DNA of 64,000 nucleotides. Source: Psammoneis japonica (taxonomy: Eukaryota). The notes under the pieces were generated by a model that worked only from the letters and a program-made list of their open reading frames with translations, had not been told where the DNA came from and ran no database searches. The position numbers were made by a program, and so were the translations under genes. Positions 1 through 64,000 of the stretch are shown here, one piece after another (within the stretch, counting starts at the first letter, position 1; every line of letters begins with the position of its first letter). Location of the stretch: NCBI GenBank assembly GCA_008632985.1, contig QPGO01000033.1:310001-374000 (forward strand). The letters are read 5' to 3'.

Positions 1-105
1 AGGACAGTTCTTTTTCACCTGCCCAACCTTGTCACATTTCCAGCATTTGATCTGCTTCTTCTTGCTTCTTGTTTTGCACAAAACTCACGCCTGCCCAAGC
101 AAGGC
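1..105 (-). mobile_element. Gag zinc-knuckle fragment (LTR retrotransposon remnant)
   Basis: Minus strand reads KQIKCWKCDKVGQVKKNCP, a degenerate CX2CX4HX4C. It resembles the knuckle at ~3055-3095. Confidence 0.65.
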
Positions 106-109
106 TCGT

Positions 110-1760
110 TGCTTGTCAGCATGCAAAGGAGCAGAACCCTCTTGAATGAACCCAAGTTCTCAAAGGACAGAATGAATGCACAAGACCCATTTGGCAGTGG
201 CACCAGCAGCACAGACCTTGGCTTCAGCAGAACTCACAGCAGTCACCACCTGTGTCTTGCAGCGATGCAAGGCAGCAGCACCACCAGCCAACATGAGGGC
301 ATGCCCAGCAGCGGGGTGCTGATTGCAAAGGGCAGCAGCTCCACATGTGACATCCAAGAAAGCATGGAGTTGAGTGAGAGTCAGAGGATGGGAGCTGGGG
401 CAAGGAATCTTCAAACTCAAGTTGCTCAAAAAGGAGCAGCAACGGCAATGTGTGATCCTTGGCAGGCTTCTTGCAGCTGATGCCCCAATGCTTCGTGCAA
501 CACAGATGCTGGGTGCAACACCTTTCAATGCCATGCAATGTGTCAAGGCTGGGTCAGAGGCAAACTTTGACAATGTGGCAATTGTGTGCCCAGTGTCAAG
601 GTGGCAGATGACATGTGCACCAAGCAATTCACCAAGCAGGTTGTGACACCCGACACCCAAAACCTTGTGCTTCTGCCAGCTCAGCATGACTGGGGGCGCC
701 TTTTGCAGGCCAACATCAGAGTGCAACTTGGAACCAAACTCAACAAGGAGAGGAGCAGCCTGGAAATCAGAGCCCAACTCATCTGCAACAGGTTTCAACC
801 CAGCAATGCAGCCATGACAAGCAACGGAAGTGTGGTCATTGCGCCGGTGGACATCCACACCATTGAACTCAGCACAGAGCCCCAAATGCTTCAAAGGCAT
901 TTCATCCTTGCCAGGGAGTCACAGTGGCTCACCAATCAAATTTTGAATCTTGATGGCAAATGATTCCTCCAGGCATGCAACTGAGAAGTCATCAACCTGT
1001 TGGAGGAGGAGAGCATGACACTTGCCATCAAAAGTCCCACAATGGGTGCACTTGTCATGAGCAGCACTCCAAAAAAGGAGTTTTGCATCTGCCAATGTTG
1101 TGCTGATGCGATTCTCCCACAGAGCACTGGACTCAGGGTGCCCCTGCAGAGCATGAAGGATGTCAGCAGTGCCGCAGATTGGCCCAGGTCAGTCTGGGCA
1201 CCAAAGTGGTCCTTGCACCATGTGGCATGGGCTTCATCTGCTTGGATGCAAACAGGGGCTGAGGGATGCAGGGAGTGGGCACACCCATTTCAGGCATTGC
1301 CAGAGTGGAGCCAGCAACTCAGAAACTAAGAGCACAAAAAACAGCCATTGAACAGGTTGTTCCATGCAAGAAGAATGGGCACACTGCAGGCAATGCAAAG
1401 CAGGAGCCGCTTGAGGAGATCCATCACAACAGCATTGAGAACAACGTGTGTCATCTGTCTTGATGTTGTGTTGCCAGTGGAGTTGCAATGCAACAGCACC
1501 TTGTGGATGGGGTGTTGGAGCACCAAACATTCCAAGTGCAGCTGTGAAAGTGATCAAGTTGCTTGAATTCAGCATTGTGCCAAAGGGGCCAAAATCTTGT
1601 GAGGTGCTGCAGGCAATTCCAAGTGAAGCCATCCAGCTCTTGTTCCTCTGGGTCACTGCAGACATGCAAGGGTGTGTTTTCAACTTGGGCGGTGCACTGT
1701 GAGGACAATTTGAGAGGTTCTCTGTGCATTTCTGTGAGACACACATTTTTGGCACCACTG
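110..1760 (-). mobile_element. Degenerate Ty1/copia (diatom CoDi-like) pol: reverse transcriptase + RNase H, frameshifted
   Basis: Minus-strand motifs in copia order: W..AEFKQLD, GMFGAP, CCDGSPQAAP, SSCMEQP, ALQGHPESSALWE (~1115-1152), LLLQQVDDF (QVDD at 999-988), LLGELL..VICHLD.G.TIATLSKF, then RNase H-like KTQVVTAVSSAEA. Confidence 0.9.
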
Positions 1761-3039
1761 ACAGCATTGAGCTCCTGTGTGGCAATGGAGCGTGACATCT
1801 GCAACACCAGCACTTGACTCACATCTCCAGATGTGCAAGGTGTTCTTGAAATGAAGCATGCTGTGTCATTGTTGGGGTTTTCAAGGTCAGAAGAGCAAAA
1901 CGTCATTGTTGCATTGCTGTCTGTGTGGGCTTCATTCTTGGCACAAAAAAGTTGGGTTGGCAACAACTTCTGCTTCACCAACACACCTGGTGTGCCACGT
2001 GTCATTAGCAGCATCTTCAATCTTCTCCAGCCCAGGTCAAATTCTTGCATCTCAGTTGACTGTGGCTTTCTCAATTCACACTCTGTCTCCATAAATTTGC
2101 ACCCACCATGAAAAAGATGCAACTTGTTCCTCCCAGCTGCTTGAGCCAAGCACTGTTGAACAACAAAGGCTCTGGAAGTGCATCATTGGCTGGCACCAGA
2201 TTGGGCCACACACAGACTCTCAAATTGTTGCCTTCATTCCACAAACAAACTGGGCATTCTTGTTGATGTCAAACAACCAAAGCTGTGCCTTGGCGAGCAA
2301 GGACAATGGTGACAGCTGTGGCTGCTTCAACATGGCTTCTTGCAGCAGTCATTTCCTGCATCTTCTCTGCCTTTTGAGCTTGTTTGCATGTTTGACTGGC
2401 CACGACAAGGGCATTCACCAGCCCAACACTTGACAGCTGCTTCAGCTGATTGAGCTCCTTGCATTTGATCATGAGCACACTTGCTCTCCCAGCAGCTTTT
2501 CTCATCTGGTCAGCACAGGATTTGAGCATCAGCAAGTCTTTTGAGAAGGCAGCCACAGCATTGATCAGCTGGAGTGTGAGATCATCTCATCAGATGGATG
2601 CAACAGCTGTGACTGTCCCTGAGGCACTGGCAGAGATTTTTCTTCACACTTGGATCCACTTGTGTGCGTGACAGCAACAGGGCAGCTGTTGCCTCTTGTG
2701 CACCTGCTCTGCACACAGCATCAATGTGAACAGCAGACAGAGAGCAAGTCGTTCCCAGCATCCAAGAACTTGAGTGCATTTGTGCAGCGCAAATTTCCAA
2801 AATGAGAGTGGCATTTCTAACATTCCTGACCTGAGCAGCATGCCACAATGCACTGGCCCCATCTGTGTGTGTCTTTCCTGCTGCCGCTTCTGCAGTGAAA
2901 GCACCCTGGTGTTCAAGTTTCATTTCTTGCCAAACAGCACACATTTGGTCTTGTTGGAAACCATGCTGCCCAGTGCTGCTGCTTTGACCACTCCACCAAT
3001 TCCCATGGCCTGCATCATCTGACTCTGCCAGCAAATGAT

Positions 3040-3480
3040 CATTGTCAAAACAAACCTTTTTTGCATGCCCAGCCTTGTCACATTTCCAGCATTGACTCTG
3101 CTTCTTCTCATTCTGTGCAACAAAACTTGCACCTTCAGGCTTCTTGATGGGCCAACACGGCCACACATGTGTCCAACACCTGTGTTGCCTCCTTGCCCAA
3201 ATTGGGGCAATTGTCAATCCCAGTGCAAACTGCCAGCGCACGTCTTTCAAGAAGTGCCAACATTCCTTGGCACCTTCCATTGGCAGTGCCACCAACAACT
3301 TGTTCTGTCTTTCTTCTGGGTGTCGTCCGCCGCGTCCTTGCTGAACCCAACTTCTTTCTTGGCAATTTCTTCTGGCATGAGTCTGTTGCAGGACCCTTCT
3401 CCACCATCTCAACAGTGCCCACATGAGCCAACTGCCCCTCTCCTTTGTCCTGACAAATGAGCACCAGCTGCCTCCAAGCC
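3040..3480 (-). mobile_element. Degenerate gag of an LTR retrotransposon
   Basis: LLVAL.MEGA...FLKDVR.QFALGIDNCP followed by the zinc knuckle CWKCDKAGHAKKVC. Frameshifted. Confidence 0.75.
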
Positions 3481-6400
3481 TCAGCAACCTCTGGACATTG
3501 TGAGGTGTGAGGGTGCACTCTCACTTGTTTGCATGTCAAACAGGATCAACTTAAGAGTTTTCAACAATGCCGCCATGCCCCACTCCTTTGCAACCATTGT
3601 CATGTCAACCAGGCTGCACACAGAACAACCAGGTGTCAGAGAAACAAACTGGTGTTGGAGGAAGCACGGACAGACTAAAAAGTGCTGGAGCTTCTCTTTC
3701 TTGCACATTCTGCTGCAAGACAAATGGGTGAAAGGCAGACAAAAGCTCTTTTGTGAGACATGCAGTTGATTGTGTGTGTTGCAGGTTCTCAAAGTGTGCG
3801 TCAAAGAAAAAAGATTGTGGCCAACAGGAATCATTCAGAATGTGTTGCAAGAGTCACAATTGGCATTTTGCATGGGGAAAAACACCAAATCGTGTGGAAA
3901 TGCACACCATGTCACACGAGAGGGTGATTGGAGCTGGTGACTTTTTGGGAACTCAATTGAAATGTCATCTGACCAAAGGCATTTTGACCCACATGGTAAA
4001 GAGCAACGCCTTTGGTCAGACATTTCAATTGATTTTCCAAGAAGTTGACATTTGAGTGCAGAAGGGCAGACAGATGGACAATGATCATTTCTGGCACTCT
4101 TCCACACAATTTCTACACAATGACTCTGAGAGCCACAATGATTCCTGTTGATGCCTTTTTTGGTGCAACCACTTGCATTTGAAGCAAGCCAGCAGCAAGT
4201 GCCACAGCACAGTGCTGGCCAATGGCCAGCAGCTTGACTCATCTTTTTTGGCTCCTGAGCACTTGTGTGCAGATCTTCCCCTCCAAACATTGTGAAAGCC
4301 CCCAGCTTGGCAGTGCCACCCAAGTGTTGCCTTTGGGGCATGTGAGTGGCTGGGGCTCTGGTCAATGGGCAGAAAGGGCACACCAAGCTGAGGTGGCTCC
4401 ATTGATGTGGCGCATGTGCAAGGTCACCTCATTTTTTTGTGGTCTTTCATTGTGAGCTCACCCCACACAAGTTGGCTGACAAGCCTGCTCCCTTTGAGTG
4501 GTTTGTTTTGGGTGTCTTTTCCTTCTTGGCTGGAAAATGGTGTGGCTGGCTCTCTTGAGTGACACAAGAAGCAGCTCTGGAAAAATGCAAAAGGCTGGCT
4601 GGCCACCAAAGCATGCGAGTGGCCAACACATTGAAAGCTGATGAAGATGCACTGGTGCTGGGGAAGGCATCTGGCATTGGAGAGTGGTGCCACGGCTTGC
4701 CAGCCAGTGTGCTTTTGGCCTCGCTGACCTCCAACTCACCACATGGCTTGCAAACATGTTTTTCAACTGGGCGCAGAAGCCAAGCAGCAAGCACAAGACC
4801 CACAACTCAACATGAGCTGCAAATGTGCAAATCCACCACATTTGTCAACAATCATCATCAGCACATTCTTTGCTGCAGCATTGTCTGCTGTCTGTCATGC
4901 AAAAACTGCCTTGCACCCCAATGTTCCAGCACATGAGCATTGCACACACAGTGTGTTGTCTCATGTCCAACAACCAATGGTTTGTTCACACTTTGTTTCT
5001 GCTGCACATGTTTTGGGTGTGTGTGAGTTTGAGGGGGGGTCTCTTGCATGCCATGACAATTTTGTGGCAAATGTGGGGATGATCCCCTTGACAGGTGATT
5101 GGAGCATGGGCAGCTGAGCAATTTTTTGGCCAGCACTCCACCAGCCATGCATGGCACAATTTTTCTGCAGAAACAGCACTGGTTGCATGATGGCACTCTC
5201 AACACACCAAATCATCTTTTGCAAGCAGGGCACCCACCACAAAATGTGCACATGGCTGTGTTTTGTTTTGACCTTCAAACAGGAGTGGTTGTCAAATTGT
5301 CAAAGCTTTGGCAAAAATCATCTGCTGTGTGTTGCAAAAAGTGATTTGTCATGATGGAGAACATTGGTTGCACAAAAACAACAACAATGTTGCAATGCTG
5401 ACGTGAGTCTTATTGGCATTGCAAAATGCCAAAATTTGGACAAAGAATCTGTGCTTTTGGTGTGGCGAAAGCTTGCTTGCAAGTGAGAAACCACACACAG
5501 AAATCACACAAATGTCTTTTTTCAGCATGATGCACTTGGTTTGCATGCAGCTGGAATTCATTGCTGCTGGGGTTGACACTTGCCACAGGACACCATCTGA
5601 GCAGCATGATGGCTGGCCGTGCATCAAAAAAGCACCTTGCTTCAATCACGAGGGCTTGGCGTTGTGGCTGCAAGTTTGCATGGCTTTTTTTCTGTTGGGG
5701 CAATTGCTGATTTGTTTGTTGCACTGAATGATTTTGCCATCAATCTTGTGCACAGAATTTTGTTGTGGGGGGCTGTGTCACACAGCAGCCTCCCACCCAC
5801 AGCCCCAATGCACATGTGTTTTTTCCACTTTCACATTTTTTGTGCACACTCCACTTCAACAAAAATGATGAGAACACAAACAAAGCAGAAATCCCTTGCA
5901 ACAGCCAGTTGAGCTGAAGCTTGTCTTTTGTTTCTGCTGGGCAGCAGCTTGCTGCACCAAGCCCCAGCACTGCAGCAGCATGCAAAATCACACCACTGCA
6001 CTGCCTGCCTTTTACCCTGCTCTTCTCACCCCAGCCCACACAGCACTGTGCCACACACCGCACATGCTTGCACCCCCTTTCCTTCACTCTTCCATGCCAC
6101 AATGTCAGCTGCACCTCTTTTTTTTCTCTGTGGTTGGTGTGCTGCTGCTGCCCCAATCAGAACCAGCTTTTTAACATGCTTGCACATTGAAAGCATCTGC
6201 CTTCTCAAAAGAGAGTTTGAGAGAAAAAATGAATGCAGCACAACAAAACACAAAGAACTGCACACACGCGCTGTGGGCTCTCACCTGAGTGGTGGAGCTT
6301 GGCCACCCACCCTGCCAAAGCTTGTCTTCATCTTGCCACTGCACACACACCTTGGTCACTCAAACTTGTTTGGACAAGCAACAGAAACAAAACAAATGCC

Positions 6401-7173
6401 CTGAGCTGAGCATCTTGAGAGAAACAATGAACAGGAAGCTTGACAAGGAACCATTTGAGAGGGTGCTCTCTTTTTGTGTGTGTTGCAACTCTTTTGTGAG
6501 AAAACACAAAATCATCACAACAGAAGACAACCAGCAGGGGGGCGGTCATCATCGGTGCTTGCAATGAAGGCTCAAAAACTTTGAGACAGAAACTTTGACC
6601 TGTTCTACAATGTGGAAATTCCTGCACTTAGTTTGGGTCACTTGACAGTTGCACACACCGAACTGCATGGTCTCACATGCCATGCAAGCTGCATTGGAAG
6701 GCATTCATTTGCATCAGTGTTGCCGCACACTGACACCCCACATCTGAAGTGTGCAGCAACATTGTTTGTTTCTGCCATCACAAAAATGCCAAAGATTTCT
6801 TGGATGGGATTGTGACGAAAGTGGAGCTGAGACCTCATGATTGGCAAGACACAGATTTCTTCTGAGTTTCCAGCTCACCAAAAAAGCTGTCACAAAGAGG
6901 AAACGGTGTGTCCCAAACACATGGCAGGAAACTGCCGGCTGTGGTCATGAGGGAGTGCTGCTAGCATGTACGATATCCAGAGGCCGCTCAGGGTGAATTG
7001 CTTGTTAATTGCTACCTCGAGATTTTGCCCCATGAACAAACAATTTTGGTCCTGATGGAGAGAAGGCTCGTGATTAGAGTGGGAACGAGAGTGCCAATGA
7101 CGTTGAGTTATTGGCTCGTAAAACACTAGCTAGAGTAAAACTTGTCGAGCTGAGTTAACCCTGAAAAGACATT

Positions 7174-10120
7174 CTACTTCTGCATTGAATTGCGTTCATC
7201 TTCGTGATACTTTATATCAAGCCTTTGCCCCCCAAAAGGGAAGCCGTCTGTGCGAGTAACATCGAATATTATTCCAGGGCGCTGAAATGACACATACCTA
7301 TACGAAGTGCAATTGCAAAAGAAAGCCAGAGACAGGTCAGGTAAATGAGGAAGAGTGGCAATGAACAAGAACGTTTAGCTAAACAAACCAGAAAGCAAAA
7401 CCCACACTTACATGTGCATATTATCTGGAGAGAAAGCCAATCCTGTTGTCTCGCCTATGTAAGACTCACTGTTAAACAATACGAATAGAAGCAGCAAGAG
7501 GCAGGTCAGTGAAAAAGACAGGCACAATAGATCGAAATGCATTCAGTGATTCTGTCGTACTCGTGTGACTCGAGGATAGTGTAAAGCTTCCCGTTTATAT
7601 CTCGCCCGTGAACTCCACAAGTACCCTTCTTACCCCCATCCTCACAAAAATATAGAATGGCGCTTTCGTCATCTCCTAGCAGTCTCGCGACTTGATCGGG
7701 ACCATTGTCAAAAGCGCCGGACTTCGTCGAAGACCTTTCAAACCTTTGTTCATCCAGATCCAAAATAAATAGCGACTTATCCTTTTTGCAAGTAAAGTAC
7801 AAAATTCCTTGCCTCACGTCGATGCCTTCGCAGTTCTGGGAATAGTTGAAGGCGCTTTCGCGCCCTTTATCAAGGTTTTCAGTCCAATAAAACGAGCCTT
7901 TGTCTTGGTCCGACTCGCGGGGCAAAAGCACGAGATATTGCAGTCTTGCTGTGCCAGTCTGGTTTGTATGCAATAAGTTACTGTAATCCGGGGGATCCGT
8001 TGCCAATGCTGTTTTAATTGCTTTCTGATCTGGTACGTACTTCACAACTGGTCCGTTGATCTCATCCGTCGTAACGAAAAACGACGGATTCCAAATGTCG
8101 CGGTTGTCATATGCTGCACTCTCATATTTGGCACCAGCTCCACCCAACAACGTTTGTCTCGCCACTCTTTTCCCTTTCGGGTCAACCTCCCAAACCTGAC
8201 CTCCTTCGTCTTCTTCACAAGTCAGAAATGAACCCCACCAAGTCTTGCCCCCTCCGCAGTTTCGCCGAGTCAATCCATCAACGATCTTTTCATAGCGAAC
8301 AACGTCGCCGTTGCTATTGAATGTTATGGCACCCACTCCGCCTATAGGGGAAGGAATACAAAATATTGAAAATTGAAAAGTCCGGGACGAGGTTTCCCTC
8401 ACAGTGTAGCGGAATAGATTCGTCAATGATACATACCATTCTTGGTGCTTTCGGCGTTCGAAACATAGATCCACCCGCCGCTCTCTTCGTCAGCAAACAC
8501 TGCCGCTCCGTCTGGGTCCTCATGCATGTCGACGTCCGATTCTCCGCCATTACCATATTGTACCTTTTGGTCTTTTATTGCAACTATCTTTGCCGTCAAT
8601 CCAGTCGAAAGTAAAAGTCCATTTTCGATCAACGATCTATCCCCCGGTATGTATGAAGCCTTGGGACTTATTTGATTGCTTTCACCGCCAATCTTGACAC
8701 AGTAGTCTATCCCAGAAATGTCGCCATTCCCACCAATGTTGCACCCATCGACCACTTCATCAGTCGTTCTAGAAACACACACGAGGCCTGGCTTACAGTT
8801 CTCGTCATTTCCTTCGCAGTTGCCTTCGCACCGTCTGCACCGAGACCACTCCTTGCACTTATTTTCTTTAATTCGAAGGGGCCGATTACGTACCGTGCTG
8901 ACTGGCTTGTTGAGTTGTTCGTTGGTTGGCGGTGAAGTTGATGTGATAGGCTTAGTCGTTGGTGAAGGTGTCGCCATTTTAGTAGGAGAAGTGGATCCTG
9001 GCTTGTTGAGTTGTTCGTTGGTTGGCGGTGAAGTTGATGTGATTGGCTTGGTCGTTGGTGAAGGTGTCGCCATTTTAGTAGAAGAAGTGGATGGTGGCAC
9101 CGTCACAACAACTGCAGTCGACACTGTTGTAGGCGTAGCTGTGGAATTTTGGGGTGGCTCCGTTGGTTTTGGTGGGACGACGCAATACCTTACTAATTCC
9201 ACACCTGTGCCCACACAACCGGGGATTTCGTCATTCGCGTTCTCTCTTTCATGACACTCGAGATTACCACGACAATCATCACTTTGTCTACAGGATCCTT
9301 GACATTCACCCAACGGGAAAGCTTTAGCTGGTTGCCCTCCAAAGCCTTGTACCACTAACATGTTCGGCTTCGTTGGTCTCGTACAAAAGTCACTGCCGAG
9401 GATCGCTTCTTCGGAAATGCTCCCTTGACATCCAGGGACTCTTTCATTTATTGGAGGGACACATACGAGCCCGAAGTCGCACTCGATGTCGCTTCTACAT
9501 GAGCCCTCGCAAAGCCCTAGAGGAAACAGCTCCGGATTGCTAGTAGAATTCCCAATGTAAACCACACTCACCAACTCCGTCGTAACTGGAGAGGTCGGTG
9601 TAGCTGTCGGTTCTTGTTGTGTTTCAGACGGAGCGCCAGTAAAAGCCAATGTCGGGGATGCTCGTGTCGGCATTGATGACGACAATGATGCTTGGGTTGG
9701 AGTTGATGATCGATCTTGTGATGAGGAGGGCGCTTCCGTCGAGGACGGCTTATCCGTGGAAGAGGGCACTTCCGTCGAGGACGGCTTTGCCACGAAAGAG
9801 GGTGCTTCCGTCGAGGACGGCCTTTCTGTGAAGATTCCCGTTGATGATGGAGCTTCAGTTGTTATGTTTCCTGTGGACGGAGCTTTTGTTTCTACTTTTT
9901 CGCCAAATGGTGTGATTGGCTCAGGAGCGGAAGTTGGCGGGACTGACGATGGTACTACTTCATCGGACGACGAACCCTTGAATGTGTACCATAGAACGCA
10001 AAAAGTCCCAGTAAAGAAGAAGATTAGAACGACATAAAGGGTATATCTTCTCTCAAACAAGAACTTTTTGACCGCAACTGTTCGTCGTTGCTTGCTGCTC
10101 GATTCTTGTTGTCCTGTCAT
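7174..10120 (-). CDS. Membrane-anchored PhoX-like (DUF839) alkaline phosphatase with Ser/Thr/Pro stalk and three frustulin-like Cys-rich repeats; about 4 exons
   Basis: N-terminal TM helix and S/T/P-rich stalk. Repeats CEGSC, CQGSC and CEGNC. PhoX-type motifs PDGAAVF, YVSNAE, NCGGGKTWWGSFLTCEE, ETTGLAFSPD and YVSFQ. GT-AG intron at 8436-8342 joins in frame; further introns near 7555-7472 and 7411-7298. Confidence 0.85.
8903..9082 (-). repeat. Intragenic tandem duplication (~93 bp x2) encoding KMATPSPTTKPITSTSPPTNEQLNKP
   Basis: Two near-identical copies visible in both DNA and protein. Additional PSSTEAPS-type repeats at ~9720-9830. Confidence 0.9.
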
Positions 10121-11919
10121 GGGGACGCTTCTCTGATAAGTTTACTGTAGCGTAAATGAGGGATACAAAACGCTGACCGTCAAATTACTCTAATACCGCC
10201 GCGTTGGTCGTGGCGTGACTTTCATGCGATTCGCCGGTGAGTGATTAACAAGGTCATCATGGATCAGGACTCCCGAAATTGTGAGACCAATTTGCACGCC
10301 ATAGGAGACATTAGTTGGGTCATCTTTCTCGAATCCACGATGACCTTTGATTGAACATCCTTCAGCTTCTTATGCTGATAACGTTGAATTTCATTTTTTT
10401 TGAAATTTTTAATCCTATTATGCCCCAGACATTTCACGGGCGTTTCACGTTGCCTCGGCAGAATGTTGGTGGAAACAAAGAGGAGAGAGGAAGATTGAAG
10501 AGAGGAAGAAAGAAAAGACAAAATGAAGAAGGAAGGGGGGATTGCTGTGGGGGAAAGAGCATGTTTGAGTTGTGCTCCAGCAGTGGACAAACAAAAGCTT
10601 TCAAAAGGGGGAGAAGTTTGCAGCTGACAAATCAACAAAGAAAAACTCTGCGAAACAAAAAAGGGCAGGCCGAGAGCAAGAAATAAATTCAACCAGATCT
10701 CACTGGCAATTCACCCTGTTGGTTTGTCAATGAAACCAAGCTTGACCTTCTTGACCCACATGAAAAATGAGCAGAACATTGGGGAGAAAGAGATGAATCC
10801 AACCTCGACATCACCAAAAAGACAAAAGGCCTCGTTGGCTCTGCAAAAAAAGATGGCACGCGGTGTTTCTCCTCTGGAGATGAGTTTCATTCCAGCAGGT
10901 GAGACACACACACACATGGAGGTAGGACATTCTTGCACCCATCCTTCTTTTGGAACCTGTGACCATGCATTTTGTGCCAGCAAATCTTGTTCTTGATGCT
11001 CTTTCCCCAGCAGCTGTTGTTTTTCATTGTGCTTCTTTCATTGAAATCCTGTCCGCTGGTTTGAAATGTGATGGCCATTGATTTTTTTGCTTGGAAAATG
11101 TGGACAACAACAAAAAAGTCTTCAGGAGGAGTTGATTTTTGGTGTGATGAGCAAATGATGGTTCAGCACATGTTGCTGTTTTTCAGGTGCATTTTGCATG
11201 TTGTGAGCCTTCTGAAGAGCACTTGTGTGCACGGTCTAACTTGGGATTTGGTGCATTTCCCTTGAAAGATGGCACAGAGCTAAGTCTCTGAGTCAATTGG
11301 AGTTGGCTCTGGATCTTTCTCCTTTGGCATCTCCAGTCCTGGTGGGCTGCTCTGCTCAGGGGAGGATGGTCATTGGCTCAGTTTTCTGTCACTCCAGCAT
11401 CCATTTCTCCTGCTCTTCCAGTCCCCAGTGAATTCTGGCTGTGCACAGTTGCTGTCTTTGCCCATGTGGGAGTTTTAGCCATTTGTGGATCTTACCTTGC
11501 ATGTTTCAGTTTTTGAAGTTGTGGGTTCTTCCTTGTTGTGCACATGTGCACAGCAGCAGGAGATGATCATGGTCTGCCAGTTGTTCGATTTCAAGGCACT
11601 TTTGGTTGAACCCTTGCCATTGATGGAGCTCTGATTGCCAACTTTGCTGGGCTGGTGTTAAAGTTTAGGCCCTTGCCTCATCATGCAGAGCTGCACAGCC
11701 TTCTTCCCTTTCTTTGGCTTCTTTTTTGGTTGATGGAATTTTGTGTTTTTGTGTGTTTTCTCGACCCAAACTGTGACAACTTGTTTTTGGTCAGAAATGC
11801 TTCTAACTTTCATTCCTTGCCCCCAACATCCAACAATTGGGGAGTCATCAGACAAAGACAGTGATTGATGTCATTGGTGTCATGTTTCAAACGTGCTTCT
11901 TGCACCCGCCGAGCGCTTG

Positions 11920-12125
11920 GGGGTGTCCTGAATGAGACATTCCTTGCAACAAATGACAAAGCTGTCAACAGCAGGACAGTTGGGCACTTCAGTTGATGTG
12001 CATTGGGTCAAGGGTTGTCAAAATGATGAAGTCCTTTGTGAGCATCTTTCCTCTCCAGCCAAACTGAGTGTTCAAGCTGACAAGTTGGTGAGCAGCCAGA
12101 TGCCAAAGTTTGCACCCCCGGGGGA
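11920..12125 (+). mobile_element. LINE RNase H fragment (copy 1)
   Basis: VDVHWVKGHQNDEVLCEHLSSPAKLSVQADKLV matches the RNase H C-terminal pattern WVKGHQ...N..AD.LA. Confidence 0.7.
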
Positions 12126-12442
12126 TGGCAGGTGGTGATGGTTCAGTTGTTCAATTTCAAGGCACTTTTGGTGAGACCCTTGCCATTCTTGACAAAGCTC
12201 TGACTGCTGATTGTGCTGGTCTGGTGTTTGGGTTCAGACCCTTGTCTCATCATGCAGAGTCATGCAGCCTTCTTTCCTTTCTTGGCTTCTTTTTTGACTG
12301 ATGGAATTTTGTGATTGGGTGTTTCCCCAAGAAGGCTTGGACTTGCACTGTGACAACTCATCTTTGGCCAGACATGTTTCTGACTTTCATGCCTTGCCTC
12401 AGCACCCCAAAGATGGGGAGTTGTCAGACAAGGATGACAGTG

Positions 12443-12465
12443 ATCATCATCATCATCATCATCAT
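12443..12465 (+). repeat. (CAT)n microsatellite; shorter copy at ~16748-16764
   Basis: Direct reading of the sequence. Confidence 0.9.
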
Positions 12466-12499
12466 GTTTGGCAAATGTGCTTGCACCACAGAGTGGAGG

Positions 12500-14160
12500 A
12501 GATGTCCTGAATGAGACATTCCTTTCCTTGCAGCAAATGACAGACCTGTCAACAGCAGGACAATCAGGGTCTTCAGTTGATGTGCATTGGGCCAAGGGCC
12601 ATCAAAACAATGAAATCCTTTGTGAGCATCTTTCCCCTCCAGCCAAACTGAGTGTTCAAGCTGACAAGTTGGTGAGCAGCCAGATGCCAAAGTTTGCACC
12701 TGGGGGATGCTCCATTGGCACGTTGCACATGCCTTCACTGCTCTGCAAACTTGGTCATCTAAGATCCATTGGCTGCATCAAAATGCAAGTTGGTGCTTCA
12801 GTTGTGTGAAGCCTCCAGTCTGGCCCTGTGGCAGTGTGTGAAAGAGAACAAGTGTGTGGCTGGTCAAATGAAATTCTTTTCAACTCAATTGATTGGTCTG
12901 CCTGCTCAAAATTGATGACCCACAGCATTTGCTGCAAAGTGAGCACAGTCAAGCATGTTCAAGATCTGCTGCCTGCAAACAAAATCATTTGCTCCTGTCA
13001 CAACCTCACTTGCCCTGACTGCTCCTGCATCCATGGCCAACATCCAATGGAGGATGTCAATCATGCACTTTTGGCACCCCCCAATGAAGCCAATGAGGTC
13101 CACTGTGAGTCTCTTCCCCTCCAGCCAAACTGAGTGTCCAAGCTGACAAATTGAGAAGTGGATGCCAAGGTTTGCACCTGGGGGATGCTCCATTGGCGTG
13201 CCTCACAAGCCTCACTGCTCTGCAAATTTGGTCATCCAAGACCCCTTGGTTGTGTCAAAATGCAAGTTGGTGCTTCAGTGTGAAGCTTCCAGTGCAGCCC
13301 TGTGACAGTGTGCAAAAGAGAAGTGTGGCTGGTCAGACAAAGTTTTTGACTCAATTGATTGTTCTGTTCACTTGAAGTTGATGTCCCCCAAAACATTTGC
13401 CGCAAGGTGAGCACAGCCAAGCTTGTTCAAGATCTGTTACCTGCAAACAAGATCATTTGCTCCTGTCACAACCTCACTTGCCCTGACTGCTCCTGCATCC
13501 ATGGTCAACATCCAATGGAGGACATCAATCATGCACCTTGGCACCCCCCCCAATGAAGCCTGGCACATGGAGTTTCTTCAAGGCTTGTGCAAGAAGCACA
13601 GCTGATGACGTTCACACTTTGCCATCCCCACACAACATCTTGCTCTTGCGCAGCCTTGAGTGCTGGCTTTGAGAGGAGATGCTCTGCTCTGACAATCTCC
13701 ATTGTGATGTTCTTGCCATGCTCAATTCTCAGGGCAGTGATGGTTGGCACCACATGTTCAGTGGACATTTTTCTTGTTCTTTTGAAATGAAACTCAGTGG
13801 CTGCATCTGCTGGCTGGCAGCTTGCATTCCACTCTCTTTTGACTGGCAATCAACAGCTGAGTTCTTGGGCCACTGTGATTGGCAGCTTCATTTGGTCTCA
13901 ATTGTGGGGCACTTTGTGGGGTTCACAGAACGACAACATTCATGGTGGAATGGCTCCAAAACAAGGAAGTCATTTCAACACAAGATGCTGAGGCAGAAGC
14001 CAAAGCAATTTGTTCCAGGGCTGACAACTGCTTTGCAAAGGACAGGCCTCATTTGTCAGATTCAGTTGGTGAGCACCTTGCTCATTTCATGCATTGATTG
14101 TGCATCTCTGGTGCACTGGCTGTGGCTGAACTTTTGTGCCAAGGTCAAGCATCTATGATG
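12500..14160 (+). mobile_element. Degenerate non-LTR retrotransposon ORF2 3' part (RNase H + C-terminal zinc-binding region), with internal duplication 12620-13100 / 13100-13560
   Basis: HWAKGHQ...ADKL; GWSNEILFNSIDW; KHVQDLLP...CPDC...ED.NH; SQ...GWHHMFSGHFS; IWSQLW..LWGSQNDNIHG. This motif order is typical of diatom LINE C-termini. Confidence 0.8.
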
Positions 14161-16799
14161 CTTGGTGATTTGCCAATGGAGACCAGTGTGCCATTGCAAG
14201 TTGTTTTGGCACCACATCACCCAGTGGCAATGCCAGTCATGGGCCATGGCCAGTTGTTGCATGCTCCTGCCACATGCTGTGCACTGGGGGTGTGGGCCGG
14301 CTTGTTGTCAGAGTTGCATGGTGGAAGTGCAGCAACACCTTTGCACCAAAACAGATTTTTGTTTTTTTTTTAAGGTGCATTTGAGAGCAACCATTTTTTG
14401 CCATTTTTTTTTTTCTAAATCTCTGCACTTTTCATTGTGTCAAGTGCTCACACCATTGAAAAATGAACGGTGTTTCAGCGTCATGTTCTTTTGCCCAAAA
14501 AGGGAAGCTGGTTTCACACATGTGTGCTGTTTGCACAGCAATTAGCTGCATCAAGATTGCCCTGTTTGTGGGAGCCTTCAGCAAGTTCCACAAGAGTGTG
14601 ATGCCACACCTGCTTGGAACAAAGCAAAATTGCTGTGCAACACTTGAGTGTGTTGCTCATGCACCACTTTGCAATCTTGGACCTGCTGCACTTCACACCC
14701 AGGTTTCTCAATGTCTTGGTGTGTGCACTCAAAGCTGATCACCAAGTCAACCTTTTGTTCACACCAACAAACTGTTTTGTGCTCACACTGGCTTGCCATG
14801 AAAAAAGAAGCATCATCAGCAACATCATAAAGTGCAGATGACCCACCACAAAAAATGCACCAATGCATCACAAAGACATGTGTTGTCTTCATCCAGTGTC
14901 AAGTCAACAGAGCCAAGTGTTGCAAAGAGCCCCGCACTTTGCAATCCGAGGAAAAGCAAAAAAAGAGGCACCACAAACTGTGGTCATGAGCAAAAAGCAA
15001 AAAAGCTTTTTTTGTGAGAAACTTTTTTGTGTGAGATCAACAACTTTTTGTTGTGAGCACCCATGAGGGCAGTGCCAGCAAAGTGGAGAGCAGTGCATGA
15101 CAGCATCAAAGCAAGAGTTGAAAAAGGCTTGACAATGATTGGCACACAGCAAGAACAGCAAGGGCAATCTGAGACAACACCTTTCCTCTCACACACACCA
15201 ACATGCCCTGGGCCTGCTGCGTCTTCTGACATGCACTTTGTTTGAGAGAATTTTCTCAAAGCACTGTGCACTGCAAACTGCAGGCTGCTGCAGCTTGTGG
15301 GAGAGGGGTTGGTGACTGGGCACACTTGTTTCTCATGCGTTGGTGCTGCATGGCAGCTGATGTGCTTTGTGCCATGAAAAACTTCACAGTTTCCTGCAAA
15401 CAGCACCCAGCTGCTCACTGCTCACTCCATGCCCACGCCAGTGTGTGGTGTGTGGTGTGTGTTCTTGCTTGTGGTGTGGTTGTTGGCACAGTTTTGACAA
15501 AGAGCATGGCAGAGCTCTGAGGTTGAGAGACCATGAGGCAAAGCATTTGGGGTTTGAATTTCACTGCTGAGAATGTTCCAAGAGTTGGCTTTCCCAATGG
15601 ATGGGTGGTCAGAGTGAGAGTCATCCACACTGTGCTGTGCTGCATGATGGCGCGGCATGAATGCAGCAGCACCGGTGTGGCAACTGCTTGCCACGATAAA
15701 TTTCAAGCCTTGTTTGAGGCAGCACGATTTTTTGTTTGTCTGCAATTCTGATTGACATTGAAATGTGACTTTCATCATTGAACAATGCACAAATGCTGTG
15801 TTTTAACACAAAATGAGTGTGACCACCAAAAAGATGCACATTTTGTTGACAGACTTTCCCCAACAAGATCTGTTGCCATTTTTCATTTTGCTTCATCTTT
15901 CCTCAGACATCTGTCTGCTGGTTTGAAAAGTGATGGTCCTCATTTTTGCTGCTTGGACAACAAAAGCAAAGTCTTCAGGAGCTGATTTTTGGTGTGATGA
16001 GAGAACGAAAGTGTGGGGCATGATGTTGCTGTTTTCGGGCACTCTCTCCTCTACTGCACCAACATGTTGTGAACCTTCTGAAATGCACTTTTGTGCACAA
16101 CACCCAACTTGGGATTTGTGGCACATTTCCCTCAAAAGATGGCACAGCTGAGTCCCTGCATCACTTGCAGTTGTCTCTGGATCTTTTTCCTTTGGCATCT
16201 CCAGCCTTGGTGGACACTGCTCAGGGGATGATGGTCATTGGCACCTCAGGTCTTTTGTCACTCCAGAAGCACCCATTTTTCCAACTCTTCCAGCCTCCAG
16301 TGAATTCTGTGCCTGGCTGCTGTGTTTGCCCAAGTGGGGGTCTTTGCCATTTGCTGATCTCACCTTGCACATTTCAGCTCTTTTTTTAAATTGTGGGTTC
16401 CTTGTGTTGTGTGCTCACATGCAACAGCAGGTGGTGATGGTGATGGTTCAGTTGTTCAATTTCAAGGCACTTTTGGTGAGACCCTTGCCATTCTCGATGA
16501 AGCTCTGACTGCTGATTGTGCTGGTCTGGTGTTTGGGTTCACACCCTTGTCTCATCATGCAGAGTCATGCAGCCTTCTTTCCTTTCTTGGTTTCTTTTTT
16601 GACTGATGGAATTTTGTGATTGGGTGTTTCCCCAAGAAGGCTTGGACTTGCACTGTGACAACTCATCTTTGGCCAGACATGTTTCTGACTTTCATGCCTT
16701 GCCTCAGCACCCCAAAGATGGGGAGTTGTCAGACAAGGATGACAGTGATCATCATCATCATCATGTTTTGCAAATGCACTTGCACCACAGAGTGGAGGA

Positions 16800-17600
16800 G
16801 ATGTCCTGAATGAGACATTCCTTTCCTTGCAGCAAATGACAGACCTGTCAACAGCAGGACAATCAGGGTCTTCAGTTGATGTGAATTGGGTGAAGGGCCA
16901 TCAAAACAATGAAATCCTTTGTGAGCATCTTTCCCCTCCAGCCAAACTGAGTGTTCACGCTGACAAGTTGGTGAGCAGCCAGATGCCAAAGTTTGCACCC
17001 GGGGGATGCTCCATTGGCATGTCGCACATGCCTTCACTGCTCTGCAAACTTGGTCATCTAAGATCCCTTGGTGGCTGCATCAAAATGCAAGTTGGTGCTT
17101 CAGTCGTGTGAAGCCTCCAGTCTGGCCCTGTGGCAGTGTGTGAAAGAGAACAAGTGTGTGGCTGGTCAAATGAAGTTTTCAACTCAATTGATTGGTCTGT
17201 CCACTCAAAATTGATGACCCACAGCATTTGCTGCAAAGTGAGCACAGTCAAGCGTGTTCAAGATCTGCTGCCTGCAAACAAGATCATTTGCTGTTGCAAC
17301 CCTGCTTGCCCCAACTGCTGCATCCACTGCCAATGTCCAATGGAGGACAGAAGAGAGACATCACACACTTTGGCGCCCCCTGCAATGAAGCTTGGCATCA
17401 GTGGCCTTGGGTGCTGGGTTTGAGATGATGTGCTCTGCTTGTCTGACAATCTTCATTGAGATGTTCTTGCTGTGTTCAATTCTTGTGAAAGTGCTGGTTG
17501 GCACCACACATTCAGTGGACGTTTTTCATCTTCTGGGAATGAAAATCAATGGCTGGTTGCATCTTCTGGTTGGTGGTTTGCACTTCACTCCCTTTTTGCT
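16800..17600 (+). mobile_element. Further degenerate copy of the LINE 3' region
   Basis: NWVKGHQ...ADKL, FNSIDW, DLLP...CPNC and GWHHTFSGRFS. Near-identical to 12500-12990 in its first half. Confidence 0.8.
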
Positions 17601-18169
17601 GGCAATCATTGGCTTCAGAGTGTGGTTGTTGATGCAAGACACACAAAAACATGGCTCGGTGCTTTTTGAGCATCAACATTCTTGCATGTGCTTGGCACTG
17701 CTGAGCACATGTGACATGTGAAAATGCATGGAAAACCTTGCAATTTGTCAAAAGGTTTCTCACCCAGAATGAAAACACATCTGGTGCTTGTTGTTGGAGG
17801 CAACTGCTGTGCTGCCATCTTTGCTGTCCATTCTTTGCACTGACATTGTTCAAAAAGAAGCCAGCCACAACAGAAGCACACCAACTTGCCAGCTTTTGCA
17901 CCATGCAATCAAACACAACAGTGTGAAAAGTGGAGGCTGCAGAGCTGCAATGTTTCACACAAGAACCGCCAGACATTGCTTGAAATGGGTCAGAGACAAT
18001 GCAACTGCAGGTTGCTGCTCTGAGCTTGGCACATGCAGCACCCTCAGCAGCAAGGGCAATTTGAGTTTTGTGAACTCGGTTCAGCCCATTTTGTTGCAGC
18101 ATGGGATGCTTTTGCTTTTGCTGCTCTGGTTGCCCCAGGTGTTGACCCATCATTCAAAGCGCAGCCAGC

Positions 18170-18765
18170 TCTCCAAAACTTTTTGCAAAGAGAGTTGCAA
18201 ATGGCTTGACAATGACTGACATGTGGCAACAGTGAGGGCAATTTGAGACAACACCTTTCCTCTTGCACACAACATGCCCTGCCTCTTCTGACATGCACTT
18301 TGGTTGAGGCAAGAATTTTCTCAAATCAGCGCACTCTTGCACTGCAAACAGGCGACTGCTGCAGCCTTGCGGGGGAGGTGTGAGCGATTGGACACAGTTG
18401 TTTCTCATGAATCCATGCTGCATGACAGCTTGTGTGCTTTGTGCCATGAAGAACATCAGCTTCCTGCAAATGGCACCCAGCTCACTCCACACCCCCGATG
18501 CCAGTGTGTGTGCGTGGTGTGAGTGTTCTTGCTGTGGCGTGGTGGCTGGTGCAGTTTTGGCAAAGAGCACGGCAGAGCTCTGAGGTTGAGAGACCACGAG
18601 GCAAAGCGTTTGGGTTTTAATTTCACTAAGAATGTTCCAAGAATTAGTTTCACAGTGGACGGGGGTGATCGGAGAGTCCGCATTGTGCTGCAAACAACGG
18701 CTTGCCACCGAGAATTTGAAACCTTGTTCGAGACGGCACGATCTTTTGTCTATCAACAACTCTGA
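18170..18765 (+). pseudogene. Eroded unknown ORF with nearly intact 3' end; more eroded paralog at ~15050-15751
   Basis: Frame ends ...GRALRLRDHEAKRLGFNFTKNVPRISF...FETLFETARSFVYQQL*. Upstream in-frame TGA stops. A homologous copy lies ~3 kb upstream. Confidence 0.5.
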
Positions 18766-18972
18766 TTAAAGTTAAAATAAGACTTTCATTTATTTAATAT
18801 TGCACGAATATTTTAATATAAAATGAATACGACACAATGCATTGTTTCGACATTTCGTCGGTTCTGTTTGAAATTTCTCGGCAACGGTCACAAACTAACG
18901 AAGGCCTCAATAATTTTCTCTTGGTCTTTCATCACAAATTCGTCTCGACAACAACCCGCACCACCTCTCACG

Positions 18973-19125
18973 ATGTCGACTCTCTCCAATTCAGCACCGA
19001 ATCTCACAAACAATGGTTCCACAACCAATGCTTCCGTTAAAAAGCAGCTATCGGCTCCCAGTATACGTCGACAGCCATTGGGGAGCTTGAACGTGAACGC
19101 ATCGAAAGGCGCACCATTGGCAACC
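18973..19125 (+). CDS. Possible first exon of an unknown protein with a D-box-like motif (RQPLGSLN)
   Basis: ATG at 18973, S/N-rich peptide, GTAAGT donor at 19126. Downstream exon not identified. Confidence 0.3.
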
Positions 19126-19566
19126 GTAAGTTCCGTGTGTCCTGTGTTCAAACGACTATTTTTACTGTTCTTCGAGTTTGCATGTTGTATTTTATGTCTC
19201 TGTTAAATGTTGGGTTCGCACGGCGATATTGAATTATCAACACTGAACTGTATTCAAAACGATGATATTTCTTCAAATGGTCAACGGATGCTATGTAGAC
19301 ATACGGTTGGTAATTTTTTTCATATCTTTCGAATTTTGAGTTCGATCTCGCCAACCACGGACAGTACAGGATTCCCACGGCATAGTTTCTACTATCGGAT
19401 TTTTGTACATTTCTTGCGCGGGAACGGGATTAGTTTTCCGTTCCACGAATCTTTCCCTCGCCAAATTTTTGAAGTGCTTCTTGATCGTGTTTGCACCTCT
19501 CCGCGTCTTTTTCCACTCACTTTCCCCATTTTGTTTCTCCCACCGATCGTGATACCTTTCATCAAA

Positions 19567-20052
19567 ATGACAACGTCCACGGCCCAAACCCTTCGCATAC
19601 TTTGGTGTTCCAACAATCGTGTTGCCGACGACTCTATATTATTGAAGAATACAAAGCCAAAGAAGAAGACGAGCAGCTCAAACGAGCCAGCAGTTTCGTC
19701 CGAGGTATCACTAGTAACAGTTTCAACCACGACCCCAGTGTCACTTGAAGAAGAGCCAGTCCCACAACGCGAATTATCCAGAAGCACACCAGACCTCTTT
19801 CGAGAGAACAATTATTCATCCTCATTACCAGATGAGTTGGAGGAGATGCTTACACTGAAGCGTGCAAGCCGAGTTTACGACAGCGACGATGAGGACGAAT
19901 CCCCCACCAAGCGTTTAAAGAGAGAAGTTGACGACGAAAGAGACGAGGGTAACGAGGAATCTAGACAATTTTCTCAATTGCTCGATTGGTGCGACCGTCT
20001 AGAGGACGATGATATTGACGGCTTCCGACTTGTTGTTCCATGGGTTGAATAA
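19567..20052 (+). CDS. Hypothetical acidic, low-complexity protein (161 aa)
   Basis: AAAATG start context, open frame, protein-like composition (LTLKRASRVYDSDDEDE). Confidence 0.6.
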   Translation: MTTSTAQTLRILWCSNNRVADDSILLKNTKPKKKTSSSNEPAVSSEVSLVTVSTTTPVSLEEEPVPQRELSRSTPDLFRENNYSSSLPDELEEMLTLKRASRVYDSDDEDESPTKRLKREVDDERDEGNEESRQFSQLLDWCDRLEDDDIDGFRLVVPWVE

Positions 20053-21821
20053 GGCCTGTTCAGTTTTGTTGACGCAAAGCACGATCGCAATCGTTTGTCG
20101 TGTATTACATTTATTCTTGACGTCTGGCGGTGAAATACTTTCAGTCGACGAGTCTTATAGAGGCTCCAGATCAGTCGTAGAGGTTGGTCTGGATAGATCC
20201 TTTCCTACATTTTACTATTCTCTTGGAAGACTAACGCATAACAACTACCGGTATTACAATATATTCTTTGAATTGCTGTACAGCCAGCCTATTGTAACAT
20301 ATATAGCATTCATCTAATCCGTCGAGACTCAAGAGTTGCCATGCATGCATTAAGGAACGCAAGGAAACCATAATAGGGCGGGCCCTCTAGACTAGAAGAT
20401 GTTCTTTCGTTTCATTCCCATGCATTGTCGGTCGGCATTCAAAATTTTAGCCTCCGCAACAACATGCCACAACAAAATATTTACATTCGATTCTGTATAT
20501 CATATGAATTTATCGAAAAATTTGGTTACCAAGACTCATACCGGTACCGTACGTTCAAGGATTTATAAGTCTGTCAGGATGTACAAGCTGCGTAGAACGC
20601 GTGTTGCCATGCGTGGTCAACAGCCTCTAAGTAATTTTGACGGTGCGAACTCCGCCGTTAAAGTATATAAATTTATGGATATTTTGTATATCCTCATTTT
20701 TTCAAGGGATCGCGCATCATTCATCAAGCACCACACACCATGATAATCGGAGCGCCGCTTATTAGACTATTGACGATCCTTTCAACAGTACCAACGCTAT
20801 CTACTAGTCTTTACCTCCATATAGAAACAGCTTATGTTGCTTTTTCGAAGGTAAGCGGCCAATTGTAAGGTGAAAAAAGGATTTTGTATTGACACCACGG
20901 TTCGAGACTCATTGTCGCTCTCTGTCGCAATCGAATTATATTGTGCTTTTGTTTCGGCATCTCACTCATTTTCTTTGACATGTTCGTCTTTATAACTCAT
21001 ATAGAGAAGCTGTTGAGCAACTTATCACGCCTACGGACGAACAATATCTCATAGTTTCGTGTCGGTGTCGACACCATTTCTTTTCAACTCATGTTCTTCC
21101 TTATATCGGAACGGGGCTGTGGTGTGTCCTACGCTCTCTTTTGGACTGAACCAAGCAAGCTACAGTTGATACTTTCACGAATAATGACAATTACAATGTG
21201 CAATGGGTTGGATATTGACGTCCATGACCTTGCCGAGTGCCGGTTAGTAGTACTCCCTCGTTCGGGGACCGAAAACTGGGGTAAATCTTGGTGGCGTGGA
21301 GACTCTGCGATTGGAATGCGAGCGAGCGGGCTGGAATCTCGTGCAGATAACTCTTAAGGCTGTGTGCCAAAGAAAGGTATGTTTACATTTAAAGCAGTAT
21401 TGATGCATCATGCATTTACAGTACCGGCATGACAAACAAACTAACAATGTCATTCTCCATCTCTATCTTTCCCATCTAGGTGGTGTCTTATTTTTGATTC
21501 TTGGCCAGTGATGAGGGGCAATGCATAAAATTTTAGTGCTTCTTTCGGGCTTCAAGTAATGGACAATGCTTTGGACGAGACGCTTGCATCGTGTGTTTTG
21601 CGTCACGCGTATCCTTGCCAGCGGGCGACCCCAAAGTGGATCATTAGCGTGAATCAGCGCTTGTCGAAACACATGACAATTTGGCAAACTACAGCAGCAT
21701 ACATCATCACTCATCGTTACAACAATCAATCAGTCATTGGGTTGATTGGCAATCGGCGGCAGATTTTAGAGCTACCATATTTGAAATTCCATTTTGTCTC
21801 TGTCTTCATCCACGGCCACCC

Positions 21822-21905
21822 ACCATCACATTTCGTGCCGTCTGTTATCCCCCCTCCATCACGTTTCGTGTGCCGTCTGTTTTCTCCCCTCCATCACGTT
21901 TCGTC
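21822..21905 (+). repeat. Short tandem repeat (~34 bp, ~2.5 copies; CCATCACRTTTCGTG core)
   Basis: Direct reading of the sequence. Confidence 0.8.
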
Positions 21906-22462
21906 TTCGAGGTATCTATGATATTTGTGCATGCATATTTATAAATGATAAGTTCGTCCCGTCAGAAGCCCTACGTAGACTGCCGTAAAACGCAGTACAA
22001 ATTTTAACGGTGTTCGTACCACGCATGGCAACAGGCTCGTGCGTAGATTTGTACCGGAGCTTGTACATCCTGACAGACTTATAAATCCTTGCGTACGTTG
22101 CTACGTCATTCTGTTGTCAGGGAATGCTTCCACTCGGCGGTGCGCCTCTCTCTACGGTACCGTACCATATGATAGAGAGAGTAGAGTAGAGAAGACGACT
22201 ACTATGGCAAAGAGAAGAGAGTATGAGGTCGGCGGCAAGTTCTGTGGTGAGTGTCAGCTTCTTGTTGTGTCTTCTGATTGGTTTGCGTTCTGGTTGGGTC
22301 GGGAAAAAATTAGAGCATTTCTTGAAGTTCATTGAAGAATGCACGTCTGAAACTCAGTCCCGCCTCATGTGAGTCGTCACACATGTATGGGCTGTGCTAC
22401 ATCTCTTTTCTCAAAAATCAGAAACGGTTTGAGAGTACAATCGCCGAGTGAAAAAATACCAA

Positions 22463-23146
22463 ATGAATACCCGAACAGAAACAAATAAGCACGTCGTTGA
22501 TGAATCCTCCAATCAAGACCACGGCGACAAGATTGTATACTTGATTCGTCATGCTGAATCTCAAGGTCAGGCGGCAAGAAGAAACGGACTAGATCGAATG
22601 CGTGATCCGTCATTGATTGACGCAGGACTCACACGAAAAGGTATTGGACAAGCCAAACAGATACCATTTTTGCTTCAAGACAGTGTCATGTCTTCTATAC
22701 AGCTGGTTCTCACGTCGCCATTGACCTGAGCAGTCCATACCGCTATGCTAGGATTTGGTCGCGACGACGACGACTGTTCAATTTTAGTCCACTACAGTCT
22801 TGGAGAGATTGGGCGTCGTCCTATTCCTGAAAATGTACCTCGACCAATGCATAATGTATTGCGGGATCTTTCTTATTTGCAAAATGTTGACAAAGTCGAC
22901 TACAAGAGTCTTCAGCCGCCAAATTGGCCACCACAAGAGACCATCAGCGATGGCGCATCGTGTAAACAAAATGTACATGATTTCCTGGCGTGGTTGGCTA
23001 ACGAAAGAGAAGAAAGGGTGGTTGCGGTTGTTTGTCACTTTAACGTGATTCAAGCTGCACTAGGTCCCGGAACTAGAGCATTGAATGCGGCACCGATAGT
23101 CTGCCTACTCAAAAGCGATGGAACTATTCACGCTATTGAGTCATGA
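22463..23146 (+). pseudogene. Histidine phosphatase (phosphoglycerate mutase family) with in-frame TGA at 22727-22729
   Basis: LIRHAES, D..LT.KG..QA, SPLT*A (expected SPLxRA) and VVCH..VI. The two listed ORFs are in the same frame, separated only by the TGA. Confidence 0.8.
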
Positions 23147-23230
23147 GCTTCGGAAGCAATAAGCCAAATAATATTAAACACAGTATTTAATGTTATGAAA
23201 CGACACACATAACTATTCCAACTTCAACAA

Positions 23231-25960
23231 TTAGGCTTCAGCGACTTGAGAAGACTCATTGATACTCGTAAAACCGAGCACATGCTGAAACAAAGCATCG
23301 ACAGAGGGTTCCATCTTGTAATCCTGCACGGCCTTCTTACCGTTGCGAAACAAACGGAGAGTTGGATAATCCATCAAAGACTGTGATAGACAGAGTTCCT
23401 CTTCCTCAGCACAGTCAACCTGACCAACAACCACGTCAAGCCCAGTAGCCGAAATCCTATCAGCAAGAGCATCCCACATTGTCAACACGCGCTGACGGCG
23501 CTCACATAATGTACACCTCGATGAATCAAAGTCAACAAAGGCGAGGTTAGCTTTCCCAACGATTTCATAGAAGTTCGACAACGTGATCTTTGTAGCGACA
23601 TTATGCCTTGGTGCGTCTTCATCATCCGGATACTCTCTTGGCTCTTCTGCTTCAATTGCCACCCTCGTGGCATCGTCGTCACTCGGGAAAGATTCCTCTT
23701 CGATACTAATGTCTCCTTCGTATTCCTCGTCACTGCTGCGCTCATCATAATCATCATCACGCGAAAAAGAAGTAAAAGAACTAGCGGGGCCATCAACAAC
23801 ATGCTCCTCTGCGACACCCTCGGCATCAACTGCACCCTCCTCCCCGTAAAAAACACGCTCGTCCATCTCGAGCTGCTTCTCGTGTCCAACAATCGCTGGC
23901 TCATCGATAATACCGCGCACATGCTGGAGCAAAGCATCGACAGTCCGTTCCATCTTGTAATCTGGCACGGCGCCCTTGCCGCGACGAAACAAACGGAGAG
24001 TTGGAAATGCCATTATAGCCTGTGAGCGACAGAGTTCCGCTTCCGCAACACAGTCAACACGGCCAATAACCACGTCAAGCCCATAAGATGCAACCCTATC
24101 TGCAAGACTATCCCACGTTGGCGCCAGGCGCTGACACCACACACACCAAGACGTCTCAAAGTCAACAAAGGCGTAGTTCGCTTTCTCGACGACTTGATTG
24201 AAATTAGACATAGTGACATTTGTAACGATACTGAACCTTGGTACGTCTTCATCATCCGGAGATTCTCTTGACTCTTCGGCTTCAAGTGCCTCCAAAGTGT
24301 CATCGTCACTCGGAAAAGATTCCTCTTCGTCACTCCTTACCACTTCATATTCCTCATCTTCGCTGTCCAGCGATTCATGCACCCTCATCTTGGGTGCCTC
24401 TTCCAGAACAAAATTTGCTCGCTCTTCTGGAAAAGGATACTTGGTAATCAGGGTATTTAGAAAGTATGGCAAAGCCAAGGTATCATGCGGGCCGCTGTAG
24501 CTAAGGATGTATTGGCCATTGTGGTAGAGCCTGACACCCGTTGAATAAACGTGGTTCTCGACACAAAGCCTCGCGTGCGTGCCACAGTGCACGGTCTCAA
24601 AGCGAACGCCAAGGTCAGTAGCAGCATACATGTTGCGCACCTCTTCCCAATTCTTGAGTGCGGTTCTTGACTTGTCGTCGTCAGGGTCTACCACGTACAA
24701 GATAAGATCGTTTCCTCTCTGTCGAAGTGGAGGACCATCCTCAATTATGCCATCATCCAGCAACTCCATAACGCCCTTCATTGCCATGTCATGTTCTCGG
24801 CTCTGCATGGCAACAATCTCTGCCAAGTAACCACCATTGTGCTGCTCTTCTTTGGGAATGTGACCAACCTGAGGTCGGCCGCGGCGGTACCACCGGAATT
24901 CGGGTGAACTCGTAATGTCCTCAATATCGCACAGCAGCCTCTCCTTTCCGCAATCAACATGCCCGACAATAATGTTGACATCCTGTAGATTTGCTGCTAA
25001 ATGGTCCCATTCGTTCGGCTTGGGCCTCGAATATGGCGAACCATGGCCGTAAAAGGTCACAAAAGTTGCAAGCTCGGAAACGACAATCTTGTGGAAGTTC
25101 AAAATGTTCATCTCGACTGACATTGATGAATGAAGAACTTGCTCGGCACTCAAGTCTTGACCTTCAGTCAGCTCGACAGCAGCGCGAGGGAGTTCTTCTT
25201 CTTTTTCTTCTTCCGTAGGAGGAAGCACAGGCTCTTGTTGTTCTGTTTTTCGAATGCCATCAGAAGTGTGTTCGCGTCCTTTCATTTGACTCTCAAGGTA
25301 CTCACCGAGAGCAGTGACTGTCCGATCTCTCCTATATTCATCAAAGGACTCACCGTCACGGTACCAACGCATGGTAGGAAAAGCTAGAATTTTTTCCTTC
25401 CTGCAAACATCCTCTAGCTTGGCACAGTCCACCTCCACAATGTTGACGCCCCTGCCCGAATACTCTCGCGCAAAAGCCTGCCAAATGGGTCTCAGCCGCT
25501 GCGACCAAACACACCAATCGGTCTGGAATGCAACAATAGAATCCGGAGAAGAAAGCTGCTGATAAAAGTCATCTTTGCTCTTCACAATATGAGCAGAGAG
25601 AGGAATATCATCCCAATTCGCCAAGCGCTTTTGCGGCACTGATGGATCTTCCCACACGGTTGTATCATCATCAAAGGAGCTCAACTCTTCTCTGTCCACA
25701 GGATGCATGGCGATAGATGAACTGTAAGTTTCATGTAGCGTAGCTACCTCAAACTTCGGTTCTTTGTAATGAACAACAAAAGCCAAGCTAACAAGATAGA
25801 CTACGGCGCTGAAACAGACGCAGACCTTTGCAATCTTTTCCCACTTGTTGTAAACTTCTCGATGCGAAACAGTTTCATCCCTACGCCTCTGCTGTTCTTC
25901 ATCATCAAGCATAACGACGAATGGGACGCCCTCGACGGCATTGAGGTCGTCCTCTACCAT
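23231..25960 (-). CDS. Multi-thioredoxin-domain PDI-like protein with N-terminal TM anchor
   Basis: 909-aa ORF with about five Trx-like repeats (WCVWS, WCVWC, RCTLC; VDC...LC....I..FPT) and acidic linkers. Confidence 0.85.
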   Translation of the reverse strand: MVEDDLNAVEGVPFVVMLDDEEQQRRRDETVSHREVYNKWEKIAKVCVCFSAVVYLVSLAFVVHYKEPKFEVATLHETYSSSIAMHPVDREELSSFDDDTTVWEDPSVPQKRLANWDDIPLSAHIVKSKDDFYQQLSSPDSIVAFQTDWCVWSQRLRPIWQAFAREYSGRGVNIVEVDCAKLEDVCRKEKILAFPTMRWYRDGESFDEYRRDRTVTALGEYLESQMKGREHTSDGIRKTEQQEPVLPPTEEEKEEELPRAAVELTEGQDLSAEQVLHSSMSVEMNILNFHKIVVSELATFVTFYGHGSPYSRPKPNEWDHLAANLQDVNIIVGHVDCGKERLLCDIEDITSSPEFRWYRRGRPQVGHIPKEEQHNGGYLAEIVAMQSREHDMAMKGVMELLDDGIIEDGPPLRQRGNDLILYVVDPDDDKSRTALKNWEEVRNMYAATDLGVRFETVHCGTHARLCVENHVYSTGVRLYHNGQYILSYSGPHDTLALPYFLNTLITKYPFPEERANFVLEEAPKMRVHESLDSEDEEYEVVRSDEEESFPSDDDTLEALEAEESRESPDDEDVPRFSIVTNVTMSNFNQVVEKANYAFVDFETSWCVWCQRLAPTWDSLADRVASYGLDVVIGRVDCVAEAELCRSQAIMAFPTLRLFRRGKGAVPDYKMERTVDALLQHVRGIIDEPAIVGHEKQLEMDERVFYGEEGAVDAEGVAEEHVVDGPASSFTSFSRDDDYDERSSDEEYEGDISIEEESFPSDDDATRVAIEAEEPREYPDDEDAPRHNVATKITLSNFYEIVGKANLAFVDFDSSRCTLCERRQRVLTMWDALADRISATGLDVVVGQVDCAEEEELCLSQSLMDYPTLRLFRNGKKAVQDYKMEPSVDALFQHVLGFTSINESSQVAEA

Positions 25961-26397
25961 GGTCTCTTTGTTCTTCCGTGCTCCTTCCGCGTTTTTGTGT
26001 CACGTTTGGTTTCGCTTTGGAGCTTGTCGCTTCACTCATCATGACACGCCGACAAAAAATCATACACGCGATAATACTGCAGTACTCGTATGTAAGATTT
26101 CGTCGCGCATAGTACTCGCCCTCAAAATTCCGAAATGTTGATTACTTTCTATTTGTGAATCTATACAATAATACCTCTCAGATTTTGATAGTGGTTTTCC
26201 CGCCACTTTTCGTTCGTCACCTCGAGCTCCATAGCTAGCTCTGCGCTTCGGTCAGAAGTTCAGGAGCGACTTGCAAGCTTAGAGAGTAAGAGGCTTCTTC
26301 TTCTAAACCATGTTTGTCTGTAGTTTAGTAAAGAAAGAGGTTTTAACATTTAAAAGAAGGACACTAGTTCACTCATTCATTCAAAATCTGCTTCTTT

Positions 26398-27360
26398 TCA
26401 CGCTTCCGCTTGTTGGTTTTCCCATCTCCCGCTAGCCTTCAGGGTAGCACCATCTAGACCTGAGGAATCCTCGAGCCAGATGTTCATTGCATACTTTTCA
26501 ATTCCGTGGTCACCAGGTGGTTCTCCCGCGTGCACCATGTCGGGATCAGCTTTACTACTGTCTGAGCTTGACCGATCAAGTGACATGACATTCTTCCATA
26601 CAATAGCGTCCCCACCTCTCGGAGCTACGCCGAGATCTAGTCTGGGGAAATATGTATGGCCACCCTTTGAAACATCGTTCAAAAATACCAAGATTGTCCA
26701 AGGTCTTTGTTCGCTGTCGTTTCCATAAAAGCTTCCGTGGTCATGATGGACGGTGTAGCGAGCGTCAGGCGTTGTATAGCGTACAATTTGAAGCGGCTCG
26801 ACGGAAAGAGGGTCCCATGATAAAAGCGATGCTGCTCGCTGAGAGATGAACCATGCTACATCAACGAGGCGAATCACAAACGCTGTCTGTTGGTCAGGAT
26901 TTGTTTGTTGTCGCATCTCTTGAAAGCGAGGGTTGTTGAGATAGGCCGCGACAGGAACAAGAGCACACGATTCGCTGCTACGAGTAGATTTCTTCTCAGT
27001 AATACCACTTCCAGCTTCAACATTTGATTCTCTGACAGGGCTACCAACAAATCGACCTTCGCAAAACGATGGTAATTCAGAAGCAATCGAAGTATTTATA
27101 AAGTTGGGCACGTAGTAGACTCTCTCATCTTCAAGGACGTAAAGGATTTCTTCCTTTCCCGAGGCGTCTTTTCCCCATTCCTGCTTCTTGAATGGAGAAT
27201 CTGGATCTTCCAGTAAAATTTCTTTTCCGTGGGATATCACCATCGGCTCTTTCCTTCTTGATGTAGCGCATTCTTGATCAGGCTGAGCACTTGATGCCGG
27301 AAGGTGAGAGCAGAAGGTCCACAAAACGTGAGCACTCAGATAGAAACTAAGGAGATTCAT
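26398..27360 (-). CDS. Prolyl 4-hydroxylase-like 2OG-Fe(II) oxygenase, secreted
   Basis: Signal peptide; EPLQIVRY, HHD, T.LVFLNDV..GG.T.FP, H.G.P and KYAMNIW motifs. Confidence 0.88.
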   Translation of the reverse strand: MNLLSFYLSAHVLWTFCSHLPASSAQPDQECATSRRKEPMVISHGKEILLEDPDSPFKKQEWGKDASGKEEILYVLEDERVYYVPNFINTSIASELPSFCEGRFVGSPVRESNVEAGSGITEKKSTRSSESCALVPVAAYLNNPRFQEMRQQTNPDQQTAFVIRLVDVAWFISQRAASLLSWDPLSVEPLQIVRYTTPDARYTVHHDHGSFYGNDSEQRPWTILVFLNDVSKGGHTYFPRLDLGVAPRGGDAIVWKNVMSLDRSSSDSSKADPDMVHAGEPPGDHGIEKYAMNIWLEDSSGLDGATLKASGRWENQQAEA

Positions 27361-27713
27361 CTTTCCTTTTCTTCAAGCCTCCGTATCTGTTCTGTTTTAG
27401 ACGTCAAAAGGTGACCGTCACCACAGAAGACGATCGATTCAACAGAGACGAATGTGATTTCAAACAACGATGCGATGTGGGAATAATGATAGACGCGTGG
27501 AAGCGAAAATGACGGATGATGAATAGGCTGTTGGGCTGTTCATTCACATTTTGGCGGCAGTTACCGTAGTTGGTTCGTTCGCTCATTAATTTTTGCTGGA
27601 TGCTTTCTCAAAACGAATAAAATCGCTAGTCCGCGGACCTTCTAAATGGATGCACTGATTGCAATCAACTACTGCATCGACTGTCAAAATATTCAAGATC
27701 TAGTGTGATGCAA

Positions 27714-30700
27714 CTATATGGCTGCCATGGTCGATTCACCTCCGTTTGCCGCAGCACTGCTATGTGCTTTGCCGCTTCTCCGGCTCTTTCCTTTATGGCC
27801 ATCGGCTTCGGTACCGCCTCTTTCAAAGGTTGCACCCTTGTCCGACGTGGAACCGCCAGTACGCCGTGGCTTTGACTTTTGACTCGATGACGCTTTGCTA
27901 CTTACACTGGGCTCTTGGCCCGTGGCATAGACGGCCTCGGATCCCGACGACATTGATTGGGATGCCGTCGAGCTTGTTGCCTGTGTCGTTATCCCTGAGG
28001 CACCGGCTGTAACCTTAACCACCGGCTCCGCCTTGTCACCACCATTAAAGCTCTCCCACGTTTCTATCTCGATCTCTAAATCATGCACAACTGCGCTAAC
28101 CTCTTTCATTGTTCTGATATCTTCTGGCATGGCCTGAAGGACTTTCATCAAGGTCAGTCGAACATTTGTCACCCGGTCGGTCTTCATCTCCAAAGCTTGC
28201 GGTAAAAGATCAGAGACCAGAATGTGTTTCAAGTGCTTCCGTTCGGCCTTTGTAAGCGCTTGGTAAGGACCACGCGTATCCGAGTGCCTCGTGGATGGTG
28301 AAGATCCGTTCAACTGAAGCATGGAATGAAACTTCTCATCAAGTGATGACACCTCACCATCCCTATCACGTGCCGCGATATCCGCGAATCGAATGGCAAG
28401 ACCTACCGCAGCGCAAATGCGACAGTACAACTGCCGCTTTCCAAAATCACTCTTTCCATTATCGTTAGCAGCACCTTCGAGAATCGTATGCTGTAGCCAG
28501 GCGATCATTTCCTTACAAATATCTGCACCACTATCCTTGCCGGAAACGTTTTCGGGACAGTGTACGTTGAGCATAAGCGGAATGCACCAAACGGCATCTT
28601 CGCGGACAAGGCTAATGCTGTCTATCAAAAGCATTTTCAGCACAGGCCACAGAAACTCTTGAACCTCCGAATACGCCACCAGGCCAATAATATCCGGCAT
28701 GCTCCGCGATACGTAATCTCTCTGCCGCCAATTGAGCAACATTGGATTTGTCGCGCTTCTCTTGAACGCACTCAAAACATCTTCACCCTTGACGCTTTGA
28801 CTCCACATGGACAAGTATTGACTTCGAGGCCCCGACGGCAGCAAATACAGCAGCCATGGAAAATTGCGAATCACATTGAGCCGAACAGAATCATCGGGAT
28901 CGCGAAAGAAACGTTCTCGAAACACCGGCATTATGTCTGAGAGGGCCAGTTCCGGGCCTAAAATGTGAGCCACCGTGTGTAAACTTGATGCGAGGCAACG
29001 CTTCACGGGGAGAGGTGGAGTTGATGAAACTTCTGCGCCGTCCTTGGTCCCATAACTAGGGTCCACAAGCGTCATGAAACAGTCTTTCAGCTTCCCGGGC
29101 CAGTTATCTGGTCCCAACAGTAGAACAACAGCAGGGAATGAGTACGCACAATATACTCTCATTTCAGCATCCGTATTATCATCTCCGGTTCTGGCTCTTG
29201 AGAGTGAAACGAACTGTCCCAATAGGTGCTTGATGACCGCTTCCAGATCCTCCTGGTCAGGTGGACATGAGTTTCTGTGGGATACGACCGCCCGAAGAGA
29301 CAGAATCGACATTCTGTTTGATTGCAGGAATTGAGGTAGCATTTGCTGCAGTTGCTCCATTTCAGACAAGTTCTGGCTGGGCTGATCAAGGGATGCAGGA
29401 GTGGGCGTAGGGGTCGACGGCGTAGCAGCTGCGGAAGAATTAAGACGACTAACCATGCTGCTAGCATGAGGGAAGAACTGGGCACCAATGCTACCAGCGG
29501 TGCTGTCGGGCGTCAAGGGCGAGTCGGGCGCCCCCGGCAAAACCGTGTGGAGAGAAACTCCTCCGTCATCAAGCGGATAAAATGAAGCAATAAAAGGACC
29601 GAGAAACTGCATCATTCCGTGGCGAACAAACTTGTTTGTATCTGACAGGTGCTGGACAGCAATAGGAAAGAGCGTCGTTCGTCGCAGTAGCTTGATCGCT
29701 TTTTTCACTTGCTCATTGTCTTGTCTCGTGGCAATGAGCATCAAACTGCGACTCATATCCACCAAACACTCTCCAGTGCTTTTTCTCACTCGATACATGT
29801 CGTCTTTGCTAAGCTTCACAAAAGCTGGAAGTAAACTTTCGCGAGCAGCTTGAAGTGTGGATCCTCCCAAGACACGGGGCAATGCCTGAGCTGCGCTTCT
29901 TCTCACCCGGAAACTTTTGTCATTTACCAAGGACAAGACTGTTGGCATTAAATACTGCATCACCAACTCTCGTGGGAGCTGACGACTTTCCGTTGCCCCA
30001 GCCAGCTCGGCAAGCAAATGGGAAGCCGTGACCCTTATTTCTTCTTGAAAATTGTCCGACGTGGGTGTCCCATTGCTTGCAACCGGCTTGTTTGCATGGT
30101 GTGCCATTCTCATTGGTATAGGAACGACAATTGAAGCAACGTCTTCTGGTCGAATCTGGAGCGCAAAGCCCGCAAGAGTTTCGGACGCGGATCGTCGTAC
30201 GTCCACGTCGGCATCCATGATAAGAGTGTTCATATGCGTGACAATCGTCGACGTGGCAATTTTGTAGCCAGCTTCATTGAAGGTCTTTGCAGTACTTGGT
30301 TTCTCTAGCAAGTCACTTACGCTCGGTTTGGGTTTGCCGGGAACCTGACCAAGCATGCACGTTATACTGAGCGGGAGCAATTGAGCGGCGAGATGTTGTC
30401 GGATAATACTCTCCGGATCAGATACAAGAGGCGTTAAAAGAGGAACGAGTGTTTGGATCGTAGCAGCCGGGCTAAGGTAGTGACGTTGAAAGGGGTGAAA
30501 AGTAAAATTGAAAAAACGTGAGCAACAGCATTATGTGCCAATTGAATTTCAGTCACGCTCGGCACCAACTCAGTACTGGGCTACGTGAAGCACCCGTAGC
30601 CAAGTCCCGGGTGATGAAAGATCGATTTCGACGCCCCAGCATGGCGGTATGTTGGGCCGCAACAAATCGATCTTATCATATCTCATGGCGATATTCATTG

Positions 30701-30952
30701 AGCATTATATATCAATACCAACAGTCCAGAACGACACATACAAATCCCCACTCACCCTACAGTCTCTGCAGTTTCAGCAAGCATTTTGACGTGCACCAGG
30801 CGTTGCAGAGCAATGCCCGATCGACAGTATCGAACCACTCGATCTAGAAGAGGCAAATCATCATCAATCGTCAGATCCTCAAATCGAAGGGCATTCGATG
30901 CGTCATCCGTACCGATAGGTATGCCTTCTGGTGGCGCTTCAGAGGCGTCCAT
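27714..30952 (-). CDS. HEAT-repeat protein phosphatase regulatory subunit (PP4R1 / PP2A-A-like); 2 exons
   Basis: Exon 1 from MDASEAP with LQRLVHV. HEAT motifs DVRRSA, SFRVRRSAA, MYRVRKS and DRVTNVR; also CAYSFPAV and LASSLH. Intron ~30755-30470. Confidence 0.8.
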
Positions 30953-31461
30953 GGTGTCTTTGTCCTTGCGGTGTGGCTTGAGAAGAGAAACGGAGCAAAA
31001 GCACGAGACCGCAAAGCTCGTGGATAAATGCGGTACTGACTGTACGTACCTATGACGTATGTAGCTCGTACAGAGGTGGTAGTACTCTAAATTCCGGGTC
31101 CTCCGGTCGTGCAATTTAAAATTCATATATACATATCTTTATACTATATGGCCTACCTTCTCCGATTCGCTCGATGGTACAGTATGGTTCGTTGATTGGA
31201 CAAACATCTCGAAGAAGACGGAACATATATCTACAGCCTTGAGACAAAAATGTTTTTATAGAGCGAATAGGGTTGTTAGGTAAAAGACATCGTAGTCGAT
31301 ATCGATTTATAGTGTGCAGTCATTTCGGAGATACCGCGAATTCGCGGCGCGACACTTCTCTTTAGCGAACACGCACGCAAATGCACTGTACCTGAGGCCA
31401 TTTCCATGCATTTTTTTGTGATTGCTCTTCTCATTCGAGCACAGGCACAGGGCGGTTTGTT

Positions 31462-33798
31462 ATGTCGGAGGAGAAGGAAGAGACTCAAATGGACGCTGTT
31501 CAGTCGGAACCGTTTTGTATTGCAAGTGACAGTGCGGTAACGAAGCATCGAGCGAACAGCGCTGTTGACAATCTTGGGGTGATTGAGAGCGGTCTCGAAG
31601 ATGGATTAATACGCCGAAGGTATCCGCGAGATCCGGATTTAGGATCTGTCGTGTCGGGGAATACCTTTAATACGCTTCGACCTGGTCGTTGTATCGTGCG
31701 GAAATGCACTGTCATGGTTGGTCGTAGCGGCAAAAAGCAGGAAAAGATACTCCTTCATCCCATGAAGATTGACTTGCCCAATTCGAGCATGACGGCAATT
31801 ATTGGGCCGGCGAATTCGGGGAAAACGCTCTTGATGCAGTTCTTAGCGGGAACTCTGGGCGCATCTGTAAAGTTCAAAGGTGGCGGTAAGTTGATGTTTC
31901 TGACGTATGGTATATCGTGCAACAAGACCCATGCTTTCAGAATCGCTCACCATAGTTACCCCATACCTCCGCGCTGGCTGGCTGTACAGTCAATCTCCCC
32001 GGAACAAAATCTTATCTTGCAGAGGAAACAAATTTAAATGGTTTCTATACGCCTCAGACATACCTTAAGCACTACGATCGTCTTACGACTGGCTTGTCTA
32101 AGGGTGGGAAGTCGCAAAAGGAAATTGATAACATTCTCAAAAGTCTCGGTATCCTGGAGGACCGACAGAATGTAGTTGTGGGCGACCTGTTTCGTCGTGG
32201 CCTTAGCAAAGGCGAACAGCGTCGGCTTGACCTTGGACTCATGGTACTTGGCGCACCCGACACGCTCTTTTGCGAGGAACCGACCGCGAACATGGATTCT
32301 GAGACCGCCTTGAGCGTGATGCAGTTCCTCAAAGGATATGCATCTCAACCTGGACGGAGGGTAATTTTGACCATTAACAAGCCCTCGAGTTTTCTTTGGA
32401 CCATGATTGACAATGTCATTCTTATTGCAGAGGGTAGGGTGATTTATGAGGGGCCACGCTTCGATATGGAATCCTTCTTTGCGTTCAATCAGTCCCCGAC
32501 ACCAAAGCGTATTTCTCAGGTTGAGCACTACTTGTCTGTCGTTAGCCGGCTGGGCAAGAAGGAGAAGGACCGTTCAGTACAGGAGTGGGCAGAGTCATTT
32601 GAGAAATGGCAACAAGAGGCTGAAGAAGATGAAGGCGATATGCTCGCTGATGACATTGAGATTTGTTTCCCTTCAATGTCAATAGCAACGGTTCACATTA
32701 GTCGGTCTGCGGTCCGAAAGTCCAAGTTTCTCAAAGAGATGGGGATTTTGTTCGAGCTCATCAAGAGGTACTGCCTCGACCTCGTTCTTAATCCTGGGAT
32801 TGTCTGGGTTCGTTTTGCCATGTACTCGATGCTTTCTCTGATGATTGGGCTGCTCTTTCTGGGGCTGGGAGACAAGACGAGCTACACTTCGATCCAGTCA
32901 AGATCATCCGTCCTCTTTTACAGCGTATCTTTCTTCATATTCATGGTAGTGGCTGTCTTGCCATTTCGCGTTCACGACAAGGCCGTTGCGGCAAAGGAGG
33001 TTTTCAACGGTTACTACCACCCCATTGAACATCACATTGCAACAACTTTGACGTCATTGATTGGCGTCTTGATACTGGCCTTCATTACGACTGTTATTAT
33101 TGTTCCAATGGCAAAGTTCAATCAACCTTTCCATTTCTTTCTCGATATGCTTCTCTCGCTTAATTGTGCCGAGGCGCTTGCGCAAATGGTTACTCTTCTC
33201 GTGACTAATTATGTCATTGGCATTGTGGCTCTTGCGGGGGTGAGTACTACATTCTTGTGTGTCGATCGTTGTGTACCGGTAGACAATAGAAGCGCTACGT
33301 CCAGTATGTTTTCTCACAATTCTATTGTTCTCGTTACGATCTCTACATTCTTTCAATGTGTTTTCTTTACATGTGTGTCGTTATCATATTCATATCGATT
33401 GCTGCCTACCCCAATTTTTTTCACTTCATGGACAGCTCTTTGGATTTTTCATGCTACTCATGGGGTTCATGCTCGTTCCAAGTGAGTTCCCCGATTGGTT
33501 GCGTTGGACATACAACATACCGTTCCATACATATACGTGGCGGTCCTTTATGTACATTGAATTCTCGGGTCCCGAGAATGTGTTTGATTCCGTGGAATTT
33601 CCAACCGGCATGGACGTGCTTCGGGCGTACGAAATTGATCAGGTGAACTATGCTCAAGACATGGCTGTCCTGATTGGTTACGGCGTTATGATTCATTTGA
33701 TTTGCATCACAATTATAATGGTGAATCACTGGAGAAACAGAAAACTGGAGTCAAACATGCAACAAGAGCATGAACCAAACAAAAGTGATGGATTGTAG
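31462..33798 (+). CDS. ABCG-family half transporter; 3 exons
   Basis: Walker A GPANSGKT, signature LSKGEQRR, Walker B variant LFCEEPT, C-terminal ABC2 membrane domain. Introns ~31886-31990 and ~33240-33435. Confidence 0.88.
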
Positions 33799-34581
33799 TG
33801 CAACAGAAGGGTTTTGATACTGCCAATCAGACACTGATGACGTACAACATGAACACAGGGCGCGGGTAAATGACATACTTATATCTACACAGTACCACCG
33901 AATCATTTGCATGGTGGTTACCAGCATGGCAAAAAGTACTTGGGCGGGAGCAAGACCTCGCCTGAGATACCATTGTCCATCAACTGCCGCAAGTCATTGC
34001 ATTGGACGTGTACGGTATGGGGGAGGTAAATATTCACCTCGTAATATCAGTTCATTTCAGAAGAAACGTTTTTCTCAATTACCGAGAGGGACCCGCGAGA
34101 TCTAAGCATACAAGTCCATGCAATTCAAATGTTCCGAAACTACAGTAAAACACTCGCCGATGTCCCGAAACTAGAGCCTACTCCCAGACTTCCTCTAGTC
34201 TAGAGACTACATCCTCTCTGTAGCTACTGTAGCTACCCCTCCTCTCCAGTCTTTTTCTCTCTAGAGCTTCTACTCTACACTCTACCGGTAGAGCAGAGTG
34301 ATAGAGAGTCCATTCCACTCCCAACTGGGAGGTCTGTAAGTGGTACAGAGAAGACAGTCCATTCCAAGAAGCGCAACGCAACGGACGGACGACGGCTAAA
34401 CTTCCGTTTGTGATGCGACCGTGCGCGCGACTGCTTTGCAGGTCGCAGTTCGCGCGCAGTGTACCGGTACTTGAGCATCAGTGGGAGCTGAGGAGCCAAT
34501 GGCGTTGGCAGCGGCATCAGTTTGAAGTCGTCTTTTCTCTTTCCAGCTATCAGTTCAGACAGATATCACCAGGAACGCAGC

Positions 34582-35610
34582 ATGGTTCGCCTCTACATTA
34601 TTCGTCATGCTGATCCAGACTATGAGACAAACAGAGGCAGGTCTACCAACTACCAACCTTACATGATGCAATGTCGTCAGCTATAACTGCTGTATGTAAC
34701 CACGAGAAATGAGATATTAATTCGCTCTCACACTTTGCGTTCTCTTTGCTTTTGAATGATCTTAGAACAAGGAGGAACAGTTACCGCTCATGGTCGGAAA
34801 GAAGCAGTAGCTCTTGGACCGCTTTTGAAAAAGGAAAAAGTAACCCACGTCTATTCTTCTCCTCTGGGACGTGCTCTCGACACAGCGAGGTTGGCAACCA
34901 AAGAGCTACCTGCAAACATTGAGATTATTGAAGAGCCGTGGACAAGGGAGCTGTCCCAATGGAGGCAACGACCAGTCGATCATGCGAATAGTGCCATGAG
35001 CAATGGCACTTCAAACGGAGTTGCCGAAAGCAACGATCCATCCATCACCTGCGGTTCGCCAGTCAAGAAGAAAAAGAAAAAGCCTCCGGCTGTCTGGGAT
35101 TATCCGGCTGGTCTGATTCGAAATGAATTAAACGACACTACGTCTGGAGTTGACGAATCCTGCCCGGGTTGGACCCATGTCTGTTTAGATCATGCCGCAC
35201 ACGCCGATTCCTATCGAGAGTTTTGCAAACTGTCGGACGAGTTTCTCTCTCGACACGGACTGATGCGAGAGAATGGCATGTACACTTATACGGGAGATGA
35301 AGACAAGCGTGCTGAAATTCGAATTGCGGTCTTTATGCATCACGGCAGTGGAGTAACGTGGCTAAGTCACTTGCTGGGTATTCCTCTGCCCTTGGCTCAT
35401 GCTGCGTTCTGGCTGGCTCCCTCATCTGTGACTACAATTCTCTTCGATGAAAACACGGGACAATACCCAACGGACGGAACCATTCGAATGGCTCCACGGG
35501 CCTTATGTGTCGGTGGAACAGAGCACCTGGCTGTAGCAGGGATAGACACGATCAATAGCAAATCCGAAGAATGGAAGCGTCCTGCAGGGATCAAGAGCAA
35601 CTTTTGGTAA
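34582..35610 (+). CDS. Histidine phosphatase / phosphoglycerate mutase family protein; 2 exons
   Basis: Exon 1 MVRLYIIRHADPDY. Exon 2 has YSSPLGRALDTA, EPWTRE and AVFMHHG. Confidence 0.85.
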
Positions 35611-36700
35611 CAAACCTCGGCTTCTAATAGGTCGCCGAGTTTCGCGCTGTGTTTGCATTGGGAGCAATGGTGCATGTCTGTCTCCATCTCTTTAGCCAGA
35701 ATCAACATATGGTTGGCAGTTGAGCTTTGTTGAGGATGAAAGGTATGTGAATGCTACTTGTTCCAGTGCAGTTGCTGTTATGGGGTTGGACAAAGACTCT
35801 GTGATTAAGAAATTTTCAAGTATTAGCTCTATCGGATCTGACGATTTGACGAGGCAAAGAAAAGATGCATGTATTATATGAGAGTCTTTTGCACCGCCCC
35901 CCGAGCAGTGTTGTATTGAACCCCTCGTGATGATGAAACAACTCCGGAACCTCTGTGACGATACTTTTTGTTGTTATTGGTTTGTATTCTCTAAAGGGGT
36001 ATCTTGCGTTCGGAGTTGTCTTTATTCCTTCATGTGCACAAGTGTATCTCACGTGATCACCTTTGCGTTCTCTCATTGCTTACTCACAGGCCTTGTGATT
36101 GCGGTTTGCAGAGGTAAGGCTACACTCGTCAAGCTGTCGTTTCTTGTTTGCTGTTGTTGAGAGGCGAATGACGAAGAAGTGTACCTTGTACATGCATCAT
36201 CACGAAGTGTCATTGACACCGTGTGTGCACATTTCCAATTGATCCTACCGACGCCTCGTTTTGTTTATGAATCATCTTTATGCTTTTGTACTTGCTACGG
36301 CTACTATTCTGCCATGGAGGCGTGTCCGTGTCTCTTGGTAGGCGCGCAAAAATGGACTAGTTTTATATTCCTCCGCCAATGGTTTAGCCAATACTACAAG
36401 TTGAGCCGAGCAACTATAGGAATCACCCCACAACGAAAATATTGACTGTCGGGGAGAGTCGAACGCTCGTGACACTCCTTCGTTACATCTGGATAACAAG
36501 CAGAAAAGCATATTTCTCACATTTTGTTTGTCGACGCCGCTCTAGGAGCTCCTGACGCGATTGTTATTCACGCTTTAGTGAGTGGGAAAAGGATCGTTGG
36601 GTGACCTCCCAGGAACTGAGGCGAGCGTTTGCCCAACGTCTTCGCTCTAAATCTAAGACTGTTCTTTGGAATGATTGCTGTTTGCAGTCCACACCGTGCT

Positions 36701-36997
36701 CTACTGTCGCTCTGGCATTCGGCATGGATGACGCAGCTTTGGTGAATCAACGTCGCGAGAAGCGAGTGTGCTGTACAGCTCCCTCATTGAGTTGCTTTCG
36801 ATGATCTGGATAGACGCGGGTGCCGTAACGTTCTCGCTAGATACCTCAAGAAAGGAACTCAAAAACTCCATTTCTTTAAAAGAATCTATGCTATAGCTTT
36901 CCTCTGATGATGGACGAGGGGCAGGAGGAGGCGAGATAACGTTTGATTGTGAAGCTTTTGTCTTAGTTTCGATGGTCATTTTTGTCGTTGTCGTCAT
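36701..36997 (-). CDS. Possible small hypothetical protein
   Basis: MTTTTK...SPPPAPRPSSEES composition looks coding. No domain recognised. Confidence 0.35.
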   Translation of the reverse strand: MTTTTKMTIETKTKASQSNVISPPPAPRPSSEESYSIDSFKEMEFLSSFLEVSSENVTAPASIQIIESNSMRELYSTLASRDVDSPKLRHPCRMPERQ

Positions 36998-37296
36998 CGC
37001 GTGCCGCGGTGGCAGTTCCAAAACCTCCACTCGCTCCTCTCTTCTGCTCCTAATAAATTGGGAACAAACACAGCAGTACCCATTGCCCCCGTGCGTACCA
37101 CTCAAAATGCGTGCAGTTCCCCTCTGATCAATGCTCGTATGTGCATTATCGTATGATCTTCTCGACAAGACCACGATATTTGCATGCATTAGCTAGGTAC
37201 GAACAACGATTAGAAACATCAATGCTACTACACGATAATAACACAAACACACTTTATTTACGACAAATCCTACTCCGACTGCTCATCCTTGTGATC

Positions 37297-38679
37297 TCAT
37301 CTCCGGCATTCGTGTGTCTCCACCATTTCTCGTTCACTTGAAATGATGGCCGAAAAAGCGGCTTCGTACTCGTTTGTATAATGGTCGGCAATCATATCGG
37401 GCGTCAAATCAATAAGTCGATGTGCATACATGACTGGATCCAGCAAGAGTGTTGAGTAGTGTGGCTTATTCTTTGTGACGGTGGGACTCGCATCATCATT
37501 GCTATTTGGAATTTCTTCTCCCACCTCCCTATTACCGTTATTGTCGACTGTAATGACGCTCTCCTTCTCTGTTTTGTGCAACCAAACTATACATTTTGCT
37601 GGAATGCAGAGCCACGGTGCGCCATCCACCTCTGGTAACGTCATTTGACTCACCTTTTGAACCTCTTCTACAGTCGTTGATGGAGGTTTATCGTATCCAT
37701 ATTCGATTCGGATTCGTTCGGTAGTGGTGAAATCTTGTTGATCGTAAACAACAACTGCCATCATGAGACGTCGCAGTGCGTTGCAGGAGAGAGAGGGGAC
37801 CACATCATATTCATGCACATAGGCAAATGTGTTTTGAACGGCCTCCCTGGCAGCGTCAAGAGGATGAAAGACTGGTGGAGGAGCAAATGCCATGCACTTG
37901 ACAGGAATACCAGGAGGAAGTAGTTCCTTGTCATGATGAAGTAGAATACTAATCAGGCAAGCAACTCCAGCACCCAACGAGTGTCCAACTAGAGTCAGGG
38001 AATATCCTTTGGGAAAGGATTCAAGCTTTTCCTTGACAGCCGCCTCGCCCTTATTCCAAACAGCACGAGCCATTGCCGCCATTCCGGCATGAGCCTTTCC
38101 TCCACAAAAGTCGTCGGCAAAGCCGGCAATATCAATGTACACACTAGAAAGCGATAACGTTCCTCGAATGGCCAAGACGACTGCCTTTTCTGCATGATCA
38201 ATTGTCACCGTGTGACGCAAGCACTCGAGTGAATCTCCGTGATTTGTATCTGCCACCAACACATGTTGCACCTCCAATCCACCACCAACATGCTGTACAA
38301 GACATTCTTCTACAGAATCCGACGTTTCATCAATGGTCACTTTGCCAGTATTGGCTTGTTGAACGGCAGCAATCATGGCCGGTCCATAGACGGCAGTGGA
38401 ATATCGCATAAAGCGTTGTGCTTGATGCATGGTTGGCATGTTGCCTTTATTTTGGAGCGTCAATGTTTCTGTTCTAGACGGAAGTTGCTTTTCAATTTGC
38501 GCCAAGGCCCACAAATTACCAACAAGTCGTTCGTTGAGTCCCAATTCCAATTCTTTTCCAATGGCAGTCGTTTCCAAATACTCCAAGACTTGCAATAGAA
38601 TGGCATACCGATCTCGTTTATCATTTTGCCGCAAATCGTAATACGTATTCTTCAAGAAGGCTCCTGCTGCTTTCCACAT
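37297..38679 (-). CDS. Class 3 lipase (diacylglycerol lipase-like)
   Basis: LAIRGT, AHAGM, VGHSLGAG nucleophile elbow, FAPPP, DVVPSL and DH motifs. Confidence 0.92.
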   Translation of the reverse strand: MWKAAGAFLKNTYYDLRQNDKRDRYAILLQVLEYLETTAIGKELELGLNERLVGNLWALAQIEKQLPSRTETLTLQNKGNMPTMHQAQRFMRYSTAVYGPAMIAAVQQANTGKVTIDETSDSVEECLVQHVGGGLEVQHVLVADTNHGDSLECLRHTVTIDHAEKAVVLAIRGTLSLSSVYIDIAGFADDFCGGKAHAGMAAMARAVWNKGEAAVKEKLESFPKGYSLTLVGHSLGAGVACLISILLHHDKELLPPGIPVKCMAFAPPPVFHPLDAAREAVQNTFAYVHEYDVVPSLSCNALRRLMMAVVVYDQQDFTTTERIRIEYGYDKPPSTTVEEVQKVSQMTLPEVDGAPWLCIPAKCIVWLHKTEKESVITVDNNGNREVGEEIPNSNDDASPTVTKNKPHYSTLLLDPVMYAHRLIDLTPDMIADHYTNEYEAAFSAIISSEREMVETHECRR

Positions 38680-39177
38680 TTGATTTCTGTTTTCTTTATT
38701 GGTTAGGGAGACTACTTTCTTCTCTTCTTACGCCCACCCTATAGCTGTTTGGTTCCTACTGTCAAGTCGTACCGGTAGAGCAACAACAAGATGATGAGTT
38801 ACAATAGCATCCCCCGCAAAAGCAGGTTTCTTCGTCTGTTCTGGCACGTGTTCCAACCTGCATCAGCTCTCGTGCTCTACCTACAAATAACTCTACTCTA
38901 GCTAGTTAGCTAGCTAGCTAGTAGCAAAAGCTCTACTCTAGAGAGTAGAGATCAGCGCGAATGGTGCTTAGCCACAGATTTCGAATACTTCAACAATATA
39001 CCTGGTAATAGCTTAGCGATTGATGTTACATCGAGACAGGACTGTTTCAGTGCTTCTGCAATTGCGTGTGATGCATTAGTACTTAAATTATGGCTATTCT
39101 CGAGTCCCCCGCGACCTCCAGAACTAACCATGGAGCATGCATGGCAAGGCCCTATCCGGATAATTCTTGTTTTCTGT

Positions 39178-40260
39178 CTATGCGTTCTTTCTCTTCCGCT
39201 TCGTTGACCTTCCAGCTTCCTTTGCCGCATGTTTGGATGCATGGCTTTGCTTTCTTTTGTTTTCCTTAGAGTTCGAAGGCAGTGCCTTGCCTCTCTTTGT
39301 TTTGACCTTTTCAACATTGAGTTTCTTTGTGTCATCCTCCGATTTCTTCATCTTTTCATCCCGTGTCTTTTTTGCTTGCTTCCGCATTTCAATTTCCTGG
39401 GGTTTCTCACGCACTTTTATATGCTTGGCTTCATCAATGGCAGCAGCGACAGTCTCGCAGACCTTGTCTACAGCCGTCGACTCACCCCACACATGCATCT
39501 CTCGTGTCTTGCTATTCATATTGACGGATACAGACGAGCTCTTGTGTTCTTCCCGTAAATTCTTGATGTTTCTTCCATTCTGACCAACAACATGACTAAC
39601 CACTTTGAGGGGGACTACGACACGTCTGCAGGAGTGACCATCCGGCAGTGCTTCTTTATCTGGAACGGGAGGACCCAGCTTTTCAATGATTTCCTCTTCT
39701 TGTAGATCAATATCGTGCAGAAGACCATCCACTTTGTTCGATGGGCCCCATATCCAAAGACTATCCTCCGCTACAACATACTTTATACCACGGTGTGTTT
39801 GAGTAAGTTTCGCAATGTTGACGTGCTTTTTCCCTAAGAGGTAGCCCATGTAGCTCGACTTTTTCTCCACAACCGTGTGACCCTCTGGCAACACGTCCTC
39901 TGTTGGGATTTGGGCGACGTGAGTCGTGTTTTGTTTCTGCTTCGTCGTGTCGTCCATCTTTTGATTCCTATTCTTGCTACTTGACCACGCCTCTGGAATA
40001 ACCGTCACAACAGCTCCATTGGGCGCAATAATGGCACCCGATTTCGTTGTTCCCTTGATTGCGTGAGCCAGCGACACGCCTCGCTCTTCCATGCGTTGTC
40101 TTGCATGTTTGGTCAGATACCTGATGGGCTTCAGGTCACCACTTGCAGTCGTCGAAAAATTCCCCGCATTTTCATTGACTTTTTCTCTTCCAATCTTTCC
40201 ATGCTCTGCGTTGTAGCGACGAAGAAAGTCGCCTCCCGATTGGAGTGCCTTGTTGGACAT
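39178..40260 (-). CDS. KH-domain RNA-binding protein with N-terminal DUF4258-like motif
   Basis: LTKHARQRMEERGVS; KH-like repeats GYLLGKKHVNI and SHVVGQNGRNIK; basic C-terminal tail. Confidence 0.75.
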   Translation of the reverse strand: MSNKALQSGGDFLRRYNAEHGKIGREKVNENAGNFSTTASGDLKPIRYLTKHARQRMEERGVSLAHAIKGTTKSGAIIAPNGAVVTVIPEAWSSSKNRNQKMDDTTKQKQNTTHVAQIPTEDVLPEGHTVVEKKSSYMGYLLGKKHVNIAKLTQTHRGIKYVVAEDSLWIWGPSNKVDGLLHDIDLQEEEIIEKLGPPVPDKEALPDGHSCRRVVVPLKVVSHVVGQNGRNIKNLREEHKSSSVSVNMNSKTREMHVWGESTAVDKVCETVAAAIDEAKHIKVREKPQEIEMRKQAKKTRDEKMKKSEDDTKKLNVEKVKTKRGKALPSNSKENKRKQSHASKHAAKEAGRSTKRKRKNA

Positions 40261-40372
40261 GGTGATGCTGATGCTGCTGTCATCAACGAAGCAATTTTGG
40301 CGATTTTCGATTTCGGCGATTTCGAGTCCAACCGAATTAATTTGGGATCATGTGCTTTTCCTCTGGCTTCTG

Positions 40373-40414
40373 GCGTGCGTGCGTGCGTGCGTAATTCGTG
40401 CGTGCGTGCGCGTG
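40373..40414 (+). repeat. (GCGT)n microsatellite in a divergent promoter
   Basis: Direct reading of the sequence. Lies between the KH gene (-) and the P450 gene (+). Confidence 0.8.
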
Positions 40415-40717
40415 AAAAATGTGAGAGTACAGCACTGTACTTCTACTATCAAGTCTTGTACTCAGAGTAATCCTTAAATCCTTCATTCATACATTTTGGA
40501 TATTAAATAAATATATTAATACTTTAAAAGTTTATATTTGCAAAATTCCCTCCAACACGATTCACATCCGCGACCAACGCCCGACGCGGGAACACCACCG
40601 CAAGAAATTCAAGAACACAAAGAACAATAAAAGCATCGGGGAACGTTGTCAGTTTTGACGACACTGGTGTCCTCTTTGTGGTGAATAATAACAAGTAAAA
40701 AAGGCCAGGGGACTATC

Positions 40718-42163
40718 ATGACCAAAGCTAAAATATTCGAAAGAAAGAAGGTGTTCCACGTACCTTCGGACAATGTCGAGTTTGACAACCGCCCAAACTG
40801 TCTTGAAGCGATCTTTATTCGTATCTTTCACTGGCTGAGCCGTGTCATGGTACAATGGGGGGCTCTCCATACCTGGAATCCATTGGTGTTTATTCCCAGC
40901 TTTTTTTTGTACCAGATTGATATCATTTGGTCTGGTCTTGACAAGCAGTATTACGTCAAACGCCGAGCCATGTACGGACCCAACTTTATTTCTGCAACGT
41001 CCGTGGTAATGTCAAAGTACGATGAGAACGCCACGGCTCCCGACGCGTTGGATTCACGCTTGCTTTCGATTCCTCAATGTCGTGGCTTCTTTTTGGGATC
41101 CACCATCATGACTCGAGATCACTTGCCCAAAGATCGTCGTCCGGGACAGCCAGACCGCAATGTGTCGCTGTTGCATGTGAGCGATCGCGGAGTAGTCAAG
41201 GATCCCAAACCCGGCGAGTTGGATCACGACGTCATTCGTGATTCGGCCATGGCCAACTTTATTGGCGGTGCAAAATTAGATGCCATCAAGGCTCGTGCTC
41301 AAGATGACAAAGCGGCGGCTCTTGTTGAAGATTTTGCAAAAAAGGCAAAGGGCGTTGAGGACGGCGAATCGCTCAGTCCGCTTGTCGAAGATTTGCTCAT
41401 TCGTTATTATCATTACATTCTCTTTGACCTCCCTCCAGACGAAGTGCCGGTGAAGCTCTTGACGGATACCTTTTACAAGAGTTTGAGCTATGTCCTGTAC
41501 ATTTTCGGACCCAAGTGGTTGCCGACGTGCTTTTTGCGCTGTATTGTAAAACCTGGCAGTCTGGAAAAGAAGCTTTTGGAGGTTCGAGAATACTACGCTA
41601 GTTCTCCCGTCTTTGATGACTTTGTTCCCATACCGGAAGGTCCAGACGCCCTTAGCAAGGACGGGTTGTTGGAACTTTTGGAAATGTTGATTGGTATTGC
41701 TGCCCTACAAGGCACCAAGGCATTGGCACTTGCCAGCCTGACACAAATGCCCAAGGGACACGCCGCCAAGGCGGTCGCTGCTAACCCACAAGCGCTAAAG
41801 GCTGCCGTATTGGAAATTGCTCGTCTCGATGCTCCCGTTACGGGGGCACACTGCATTGCCGACGAACCCTTGGAGACCACCATTGGGAACAAGAAGCTTA
41901 CGTTTCCTCCTGGCACGGTCATTTTCACGGCCATGACTCTAGCCAACACGGACGAGAAGCGTTTCAAGTGTCCCTATGTCTTTGATCCCGATCGTGAGGA
42001 CCTTGCGGACAAGCTGACAAGCTTTCATTCAATTGGAGAAAGGACGGGAGACTCTCCTCGTATTTGTCCCGGACGTGAGTTGGCAGTCACGTGTGTTTGC
42101 CAAATGCTACGAGCCAAAATTGAAGCAGAACAAGAGCGCAGTACAAACTATGGTTCTCTTTGA
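40718..42163 (+). CDS. Atypical cytochrome P450
   Basis: EIAR (ExxR), FDPDR (PERF-like) and SF...RICPG heme-Cys motif. No canonical AGxxT in the I-helix. Confidence 0.85.
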   Translation: MTKAKIFERKKVFHVPSDNVEFDNRPNCLEAIFIRIFHWLSRVMVQWGALHTWNPLVFIPSFFLYQIDIIWSGLDKQYYVKRRAMYGPNFISATSVVMSKYDENATAPDALDSRLLSIPQCRGFFLGSTIMTRDHLPKDRRPGQPDRNVSLLHVSDRGVVKDPKPGELDHDVIRDSAMANFIGGAKLDAIKARAQDDKAAALVEDFAKKAKGVEDGESLSPLVEDLLIRYYHYILFDLPPDEVPVKLLTDTFYKSLSYVLYIFGPKWLPTCFLRCIVKPGSLEKKLLEVREYYASSPVFDDFVPIPEGPDALSKDGLLELLEMLIGIAALQGTKALALASLTQMPKGHAAKAVAANPQALKAAVLEIARLDAPVTGAHCIADEPLETTIGNKKLTFPPGTVIFTAMTLANTDEKRFKCPYVFDPDREDLADKLTSFHSIGERTGDSPRICPGRELAVTCVCQMLRAKIEAEQERSTNYGSL

Positions 42164-42929
42164 GATGAATTACATAAAGTGTGTGTTACCTTATGAAGGA
42201 CTGCAAGGTCCTCTGCAGTACTCTAGCTAAAGACTGAGATTTCATTAAACTGAAGCAAGGAAAGTTGTTTTCTTATCTACTAGAGAGTTCAAAGATCACC
42301 CTTGCCGCTACTGTTGTCCAAGTCAGTTGAGGCATGTTGCGAACAGAAGTATTTATCAGTGGAGATGAATAGACAGAAATGGCACTACAGGTATCTTGTT
42401 GAGCTTTGCCTAAAAAATGTTGCAGATTCCACTCTAGTAGCTACAGACTGGAATCATTCTGCATCGTCTCCGAAAACCACCAGCCTTCTCCTCTCTCTCT
42501 CTAGAATGCAAATAACTCGCTCTCTCTCTAGAGAGAGTAGCTGGTAGCTTCTCTGGCTAGAGCTAAAATTCCTACTACTCTAGAGAGGGTACATGTAGAG
42601 AGAGCTACCGGTACTCTAGAGTAGAGCTGCGGTAGTTTGCACACAGCTGTCTGTTCTTCTGTTCGGCGACGCGCCCAAATTCACACACGACACCAGTAAT
42701 CTTTCTCAGTGAAATCTACGTACGTAGATTATATACTTGACTTACATATTGTCATTCCTTCGTAGAATTTGTACTGAGAATTGTGTACAAAACTTGCCGC
42801 CGATCTTGACCTGCGGGTTCGCGTCGGCAGCAAGTTTTGCATTTCACAATAACCCCTCAGTACTTCTCGACTCTCTTGTAACTCTTTCAAGGCGAACCAA
42901 CCAAGCAAATAGGACCTCAACAGCATACC

Positions 42930-44543
42930 ATGGCTCCCAACAACATGATTTCAAAGCGTGAACGGAGACCACCCCGACGTTATGCCGAATCATCGTCTGA
43001 AGAGGAGACGGAAACCCGCGATGTGTCACGCCGTAGAGTCAGTACCAAACCTACGGACAGTACCGGGTGCACGGTGCAGGCACGACAAGAACGCAATGAT
43101 GACCCCATCATCACAGCGGAAACCAATGCTGAAGCGACAGAGGTCAAGGCGGAAGACGAGGTGTCTTCTGTCGTTACACGCGATACCAACTCTACGTCCG
43201 CTGAAGGAGAAGCAGTGTTACCGCAAGTCTCGCTAAGTCAATCAGAAGACGATCACATCCACCATTTGCAAACGTCGGGAGCATTGAATCACGTTGCTGG
43301 ATCTCAGAGCATTCTTACGCAAGAGCTTGACGATACTGGAGCTCACGAAGAAGAAGACGATACTGTCTCTAGTATTATCTCAAACAAGCCCAACGATTTT
43401 GCTTCTGCTCTTCTGACCCAAGAATCTGTTTCGCTAATTCAAGACGATTCTGAAGACGAAACATCACCTACCCATGAAAGCACTGAGGCTCCGTCCGTAG
43501 AATCACCCATTGTTGTGAAAGATGCGGAGGAGAAGGAGGAGGAGGAAGAAGAAGAAAACAAGACCAGTTTGAGTCAAGAGGAACCAACTATGCAGCTGTC
43601 TCAACTAACCTGCCTTATGGAGGCTGCGGAGGTCATGCACACTCGCGAACAGGGAAAGATCAATGATGAAGAAAACATACCGGATGACCAATTGTTTGAT
43701 TTCGATAAAGATGAGGAACCAGGATTGGTGGCTATGCCACAGCGTCCCTTGGCTCTGCAACAACCAGAGAGCCAACCGATCACCGCCAAATCTACCAAGG
43801 CGTCCCGAAGCATTCGTCCTCCGACATTGCCGCTTACTTTCAACAGTGCCAACAACAAGCGCAAGTTACCAGATGCTTCTGAGGCTCCTCCGGCACCTAC
43901 GATGGCGCCCACCGGTGATACAAAAGTAAAAACCAAAGCGTTGAACCCCACGAAACGCCGCAAGTTGCAAAAGGAAGCAGAGCAGGCTCGATCCGCTTCC
44001 ATGGCTCGCCGTGCCGCAGACTTGGCGGAGCAAGCGTCAACCGACCCCGAAGTAGCCAAGCAGTTGCTACTGAGCATGGCGCTGGTGCGGACCAATCCTC
44101 GTTCAGCACCCACAACATGGCCACCGTACGGAAGTGTTATTCCAGAAGGCTTCTTTTGGGCAACCTACCCACCACTGGAAAGCGTTCTCCGCTCGAGCAT
44201 GCCGCAGTACTACAATTTGTCAGTGAAGCGTTGTCAGAGTCGCGACCAGCAGGCGTTTAACAACTCTCTTGTGATTTGCTTGAGAATGAAGGCGGCCGCG
44301 TTTGGCTGGTCTTTTCACAAAAATTTTGACGATAAGAAGTTGCGCGACAGAATTCGCTGTTTCTTCAAGACGCACATTCAAAACGCCAAGAAGCGGCTCA
44401 AGACAATGATTCGGAATCCGACCAAACGAGCCAACGCCAAAGCGCTTGTGCAACATTTGGAGTTGATTCAGAAGCATACACCGCAAGAGCAAGAATCCAA
44501 GGAGGAAGAAGACGATAAGCGCATGGCGGCGGTAAGTCTTTAG
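42930..44543 (+). CDS. Hypothetical protein: acidic disordered N-terminus, basic helical C-terminal domain (possibly nuclear)
   Basis: 537-aa ORF, NLS-like KRRK, C-terminal LRDRIRCFFKTHIQNAKKRL. Confidence 0.8.
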   Translation: MAPNNMISKRERRPPRRYAESSSEEETETRDVSRRRVSTKPTDSTGCTVQARQERNDDPIITAETNAEATEVKAEDEVSSVVTRDTNSTSAEGEAVLPQVSLSQSEDDHIHHLQTSGALNHVAGSQSILTQELDDTGAHEEEDDTVSSIISNKPNDFASALLTQESVSLIQDDSEDETSPTHESTEAPSVESPIVVKDAEEKEEEEEEENKTSLSQEEPTMQLSQLTCLMEAAEVMHTREQGKINDEENIPDDQLFDFDKDEEPGLVAMPQRPLALQQPESQPITAKSTKASRSIRPPTLPLTFNSANNKRKLPDASEAPPAPTMAPTGDTKVKTKALNPTKRRKLQKEAEQARSASMARRAADLAEQASTDPEVAKQLLLSMALVRTNPRSAPTTWPPYGSVIPEGFFWATYPPLESVLRSSMPQYYNLSVKRCQSRDQQAFNNSLVICLRMKAAAFGWSFHKNFDDKKLRDRIRCFFKTHIQNAKKRLKTMIRNPTKRANAKALVQHLELIQKHTPQEQESKEEEDDKRMAAVSL

Positions 44544-44901
44544 TTTGAACGAGGGCGTGACCTTTTTGGCCTTTATCGTGGATAAGTATAATTCACGCTC
44601 TGGATTTCCTTTCGTTGTAGCTCGCACTAAGTGGAATTGCAGGCACTGCGAACCAAAAAACCACAAAGCAACAGACTGTTTAGTAGGTATGTTTTTCTCG
44701 TCACCGTAAAGACCTTCAAGTCGAGCACGAGTTTTGCTCAGCAAATACGACAGCAGCTGTTGTATTGGCACGATATGCCTACTCTGTTACGGTAGTGTTG
44801 AAAAAAGTAGCGAGAAACAGCATTTCTCTATGGTATTACGGATTTGAACAGCTTCCTTGGCAGGAGCATTTTACCCAATTTACCCAGTTTCAATAAAGTA
44901 T

Positions 44902-46335
44902 CTAGTTCCCTAGCCTTTTGATCTCCAACTGCAACACATGTCGCGTCTTGAAGAGATGGACAACGCGTTGATACCAATCCTCGTCTTTGTCCTGTGGCTG
45001 TGTGATTAGCGTTTGGTTTCGTTCGTCTCGTACAGACAGGATCAAGTCTCCACAAGACAAACGTTCTTGGTGATCCGTATCGTCGTCATCGTTCTCGTTG
45101 CATGCTCCGACGATACAAAGATTGGATTGCTCCTCGAGCCAGATCCCCCATGACGAATCTTTTGGCCGACTGATGGTAATAGACATGGGCTTGATGGTTT
45201 GGATGGCAAGAGATAGCCCTGGTCTAGTTCGGAACTGGCAGAGAACCCTGTCGTACGATGACGACGGGCATTGCTTGGTGTCTTCTTTGTCTTCTGCGGT
45301 TACGACGAGATCCCCGATAGACAAGGTCTTCCTTGTGTTAGGTGGTGCGTAGCATACGACGGCCTTGCCACCCAAATTACATAGTTCAATCTTCTGTTTC
45401 TTCTCGATATAAGTCGGAGCTCGAAGTGGCCCTTCCTGTGAAATTTTGGGACGCTTTGCGCAAACGCCATCGAGAGCAATGCTGGGAGAAGGGCGTTTCT
45501 CTCCCCGATCTTGAGCGGCTTCTCTTGAAAGGAATAGTCTTGGATTCGATGTAAGAAAGTATTGAATCTGGTCAGGCGACTTAAGTTTCGCAAGAACGTT
45601 GGACCACAAGGATACCGGACAGTTGTCATTCTGAAGCAATCGTCGACCTGATTTGTTGAGGCTAAGAGAAAAGCTGACCTCGTCTTGTTGCTCTTGATTT
45701 GCGTAGTTTACTCCAAAATGGTGTAGAAAGTAGTTCTCCTTGACGCTCTTGACTAGCTTCTCGGTAGTGTCCGCATCAAAGCAATTAGCTTCGAGAAAGA
45801 GAGACTTAAGAAACTTGTTTTTCTTCAACATTTGAATCGATGCCCTTGCTCCATCGTTGCCAACACGATTCTCACGTAGATCAAGACGCTCAAGCTTGCC
45901 AACTCGGCTCTCGTCGCTCTTCTGTTGCTCTTCCAAAGCTTCCATTAGAAACTTAGTTCCCGTACATCCGATTCGATTCCCATAGAGGGCCATCACCTTG
46001 AGAGAAAGGTTGCAATCTTCAAGCAACAGACGTGCCAAAGATGATGCTCCCTTATCGTTGATTTTGTTGTTGTAGAGGTACAAACTCTTAATCGAAGAGT
46101 TCTTCCTCATCGCGTCGACGAGTCGATCGAGACTACCATTCTTACCAAGGTTTGTTCCTTCCATATACATACAGGTCAAATGTGTATTAGTAGGAAGAAC
46201 GGAGCTCAACAGATTGACACCCTCTGGTGAAATGGGCTTGTCTGTCATGAACACTGTCAGTTCGGGATCATTGGCCGCAAGTCTCTCGCAGGTGGCTCTC
46301 AGCGCACTGGAAATCTTCTGCTTTCGCTTGCCCAT
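44902..46335 (-). CDS. RI-like leucine-rich repeat protein with PDZ-like C-terminus
   Basis: LxLxxNxI repeats (LYLYNNKINDKGA, LYGNRIG, LDLRENRVGNDGA). C-terminal WGI.L...L..GDLILSV. Confidence 0.85.
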   Translation of the reverse strand: MGKRKQKISSALRATCERLAANDPELTVFMTDKPISPEGVNLLSSVLPTNTHLTCMYMEGTNLGKNGSLDRLVDAMRKNSSIKSLYLYNNKINDKGASSLARLLLEDCNLSLKVMALYGNRIGCTGTKFLMEALEEQQKSDESRVGKLERLDLRENRVGNDGARASIQMLKKNKFLKSLFLEANCFDADTTEKLVKSVKENYFLHHFGVNYANQEQQDEVSFSLSLNKSGRRLLQNDNCPVSLWSNVLAKLKSPDQIQYFLTSNPRLFLSREAAQDRGEKRPSPSIALDGVCAKRPKISQEGPLRAPTYIEKKQKIELCNLGGKAVVCYAPPNTRKTLSIGDLVVTAEDKEDTKQCPSSSYDRVLCQFRTRPGLSLAIQTIKPMSITISRPKDSSWGIWLEEQSNLCIVGACNENDDDDTDHQERLSCGDLILSVRDERNQTLITQPQDKDEDWYQRVVHLFKTRHVLQLEIKRLGN

Positions 46336-46734
46336 GATGAAAGTAACAGCGATATGAAAAAACTTGTCTTCTCCTACAAGAGACTAAAGGTTCGACACCA
46401 GAACAGCACCAGGATCAGACAAAAATGAGATTCACCAGAGGTTGACGCCGAGGTTCTGCCTGGCGGTGAGATGAGTGAGATCGTGATGGGTTTTGTCGTG
46501 CATCACGACTGAAAAGGGTTGTTTAATGAAGCACGAATTATGAATTGTCATATAGAAAATATATGTAGATACATCGTTCATTAGACAGAAAATGTTTACG
46601 GGAAGGGCTGCAAGATTTGCCATACTTAAGGCAAACTGATAATTACCTAACAGATAACACTTATGGACAAACCAATCATTTTTCCTTGTGCGTTAGATCA
46701 CGACCGAAAGCTGCGGCGTAACACAATTCCTTCG

Positions 46735-47180
46735 GTTTCGCCGCTTTGCTGACATACAGTGGGCCTACGTCTGCTTTGCTGCACTTAGGCAGATATCTGT
46801 ACCAAATGCAAGCTGCATCTCGGAGTAGAAAAGACAGAAAGATCCGCTTTCTAGGAAGCACATGGAAAATTTGGATGTATCGAGTGTGTCTGCGCCATGG
46901 TAAATTCTCAAACTGTTCGGTGCTACACTCGAAATTGACTTTTTACACAGTACCGTGATGATTCTTACGACTAGGCTTCACCACTTTGCCGACACTCCAA
47001 CTTCGTCTGCTTTGCTATACTTACGGATACCCGTACCAAACGCCGAAGTAGAATAGACAAAAACCTGTTTTGAGAGGAAGCAAAGAAAAAATGATTTGTC
47101 AATGCCGGCACATTTGACACTGTCTTCGCAAACTGTTCGGTGCTGCACATGACATTGACTTTTTGTACAGCACCAGGCTG
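46735..47180 (+). repeat. Diverged tandem duplication (~220-240 bp x2)
   Basis: CGTCTGCTTTGCT at ~46768 and ~47004; AACTGTTCGGTGCT...TTGACTTTTT at 46911 and 47131. Confidence 0.8.
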
Positions 47181-47599
47181 ATCCAATGTACTCTTCCACT
47201 CTTTCTATCAAAGATGCTTCTCGAGTAGAACTATTTTTCCGAGTTCCAAAATCCAGGAAGTTTTGTGAGCCTACTCGAGAGAGAGCACACCTGTCCGTCC
47301 GGTTCGATTTTTTTTACAGCCGCGTTTTCGCACTTTCATGTAGGTACTACTATACTGGCTCTACCTGAGGAATCGCGTAACAGCCCTTCTGCTGGTAATG
47401 GTCCGTCGGATGAACAACCTTTCCCAAAACCACTCTCTACAGTAGATCGAGAGCCAGAGAGAAGCTCAGCTGCTCGCCAAATCATCAAGCTCATTCATTG
47501 GCCATCGTATTGGCACCCCCTACAAAAGAGAGTAGCCTACCTTGTATGGTGCAGGGGTTGGAGGGTGCTCCCCTGCAACCATGTACTATTCTAGAGTAG

Positions 47600-49660
47600 A
47601 GAGGGATATCGCGGCCGGCATTTTCAGTGTTAGACCGACTCAGAGGGACAGTACACCCAATTCCTGAGGGACACGACACGCATACAAGTGCCATACACAG
47701 ACACATAATCAATCGCACACAACACGCACAATTTCCAAGGGACACGAAACCCTCACAAAGTTTTACCAAGTCAATTTGCACGCAGCAAACTGCAGCAGCA
47801 CAATGATGCGAGCCGCCGGTGTCCCACTTTACGGCGTGATATCTCAATGATACTTTCACCGATTTTCCCGTTGCTTATTTCATTCTTAACATAAATAGTA
47901 CAATACATCCAATGACTTTGATTCCATTGTGTGTCATTGTGAATTATGGATTTCTGTTTTGTTTGAAACCATGCAGCAATTTCAAATTTGGAGAAGCGCG
48001 CACTAGGGAAAGCGTGTACGAAGGATGCAGGTTGTGCAGCATTTCGATTCCCAATGGTCGATCCGAAACTATTGGCAGTGTCACACCATCGTATGTCGTG
48101 TGACATGTGATAGAGCATATGATGCAGTAGTTAAAATTAAGACTCCTACAATGAATGCCAGTGGTGCAAACAGCAAGCTAATCTGCCGTCGATCCGAAAC
48201 TGCCAGTGGTGTCGCATGATAGAGCATGTTAGGTTGTTAAATTTGAGACTCTTACAATAAACACTAGTGATGCAAATAGCATGCTAATCTGCTGTCAATG
48301 TGACTGGAGTTTTTAAGCCGCCGCCCTCTTGCCCTCTTTCTCAATCTTGTTCATCATCGTTTGCAGTTTTTTCCAATGCCGAAACAACAGCTCCCACTTT
48401 GTTTTCCAATTTGGATTTTCCATCAATAACCTTCCTCTCCTCACTTGTGCTAGCTTTGAAGCTGCGAGTTGATGCTGCCTTCTTTTCATCAACCAGCTTG
48501 TTGCACAAGGGCACGGCTTTGTTGTGCTGCTCAACCAAATTAAAAATGTGCTTGAGAGACACGGATTTCAACATCTTGCAAGGCCTGTCCCACCAAGCCA
48601 TGTAGTTGTCATCATCCTTTGCTTGAGGACGATTGCTGCCATTGAGATACTCCTTCTCCTCACTTGTAAACAGCGTGCGCGGGCCCTTGCTTTTAGAGAT
48701 TTGTTGAGTTCATCATGCTCGGATTTTTTGTAAAGTGCTCCACGCCCCAACTTCTTCTTAAGCACCATGTGCACACCAGAATCACATTGTGCCTGCGACT
48801 TAGGCTTCCAATGAGTCCCCTTGCGAGCACCTTTGCGTTCAATCTTGTACTCCATCAAGAAAGTACAGAATTGCCTCATCAATTTGCTGCAGTTCGGCAC
48901 AGTGAGAGTCTCTCCACGCAGATGCTTTCGTTCCAACTGATGGACTGGTGGACATCCTGTTTTTTTGGCAAAAACGTTAAATGCTGCGACCGCCGTCTTG
49001 TAGCCATCTTCGGTTCGGTCTGCTTTGTCTTGCATTTCTGCGCAGGCTTGGAGCATCATGGATTCGTCTTCGCGCTCTTCTGCCTCACCCTCATTTGAAT
49101 CTTCCAAAAAGGAGGCCTCAAGCTCAGCAGCAAGTCGATTGATGTGGTCCACCTCACTCGCTTTTGCCTCGTCGCTCGGCTCGTCGCTGGACTTGTCCTT
49201 CTTGTATGGATTGTTATGATGCATGATGCGAGTAGAAGATTGTGCCTGCTGCAGTGGTTGCTGGTGGTTCCAACCCGTCCTGGGCCTGCGCAGTTGGAGC
49301 ATCTTTTTCATTGATGAGAGATGGCATTGTGGACAAATGATGCCGACAGCGTATGCCATACAAGTCCAATCGCAACGAATCGCAACAATGGCAATGAAAA
49401 CGGTAGACTCTAGCTCTAGCAGCCCTCTAGGCCACAGTGCAACAGCAGCAACGAGCGAGCTGCGCGGCGGTAGTGCGGTGGTCGGACCGTCTGTCGTCCG
49501 TCGTAGGGTGACCGGTCTGGTCGCCGGCTCCACCCGTCGATTTCCGGCCGATTTGCGAGGGACCCGAGGGACACCCTGTCCCTCGGGGGCGCGCTTCGCG
49601 CGTCCCTCCCGCTCCGCGGGACAAATGTCCCTCCAGGGACGCTCCGCGTCCCTCCAAAAA
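47600..49660 (-). mobile_element. Putative degenerate DNA element with GGGAC/GTCCC motifs at both ends and a truncated ORF (~49225-48570)
   Basis: GAGGGACA motifs at the left end and GGGAC palindromes at the right end. The ORF loosely resembles a tyrosine-recombinase N-terminal domain (T.DGY.TAV.AF..F; L.RQF.TFL; Q..SGV..VL). Reduced TA content. Confidence 0.4.
48058..48300 (+). repeat. Tandem duplication (~110-130 bp x2)
   Basis: GTCGATCCGAAACT and TGATAGAGCAT...GCTAATCTGC each occur twice. Confidence 0.85.
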
Positions 49661-49889
49661 AAATTTTCAATTCGACTGCGTACTGCGTGCTCTGGCCTTC
49701 GTTCGACAGCAGGTGTTGCGGTTTGCGCGCGCAAAAAAGATTCGCCCACGATCCAAATCTGCAAAACCCGCAACACGCAACACCGCAACAACACGACCCA
49801 GAAAGCAGCTGCGTAGTCTGCTTCTTCTGTTCCTCATTTTCCTTTCTTACGTGAACCCACAACACCAAACTAACTTCAGCACGACTAAG

Positions 49890-50762
49890 ATGAGTAACGT
49901 CAAGTCTAACAAGATGGACCGCGGCACCGATGCCCTCAAGACGCATGTCTCTGGGACTCAAAAGATGAGCATCCGCCAGAAGGGTTGGTGTCAAGAGTGC
50001 TTGGGATGCGAAGCAAACACCGAGGTATGTTTCCAGCGTGATCTCTTATTGCATGATCAATTGCTTTACGCAGGTCCTTCACAGCCTAATACGTTCTATT
50101 CTTCTTCCTCGTTATCTGTATCATGATGGTCTCTGATTTCATAGCTGAAATACTTCAAAGAGGGTGAAACCAGTGAGTTTGCTCATTCGCTCGAAGAGAG
50201 CGGCTGTTTCTGCCGAGTCTGCTGCACTCCATGCCACCCCTTTACCATGTCTGTAAAGGAAATAAACACTGAAGCCGAGCTCTTATCGGTTGATCGTCCC
50301 TGCACCTGCTGTGCAGGTGGGTGCAAGTGCTGCTGCTATCAGGAAATGTTCATTTCGTCCGGTGGGCAGCAAGTTGGCAGTCTCAAGGAGGATTGTTGGT
50401 ACTGCGTCCCGGTATTTTGGGCCTACGACGCTGACGGTAAAGAGATGTACAAGATCCACCAACCCACTTGCTGCGGCGGAATGTGCCCAAACTGCTGCAC
50501 CGAGGGAAACCCGTGCTGCGGCAAGGGATGTTGCAAGGTGCCGTTTCATATCTTCCCCGCGACTCAGGAGAAGACCCATGGTGATGTGCAGTATGCCGGT
50601 AAGATTCTCAAGAAACCAAAGTCAGCGGCTACCGAAATCTTTACGGACGCCAACGCCTTTGACGTGGACTTTCCCGAGGGTGCAAGCACTGAAGAAAAGG
50701 CGATACTCATGGGGACTTCCATTTTCCTCAATGCTGTCTTCTTCGAGGGAGATAGCGGATAA
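49890..50762 (+). CDS. Phospholipid scramblase-like Cys-rich protein; 2 exons
   Basis: ECLGCEANTE, EESGCFCRVCC and EIFTDANAFDVDFP..AS.EEKAILMG. Intron ~50025-50143. Confidence 0.85.
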
Positions 50763-51110
50763 ACAGATCAAGAAACCTCTTTTTCTGATCTGTGATTCTA
50801 TGTTTTAGGAAAAGAACGTTGAGTTCCAACCACCATCGTTTGGTGTTTGTTCAGTTCCGGGTAGGCACGACAGCACCTAGTAGAGAGTGCTGCTTTACTA
50901 GGAGATTGTGAGTCGTGATTTCAGTGGTTTAGGCATGTTTTTGGTAAATGTAGTTTCCGTAAAATATCAAGTGCCAGTTGTGAGTTAGCGGATAATGTGA
51001 GTTCGGTGATGGGAAAGAAGAAACTCGATGCTGTATATCAGCTTCGAGACGTAGGGTAGCACGCCTGTCTGGAGAGCGAGGGAGGGAGAAGTAATAGTAC
51101 TGCTAGTTTC

Positions 51111-52931
51111 TTATATGTCGAGTCTGTCTCTTGAACCGCTTCCATTGCTAAGAAGTGCTTTTCTGAGACGTTCGTTTTGCTCTTTGTATCCATCTCGTTC
51201 GGCTTGGGACGCAAGAATCTGTGCACGGCAACTTTTGACTTCCTTGACCAACAGCTTTTTCGTGGCTTTCCAATCCTTTTCATTCTCCGCCAAGCGTTCT
51301 CGTTCGAATTGAAGCATATCGCTCAGAACACGTACTTTTTGAGTGTTTTGCTTTTGCATCGATTCGAATTCCTCGTTCATTTTCTTCTTTTCATCCTCAA
51401 GGACGTTTTGGTTGCGTTCCAATTCCTGGACACGGCTGTCGAGAAACGCAATGACTTCTTGATCACTCGATACCTGTAGGGTAACTTTTGTCTGATCTGA
51501 CTCATACTGTCGTAATGACCGCTCGAGAGCTAGCACTTTTTGACTCAAAAATTCCTTGAATCGTTCCGTACCCTGAAGCTTGCCGGCGAGTTCTTCCTTT
51601 TCGTTCACGAGCGCTTGAACTTGCTCTTCGCGCGCATTCAGTTTTTGCGTCATTGCAATAATTGCGGAGAGTTCCATAGGAGTCAACTTGTCTGCCATGG
51701 AATTGACAGCATTTTGATTCAACGCGGGCTGATCCATCATGGTTGTGGCAGCAATGGCGGCGGGAGTAGCCGTCGCCGGTCCCCGAGCTTGAGCTCGATT
51801 TTGCAACATGGAAAAGAGGCCTCCACCAACCTGGCGACCTCCACCGAGCATTCGCGGCGGGGAAGAAGAATTACTGTGGGATGATTGGGCCGTCGTTGGA
51901 GCCGTCGTCGTCGTTGTTGTTGTTTGTGGCATGGATACGATAGTTGCCATGGGCGGGTTGGTCGATCTCGTGCTAGGGACGCTTGCTGGTCGTTGCTGCT
52001 GCTGACGTTGTTGTTGCTGTGGCTGCTGCGGTTCTGCAGGCTCTTCGGCTTCACCACCGCCACCACCAAATCCAAAGAGAGAGTCGACTCGTGAATACAG
52101 TGCAATGTTGCACTGCGCTGTACGAAGAATCTCAAACGCGTCCAAGTACTCAAAGATGCGATTCAGAATTTCCATATCCAATTCTGCCAAATTAGGTGGC
52201 TCCTCTTCTTCCAATAACGCTACAAGCATTTCCTCGTCCTCTTCTGTGACGGCAACTGCGTTGTCTTCTTGCGGTGCTGTCGTTGGAGTAGGCTCCTCAA
52301 TTATTGCAACAGGCTCGTTAGCTGAAGACGAAAGATCAGGCAAAGTCGCTACCGTAGTAGGATTGGATACAGAAGTTTCTGGCCCATCCTCAGCTAATTC
52401 GATGGACGGCGGTGGCGGACTACGCTCTACAGAGTTTGCTGTACCATCCACAACGACTGGACGCTGTTCTGTTTGCTGCTGCTGTAGCTTTCTCACTTGT
52501 TCTCGCGTCTCTTCCAATTCCTTCAGGAGCGATTCGTGTTGATTAACTTTTGGAAGAGCTTCTCGTTTCCATTCTTGCAAGTCACCCAGCGTTATCGATA
52601 GATTCCACATTTCCTTTATAAATTGTTCCGCTAGTTCTCGGTTTTTTTGTGAGTCTCGCGCTTTTACTGCATTCTGTTCTGCAATCGCTAGATTCGACTC
52701 TTTGACATTGCGTTCCAGTTCTGAAATTTGATATTGATGCCTCATTTCTTGATTGAGAGATTCTGCAAGTTCGATATCGACCAGCATGTCCTGCATGGTT
52801 TCCTCCACCTGGGACCGCACATCTAGATCCGCCAACGTGTGCGAGAGAAGCTGCGCCACTTTGGATTGAGTCGGGGTTACGAAAGAGCCAACATTATTTG
52901 CAGAGCTGATGGTAGTAGCAGTGCCTTCCAT
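51111..52931 (-). CDS. Coiled-coil protein with central F-box-like motif
   Basis: LAELDMEILNRIFEYLD; long heptad regions at both ends. Confidence 0.7.
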   Translation of the reverse strand: MEGTATTISSANNVGSFVTPTQSKVAQLLSHTLADLDVRSQVEETMQDMLVDIELAESLNQEMRHQYQISELERNVKESNLAIAEQNAVKARDSQKNRELAEQFIKEMWNLSITLGDLQEWKREALPKVNQHESLLKELEETREQVRKLQQQQTEQRPVVVDGTANSVERSPPPPSIELAEDGPETSVSNPTTVATLPDLSSSANEPVAIIEEPTPTTAPQEDNAVAVTEEDEEMLVALLEEEEPPNLAELDMEILNRIFEYLDAFEILRTAQCNIALYSRVDSLFGFGGGGGEAEEPAEPQQPQQQQRQQQQRPASVPSTRSTNPPMATIVSMPQTTTTTTTAPTTAQSSHSNSSSPPRMLGGGRQVGGGLFSMLQNRAQARGPATATPAAIAATTMMDQPALNQNAVNSMADKLTPMELSAIIAMTQKLNAREEQVQALVNEKEELAGKLQGTERFKEFLSQKVLALERSLRQYESDQTKVTLQVSSDQEVIAFLDSRVQELERNQNVLEDEKKKMNEEFESMQKQNTQKVRVLSDMLQFERERLAENEKDWKATKKLLVKEVKSCRAQILASQAERDGYKEQNERLRKALLSNGSGSRDRLDI

Positions 52932-53350
52932 TTCAATCTATCGCTTTGAATCACTCAATTTCACACGTAATAGTTGCAAGGGAAAGGAAAAGGTAACACA
53001 ATCCCGTTAGCAACACTCAATTGTCAAAGCAAAGCGTTGGAGGGAGTGATGACCTCAAGAAAACAGATGAGAGCAGAAAAAAGTGCAGGGGCACAAATTG
53101 AGTCGAACGAGTCGTAATCGGAGGGAGTTTTAGAAGCACACACGCCGAATCCTTTTTAGGGTGTTTCTGGCATAAGAAACCCGGAGTTTGTGCTCCACGT
53201 GGTCCAATTTTTCGGCGGCATTTTCTATCTGAGAACGTCATCGTCGGCCTCTTTGATCTTGGTTGTTACTGTATTGCGAAGACGCTTACTCATCCAGTGC
53301 AGCTGCGCCACCAACCACCCTCTCATTGAAGTCTCAAGTACACAACCACT

Positions 53351-53927
53351 ATGTCGGACAAACTGAAGGAATACACGCTGGAGGAGGTTGCCAAGCACAA
53401 CACTGAAAAGGACTGCTGGTTGATTATTGGAAATGCCACGAATGGTGAGTCGAGGAACGAGAATCGTCTTTTTTCCCTGTGTATCGTGTGTAGGTTCGGT
53501 TTCTCGCCTATTATGCGTGTCCGAGAGGCAAACCTATGAACCTCAGTGAATGGTCTTCTGTATGTTGCTTACTTACTCACGTTTTTTTTTTCGTTTTGGT
53601 TCAGGCGGCCCCATGGTGTATGACGTGACAAATTATCTGGATGATCACCCCGGTGGTGCAGAAGTCATGCTGGATGTCGGAGGACAGGATGCGGATGAAT
53701 TCTTTGAGGACATTGGCCATTCCAACGATGCACGGGAGGAACTGAAAAAGCACCTGATTGGAAAATTCAAACTGGATGCCAAGGCTCTGGCCAAGATGAA
53801 GGCAGATGCCGAGAAGGCCGCTGCGGCCAAGAGCGGAGGCAGCATGGGTTTTGTTGTGGTACTGGCTATTCTTGCTGTGGCGTTCGGGTACTACCTAATG
53901 ACACAACAAAGTGAAGAGGAGCTGTAA
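53351..53927 (+). CDS. CYB5: Cytochrome b5, tail-anchored; 2 exons
   Basis: [34 protein letters not shown]-terminal TM. Intron ~53445-53605. Confidence 0.95.
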
Positions 53928-54122
53928 ATAGAATCTAATCATCGGTAATCGGGTATATGTAGAGCGGTATGTTGAGTATCAATCTTTTGCGAGATGGCGA
54001 GAGCGCAATGTTGTTTCTTGATTGTGTTTTTGATGCAAGTGGTATGACGCAGACGTTAATACAATGAAAGCATGGAACTTTCAGTGTTCCTTCAATTTAT
54101 TAGCGACAGCATGTACTTGTTT

Positions 54123-55291
54123 TTAGGCGTGTTCATCATCGTCGACTTCGGTGTTCATTTCGCCTTTCGGGGCTTCAACAAAGTGATGCGTGATTGTGCT
54201 AGTGTTCCTTCCTGGACCAACATTGGAGTCGTGTCCTCCCATTTCCAAAGAACGACGGTAGCAAGCCCAAATGGCGTCCTTGATTACTGTACGAAACTTG
54301 CCATTTTCTAATTCGTACATGGCTGACGCAGTCGTTCCTGCTGGGGAAGTCACGCTGTTTCGCAAGATAGCGGGGTGCTCCTTTGTTTCCATGGCATAAA
54401 GAGTTGAACCTAAAAGCGTGTGATGGACCAAGGTGGTAGCTGTATCCCGGGAGAAGCCCATATGCACTCCCGCGTCTACCATTGCCTCCATCAGCATGAA
54501 AATATAGGCTGGGCCACTTCCAGATATGGATGTGCTCATGTCAATGAAGCTTTCATCTTCGACGAATACCTAGTTTACGAGAAAGTTAGAGAAACAAAAG
54601 TAAATTTCGAGAAGCGCGTGAGAGCTCACATACTGCTCATGCGGAATACAGTATAAATAAGCTGCAAAGAACTTACGCTCTTCCCAAAGCAATTCAACAC
54701 TTTCTTGATGCGAGCACGTTCTTCCTTCTCAATATTGTCAGTAGCACACCACACAGTAATACCTTTTCCAATCTGAGCAGGAGTGTTGGGCATACTCCGA
54801 GCCACTTTTTGTATCTTGGGCGAGCCTTGCAAAAAGCTAGAGACGGGTTTGCCAGCTATAACCGAAAGAAGAGTTGCATCTTCCCGATAGTTCGAATTCG
54901 AAACCTGATCATAAAACTTTGCATCCAAGTTCTGTGGCTTGACGGCGCAGACAACCAAGTCGGCGCCTTCTACCAGATCGGCAACACTTGACGCCTTTTT
55001 AATTTCCGGGTGGACCTTGGCAACGCTATCTACCGCTTTTTGTGAAACGTCATAGACTGCAACATCCGTAGCGGGTTGAACACCTGTGGAGATGAGCGGC
55101 ATAATCATGGCTTGTGCCATTTTTCCCGCACCCAAGAAGGCAATCTTATCAAAAGCTCCACCTGATGCGGACGATATGCTCCTAAAACGACAAGCGAACG
55201 AGAAGTTCTTGTTTGCAACGTCCTTTGCAAAACCATGATGACGGATTGATGCCGTCGCTGCTGACGAAACTCTCTTTAGGAAAAGACTCAT
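54123..55291 (-). CDS. P5CR: Pyrroline-5-carboxylate reductase, probably mitochondrial; 2 exons
   Basis: FLGAGKMA, AVKPQ, SVIAG, RSMPNTP, SGSGPAY and VTSPAGTT. Basic/Ser-rich N-terminal presequence. Intron ~54676-54572. Confidence 0.95.
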
Positions 55292-55653
55292 GCTGAATCA
55301 CGCTTGTCAAAAGATTATGACGTGCTATCAGACTCTGCAACGGACAGGAAGGGTAGCGACAGTGGTGGTAAAAAAGAACAACCGCTTTGTCCCTTCAACC
55401 TCTTCTGTTTGTGATTTGTGACTTGTATTGTGACGACCTCCATCCAATCCCGAGTGAAATTTGAAAAGAAGATCGCATCGCGCGAGTGACGCGCGTTGGC
55501 TACGCGAGTAGAGCCTTACAAGAAAGAGACGACAAGAAGGTCTAGATGGTCCTTCTGTTTGTCTATTCTCGGATAGCGAAGAACAGTATACTGGGATCAA
55601 AAAAGAAACTTAGAAGATAGTGGGGGTCGCTCCCTCTGCACAGACTCGTTCCT

Positions 55654-56921
55654 CTACTCTTCCATCGCGTCATTGTCACCCTCCTGCGACTCTTCTTGCT
55701 TGGACTCTTCTTCTTTGGACTCTCCCTTTTCTCGTTCAACACTCTTTAGAACACAGTCTAGAAACGCTTGGATGGGATTTCCACTGCGAAGGGCGGCCTC
55801 GCCATCGCTGGGATCCAACTGGAAGTTTGCCAAGACACTATGATAGCCGTCCATTGATCCATCTTCATCCGGCAAGAGCGCAGCCGTCAAACTCCTAAGT
55901 GTCTGGCTGACCTGTGGAGACCTGAGATTCTCCTCCAAACGTTGTCGTGTTCGCTGATTCTCTGGCAAAAGCTCCATAAGGCGATTGCAAACCTCCTCGT
56001 TTTCCAAGATGGAAGATACGGCTCCAGGTGTAACGACCTCTTGCAGAGGAGGACCAGCTGCTGGCGTTCCAGGAGGGGTGGCCGTAGCTAGTCCCTGCAT
56101 CGCCCCTTGGAGATCGGCAAGAGTCAAAGTGCCGCCTCCAGCCGTAGCACCGCTCGTCTCCCGAGAGGCACCGGAAGCGCCGCTAGTTCCAGTAGTTGAA
56201 CCGGGCTGAGGCATGCCAAGATTCTCCAGAATACTGCTCAGCGCATCTACCTGACTCCCTGTACCACCGCTCGACGGACTATTCACTCCCTGCATGAGTT
56301 GCATCATCGCATCCGGATTCAAAGCGTTGGAGCCTTCACCACTGCCACTGGCTGCTCCTTCTGGTTCACTAGCTGGATTGGGATTAGCTTCTCCAGGATT
56401 GGCTAAGAACTGATTAATCTGAGCCACGTTTACATCGTCCGAATCGCTCTCCTTTTCCTGCATCCAATACATGGTTCTCATCTTGGATTTCGTTTCCCAC
56501 AGAAAGACACGATCATCGGGCCTTCCTGTCTCGACGCGCTCAAAAGTACCGCCCTGACCTTCTTCGACAGCAATGCTATCCACCACAGACTTATCCCTCC
56601 GGTCGACCCACTCCCACTTCAACGAATTATCCACCCATACGAGTTGAATCGTTCCCCTCCGAAGGTCTGGAGTGACCATGAATTTGCCATTCTGAGAATT
56701 GAACGAGAAGAAAAATGAGAATGGCGAATACAGAAATACGTCAAATCACCTTATTCTACGTCCATAATGAATACGACAATTTCAGTACTTACGTCCTGCA
56801 AATCCATATTCATCTTGCCCGCTTTGAAAGATACCGCAACGTGCTTTCCGTCATCAGCGGAGCGGTTTCTACTTCCTCCAGCGCTCGCACCACCCAATAC
56901 ATCAAACAAATCCGAGTACAT
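55654..56921 (-). CDS. RPN13: Proteasome ubiquitin receptor Rpn13/ADRM1; 2 exons
   Basis: Exon 1 MYSDLF...SFKAGKM. PRU domain (PD.RRG.I.L, W.DR, RVF, YWMQE) and DEUBAD-like LRSPQ..Q.L.SL..AL. Intron ~56791-56694. Confidence 0.9.
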
Positions 56922-57490
56922 GGTTTTCGCTTATCTTTCAAAGTGGTTTGTTGGTTGACAAGGAGGCGTCTTTCACACACAACAAATGAGAGCGTGCTGT
57001 ATTGTGCGTGTTAGTTGCGCGCGTTTGCTTTGCAGGTCACTTTCGATGTCGTTCGCGACGCTTCGAAAGCATAAGTGCGCGAAGGGGTGCGCGGTTTCCG
57101 AATTCTAAGTTGCACGTGCGTAGATTCTACAGTGCATTTTATACTATTCCAACGTTTTCTAATTTGGCGACGCTCTTTTATAAGAAAAGGTATAACTACA
57201 TTGAATTTTGGTCCGTTGAAATGCTCAGATTTTTGATAGTGAAGTTATGAAAACTATTCAAAATTTTAATATTTAAATGTTTTAAAACCTTCGTATTAAG
57301 GATTGAAGTGCACATTAAATCTGACAGTTACAGGAAGCTCCTGAAACGGTCGGCAAGCGGAAAGTTCTCGGGACACCTTCAAGTGGCGAAATAAGAGCGG
57401 GCTCACTTTTATTTGTTGCGATCGTGGCAACAGCACAGTTGCGTTTATAGGCCTATCGCATCACAAAGAGAACAGCAAGAACAAGCCACC

Positions 57491-57991
57491 ATGGAGAGCA
57501 AGAGTCAGAAGCCATTGCCATCATCACATGCTCCCACTCGGATGCTGTTGGATCAAACTCACAAGCTTCTTGACTTTTCTACGTTTGCAAGTTCGAGAAC
57601 ATGCAATGATGAAAAGACTTCAAACAAACTGTTCAAACCATCAAGAGAAGCAGTCGTGCAACAACACCAAATAACGGTTTTTGACGATGAACGCATGGAT
57701 GAGGACGACACGGCAGATTGGAACACCGGCGGGGTATTTCGTGAGAGATTCGACTTGGATGTGGAGGAAGAACAAGATCAACGAGACGACACTCACATAT
57801 TCAGCATCAAAAAGGCCTCTCCGATTGCTTCACAGGATGATCAAAGAGACTCGTTTGAGCACTATGAACGAAGCGAAGACTTTCGAGATGAGCACAAAGC
57901 ATGGGAAGAAGCCACATCTTTCGTATCACCGGAAAGAACTAGTAGACTGCCTTGGGCAGTCGAAACAGAGGAACGAAGGATCGGCGTCTAA
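57491..57991 (+). CDS. Hypothetical acidic protein (166 aa)
   Basis: GCCACCATGG start context, open frame, coding-like composition. Confidence 0.65.
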   Translation: MESKSQKPLPSSHAPTRMLLDQTHKLLDFSTFASSRTCNDEKTSNKLFKPSREAVVQQHQITVFDDERMDEDDTADWNTGGVFRERFDLDVEEEQDQRDDTHIFSIKKASPIASQDDQRDSFEHYERSEDFRDEHKAWEEATSFVSPERTSRLPWAVETEERRIGV

Positions 57992-58318
57992 GCCCATTAC
58001 TTATTGGCTATCAAGTCCTCTAAGACTCTTTGGTAAGAAAAGTCGACCACTCCTCAACACCGACTTCTTTAGCAATGGCAATCAGAAATGACGGACAGCT
58101 TGCCAATTACATATTCATGAATTTACACGATGCACATTATGCAACGATCTCCTTGCCGGATGTTTGTACCATCCTTTGGACCTTCCCTCCTTGCAACAGA
58201 CAAAGGGTATGAAGACTGTAACAATATAGGATGATCGATTCCTTTCTAGTAGAGTTTGTGAACAGCTACGTTCACTTTTAGTAGAGCGCATTTCCGGGAA
58301 CAATTTGGGCGTTCCGCC

Positions 58319-61300
58319 TCACTTGTTGGCTTCGCGCTTCTCTTCCGAAGGGTCCTTGTTAACAGCCGTTATCATCCCGTCCTCGCTGCCGATGAACATG
58401 AACTGAGGAATGGGATTCAGTTCTTCCGGGGTAAGTGAAATGCACTTGATCGGTCCATGTCTGCTAAGATCTAGAGTAGAGTGGATCTGCAAGTCTCTCA
58501 CGGTTCGCACCAGCACATGGCCGTTATCTCCGCCGGTTACGAGAACTTCGCCGTCCGAGCATATCTTCATGTCATGCAGTAAATCACGCGCATGCTCCGA
58601 ACAAAGAAGAATTCCATTGACAGTGTACGAGTGCAGACCGCCGTCTTCCATGTGAACGACGAAAACTCCATGTTTATCCAAAACCACACTTCGAACACCG
58701 GGTCGCTGCATCTTCTTTTCTGAGCACGGGACGGGGAGAATAGTCCTGACAAAAGAGCCGAGACGCACATTGTGAATACATACCGTTCCGCCGATTGATC
58801 CACTCACAACCAGGTCTAGCTCCGAAGAAACCGAAATACAAGTCACAGCCGTGTCATGACCCCAGAGAACATGGCAGCACGACAACAATTTCTCCTTGTC
58901 ATCATTGGTGGAGCCCCCTCGGGCAGTCTTCACATATCCATCAGACAGAGCAATGGACATGTCAGGGTGGTCCACCACCCATACCCGGCAAGTCGCATCT
59001 TCGCCACCAGTTACCATGAGGGCGCCGTCGCTTCCAACGCCAAGACAAAGAATCTTTCCGCGATGGCCACCTTCATTGCATCGTAGCTTCAAACCGTCTA
59101 CTGAATGAGCTTTCACCGTGTTGTCCCAGTACCCACAACTCAAAAGTATCAATGATGCTTCAACTCCCGCCAAATCCTTCGAAGAGTTCACTCGAGAAGA
59201 CGCCGTCTTTCGACGAAAGTTCTCCTTAGATACACCACCAGGGGTAGTTGCGAAGAACTTGTTTCCGATAGTGAATAGGTCGCCAGTACTGTCTTCCGAT
59301 AGAGGGACGGTCGAACCACGCTTCATCGCACTGCGTGATGTGCTCAGTTCGCTTGTTCCTAGGGTGCGATGCTTATCCATCTTGAGGTTTCCACCACGGC
59401 GCCAAGGAGAGAGTTTGTACGTTCCTACGCTCAGGTCAGAATACACCGAAACAAGTGCATCGGTGAGGACACTTATGCTGAGGACGGCGCCGCGAGCCAC
59501 CCCATTTCGTTTGCCGCCAAACTGCCTCGAAGGCGTATGACAACGGAGTTCCTGGGGCACCGACACCTGCAACAAGACGAGAATTGTAATGATGCAATCT
59601 TTGTTAGATAACAAAAGACAACCAGAGCTAAGTACGATGCAGGACTCACTTCATTCAGCAATGGTTCCCAACACACTTTCGAAGGTAAACGCCTCGGATG
59701 AGGATCTTTCTGAAGAAGCTGACTAGGAGTTTGTCCAAAATTCTGAATATGACTCTCTGCTGCCTTCCGATCAACTTCATCGTTGATCTTATCTAGATCA
59801 ACAGCACCTTCATATGAAAGATAGTGGAAGATGTTGTGCGCAGCTTCAGCTTCCGGTCCACGTTGCTTGTACCCAAAAATCAAGTCAATCCAATGGTTGA
59901 TATTCTGCGACACATATTCGGACTCCAGCGCCAGACGGTGAAGACGCACAAATTCGTAGGCGGAGCCATTCGCCCATGGCGGCAATGCCACATCGTGGAT
60001 ATCCCTCTTGTTTTGGGTTTTGCCTAAAGGAAAGTTGTTTGTATTGAGGAGTATCTCTGGGCAAGTGAAAAACTCGGGTGTCAACTCCTTCACGTCCGAG
60101 GAAGACGTAAGGCAACTATTCCAACTGTATTCGATGTCAAAGAAAAGGCGGTCAGGGCAATCGAATCTACCAGACTGCAACTCAACTGCCATTGTCGTAA
60201 AGGGCTCCTGTCGAATCAGGAAGTGGAGCACATTTCCGGGAGAAGAGTAGTGGCTTCCATAGAGAAACTTCTCGTGGTCAGGGAAACCGAAACTCGAGAG
60301 ATCTTTGTACCTCTCAATCAGTTGGGCAAGCCGATCAGGATTCAACGCTCCCACAGGTTTAGATAGATCCCTGTAGACTCGTGAGTCCTTCAGATCGAGT
60401 GTCTCGCTAGTATAGTCAGCGAGCACCCAGGGAAACACCGGATACTGAGATATGTCGTTAAACGATCTTCCGGCCACACAATTCACGTGCATCAAGTACT
60501 GGAAGTTCGATATTTTTCTTTTCTTCCAAAGTTCTGTTATCTTTGACTTCTTGAACACCGTTTTCGGATTAAGCGATTTTGGTGTCCACAGCAAAGGCAC
60601 CTTATTTAGCACGGTTTACGAAGCAAAGTTAGCTCGCTGTCGGCTAAACAAAATGTCGTGCCAACAATAAATCACCAAAAGGATCTGCTCACCTTGCAGC
60701 TATTTCTGACCTTCGCGTAGAATCTATCACGCTCGCGCATCCCGCGATTAAAATTCAGGAAAAGCTCATGAGTGTCTGCGAAAAACAGCTCCAGTGCCTG
60801 TTGCCGAAGCATGTAGCGCCGGCCGTGCACTTCCGTCAGACGATTGAGTCTCCAACGACGATCTCCAAACGATTGGGCTACGCTTTGCTTCGTCATCACG
60901 TTCGTAGTATCTCCTGTAGGATGAAAGTAAAGACCGTGCGTGGTTACCAGCACCTTCCCTTGTGTCAGTGTTCGAAGTGTCACAACAGTTACTTCTTCAA
61001 AGCGAGCGACAATCGATTCGCTGTCTGCCCAAATGAATGCCTTCGCCCATCCGTCTGCATCTGTACTCTCTTTTGCGGCTGCTAATTCCTCTGATCCTAG
61101 TTGGTCCCAGTCTTCATCGCCCTTGAAGTCCGGGACAGCCTCGTCGTTTTCGGCGTCGTCCTCGGATGACTGAATTTGCGGTATGTCGATATCATCTACT
61201 TCTTCGTCGCCTTCCTCCATCTCGTCTTCCTCATAAGGAACGAAAGCAGCCTCATTCCGTCTCATTAGAGCGGCGAGCTCTTCTTCCTGTTTCTTTCTCA

Positions 61301-64000
61301 GCCGCTCTTCCCTCTGCTTTTCCGCTTTCTCTCGGTCGCGTCCGAGCATGAGCTCATAGCTTGCGTCCTGGTGATCCTGAAACTCCCGGTTGCGAACAAG
61401 AAGGATCCTTCTGTTTAGTCTATCTGCTTGCTCTGGGAGTCTCCAGTGAGCAGCCAGACTCCAGAGTTCAGAAACCTCCCGATCAATTGCGTCCCATCTT
61501 GCTTGTGCGGCATCCAGCCGTAATGAAACAGCACGATTGGATTCAGTTGTGTCGCTTTTGTGTTTCCCGGAGAGGCGCTTCAGAGTCAAATCGCCATTAT
61601 ATTCCAGATCTCTAACGTTGTCAGTTTCGGCCCACTTTCGTTGACCCTCGCAGTACGCCGCAAATGATGAGTCTAGGCCTCGGTCAAAGTCCAGTACAAT
61701 AGCTCGAGATTCAGACGCGAGTTCTTCAATCGCCAATAGTCCGCGATGGGACGACGTCTGATGCCCATGGATTTGTCCGTTCGATACTTGCTCAGGCACA
61801 GCAAACTCCCCACACATTTCGATGTCGTGGAATTCAGCTACCCACGGACTTGAGAGGAATGTTCTGATTTCTTCGTCTCTTACGTCTTCGACAGCCGCCC
61901 TGTATTCCTCTCGATCTGGAGACACTTTTTCCAAACTAGCCTGAAGCGCATCGAAAGCTTGAAGCGATAATGCTGCCTTCAAAACTTCGTTTCGACCTTT
62001 GTAGGCTGCCAGGACGATTTCACGAAGCTCGAATACGACTCGAAATAAGCGCTTGCTGCTCTTCTTCAGAGTTTTGTCATCCGGAAAATAGGTCTCATAA
62101 GAAGAGGCTTCTATCTCGAATAGAACAACTGAACATCTTGACAGCGCACGATGAGAATGCAGCACAATCGCTAGGACTAGGCGGTCAAGGGGGGCTGTAA
62201 GGTCTTGGAAAGCGGCAGAGTACCCTGCTAGCGCAACCGATTCTCGGACCAGTTCAAGTGTCCAGTGAAGAAAACAACGTAGTCGGCTGCAGCACTGGAG
62301 AAACTTAACGCTGATGGGTTCGAGATTACACTGAAAGCAAACACAGAAGATTTAAGATAAACCAATTGAAGTCACAAAGGTATCACCCAACAGCGAATTT
62401 ATACTTACCAACAGGATCAGCGATGCTCGGACGAGCGACGCAAGGAGAGGGCCCTGCGCGAGCCCAACCCTAGATTCTGTTCGTCTAACAAGCGCAAGTC
62501 CATGCATTTGTGAAGTCGAGACCGATGCGTCGAGAGACTCTGTGAAGATGAAATCATCTAGAAGAAGCAGCAACTCCGCAGCCAGCGTTACACATACGCG
62601 GCGAGAATTCTGCCTTGCATCACGACTCTTCTCGGATCCGTCGCTCTCTCGGTCTGATCTGAACGCCGTGCACGCAGTGATCGGTATCGCAGGTACATTC
62701 CCATCGGGGAGGCGAATGCCATGCAGCCCCCCAGACCATACATCTAGAACCGATGCGTTTTGATTCTGGTAATCGAACATATCACTTACGCCGCAACTGA
62801 ACAGTGTAGGCAGTAAAATAAGGTCAGAGAAGCGGCGGCATCCATCTGAAGATGGCAGGGGGGGGCTTTAATGCCGGTACGTACCCACACTTCGTAACCA
62901 CAGCTACAACAACCGCGGTTAAATGACGCAAGGACCTCCAATGCCGAGTTGCGGATGCCATATCCATACCATTAGACCCGCTCGAGAGAATGGCCTTCGT
63001 CACGATGTTCGCACTTTGCTTTAGAGGGCTATCAGCTGAGTCTCCTGTCGTTGATAGCTTTTCCACGTCCAGAATAGTGCCATTTTCAACAAGATTGAAC
63101 AAAAGATGGCTTAGGACTAAACATAGCACCTGCTCTCCGTTCAGACAGATGCGTTGCAGAGATGCTGTAGTCTCAATGGCCTAAAGAGAACACATTTGAC
63201 CGGATGAAGATGCTGTAAGCAATTCGAGATCGAAACTAAAATGCAAGCCCTGACCATCGTAAGGCTTACCTTCTCGTTGCCTTGCCGAATTGAGTGACCC
63301 AACAGAGTTGCGTACAGTTTCAGCGAAATGTTGTATCTTGACTCGAGGCAGTGGTTCCTCTGCTCGTTGAAATCTACACAGTCGCCATTCACCGCTTTAT
63401 CTGGCCTTTCACTACCATGTGACAGCACTCCATTACTTTCTAGCTTGTCTCCGTTGCTTTCGGCGGGAGTCGTTGGGAGAGAATCAACACCAGGTGAGCC
63501 TACATTTCCTTCGTTGATTGTATTTGTCAATGGCTCTTCTTTCCCCTGCTGGGGAGCCACTGACAATGTGGATGGAGTGGTAGAGTCTTGGCGACTGACT
63601 TCTTCGATGGATGACACTGGGGCGTGAACCTCATCTAAAATTTCAGAAATCAAAATGAACAAGCAAGGCTGCCAATCCAGGTTTGCTGCCAGCAATGAAA
63701 GGCTCGGCCGATTCTGTTCGACCAAATCTAAAATCTGTTTCAGCCACCTTTCCTTCATTTCATCCGGCAAAAACCGAAGGAGGCGTAGGACTGTACTAAT
63801 TGCGGGAGAATCGCGAAGGTTGTGAGATGAAAGTGATCTTGCTTCTTCGATAAATGCGCCAGCCCAATCAGTGTTCAGATTATACCCAATTCCCAAGATA
63901 TCATTGGGGGTCACAAAACCATCCAATAAAAATCCCAAAGACAACGAAGACGTGAACTGGTCGTCCAACAGTAGGTGGTACGTAGCAGAGTGAGTTTTCT
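58319..64000 (-). CDS. BEACH-domain protein (PH-BEACH-WD40; neurobeachin/LRBA/Lvs-like), multi-exon, 5' end beyond the window
   Basis: RRYMLRQQALELFF (PH). BEACH motifs ISNFQYLM, GRSFNDISQYPVFPWV, YGSHYS, DVKELTPEFF, WIDLIFGYKQRG and FGQTP. WD40 repeats. Several GT-AG introns. Confidence 0.95.

Follow-up and report, generated by a model that had tools for sequence, protein, structure and literature searches.

Two blocks of old degenerate DNA in the diatom Psammoneis japonica have lost almost all of their TA and most of their CG dinucleotides to TG and CA, and our analysis suggests that they probably underwent TpA hypermutation of the kind reported from Bigelowiella natans, by an ADAT2/TadA-like deaminase, together with CpG decay through 5-methylcytosine (5mC). 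Two context-specific transition processes, TpA>TpG/CpA and CpG>TpG/CpA, arrive at the common end point TpG/CpA. Both were gradual or recurrent while the DNA kept duplicating, both hit the two strands with no long same-strand tracts, and both halt at sharp borders beside genes of ordinary composition. The pattern is mutational and not native. A TpA-targeted hypermutation footprint has so far been reported in only one preprint, for an unrelated alga; the signature is hereby extended to a diatom, where it is near saturation and occurs together with CpG decay. The best protein matches likewise mark the host as a diatom. The analysis covers one 64-kb window, i.e. the whole stretch of DNA that was analysed (assembly GCA_008632985.1, contig QPGO01000033.1, positions 310,001 to 374,000), and its features are listed in Table 1.

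Table 1. Features of the window, in window coordinates.
Feature	Position	Strand	Description
Block 1	1-6960	.	TA/CG-depleted, TG/CA-enriched degenerate DNA; runs off the window's left end
Block 2	10420-18617	.	TA/CG-depleted; nested and tandem duplications of differing ages
Inter-block interval	6961-10419	-	unaffected; ordinary spliced gene; internal control
Border zone	18330-18617	.	TA wholly lost, CpG near normal
Old paralog	11001-12127	+	pairs with 15854-17008; 78.5% identity, 87% in purine/pyrimidine code
Young paralog	12133-13054	+	pairs with 16438-17347; 96% identity
In-block copy	15601-15816	+	homolog of the unmutated tail at 18618-18826
Tail of repeat copy 2	18618-18826	+	outside the depleted domain; TA and CG kept; ancestral-state proxy
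CX2CX4HX4C zinc-knuckle-like string	3056-3108	-	degenerate copy at 10-62 (repeat D19); below Pfam detection

The two blocks together hold 34 TA (~625 expected) and 120 CG (~840 expected), a loss of 95% and 86%, respectively, with the expectations taken from the frequencies in the rest of the window. Block 1 accounts for 13 TA and 58 CG (287 and 386 expected), and block 2 for 21 and 62 (338 and 454 expected). The observed/expected ratios (o/e) in the blocks are 0.03, 0.14, 1.81 and 1.92 for TA, CG, TG and CA, compared with 0.60, 0.98, 1.12 and 1.17 in the composition control, window positions 18831-64000. An earlier note on this DNA had described two TA- and CG-starved blocks in which AA, TT and AT stay abundant with no shift in GC. 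This is borne out, with the limits refined to those in Table 1, o/e values of 1.24, 1.27 and 0.78 for AA, TT and AT, and a flat GC content (0.481 vs 0.476 in the control). The number of TA plus CG per 300 bp has a mean of 2.9 and a 99th percentile of 7 in the blocks, against a mean of 28.9 and a 1st percentile of 16 in the control. We found no further TA+CG-poor islands across the window, including the 45 kb beyond block 2.

The composition of the blocks is close to that of ordinary DNA in which both dinucleotides have been converted. When all TA and CG of the control are changed to TG or CA (50:50), the predicted o/e values are 1.90 for TG and 1.95 for CA, and over the 16 dinucleotides this converted control correlates with the blocks at r=0.974, compared with r=0.701 for the unconverted one. 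Relative to this forward model, the blocks are low in GA/TC and high in AA/TT and GC, which may reflect another ancestral composition or an additional process.

Fungal RIP (RID, DIM-2) is similar in being a context-specific storm of transitions in limited DNA that has sharp borders and destroys reading frames. However it acts as C:G>T:A mainly at CpA and raises TpA and AT, whereas here TpA is removed, GC is flat and the indices are inverted. RIP is recognized by TpA/ApT above ~0.89 and (CpA+TpG)/(ApC+GpT) below ~1.03, while the blocks give 0.04-0.05 and 2.01-2.06 (0.65 and 1.22 in the control). We hence reject fungal-type RIP, as the indices point the opposite way, and agree with the earlier note that both TpA and CpG became TpG/CpA, the inverse of RIP. 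RIP also requires duplicated DNA. The description of both blocks as repeats holds for block 2, which has internal paralogs of 73-96% identity, but for block 1 only in some multi-copy parts, marked by depth peaks at 1-667 and 3336-4669; its sole internal repeat is 53 nt long. Judged by word depth, block 1 is for the most part single-copy, so that the label "repeat-targeted" is unsupported. Diatoms have DNMT4 relatives of RID with unknown function (PMC9998398).

The borders of the blocks, at 6960, 10420 and 18617, are sharp. In a public sequencing run, X1 (contig word depth ~63), two contigs (records 3 and 8) span 4125-8931 and 17224-20000 free of differences and gaps, and another, spanning 9052-12082 (record 4), shows no base differences and a single gap, the loss of 1 base at 10394, which lies just outside block 2. 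As no base differs where the X1 contigs cross the three borders, a polishing artefact is excluded. The wider idea that modified bases misled assembly, polishing or base calling has a negligible chance of being right: the X1 run may share the assembly's sample and so not be independent support, but the flanking genes in the same contigs have normal composition, and we saw none of the branching that strand-discordant reads of modified bases would cause in contigs. X1 and the window differ at two isolated positions, 15651 and 17105, each a C>T at CpG. In the interval between the blocks, the o/e is 0.51-0.70 for TA and 0.93-1.08 for CG. Its gene has a weak PhoX match, and X2 contigs leave out 7294-7409, 7468-7561 and 8340-8436, whose CT..AC ends are those of minus-strand GT..AG introns.

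The two losses do not end at the same place. The border zone has 0 TA against 11.9 expected (P=7e-6) and 10 CG against 16.0 expected (P=0.08), and the TA and CpG processes are spatially separable because the TA loss reaches ~290 bp past the CpG loss. The CpG half looks like 5mC decay in methylated repeats, which turns CpG into TpG/CpA; in diatoms, repeats are known to carry CpG methylation, and ordinary deamination of 5mC in silent methylated block DNA would suffice to produce this half. Decay of 5mC is however unable to remove TpA, and the TA loss is both stronger and wider than the CG loss. Transposable elements are methylated in four diatoms, in passages that give no methylation context (PMC9998398).

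A single ADAT2/TadA-like enzyme with dual activity and a 5'-T preference, deaminating the A of TpA as well as the C of (T)CpG, could explain why the TA and CG depletion share the same blocks. The residual CG are in line with it, TCG being under-represented (19% vs 31% in the control) and GCG over-represented (31% vs 23%; p=0.0015). Amphioxus ADAT2/3, a natural tRNA adenosine deaminase, acts on A and C in DNA, and its ADAT2 deaminates DNA in E. coli at TCG and at A; the A context there is GAA, unlike the TpA seen here, and the available passages report no link to silent chromatin (PMC10354150). We consider one such enzyme unlikely, given the CG left in the border zone, a CG loss that affects every NCG context, the sufficiency of repeat methylation for the CG half, and the near absence of C>T from the B. 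natans spectrum as described in the preprint.

The direction of the changes can be read from a repeat copy that runs across the right border of block 2. Its homology to 15107-15816 continues to 18826, and the sequence is rich in TA and CG from 18618 onward. TA in this tail reads TG at 7 sites and CA at 4 in the in-block copy, and CG reads TG at 2 sites and CA at 3. The proxy is a single tail of ~200 bp, with 27 A in TA, aligned at 67% identity, and not a true outgroup. As the tail keeps TA and CG opposite in-block TG/CA, a native composition is disfavoured. DNA that was poor in TA and CG when acquired, or evolved to be so, be it foreign or shaped by UpA/CpG avoidance at the RNA level, would have a parallel in RNA viruses and cytoplasmic RNAs, where CpG and UpA are jointly suppressed with an excess of UpG and CpA (PMC3829696), and both young copies are already TA-free. 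But a TA o/e of 0.03 is far past any selected bias, no frame is open over more than 312 codons, TGA is frequent on both strands (327+449 occurrences), Tyr makes up only 0.04-0.05% of the six-frame residues, and double-step switches prevail between copies. We regard selection or a native origin as extremely unlikely.

The same alignment shows that the adenine transitions are concentrated at TpA. The transitions per purine are 12/27 for TA and 8/20 for CG, but 6/47, 2/27 and 1/28 for A in AA, GA and CA. A in TpA thus changed in 12/27 cases against 9/102 in the other three contexts (Fisher p=6e-5), at a rate ~10-25x theirs by a rough estimate from the tail comparison. AG>AA, at 6/17 in the tail test, counts against our best explanation. 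The earlier note had proposed this specificity of A>G for TpA, and had named a natively TA-free family, equal rates across contexts and unsupportive reads as observations against hypermutation. All three were examined, and the TpA specificity together with the inverse-RIP indices leaves hypermutation unrefuted by any of them.

Error-prone repair has to be weighed against these rates. Deamination of 5mC and base excision could recruit a polymerase similar to pol eta, for which WA is a mutation hotspot, and errors at WA would then give A>G at TpA in the same places as the CpG decay. We think this very unlikely: AA is undepleted in the blocks and changed far less often than TA in the tail test, and the TA loss both exceeds the CG loss and reaches further. 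In the hypermutable regions of B. natans, all A:T>G:C changes were on TpA according to the preprint. Of the two mechanisms that the earlier note had put forward, a TadA-like deaminase fits our data, while pol-eta repair fits poorly.

The context of the surviving TA indicates a further preference. They lie in YTAR in 20/34 cases in the blocks against 333/1861 in the control (p=1.7e-7), and the base 3' of A at residual TA is A, G, T and C in 35, 19, 6 and 8 cases. The candidate deaminase would accordingly be one that favours a pyrimidine after A, i.e. TAY over TAR. The flank rule is symmetric, RTA being the same as TAY, and would suit T as the target equally well; T>C on one strand is indistinguishable from A>G on the other because TpA is palindromic. 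If a TET/JBP-type enzyme oxidized the thymine of TpA to 5-hydroxymethyl- or 5-formyluracil and this then mispaired with G, the same footprint would thus result through T>C on either strand. In some protists modified T concentrates at TpA, and 5-formyluracil is mutagenic. We nevertheless find thymine oxidation improbable, as the sole experimental precedent, the B. natans preprint, reads its data as adenine deamination, although likewise without proof.

The counts of TG (1784) and CA (1739) in the blocks are near equal, and a runs test on their order gives z=-0.8 and -0.2, i.e. random interleaving. This points to action on chromosomal DNA. ADAR/ADAT-derived A-to-I RNA editing and APOBEC activity on retroelements share with our case the deaminase chemistry and the 5' T/U beside adenine, and the use of deaminase editing against repeats or viruses is discussed in bioRxiv 10.64898/2026.01.13.699255. 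ADAR and APOBEC however act asymmetrically, on one RNA or cDNA strand; we rejected editing of retroelements at the RNA level, as the strand asymmetry is absent.

The closest known case is B. natans (bioRxiv 10.64898/2026.01.13.699255), so that the earlier note's belief that no such system had been described does not stand, a TpA-only hypermutation being reported there. In two silent viral inserts, 230 of the 231 de novo mutations were A>G or T>C, and these GC-biased mutations were all on TpA; in mutation-accumulation lines the hypermutation rate was ~1000-fold over background. TpA-poor, CpA+TpG-rich clusters, rich in unannotated and transposon- or virus-like sequence, occur genome-wide, and Mettrop et al. 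propose an ADAT2-type adenine deaminase. The cut-offs of the preprint for 1-kb windows are <=0.43 for Rho TpA and >=1.52 for Rho CpA+TpG. All 14 of the 1-kb windows lying fully within our blocks fall within these limits, with TA at 0.00-0.10, TG at 1.48-2.00 and CA at 1.64-2.21. The two cases share the change of TpA into TpG/CpA on either strand, the footprint of TpA loss with CpA+TpG gain, and discrete affected regions (silent ones in B. natans) beside normal DNA. They differ in the host, B. natans being a chlorarachniophyte and rhizarian and P. japonica a stramenopile, and in the extent, the TpA loss in the NCLDV insert of B. natans being partial (3.3% vs 6.0% TpA). CpG decay, which the available passages of the preprint do not mention, the preference for TAY over TAR and the interleaved duplications are likewise features of our blocks.

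By analogy, the TpA half would be a process of the same kind as the TpA-only hypermutation of B. natans, and may be a way in which the host edits DNA that is silent or foreign. Most likely, an ADAT2/TadA-like enzyme favouring a 5' T would turn adenine in DNA into inosine by deamination; we infer such an enzyme to be the leading candidate.

The blocks probably derive from a transposon or virus and are now beyond recognition. We searched 148 ORFs with a length of 62 aa or more and 18 read-through translations (covering the six frames of each block, stops being written as X) against Pfam profiles, and 0 families scored above the cut-off in either set; Transpos_assoc gave a sub-threshold match (E=0.028). 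A search for homologs of the block sequence found none. The Copia motifs with Tyr to His/Cys and similar changes, which the earlier note had read in this DNA, therefore lack profile support. We rejected a Ty1/Copia LTR retrotransposon, with 0 protease, integrase, reverse transcriptase and RNase H families in these ORFs and translations. No LTR-like pair was found in block 1, and the direct repeats of block 2 were rejected as LTRs, being nested and tandem duplications. The zinc-knuckle-like string of block 1 hints weakly at the gag of a retroelement; its regex gives 1 match in 30,306 six-frame block residues against 2 chance matches in 90,336 control residues.

The paralogs of block 2 differ mainly by TG/CA double switches, which make up 81 of the 243 adjacent double differences (CA<>TG; next class 11). 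The YpR columns hold 42 double-step against 17 single-step patterns, the RpY control columns 5 against 94. The old pair shows double switches at 27 of its 193 shared YpR steps. The young pair differs by 27 transitions, 14 of which belong to 7 double switches, and by 7 transversions; most of the converted sites were therefore resolved before that duplication. We estimate that the share of converted sites resolved after duplication rises from 0.17 in the 96% pair to 0.70-0.74 in the pairs of 78-80% identity. Across eight paralog pairs, CG faces TG or CA in 34 dinucleotide columns (23 CG/TG and 11 CA/CG). The tail beyond the right border of block 2 is duplicated too, yet it escaped the depletion.

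Two domains of the window have lost nearly all of their TpA and most of their CpG, and this depletion is a real and striking finding. A 1-kb dinucleotide scan of the window revealed two domains in which TA and CG are near zero and TG/CA are almost doubled, and the domain limits were then set by listing each TA and CG. The two blocks (15,157 bp) contain 34 TA, 120 CG, 1784 TG and 1739 CA, where the frequencies of the remaining window would lead us to expect ~625 TA and ~840 CG; the observed-to-expected ratios are 0.03 for TA, 0.14 for CG, 1.81 for TG and 1.92 for CA. AA (1.24), TT (1.27) and AT (0.78) are still frequent and the GC content is 0.481 versus 0.476 in the control, and hence the loss of TA and CG with a gain of TG and CA but no GC shift, as described in the earlier note, holds. 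The counts of TA plus CG per 300 bp do not overlap between the blocks (mean 2.9, 99th percentile 7) and the DNA outside (mean 28.9, 1st percentile 16), and they show no third depleted island in the remaining 45 kb of the window. The 3.5-kb interval between the blocks has an ordinary composition and contains a spliced gene. The mildest outlier outside the blocks is 48001-49000 (TA 0.46, CG 0.65, TG 1.50, CA 1.42), with a 90-bp short repeat at 48104-48299; in 300-bp windows it does not qualify as a block.

Table. Features of the window used in the analysis (window positions).
Feature	Position	Strand	Remark
Block 1	1-6960		TA/CG-depleted, TG/CA-enriched
Block 2	10420-18617		TA/CG-depleted, TG/CA-enriched
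Interval between blocks	6961-10419		normal
Control	18831-64000
Border zone	18330-18617
Tail	18618-18826		just outside block 2
Inner copy	15601-15816
96% pair	12133-13054 / 16438-17347
Three-intron gene between blocks	7100-10270	minus	X2 spliced joints
CX2CX4HX4C string, gag-knuckle-like	~3056-3108	minus	degenerate copy at 10-62

An assembly or sequencing artefact is an unlikely explanation of the blocks. In one public DNA sequencing run, X1, 95% of the sampled words are present. The contigs of this run (word depth ~63) cover 4125-8931 and 17224-20000 with zero differences, and another covers 9052-12082 with zero base differences and one 1-base deletion at 10394, so all three borders are bridged. 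The earlier note had raised the concern that raw reads might not support the blocks; these contigs cross every border without a base difference. X1 may share its sample with the assembly and hence is not independent support; a polishing artefact confined to the assembly is ruled out by its contigs. The only isolated letter differences between the run and the window inside the blocks are at 15651 and 17105, both CpG sites with C in the window and T in X1 at full depth.

Judging from homologous copies, the composition of the blocks is mutational and not native. The repeat copy at the end of block 2 (18186-18826) has a homologue at 15107-15816 and extends past the depleted domain with its final 200 bp. 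Opposite a TA in this tail the inner copy reads TG at 7 sites and CA at 4, and opposite a CG it reads TG at 2 sites and CA at 3. With the strands folded, the transitions per purine are 12/27 for TA, 6/47 for AA, 2/27 for GA and 1/28 for CA (TA versus the other A contexts, p=6e-5), and thus the equal A->G rates across contexts considered in the earlier note are not what these copies show. As one change destroys a TA, 12/27 corresponds to about nine in ten TA steps converted. The G contexts give 8/20 for CG, 3/29 for TG, 0/13 for GG and 6/17 for AG, the last (AG>AA) being a secondary bias outside the TpA/CpG scheme. A repeat family natively poor in TA and CG is unlikely, since the homologous tail keeps TA and CG where the inner copy reads TG/CA, this polarity being based on a single short tail with 67% identity to the inner copy.

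A forward model in which each control TA and CG is turned into TG or CA at random yields TG 1.90 and CA 1.95 versus the observed 1.81 and 1.92 (r=0.974 over the 16 dinucleotides). Together with the tail comparison, it bears out the proposal that both TpA and CpG go to TpG/CpA, and the TG/CA gain exceeds what CpG decay alone would supply. Relative to this model the blocks show low GA/TC (0.89-0.91), high AA/TT (1.24-1.27) and high GC (1.31), which could reflect the ancestral composition or extra C>T at TpC.

CA<>TG is the top adjacent double difference between paralogs (81/243, with 11 in the next class). The two-step (TG vs CA) to single-step (TA or CG vs TG/CA) ratio is 42:17 at YpR columns, versus 5:94 at the RpY control columns (AT, AC, GT, GC). 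In the block DNA, then, neither of the two palindromic intermediates (TA, CG) persists for long. With a third copy as the outgroup, the 96% pair shows about ten complete TG<>CA switches among ~45 changes. The share of converted sites resolved after duplication, calculated with a scaling factor of 0.4 that we assumed from a dinucleotide comparison, is ~0.17 for this pair, 0.35-0.59 for the 81-86% pairs and 0.70-0.74 for the 78-80% pairs. Since the share grows as the identity falls, the process was gradual or recurrent during ongoing duplication.

Two context-specific, strand-symmetric and domain-limited transition processes remove TpA and CpG here. TG and CA are equal in frequency and randomly ordered along the blocks (runs z=-0.8 and -0.2), and the runs test on the blocks gave no strand bias and no long same-strand tracts of the kind left by RIP or seen in APOBEC clusters, which favours chromosomal DNA over the RNA or cDNA of a retroelement as the edited substrate. 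The TpA and CpG signatures are separable: CpG recovers ~290 bp ahead of TpA at the right border of block 2, and the border zone holds 0 TA (11.9 expected, P=7e-6) and 10 CG (16 expected, P=0.08). A single dual-activity deaminase making both signatures is weakened as an explanation by this zone, which lost TA only; amphioxus ADAT2 in E. coli is reported to deaminate both A (GAA) and C (TCG) of DNA (PMC10354150). The residual TA are YTAR in 20/34 cases in the blocks versus 333/1861 in the control (p=1.7e-7), and, counting both strands, the A is followed by A 35, G 19, T 6 and C 8 times. Given this skew, TAY seems to be the favoured target. Among the residual CG, TCG is scarce (19% vs 31%) and GCG abundant (p=0.0015). 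Of the two mechanisms offered in the earlier note, collateral repair of the pol-eta type is a poor fit, as AA is spared and the TA loss is greater than the CpG loss and reaches further, while a TadA-like adenine deaminase would fit.

The direction is opposite to that of fungal RIP, as TpA/ApT is 0.04-0.05 and (CpA+TpG)/(ApC+GpT) is 2.0-2.1 in the blocks. Diatom DNMT4 enzymes are described as relatives of the RIP enzyme RID with unknown function (PMC9998398). We found no description of such a pattern in the literature on diatoms, transposons, dinucleotides, RIP and hypermutation. The suggestion that no such system had been described is overtaken by a 2026 preprint on TpA hypermutation in Bigelowiella natans (bioRxiv 10.64898/2026.01.13.699255), beyond which our literature searches found no second report. 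According to the preprint, 231 of 302 nuclear point mutations in mutation-accumulation lines fall within two integrated viral regions, and 230 of these 231 are A>G or T>C, every one on TpA, at rates of ~6e-7 per site per generation, ~1000-fold over background. The genome has 124 clusters of TpA-poor, CpA+TpG-rich windows, enriched for unannotated, transposon- or virus-like genes, and an ADAT2-type DNA adenine deaminase is the proposed agent. Diatoms, CpG and flanking bases do not appear in its text.

We suggest that the CpG part would be 5mC deamination within methylated silent DNA, and the TpA part the equivalent, in a diatom, of the process seen in B. natans. The TpA chemistry would most simply be DNA adenine deamination by a TadA/ADAT2-like enzyme that requires a 5' T. 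Thymine oxidation at TpA is an alternative, and its footprint would be identical to that of adenine deamination. If adenine deamination is at work, diatoms and chlorarachniophytes might share an ancient DNA adenine-editing defence targeted to chromatin domains, a possibility we hold tentatively and lean somewhat against. A TAY-reading deaminase derived from ADAT2/TadA would then edit both strands of DNA that is silent or foreign, whether or not its cytosines are methylated, and reach saturation in diatoms. T-A-Y reading would echo the U33-A34 geometry of the anticodon loop, and the saturation would remove every Tyr codon and TA-containing signal.

The locus is not categorically new; it is a saturated new instance of a just-described genome editing in a major, tractable algal group. 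The sole report of targeted A:T>G:C hypermutation of chromosomal DNA that we found is the 2026 preprint on one rhizarian alga, and the saturated diatom footprint would mean that the process spans distant SAR lineages or has multiple origins. Diatoms have genetic tools and a large ecological weight, and their footprint adds mechanistic constraints and sharp, testable features, i.e. borders within tens of bases, the TAY preference and the independence from CpG decay. Low TpA with high CpA+TpG is a simple genome-wide screen, and matching the footprint with the deaminase gene content across diatoms could reveal the enzyme, which would be a natural DNA adenine editor. If the reading of a shared defence is true, A-to-I DNA editing would be a widespread eukaryotic genome immunity, mirror-symmetric to fungal RIP.

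The block DNA is degraded beyond naming. Its longest reading frame has 312 codons, and the stops are mostly TGA (327 in block 1 and 449 in block 2, versus 20 and 36 TAA plus TAG). No Pfam family scored above the cut-off in the 20 longest ORFs, in 148 ORFs with a length of 62 aa or more, or in a set of 18 read-through translations that spans the six frames of each block; the Copia motifs read in the earlier note are therefore unsupported. Transpos_assoc, the sole mobile-element name among the 148 ORFs, was sub-threshold (E=0.028, 15 bits vs the cut-off of 27.7). The 312-aa ORF at 2585-3520(-) had 2057 word-sharing candidates among 5.8 billion proteins, none scoring, and 0 matches among 1.84 billion representative proteins. 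A 40-nt purine/pyrimidine-degenerate pattern from the conserved repeat core had 0 matches in metagenome_contigs, and a purine/pyrimidine-collapsed self-BLAST neither added paralogs nor revealed an unmutated copy at other positions of the window. The block DNA escapes annotation because its Tyr codons are gone and no protein family can be detected in it any more. The CX2CX4HX4C string was considered as a CCHC zinc knuckle proving a retroelement and was dropped as not significant, since the regex has two chance matches in the control DNA too.

Block 2 consists of nested duplications of differing ages, and block 1 is mostly single-copy by depth with some multi-copy parts. The segments 1-667 and 3336-4669 have a summed word depth of 211-616 versus ~63 elsewhere; X1 shows numerous loose ends there, as well as joints from 3025 back to 1 and from 64 to 3346, and parts of block 1 therefore occur in several other genomic arrangements. 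As far as the loose ends can be read, they too contain almost no TA. Over 16438-16965 one X1 contig (depth 96) has 6 letter differences and a 6-bp ATCATC insertion at 16747, within a His-codon-like CAT/CAC run; it probably stems from a further, nearly identical copy at some other genomic site.

Contigs of a second run, X2, jump 7294-7409, 7468-7561 and 8340-8436 with CT..AC ends, and therefore X2 is an RNA-like library and the gene between the blocks has three introns and lies on the minus strand. The blocks are without cover in X2, which we do not count as evidence of silence. One ORF of this gene matches PhoX weakly (E=1e-5). Its 572-aa ORF, with no Pfam family and no usable atlas match, includes a perfect-phase 96-bp tandem duplication at 8902-9093 (95-96% identity). 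The host is a diatom: the best matches of the Rpn13 ORF in the window are proteins with the labels Synedra-, Thalassio-, Seminavis and Cylindrotheca, at 45-57% identity. None is near-identical, and the protein collection thus lacks the species itself. A 922-aa ORF with three thioredoxin stretches has an internal duplication (23263-23739 / 23902-24366, 77% identity) of ordinary composition, and duplication alone therefore does not trigger the depletion.

What the first reader, a model, noticed from the sequence alone, without database searches (positions are those of the whole stretch)
15530..18835. Internal before/after pair showing the direction of mutation
Seen: the copy at the block edge (~18590-18835) keeps TA and CG, while its paralog inside the block (~15530-15835) has TG/CA at the same sites. 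Examples: TTGTTCGAG/TTGTTTGAG, GTCTATC/GTTTGTC, GATTAAAGTTAAAATAAGAC/GATTGACATTGAAATGTGAC, GCACGAATA/GCACAAATG, TTTTAATATAAAATGAATACGAC/TTTTAACACAAAATGAGTGTGAC and CCACGAGGCAAAGCG/CCATGAGGCAAAGCA. Inference: the edge copy is closer to the ancestor, so TA->TG, TA->CA, CG->TG and CG->CA all occurred.
Basis: seen in the sequence. Interest (0 to 1): 0.85.

Follow-up and report, generated by a model that had tools for sequence, protein, structure and literature searches.

The report
TA-destroying hypermutation of diatom transposons
Two copies of one repeat, one inside and one straddling the edge of a transposon-derived block, show that this diatom's DNA lost nearly all TA and CG steps by conversion to TG or CA, and the TA part of this mutation process appears to be undescribed.

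Summary

**The window.** It is nuclear DNA of a pennate diatom. Two transposon-derived blocks, 1-6960 and 10460-18617, are almost free of TA and CG and are enriched in TG/CA.

**The pair.** The 0.72-kb repeat A (15079-15884) lies inside block 2. Its paralog B (18155-18879) crosses the block edge at about 18617.
- Beyond the edge, 18 of B's 26 aligned TA/CG sites are TG/CA in A.
- None of B's 29 aligned TG/CA sites is TA/CG in A.

**Independent tests of direction.**
- The TG+CA excess matches the TA+CG deficit.
- TG-versus-CA discordances dominate double mismatches between in-block paralogs, with none in a control pair.
- Normal Copia proteins have Tyr and Arg where the block copy has His or Cys codons.

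**The same TA signature elsewhere.** A Copia family in microbial-mat metagenome contigs shows it without CG loss.
- The edited A sits in 5'-TAY-3', on either strand.
- It arose after integration, because the two LTRs of one element differ mainly at TA sites.
- It is limited to the element.

**Reading.** This is a RIP-like, transposon-directed hypermutation with a new specificity (A:T to G:C at TpA), plus separate CpG decay in this genome. The enzyme is unknown. Six full-text searches found no description.

The parts
1..6960 (-). Block 1: TA/CG-free relic of a Copia-type LTR retroelement, which runs off the window start.
   Evidence: Dinucleotide counts. Last TA-free position. A gag-like CCHC knuckle in ORF 2582-3520(-). 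The reverse transcriptase/RNase H part is listed below.
163..918 (-). ORF from the Copia polyprotein (C-terminal RT to RNase H part), hypermutated. It has no Tyr at conserved Tyr columns.
   Evidence: 146 hits in the representative library, best E = 8e-23, matching around residues 1150-1400 of 1300-1600-aa polyproteins. A profile search returns PF07727 RVT_2 proteins. Tyr->His/Cys and Arg->His/Cys.
6961..10459 (-). Island of normal composition between the blocks. It holds a host gene: ATG at 10120, 565-aa first ORF, then a PhoX-like ORF at 7506-8489.
   Evidence: The block edge lies about 340 bp upstream of the ATG and about 545 bp beyond the last ORF.
10460..18617 (.). Block 2: TA/CG-free and made of repeated, non-coding, transposon-like units.
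11001..13852 (+). Unit copy 1, with internal partial duplications. It is a paralog of 15854-17608.
   Evidence: BLAST self-comparison. TG<->CA discordances.
15079..15884 (+). Repeat copy A, wholly inside block 2 and fully converted.
15854..17608 (+). Unit copy 2, lying between A and B.
18155..18617 (+). Repeat copy B, inner part. All TA are gone but 11 CG are kept (about half the normal density).
18618..18879 (+). Repeat copy B, outer part. Normal composition (15 TA and 10 CG in 218 bp).

Best explanation
Copies A and B are two copies of one 0.72-kb repeat. A lies inside, and B straddles the edge of, a transposon-derived domain that has undergone a DNA-level, post-integration hypermutation directed at transposons. 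The process turns the two self-complementary pyrimidine-purine steps, TA and CG, into TG or CA. Those products are no longer targets, so conversion runs to near completion.

**Two separable components (shown).**
- Component (i): TpA -> TpG/CpA, an A:T->G:C transition. The changed A lies in 5'-TAY-3', on either strand, site by site.
- Component (ii): CpG -> TpG/CpA.
- Component (i) occurs alone in a related Copia family from metagenomes. In the window it is faster and more complete than (ii).

**Inferred.**
- Component (ii) is deamination of methylated CpG in silenced transposons.
- Component (i) is enzymatic. The most likely route is deamination of adenine to hypoxanthine in duplex DNA at TAY, possibly via a modified adenine. 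An equivalent route is a mutagenic modification of the T in RTA on the other strand.
- The process is directed to transposon or heterochromatic DNA and stops at the promoters of expressed genes. That would explain why the last 220 bp of B escaped.
For: **Reality of the sequence.**
- Public-run contigs match the window at even word depth across the edge. One 3361-bp contig covers 17224-20584 with 0 differences at depth 62.8. A 2993-bp contig lies inside the block with 1 difference at depth 68.
- TG and CA are interleaved at full depth.

**Direction.** The evidence is.

**Composition.**
- Base composition is unchanged between block and normal DNA.
- Odds ratios, block against normal: TA 0.03 vs 0.60, CG 0.13 vs 0.98, CA 1.92 vs 1.17, TG 1.81 vs 1.12.

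**The TA component stands alone elsewhere.**
- 12 of the 146 homologues of the block ORF have 0-1 Tyr in 131-333 aa, against a median Tyr content of 4%. They carry Cys or His at conserved Tyr columns.
- A metagenome scan gave 151 relatives, of which 80 loci were kept.
- Against the consensus of 37 TA-normal copies, L047 keeps 6 of 107 TA sites (60 TG, 34 CA). It keeps 77 of 99 CG, like normal copies.

**Rates in 7 independent TA-poor copies.**
- A in TA -> G: 0.38. T in TA -> C: 0.26.
- Other A -> G: 0.041. Other T -> C: 0.047.
- By trinucleotide: TAC 0.46, TAT 0.38, TAG 0.19, TAA 0.16, all others 0.02-0.09.

**Same context rule in the window.** Of the 34 TA that survive in the blocks, 28 have a 5' pyrimidine and 26 a 3' purine. 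The expected share is 44% for each (p = 6e-6 and 2e-4).

**After integration.**
- The two LTRs of the element in L055 (3007-3207 and 11116-11316) differ at 12 sites.
- Nine of those sites are TA against TG/CA.
- Eight of the nine are polarised as TA->TG/CA by two outgroup LTRs.

**Limited to the element.** L055 has 8-19 TA per 400 bp upstream of the element and 3-11 inside it.

**Reproducible.** The same TA-poor copies were assembled from different samples: L054/L055 at 99.96% identity, and L063/L065/L064.

**Edges near genes.** The block edges lie about 340 bp and 200-350 bp upstream of the start codons of flanking genes.
Against: - No enzyme, modified base or chromatin mark was seen. Every step of the chemistry is inferred.
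- No third copy of the A/B repeat was available. The outgroup tests use other parts of the blocks or another transposon family.
- The organism behind the metagenome family is not established. Its RT is 57% identical to a Nitzschia inconspicua RT. A flanking kinase-like ORF says only 'eukaryote'.
- A high-copy element with about 70-bp inverted ends at 20548-22097 has word depth around 3000 but normal composition. Repetition alone therefore does not trigger the process.
- The unmutated outer part of B is itself duplicated. A purely homology-triggered process should have hit it.
- B could be a recombinant between a mutated and an unmutated copy, rather than marking a true edge of the process.
- The run that supports the sequence is probably the assembly's own source.
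Confidence: 0.8

Rival explanations
1. The blocks are a sequencing or base-calling artefact. Under this view, modified bases at TpA and CpG in silenced DNA are read as the other pyrimidine, so TG/CA is not the true sequence.
For: - Both targets are palindromic steps that are typical of DNA modification.
- The only run that holds the stretch comes from a single study and may be the assembly's own source.
Against: - A strand-specific miscall would give two half-depth versions, all-CA and all-TG. Instead one version with interleaved TG and CA has the same word depth as normal DNA (62.8 and 68). A single contig crosses the edge without a difference.
- In-block paralogs share most TG/CA choices (94-98% identity).
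- The same signature appears in separate metagenome assemblies.
Confidence: 0.03
2. The direction is reversed. TG/CA would be ancestral, and the outer part of B would have gained TA and CG, for example by a RIP-like CA->TA process.
For: A two-copy comparison cannot give polarity on its own. Fungal RIP does create TpA.
Against: - Protein outgroups show Tyr and Arg as ancestral.
- Discordances of TG against CA between in-block copies.
- The outer part of B has the composition of the other 45 kb of normal DNA.
- TG->CG would need T->C, which RIP does not make.
- Consensus TG/CA sites almost never read TA in the metagenome family: 0-6 per copy.
Confidence: 0.02
3. The editing happened before integration, on transposon RNA or cDNA (ADAR-like A-to-I, or APOBEC-like on cDNA). 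The edited copies were then inserted.
For: - A-to-G with a 5' T preference resembles ADAR neighbour preferences (recalled).
- Two TA conversions are shared by both LTRs of L055 relative to the L064 LTRs. This could be inheritance from an edited template.
Against: - The two LTRs of one element differ mainly at TA sites.
- A and B differ in the same way.
- TG and CA outcomes are interleaved at random on both strands: the runs test is not significant in 7 of 7 copies.
- Block 2 spans several different sequences and ends inside a repeat.
Confidence: 0.05
4. This is passive decay. The organism's ordinary mutation spectrum is strongly biased against TA and CG, and old neutral transposon DNA simply shows it.
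For: - 'TA-normal' copies also show a mild excess at TAY: 0.075-0.081 against 0.014-0.056 elsewhere.
- CpG decay by methylation is ordinary.
Against: - Flanking non-transposon DNA on the same contigs keeps normal TA.
- In the L055 LTR pair, 9 of 12 differing sites are TA sites.
- In the 'young' in-block pair, 16 of 37 mismatches lie in 8 TG/CA discordances.
- The edges are sharp to within tens of bases.
- Copies of one family range from 94% converted to unconverted at similar divergence elsewhere.
Confidence: 0.07

Closest known systems
Repeat-induced point mutation (RIP) of Neurospora and other ascomycetes
   Same: - Directed at transposons or repeats.
- Acts on genomic DNA after integration.
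- Transitions only, in a fixed dinucleotide context, on both strands.
- Can approach saturation and leaves sharply bounded, gene-poor blocks.
- Diatoms carry DNMT4 enzymes that group with the fungal RID protein and whose function is unknown (PMC9998398, passages read).
   Different: - RIP changes C:G to T:A, mostly at CpA, and so creates TpA and AT-rich DNA (abstracts listed).
- Here A:T goes to G:C at TpA, TpA is destroyed, and base composition stays the same.
- A high-copy element close by is untouched.
- A link to a sexual phase or to RID was not testable.
CpG (TCG) hypermutation and methylation-driven CpG decay of transposons, as in basidiomycetes, animals and plants
   Same: The CG->TG/CA component. 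CG after T is the most depleted class: 17 left of about 269 expected, against 15-21% left in the other classes.
   Different: - It does not explain the TA component.
- The TA component occurs without CG loss in L047 and others. Other copies (L037, L041) show CG loss without TA loss.
- That basidiomycetes prefer TCG is recalled, not taken from a call.
ADAR hyper-editing of double-stranded RNA
   Same: The base change is A to G, and a 5' U/T neighbour is favoured (recalled).
   Different: - The substrate here is genomic DNA after integration.
- The 3' pyrimidine rule (TAY) and near-total conversion are not ADAR features.
- The belief that ADARs are confined to animals is recalled, not tested.
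Polymerase eta errors at WA motifs in immunoglobulin somatic hypermutation
   Same: A to G at TA (recalled).
   Different: - AA is not affected. AAN rates are 0.030-0.057, against 0.38-0.46 at TAY.
- AA is not depleted in the window blocks: odds ratio 1.24 against 1.12.

Membership tests
RIP (fungal repeat-induced point mutation) | C:G to T:A transitions | tested here: not met
   The dominant component is A:T to G:C at TpA. Only the CpG component is C to T.
RIP (fungal repeat-induced point mutation) | CpA preference, giving a gain of TpA and AT enrichment | tested here: not met
   The TpA odds ratio falls from 0.60 to 0.03, CA/TG rise, and G+C is unchanged.
RIP (fungal repeat-induced point mutation) | Confined to duplicated DNA | tested here: inconclusive
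   - For: the blocks are transposon relics, and in L055 the domain matches the element.
- Against: the duplicated outer part of B and the high-copy element at 20548-22097 are unmutated.
RIP (fungal repeat-induced point mutation) | Needs RID or DIM-2 and acts before meiosis | not testable with these tools
   No genome is held and there are no experimental data.
Methylation-driven CpG decay | CG to TG/CA, limited to methylated (transposon) DNA | tested here: met
   The CG odds ratio is 0.13 in blocks against 0.98 in normal DNA. B's CG sites correspond to TG or CA in A. Methylation itself was not tested.
Copia-type LTR retrotransposon (block 1 relic) | RVT_2 reverse transcriptase and a gag zinc knuckle | tested here: met
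   - Homologues are RVT_2 (PF07727) proteins. The matches lie in the C-terminal part of 1300-1600-aa polyproteins.
- A CCHC motif is present in 2582-3520(-).
- Pfam itself gave no hit on the mutated ORFs.
LTR pair (copies A and B) | Terminal TG..CA, target-site duplication, primer-binding site and polypurine tract | not tested
   Only the repeat itself (0.72 kb, 3.07 kb apart) was established. Whether A and B are LTRs or a segmental duplication remains open.

The most novel reading that the evidence does not exclude
Pennate diatoms possess a natural mutator that acts on adenine (or its paired thymine) in duplex genomic DNA at 5'-TAY-3'. It is aimed at transposons as a genome defence. It would be the A:T->G:C counterpart of fungal RIP, driven by an unknown DNA adenine deaminase or a modification-dependent pathway, and it is independent of cytosine methylation.
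Probability: 0.4. Interest if true: 0.95.

Novelty: new variant of a known kind. Interest (0 to 1): 0.88.

Why it matters
Every described transposon hypermutation system acts on cytosine (RIP, CpG/TCG decay, APOBEC) or on RNA (ADAR). A heritable, near-saturating A:T->G:C process at TpA in genomic DNA would be a new mutational chemistry in nature.

- It would be a new form of genome defence in a major group of algae.
- It could point to a natural enzyme that edits adenine in double-stranded DNA.
- It has practical consequences for annotation. It erases Tyr codons and the TAA/TAG stops, so hypermutated relics give long spurious ORFs, escape Pfam and word-based searches, and hide transposon content.
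- The A/B pair, the LTR pair in L055 and the graded copies of the metagenome family offer ready-made material for measuring the process.

Tried and rejected
**Searches and look-ups that gave nothing**
- The whole genome is not held, so there is no genome-wide map and no search for candidate enzymes.
- No third copy of A/B was found in the window, by BLAST or by purine/pyrimidine-recoded BLAST.
- Pfam gave no family on nine block ORFs.
- A word-based protein search with the mutated ORF gave none of 1492 candidates at E <= 0.001.
- The first locus search could not use alignment A1. The scan with A2 then found no relative among 178 pattern matches.
- Four look-ups of earlier findings returned nothing relevant.
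- Six literature searches found only fungal RIP, CpG or unrelated papers.
- The diatom retrotransposon paper PMC2806351 has no passage on hypermutation or dinucleotides (term search only).

**Analyses that were uninformative**
- No strand-coordinated tracts were found.
- No strand skew of TG against CA was found in the blocks: 1779 against 1734.
- No complete TA-normal element with both LTRs was found to serve as a control LTR pair.
- A feature search on a flanking ORF of L055 gave only 'eukaryotic kinase-like'.

**Not available**
- No RNA holder was listed for the stretch.
- Run X3 held none of the stretch, and X2 held only parts of 19408-21000.

**Hypotheses rejected**
- Biased gene conversion toward GC was rejected, because CG->TG/CA goes the other way.
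- Selection against TA/CG was rejected, because the changes destroy conserved Tyr and Arg codons.
Full report
**1. The observation**

The six example string pairs are at the stated coordinates.

The two stretches belong to a direct repeat. Copy A is 15079-15884 and copy B is 18155-18879, 3.07 kb apart.
- BLAST gives 73% identity over 723 columns.
- Identity rises to 87-90% when only purine against pyrimidine is scored, so most differences are transitions.

The window has two long blocks with almost no TA or CG (counts per 500 bp).
- Inside the blocks: TA 0-5 and CG 1-9.
- Elsewhere: TA 8-39 and CG 12-46.
- The positions of single TA and CG sites place the blocks at 1-6960 and 10460-18617.
- Copy A is wholly inside block 2. 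Copy B crosses its right edge.

In the part of B beyond the edge (250 aligned columns):
- 14 aligned TA correspond in A to TG 7, CA 4, GA 2, TA 1.
- 12 aligned CG correspond in A to TG 3, CA 4, other 4, CG 1.
- B's TG/CA sites are kept in 24 of 29 cases and are never TA or CG in A.
- The asymmetry, 18/26 against 0/29, has p = 1e-8.

The pair is older than a clean before/after pair. 29 of the 48 mismatches are ordinary changes.

**2. What the region is**

The 888-aa HEAT-repeat gene at 27714-30380 has its best relatives at 63% identity or less. Its named relatives come from Nitzschia, Pseudo-nitzschia, Cylindrotheca, Seminavis and Fragilaria. The window is therefore nuclear DNA of a pennate diatom. 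The normal part carries ordinary eukaryotic genes.

Block 1 is a relic of a Copia-type retroelement on the minus strand.
- It has a gag-like CCHC knuckle.
- ORF 163-918 has 146 homologues, which match the C-terminal part of 1300-1600-aa polyproteins.
- Its profile relatives are PF07727 (RVT_2) proteins. The best named one is from Nitzschia inconspicua.

Block 2 is made of repeated non-coding units.

Between the blocks lies a 3.5-kb island of normal composition that holds a host gene.

The block edges lie about 340 bp upstream of that gene's ATG. On the right, the edge lies 200-350 bp upstream of the next gene's candidate ATGs.

Composition:
- Base composition is the same in blocks and normal DNA.
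- Odds ratios, block against normal: TA 0.03 vs 0.60, CG 0.13 vs 0.98, CA 1.92 vs 1.17, TG 1.81 vs 1.12.

**3. Is the sequence real?**

Contigs of a public run match the window.
- One 3361-bp contig covers 17224-20584, across the edge, with no difference, at word depth 62.8.
- A 2993-bp contig inside the block has one difference, at depth 68.

A strand-specific misreading of modified bases would give two half-depth versions, all-CA and all-TG. It would not give one full-depth version with TG and CA interleaved.

The run may be the assembly's own source. Independent support therefore comes from section 5.

**4. Direction of change**

No third copy of A/B is in the window and no genome is held. 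Three other tests were possible.

(a) Discordant outcomes. If copies lost TA/CG independently, the same ancestral site should often read TG in one copy and CA in the other.
- In six in-block paralog pairs, TG opposite CA accounts for 6/18, 19/55, 12/28, 8/19, 12/20 and 8/11 of adjacent double mismatches.
- That totals 65 of 151. A paralog pair in normal DNA (23263/23902) has 0 of 31 (p = 4e-7).

(b) Protein outgroups. I used the 134 columns where three normal Copia homologues (P0268-P0270) agree.
- The 11 Tyr columns read His 6, Cys 4, Ser 1 and Tyr 0 in the block ORF.
- The 7 Arg columns read His 4, Cys 2, Ser 1 and Arg 0.
- The codons are CAY and TGY, exactly TAY or CGY changed by one transition.
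- A consensus of 28 homologues gives the same picture: 10 Tyr columns read C 4, H 3, other 3.

(c) Budget. With the window's normal DNA as expectation, the blocks lack 1311 TA+CG and have 1369 extra TG+CA. The same comparison split by flanking bases does not correlate (r = 0.003). I therefore use only the total.

**5. The same process elsewhere, and what it shows**

Tyr-poor homologues.
- Among the 146 homologues, 8 have no Tyr and 4 have one Tyr in 131-333 aa, against a median of 4%.
- The ten I looked up all come from ENA assemblies.
- At conserved Tyr columns they carry Cys or His.

Metagenome loci.
- A scan of metagenome contigs with two of these proteins (A3) found 151 relatives. 80 loci (327 kb) were kept, from contigs named as microbial-mat metagenomes.
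- Most copies have normal TA (4-5%) and normal CG (4-5%).
- 12 of the 80 loci have under 3% TA with normal CG, for example L047 at 0.61% TA and 4.64% CG.
- L037 and L041 show low CG with normal TA.

Alignment and classes.
- I aligned the 55 loci whose match to L053:1-3975 was 1500 bp or longer. The other 25 were left out.
- 37 copies with TA of 3.75% or more were called normal, and 13 with TA under 3% were called poor. Five intermediate copies were left out of both classes.

Against the consensus of the 37 normal copies:
- L047 keeps 6 of 107 TA sites (TG 60, CA 34, other 7).
- It keeps 77 of 99 CG sites, like normal copies.
- Other poor copies are partly converted.
- Consensus TG/CA sites read TA in only 0-6 cases per copy.

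Rates in seven poor copies (six near-duplicates were dropped):
- A in TA -> G 0.38, and T in TA -> C 0.26.
- Other A -> G 0.041, and other T -> C 0.047.
- CG rates are equal in poor and normal copies.
- By trinucleotide, pooling strands: TAC 0.46, TAT 0.38, TAG 0.19, TAA 0.16, all others 0.018-0.090.
- The edited A therefore sits in 5'-TAY-3'.

The window obeys the same rule. Of the 34 surviving TA in its blocks, 28 follow a pyrimidine and 26 precede a purine, where 44% is expected for each.

Pattern along the copies.
- TG and CA outcomes alternate at random: the runs test is not significant in 7 of 7 copies. There are no strand-coordinated tracts.
- Converted and unconverted sites cluster in L063 (p = 0.026) and L040 (p = 0.018). 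In both, the 3' part of the element is untouched. This parallels the unmutated end of copy B.

The process acts after integration. In L055 the element's LTRs are at 3007-3207 and 11116-11316. They differ at 12 sites in the shared core.
- Nine sites are TA against TG/CA.
- Eight of the nine are polarised as TA->TG/CA by two outgroup LTRs from L064. One is ambiguous.
- One site is a CG-derived TG/CA discordance, one is TG against CG, and one is a transversion.

The process is limited to the element. TA is 8-19 per 400 bp in the 3 kb upstream and 3-11 inside.

The same poor copies recur in assemblies from different samples: L054/L055 at 99.96% identity, and L063/L065/L064.

**6. Two components**

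The TA and CG components occur separately in the metagenome family (section 5).

In the window:
- B's inner part (18155-18617) has no TA but keeps 11 CG. At 6 of its 8 aligned CG sites, A has TG.
- CG also survives more often near all three edges.
- Overall, 34 TA and 116 CG survive in 15.1 kb.
- The TA component is therefore the faster and sharper one.
- CG after T is the most depleted class: 17 left of about 269 expected.

**7. Mechanism**

Shown:
- The changes are DNA-level and post-integration.
- They are limited to transposons.
- They are transitions at TAY and at CG, on either strand, site by site.
- They end in TG/CA, which is no longer a target.

Inferred:
- CpG loss by deamination of 5-methylcytosine in silenced transposons. 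Diatom transposons are methylated, and DNMT4 enzymes related to fungal RID exist in diatoms with unknown function (PMC9998398, passages read).
- TA loss by an enzyme. The candidates are adenine deamination to hypoxanthine, possibly after adenine modification, or a mutagenic modification of T in RTA on the other strand. The sequence data cannot tell these apart.
- Restriction of the process by chromatin, because the edges sit just upstream of genes.

The rivals are weighed in their own sections: artefact, reversed direction, RNA or cDNA editing, and passive decay.

Polymerase-eta-type WA mutagenesis is unlikely, because AA is not affected.

**8. Comparison and novelty**

The process works like fungal RIP. 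However, it fails RIP's defining features of base change and context, so it is not a member of that family.

Six full-text searches found no description of TA-to-TG/CA hypermutation. For those papers I saw only listings and abstracts, apart from passages of PMC9998398 and a term search of PMC2806351. The library omits most subscription journals, so prior description cannot be excluded.

**9. Limits**

- There is no whole genome, no RNA data, no chromatin or modification data, and no third copy of A/B.
- The host of the metagenome family is unknown. Its RT is 57% identical to a Nitzschia inconspicua RT.
- Whether A and B are LTRs is open.
- B could be a recombinant copy.

Noticed in passing
window 20548-22097: An element of about 1.55 kb with roughly 70-bp inverted ends (20548-20617 against 22097-22018, 78% identity). 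Word depth is near 3000 against about 63 for single-copy DNA, so there are dozens of copies. Its TA/CG content is normal although it lies 2 kb from block 2.
   Followed up: partly
window 14190-14338: A short piece inside block 2 has very high word depth (766 on average, up to about 3600). Other copies continue into different flanks, some of which contain TA and CG. It may be a high-copy family that is itself TA/CG-free.
   Followed up: no
window 18155-18617: A transitional zone at the block edge. All TA are converted, but CG survives at about half the normal density. CG is also less depleted near the other two edges (6500-6960 and 10460-11300).
   Followed up: partly
window 12131-13056 and 16436-17349: A young duplicate inside block 2 (94% identity, 97% when only purine/pyrimidine is scored). 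16 of its 37 mismatches lie in eight TG/CA discordances. This suggests that conversion was still going on after the duplication.
   Followed up: partly
L037, L041, L068, L069: These copies of the metagenome Copia family have low CG (2.2-2.9%) but normal TA. This is the opposite of L047, so the two kinds of loss vary independently.
   Followed up: no
L063 (about 4000-4750) and L040: The converted tract stops inside the element and leaves its 3' part with TA intact. This parallels the window's copy B.
   Followed up: partly
window 8902-9093 and 23269-24365: There is a tandem 96-bp repeat in the Ser/Thr/Pro-rich island gene. There is also an internal duplication of about 640 bp in the 909-aa thioredoxin-domain gene. 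Both have normal composition. The second served as my control pair.
   Followed up: partly
window 18823-20052: Two ORFs in the same frame are separated by a single stop codon at 19204-19206. A short intron in the gene that borders block 2 is likely.
   Followed up: no
blocks 1-6960 and 10460-18617: With TA gone, TGA is the only stop codon left in all six frames. Long spurious ORFs arise, with no Tyr and rich in Cys and His. Public protein sets already contain such Tyr-free 'proteins' (P0174, P0227, P0124 and others).
   Followed up: yes
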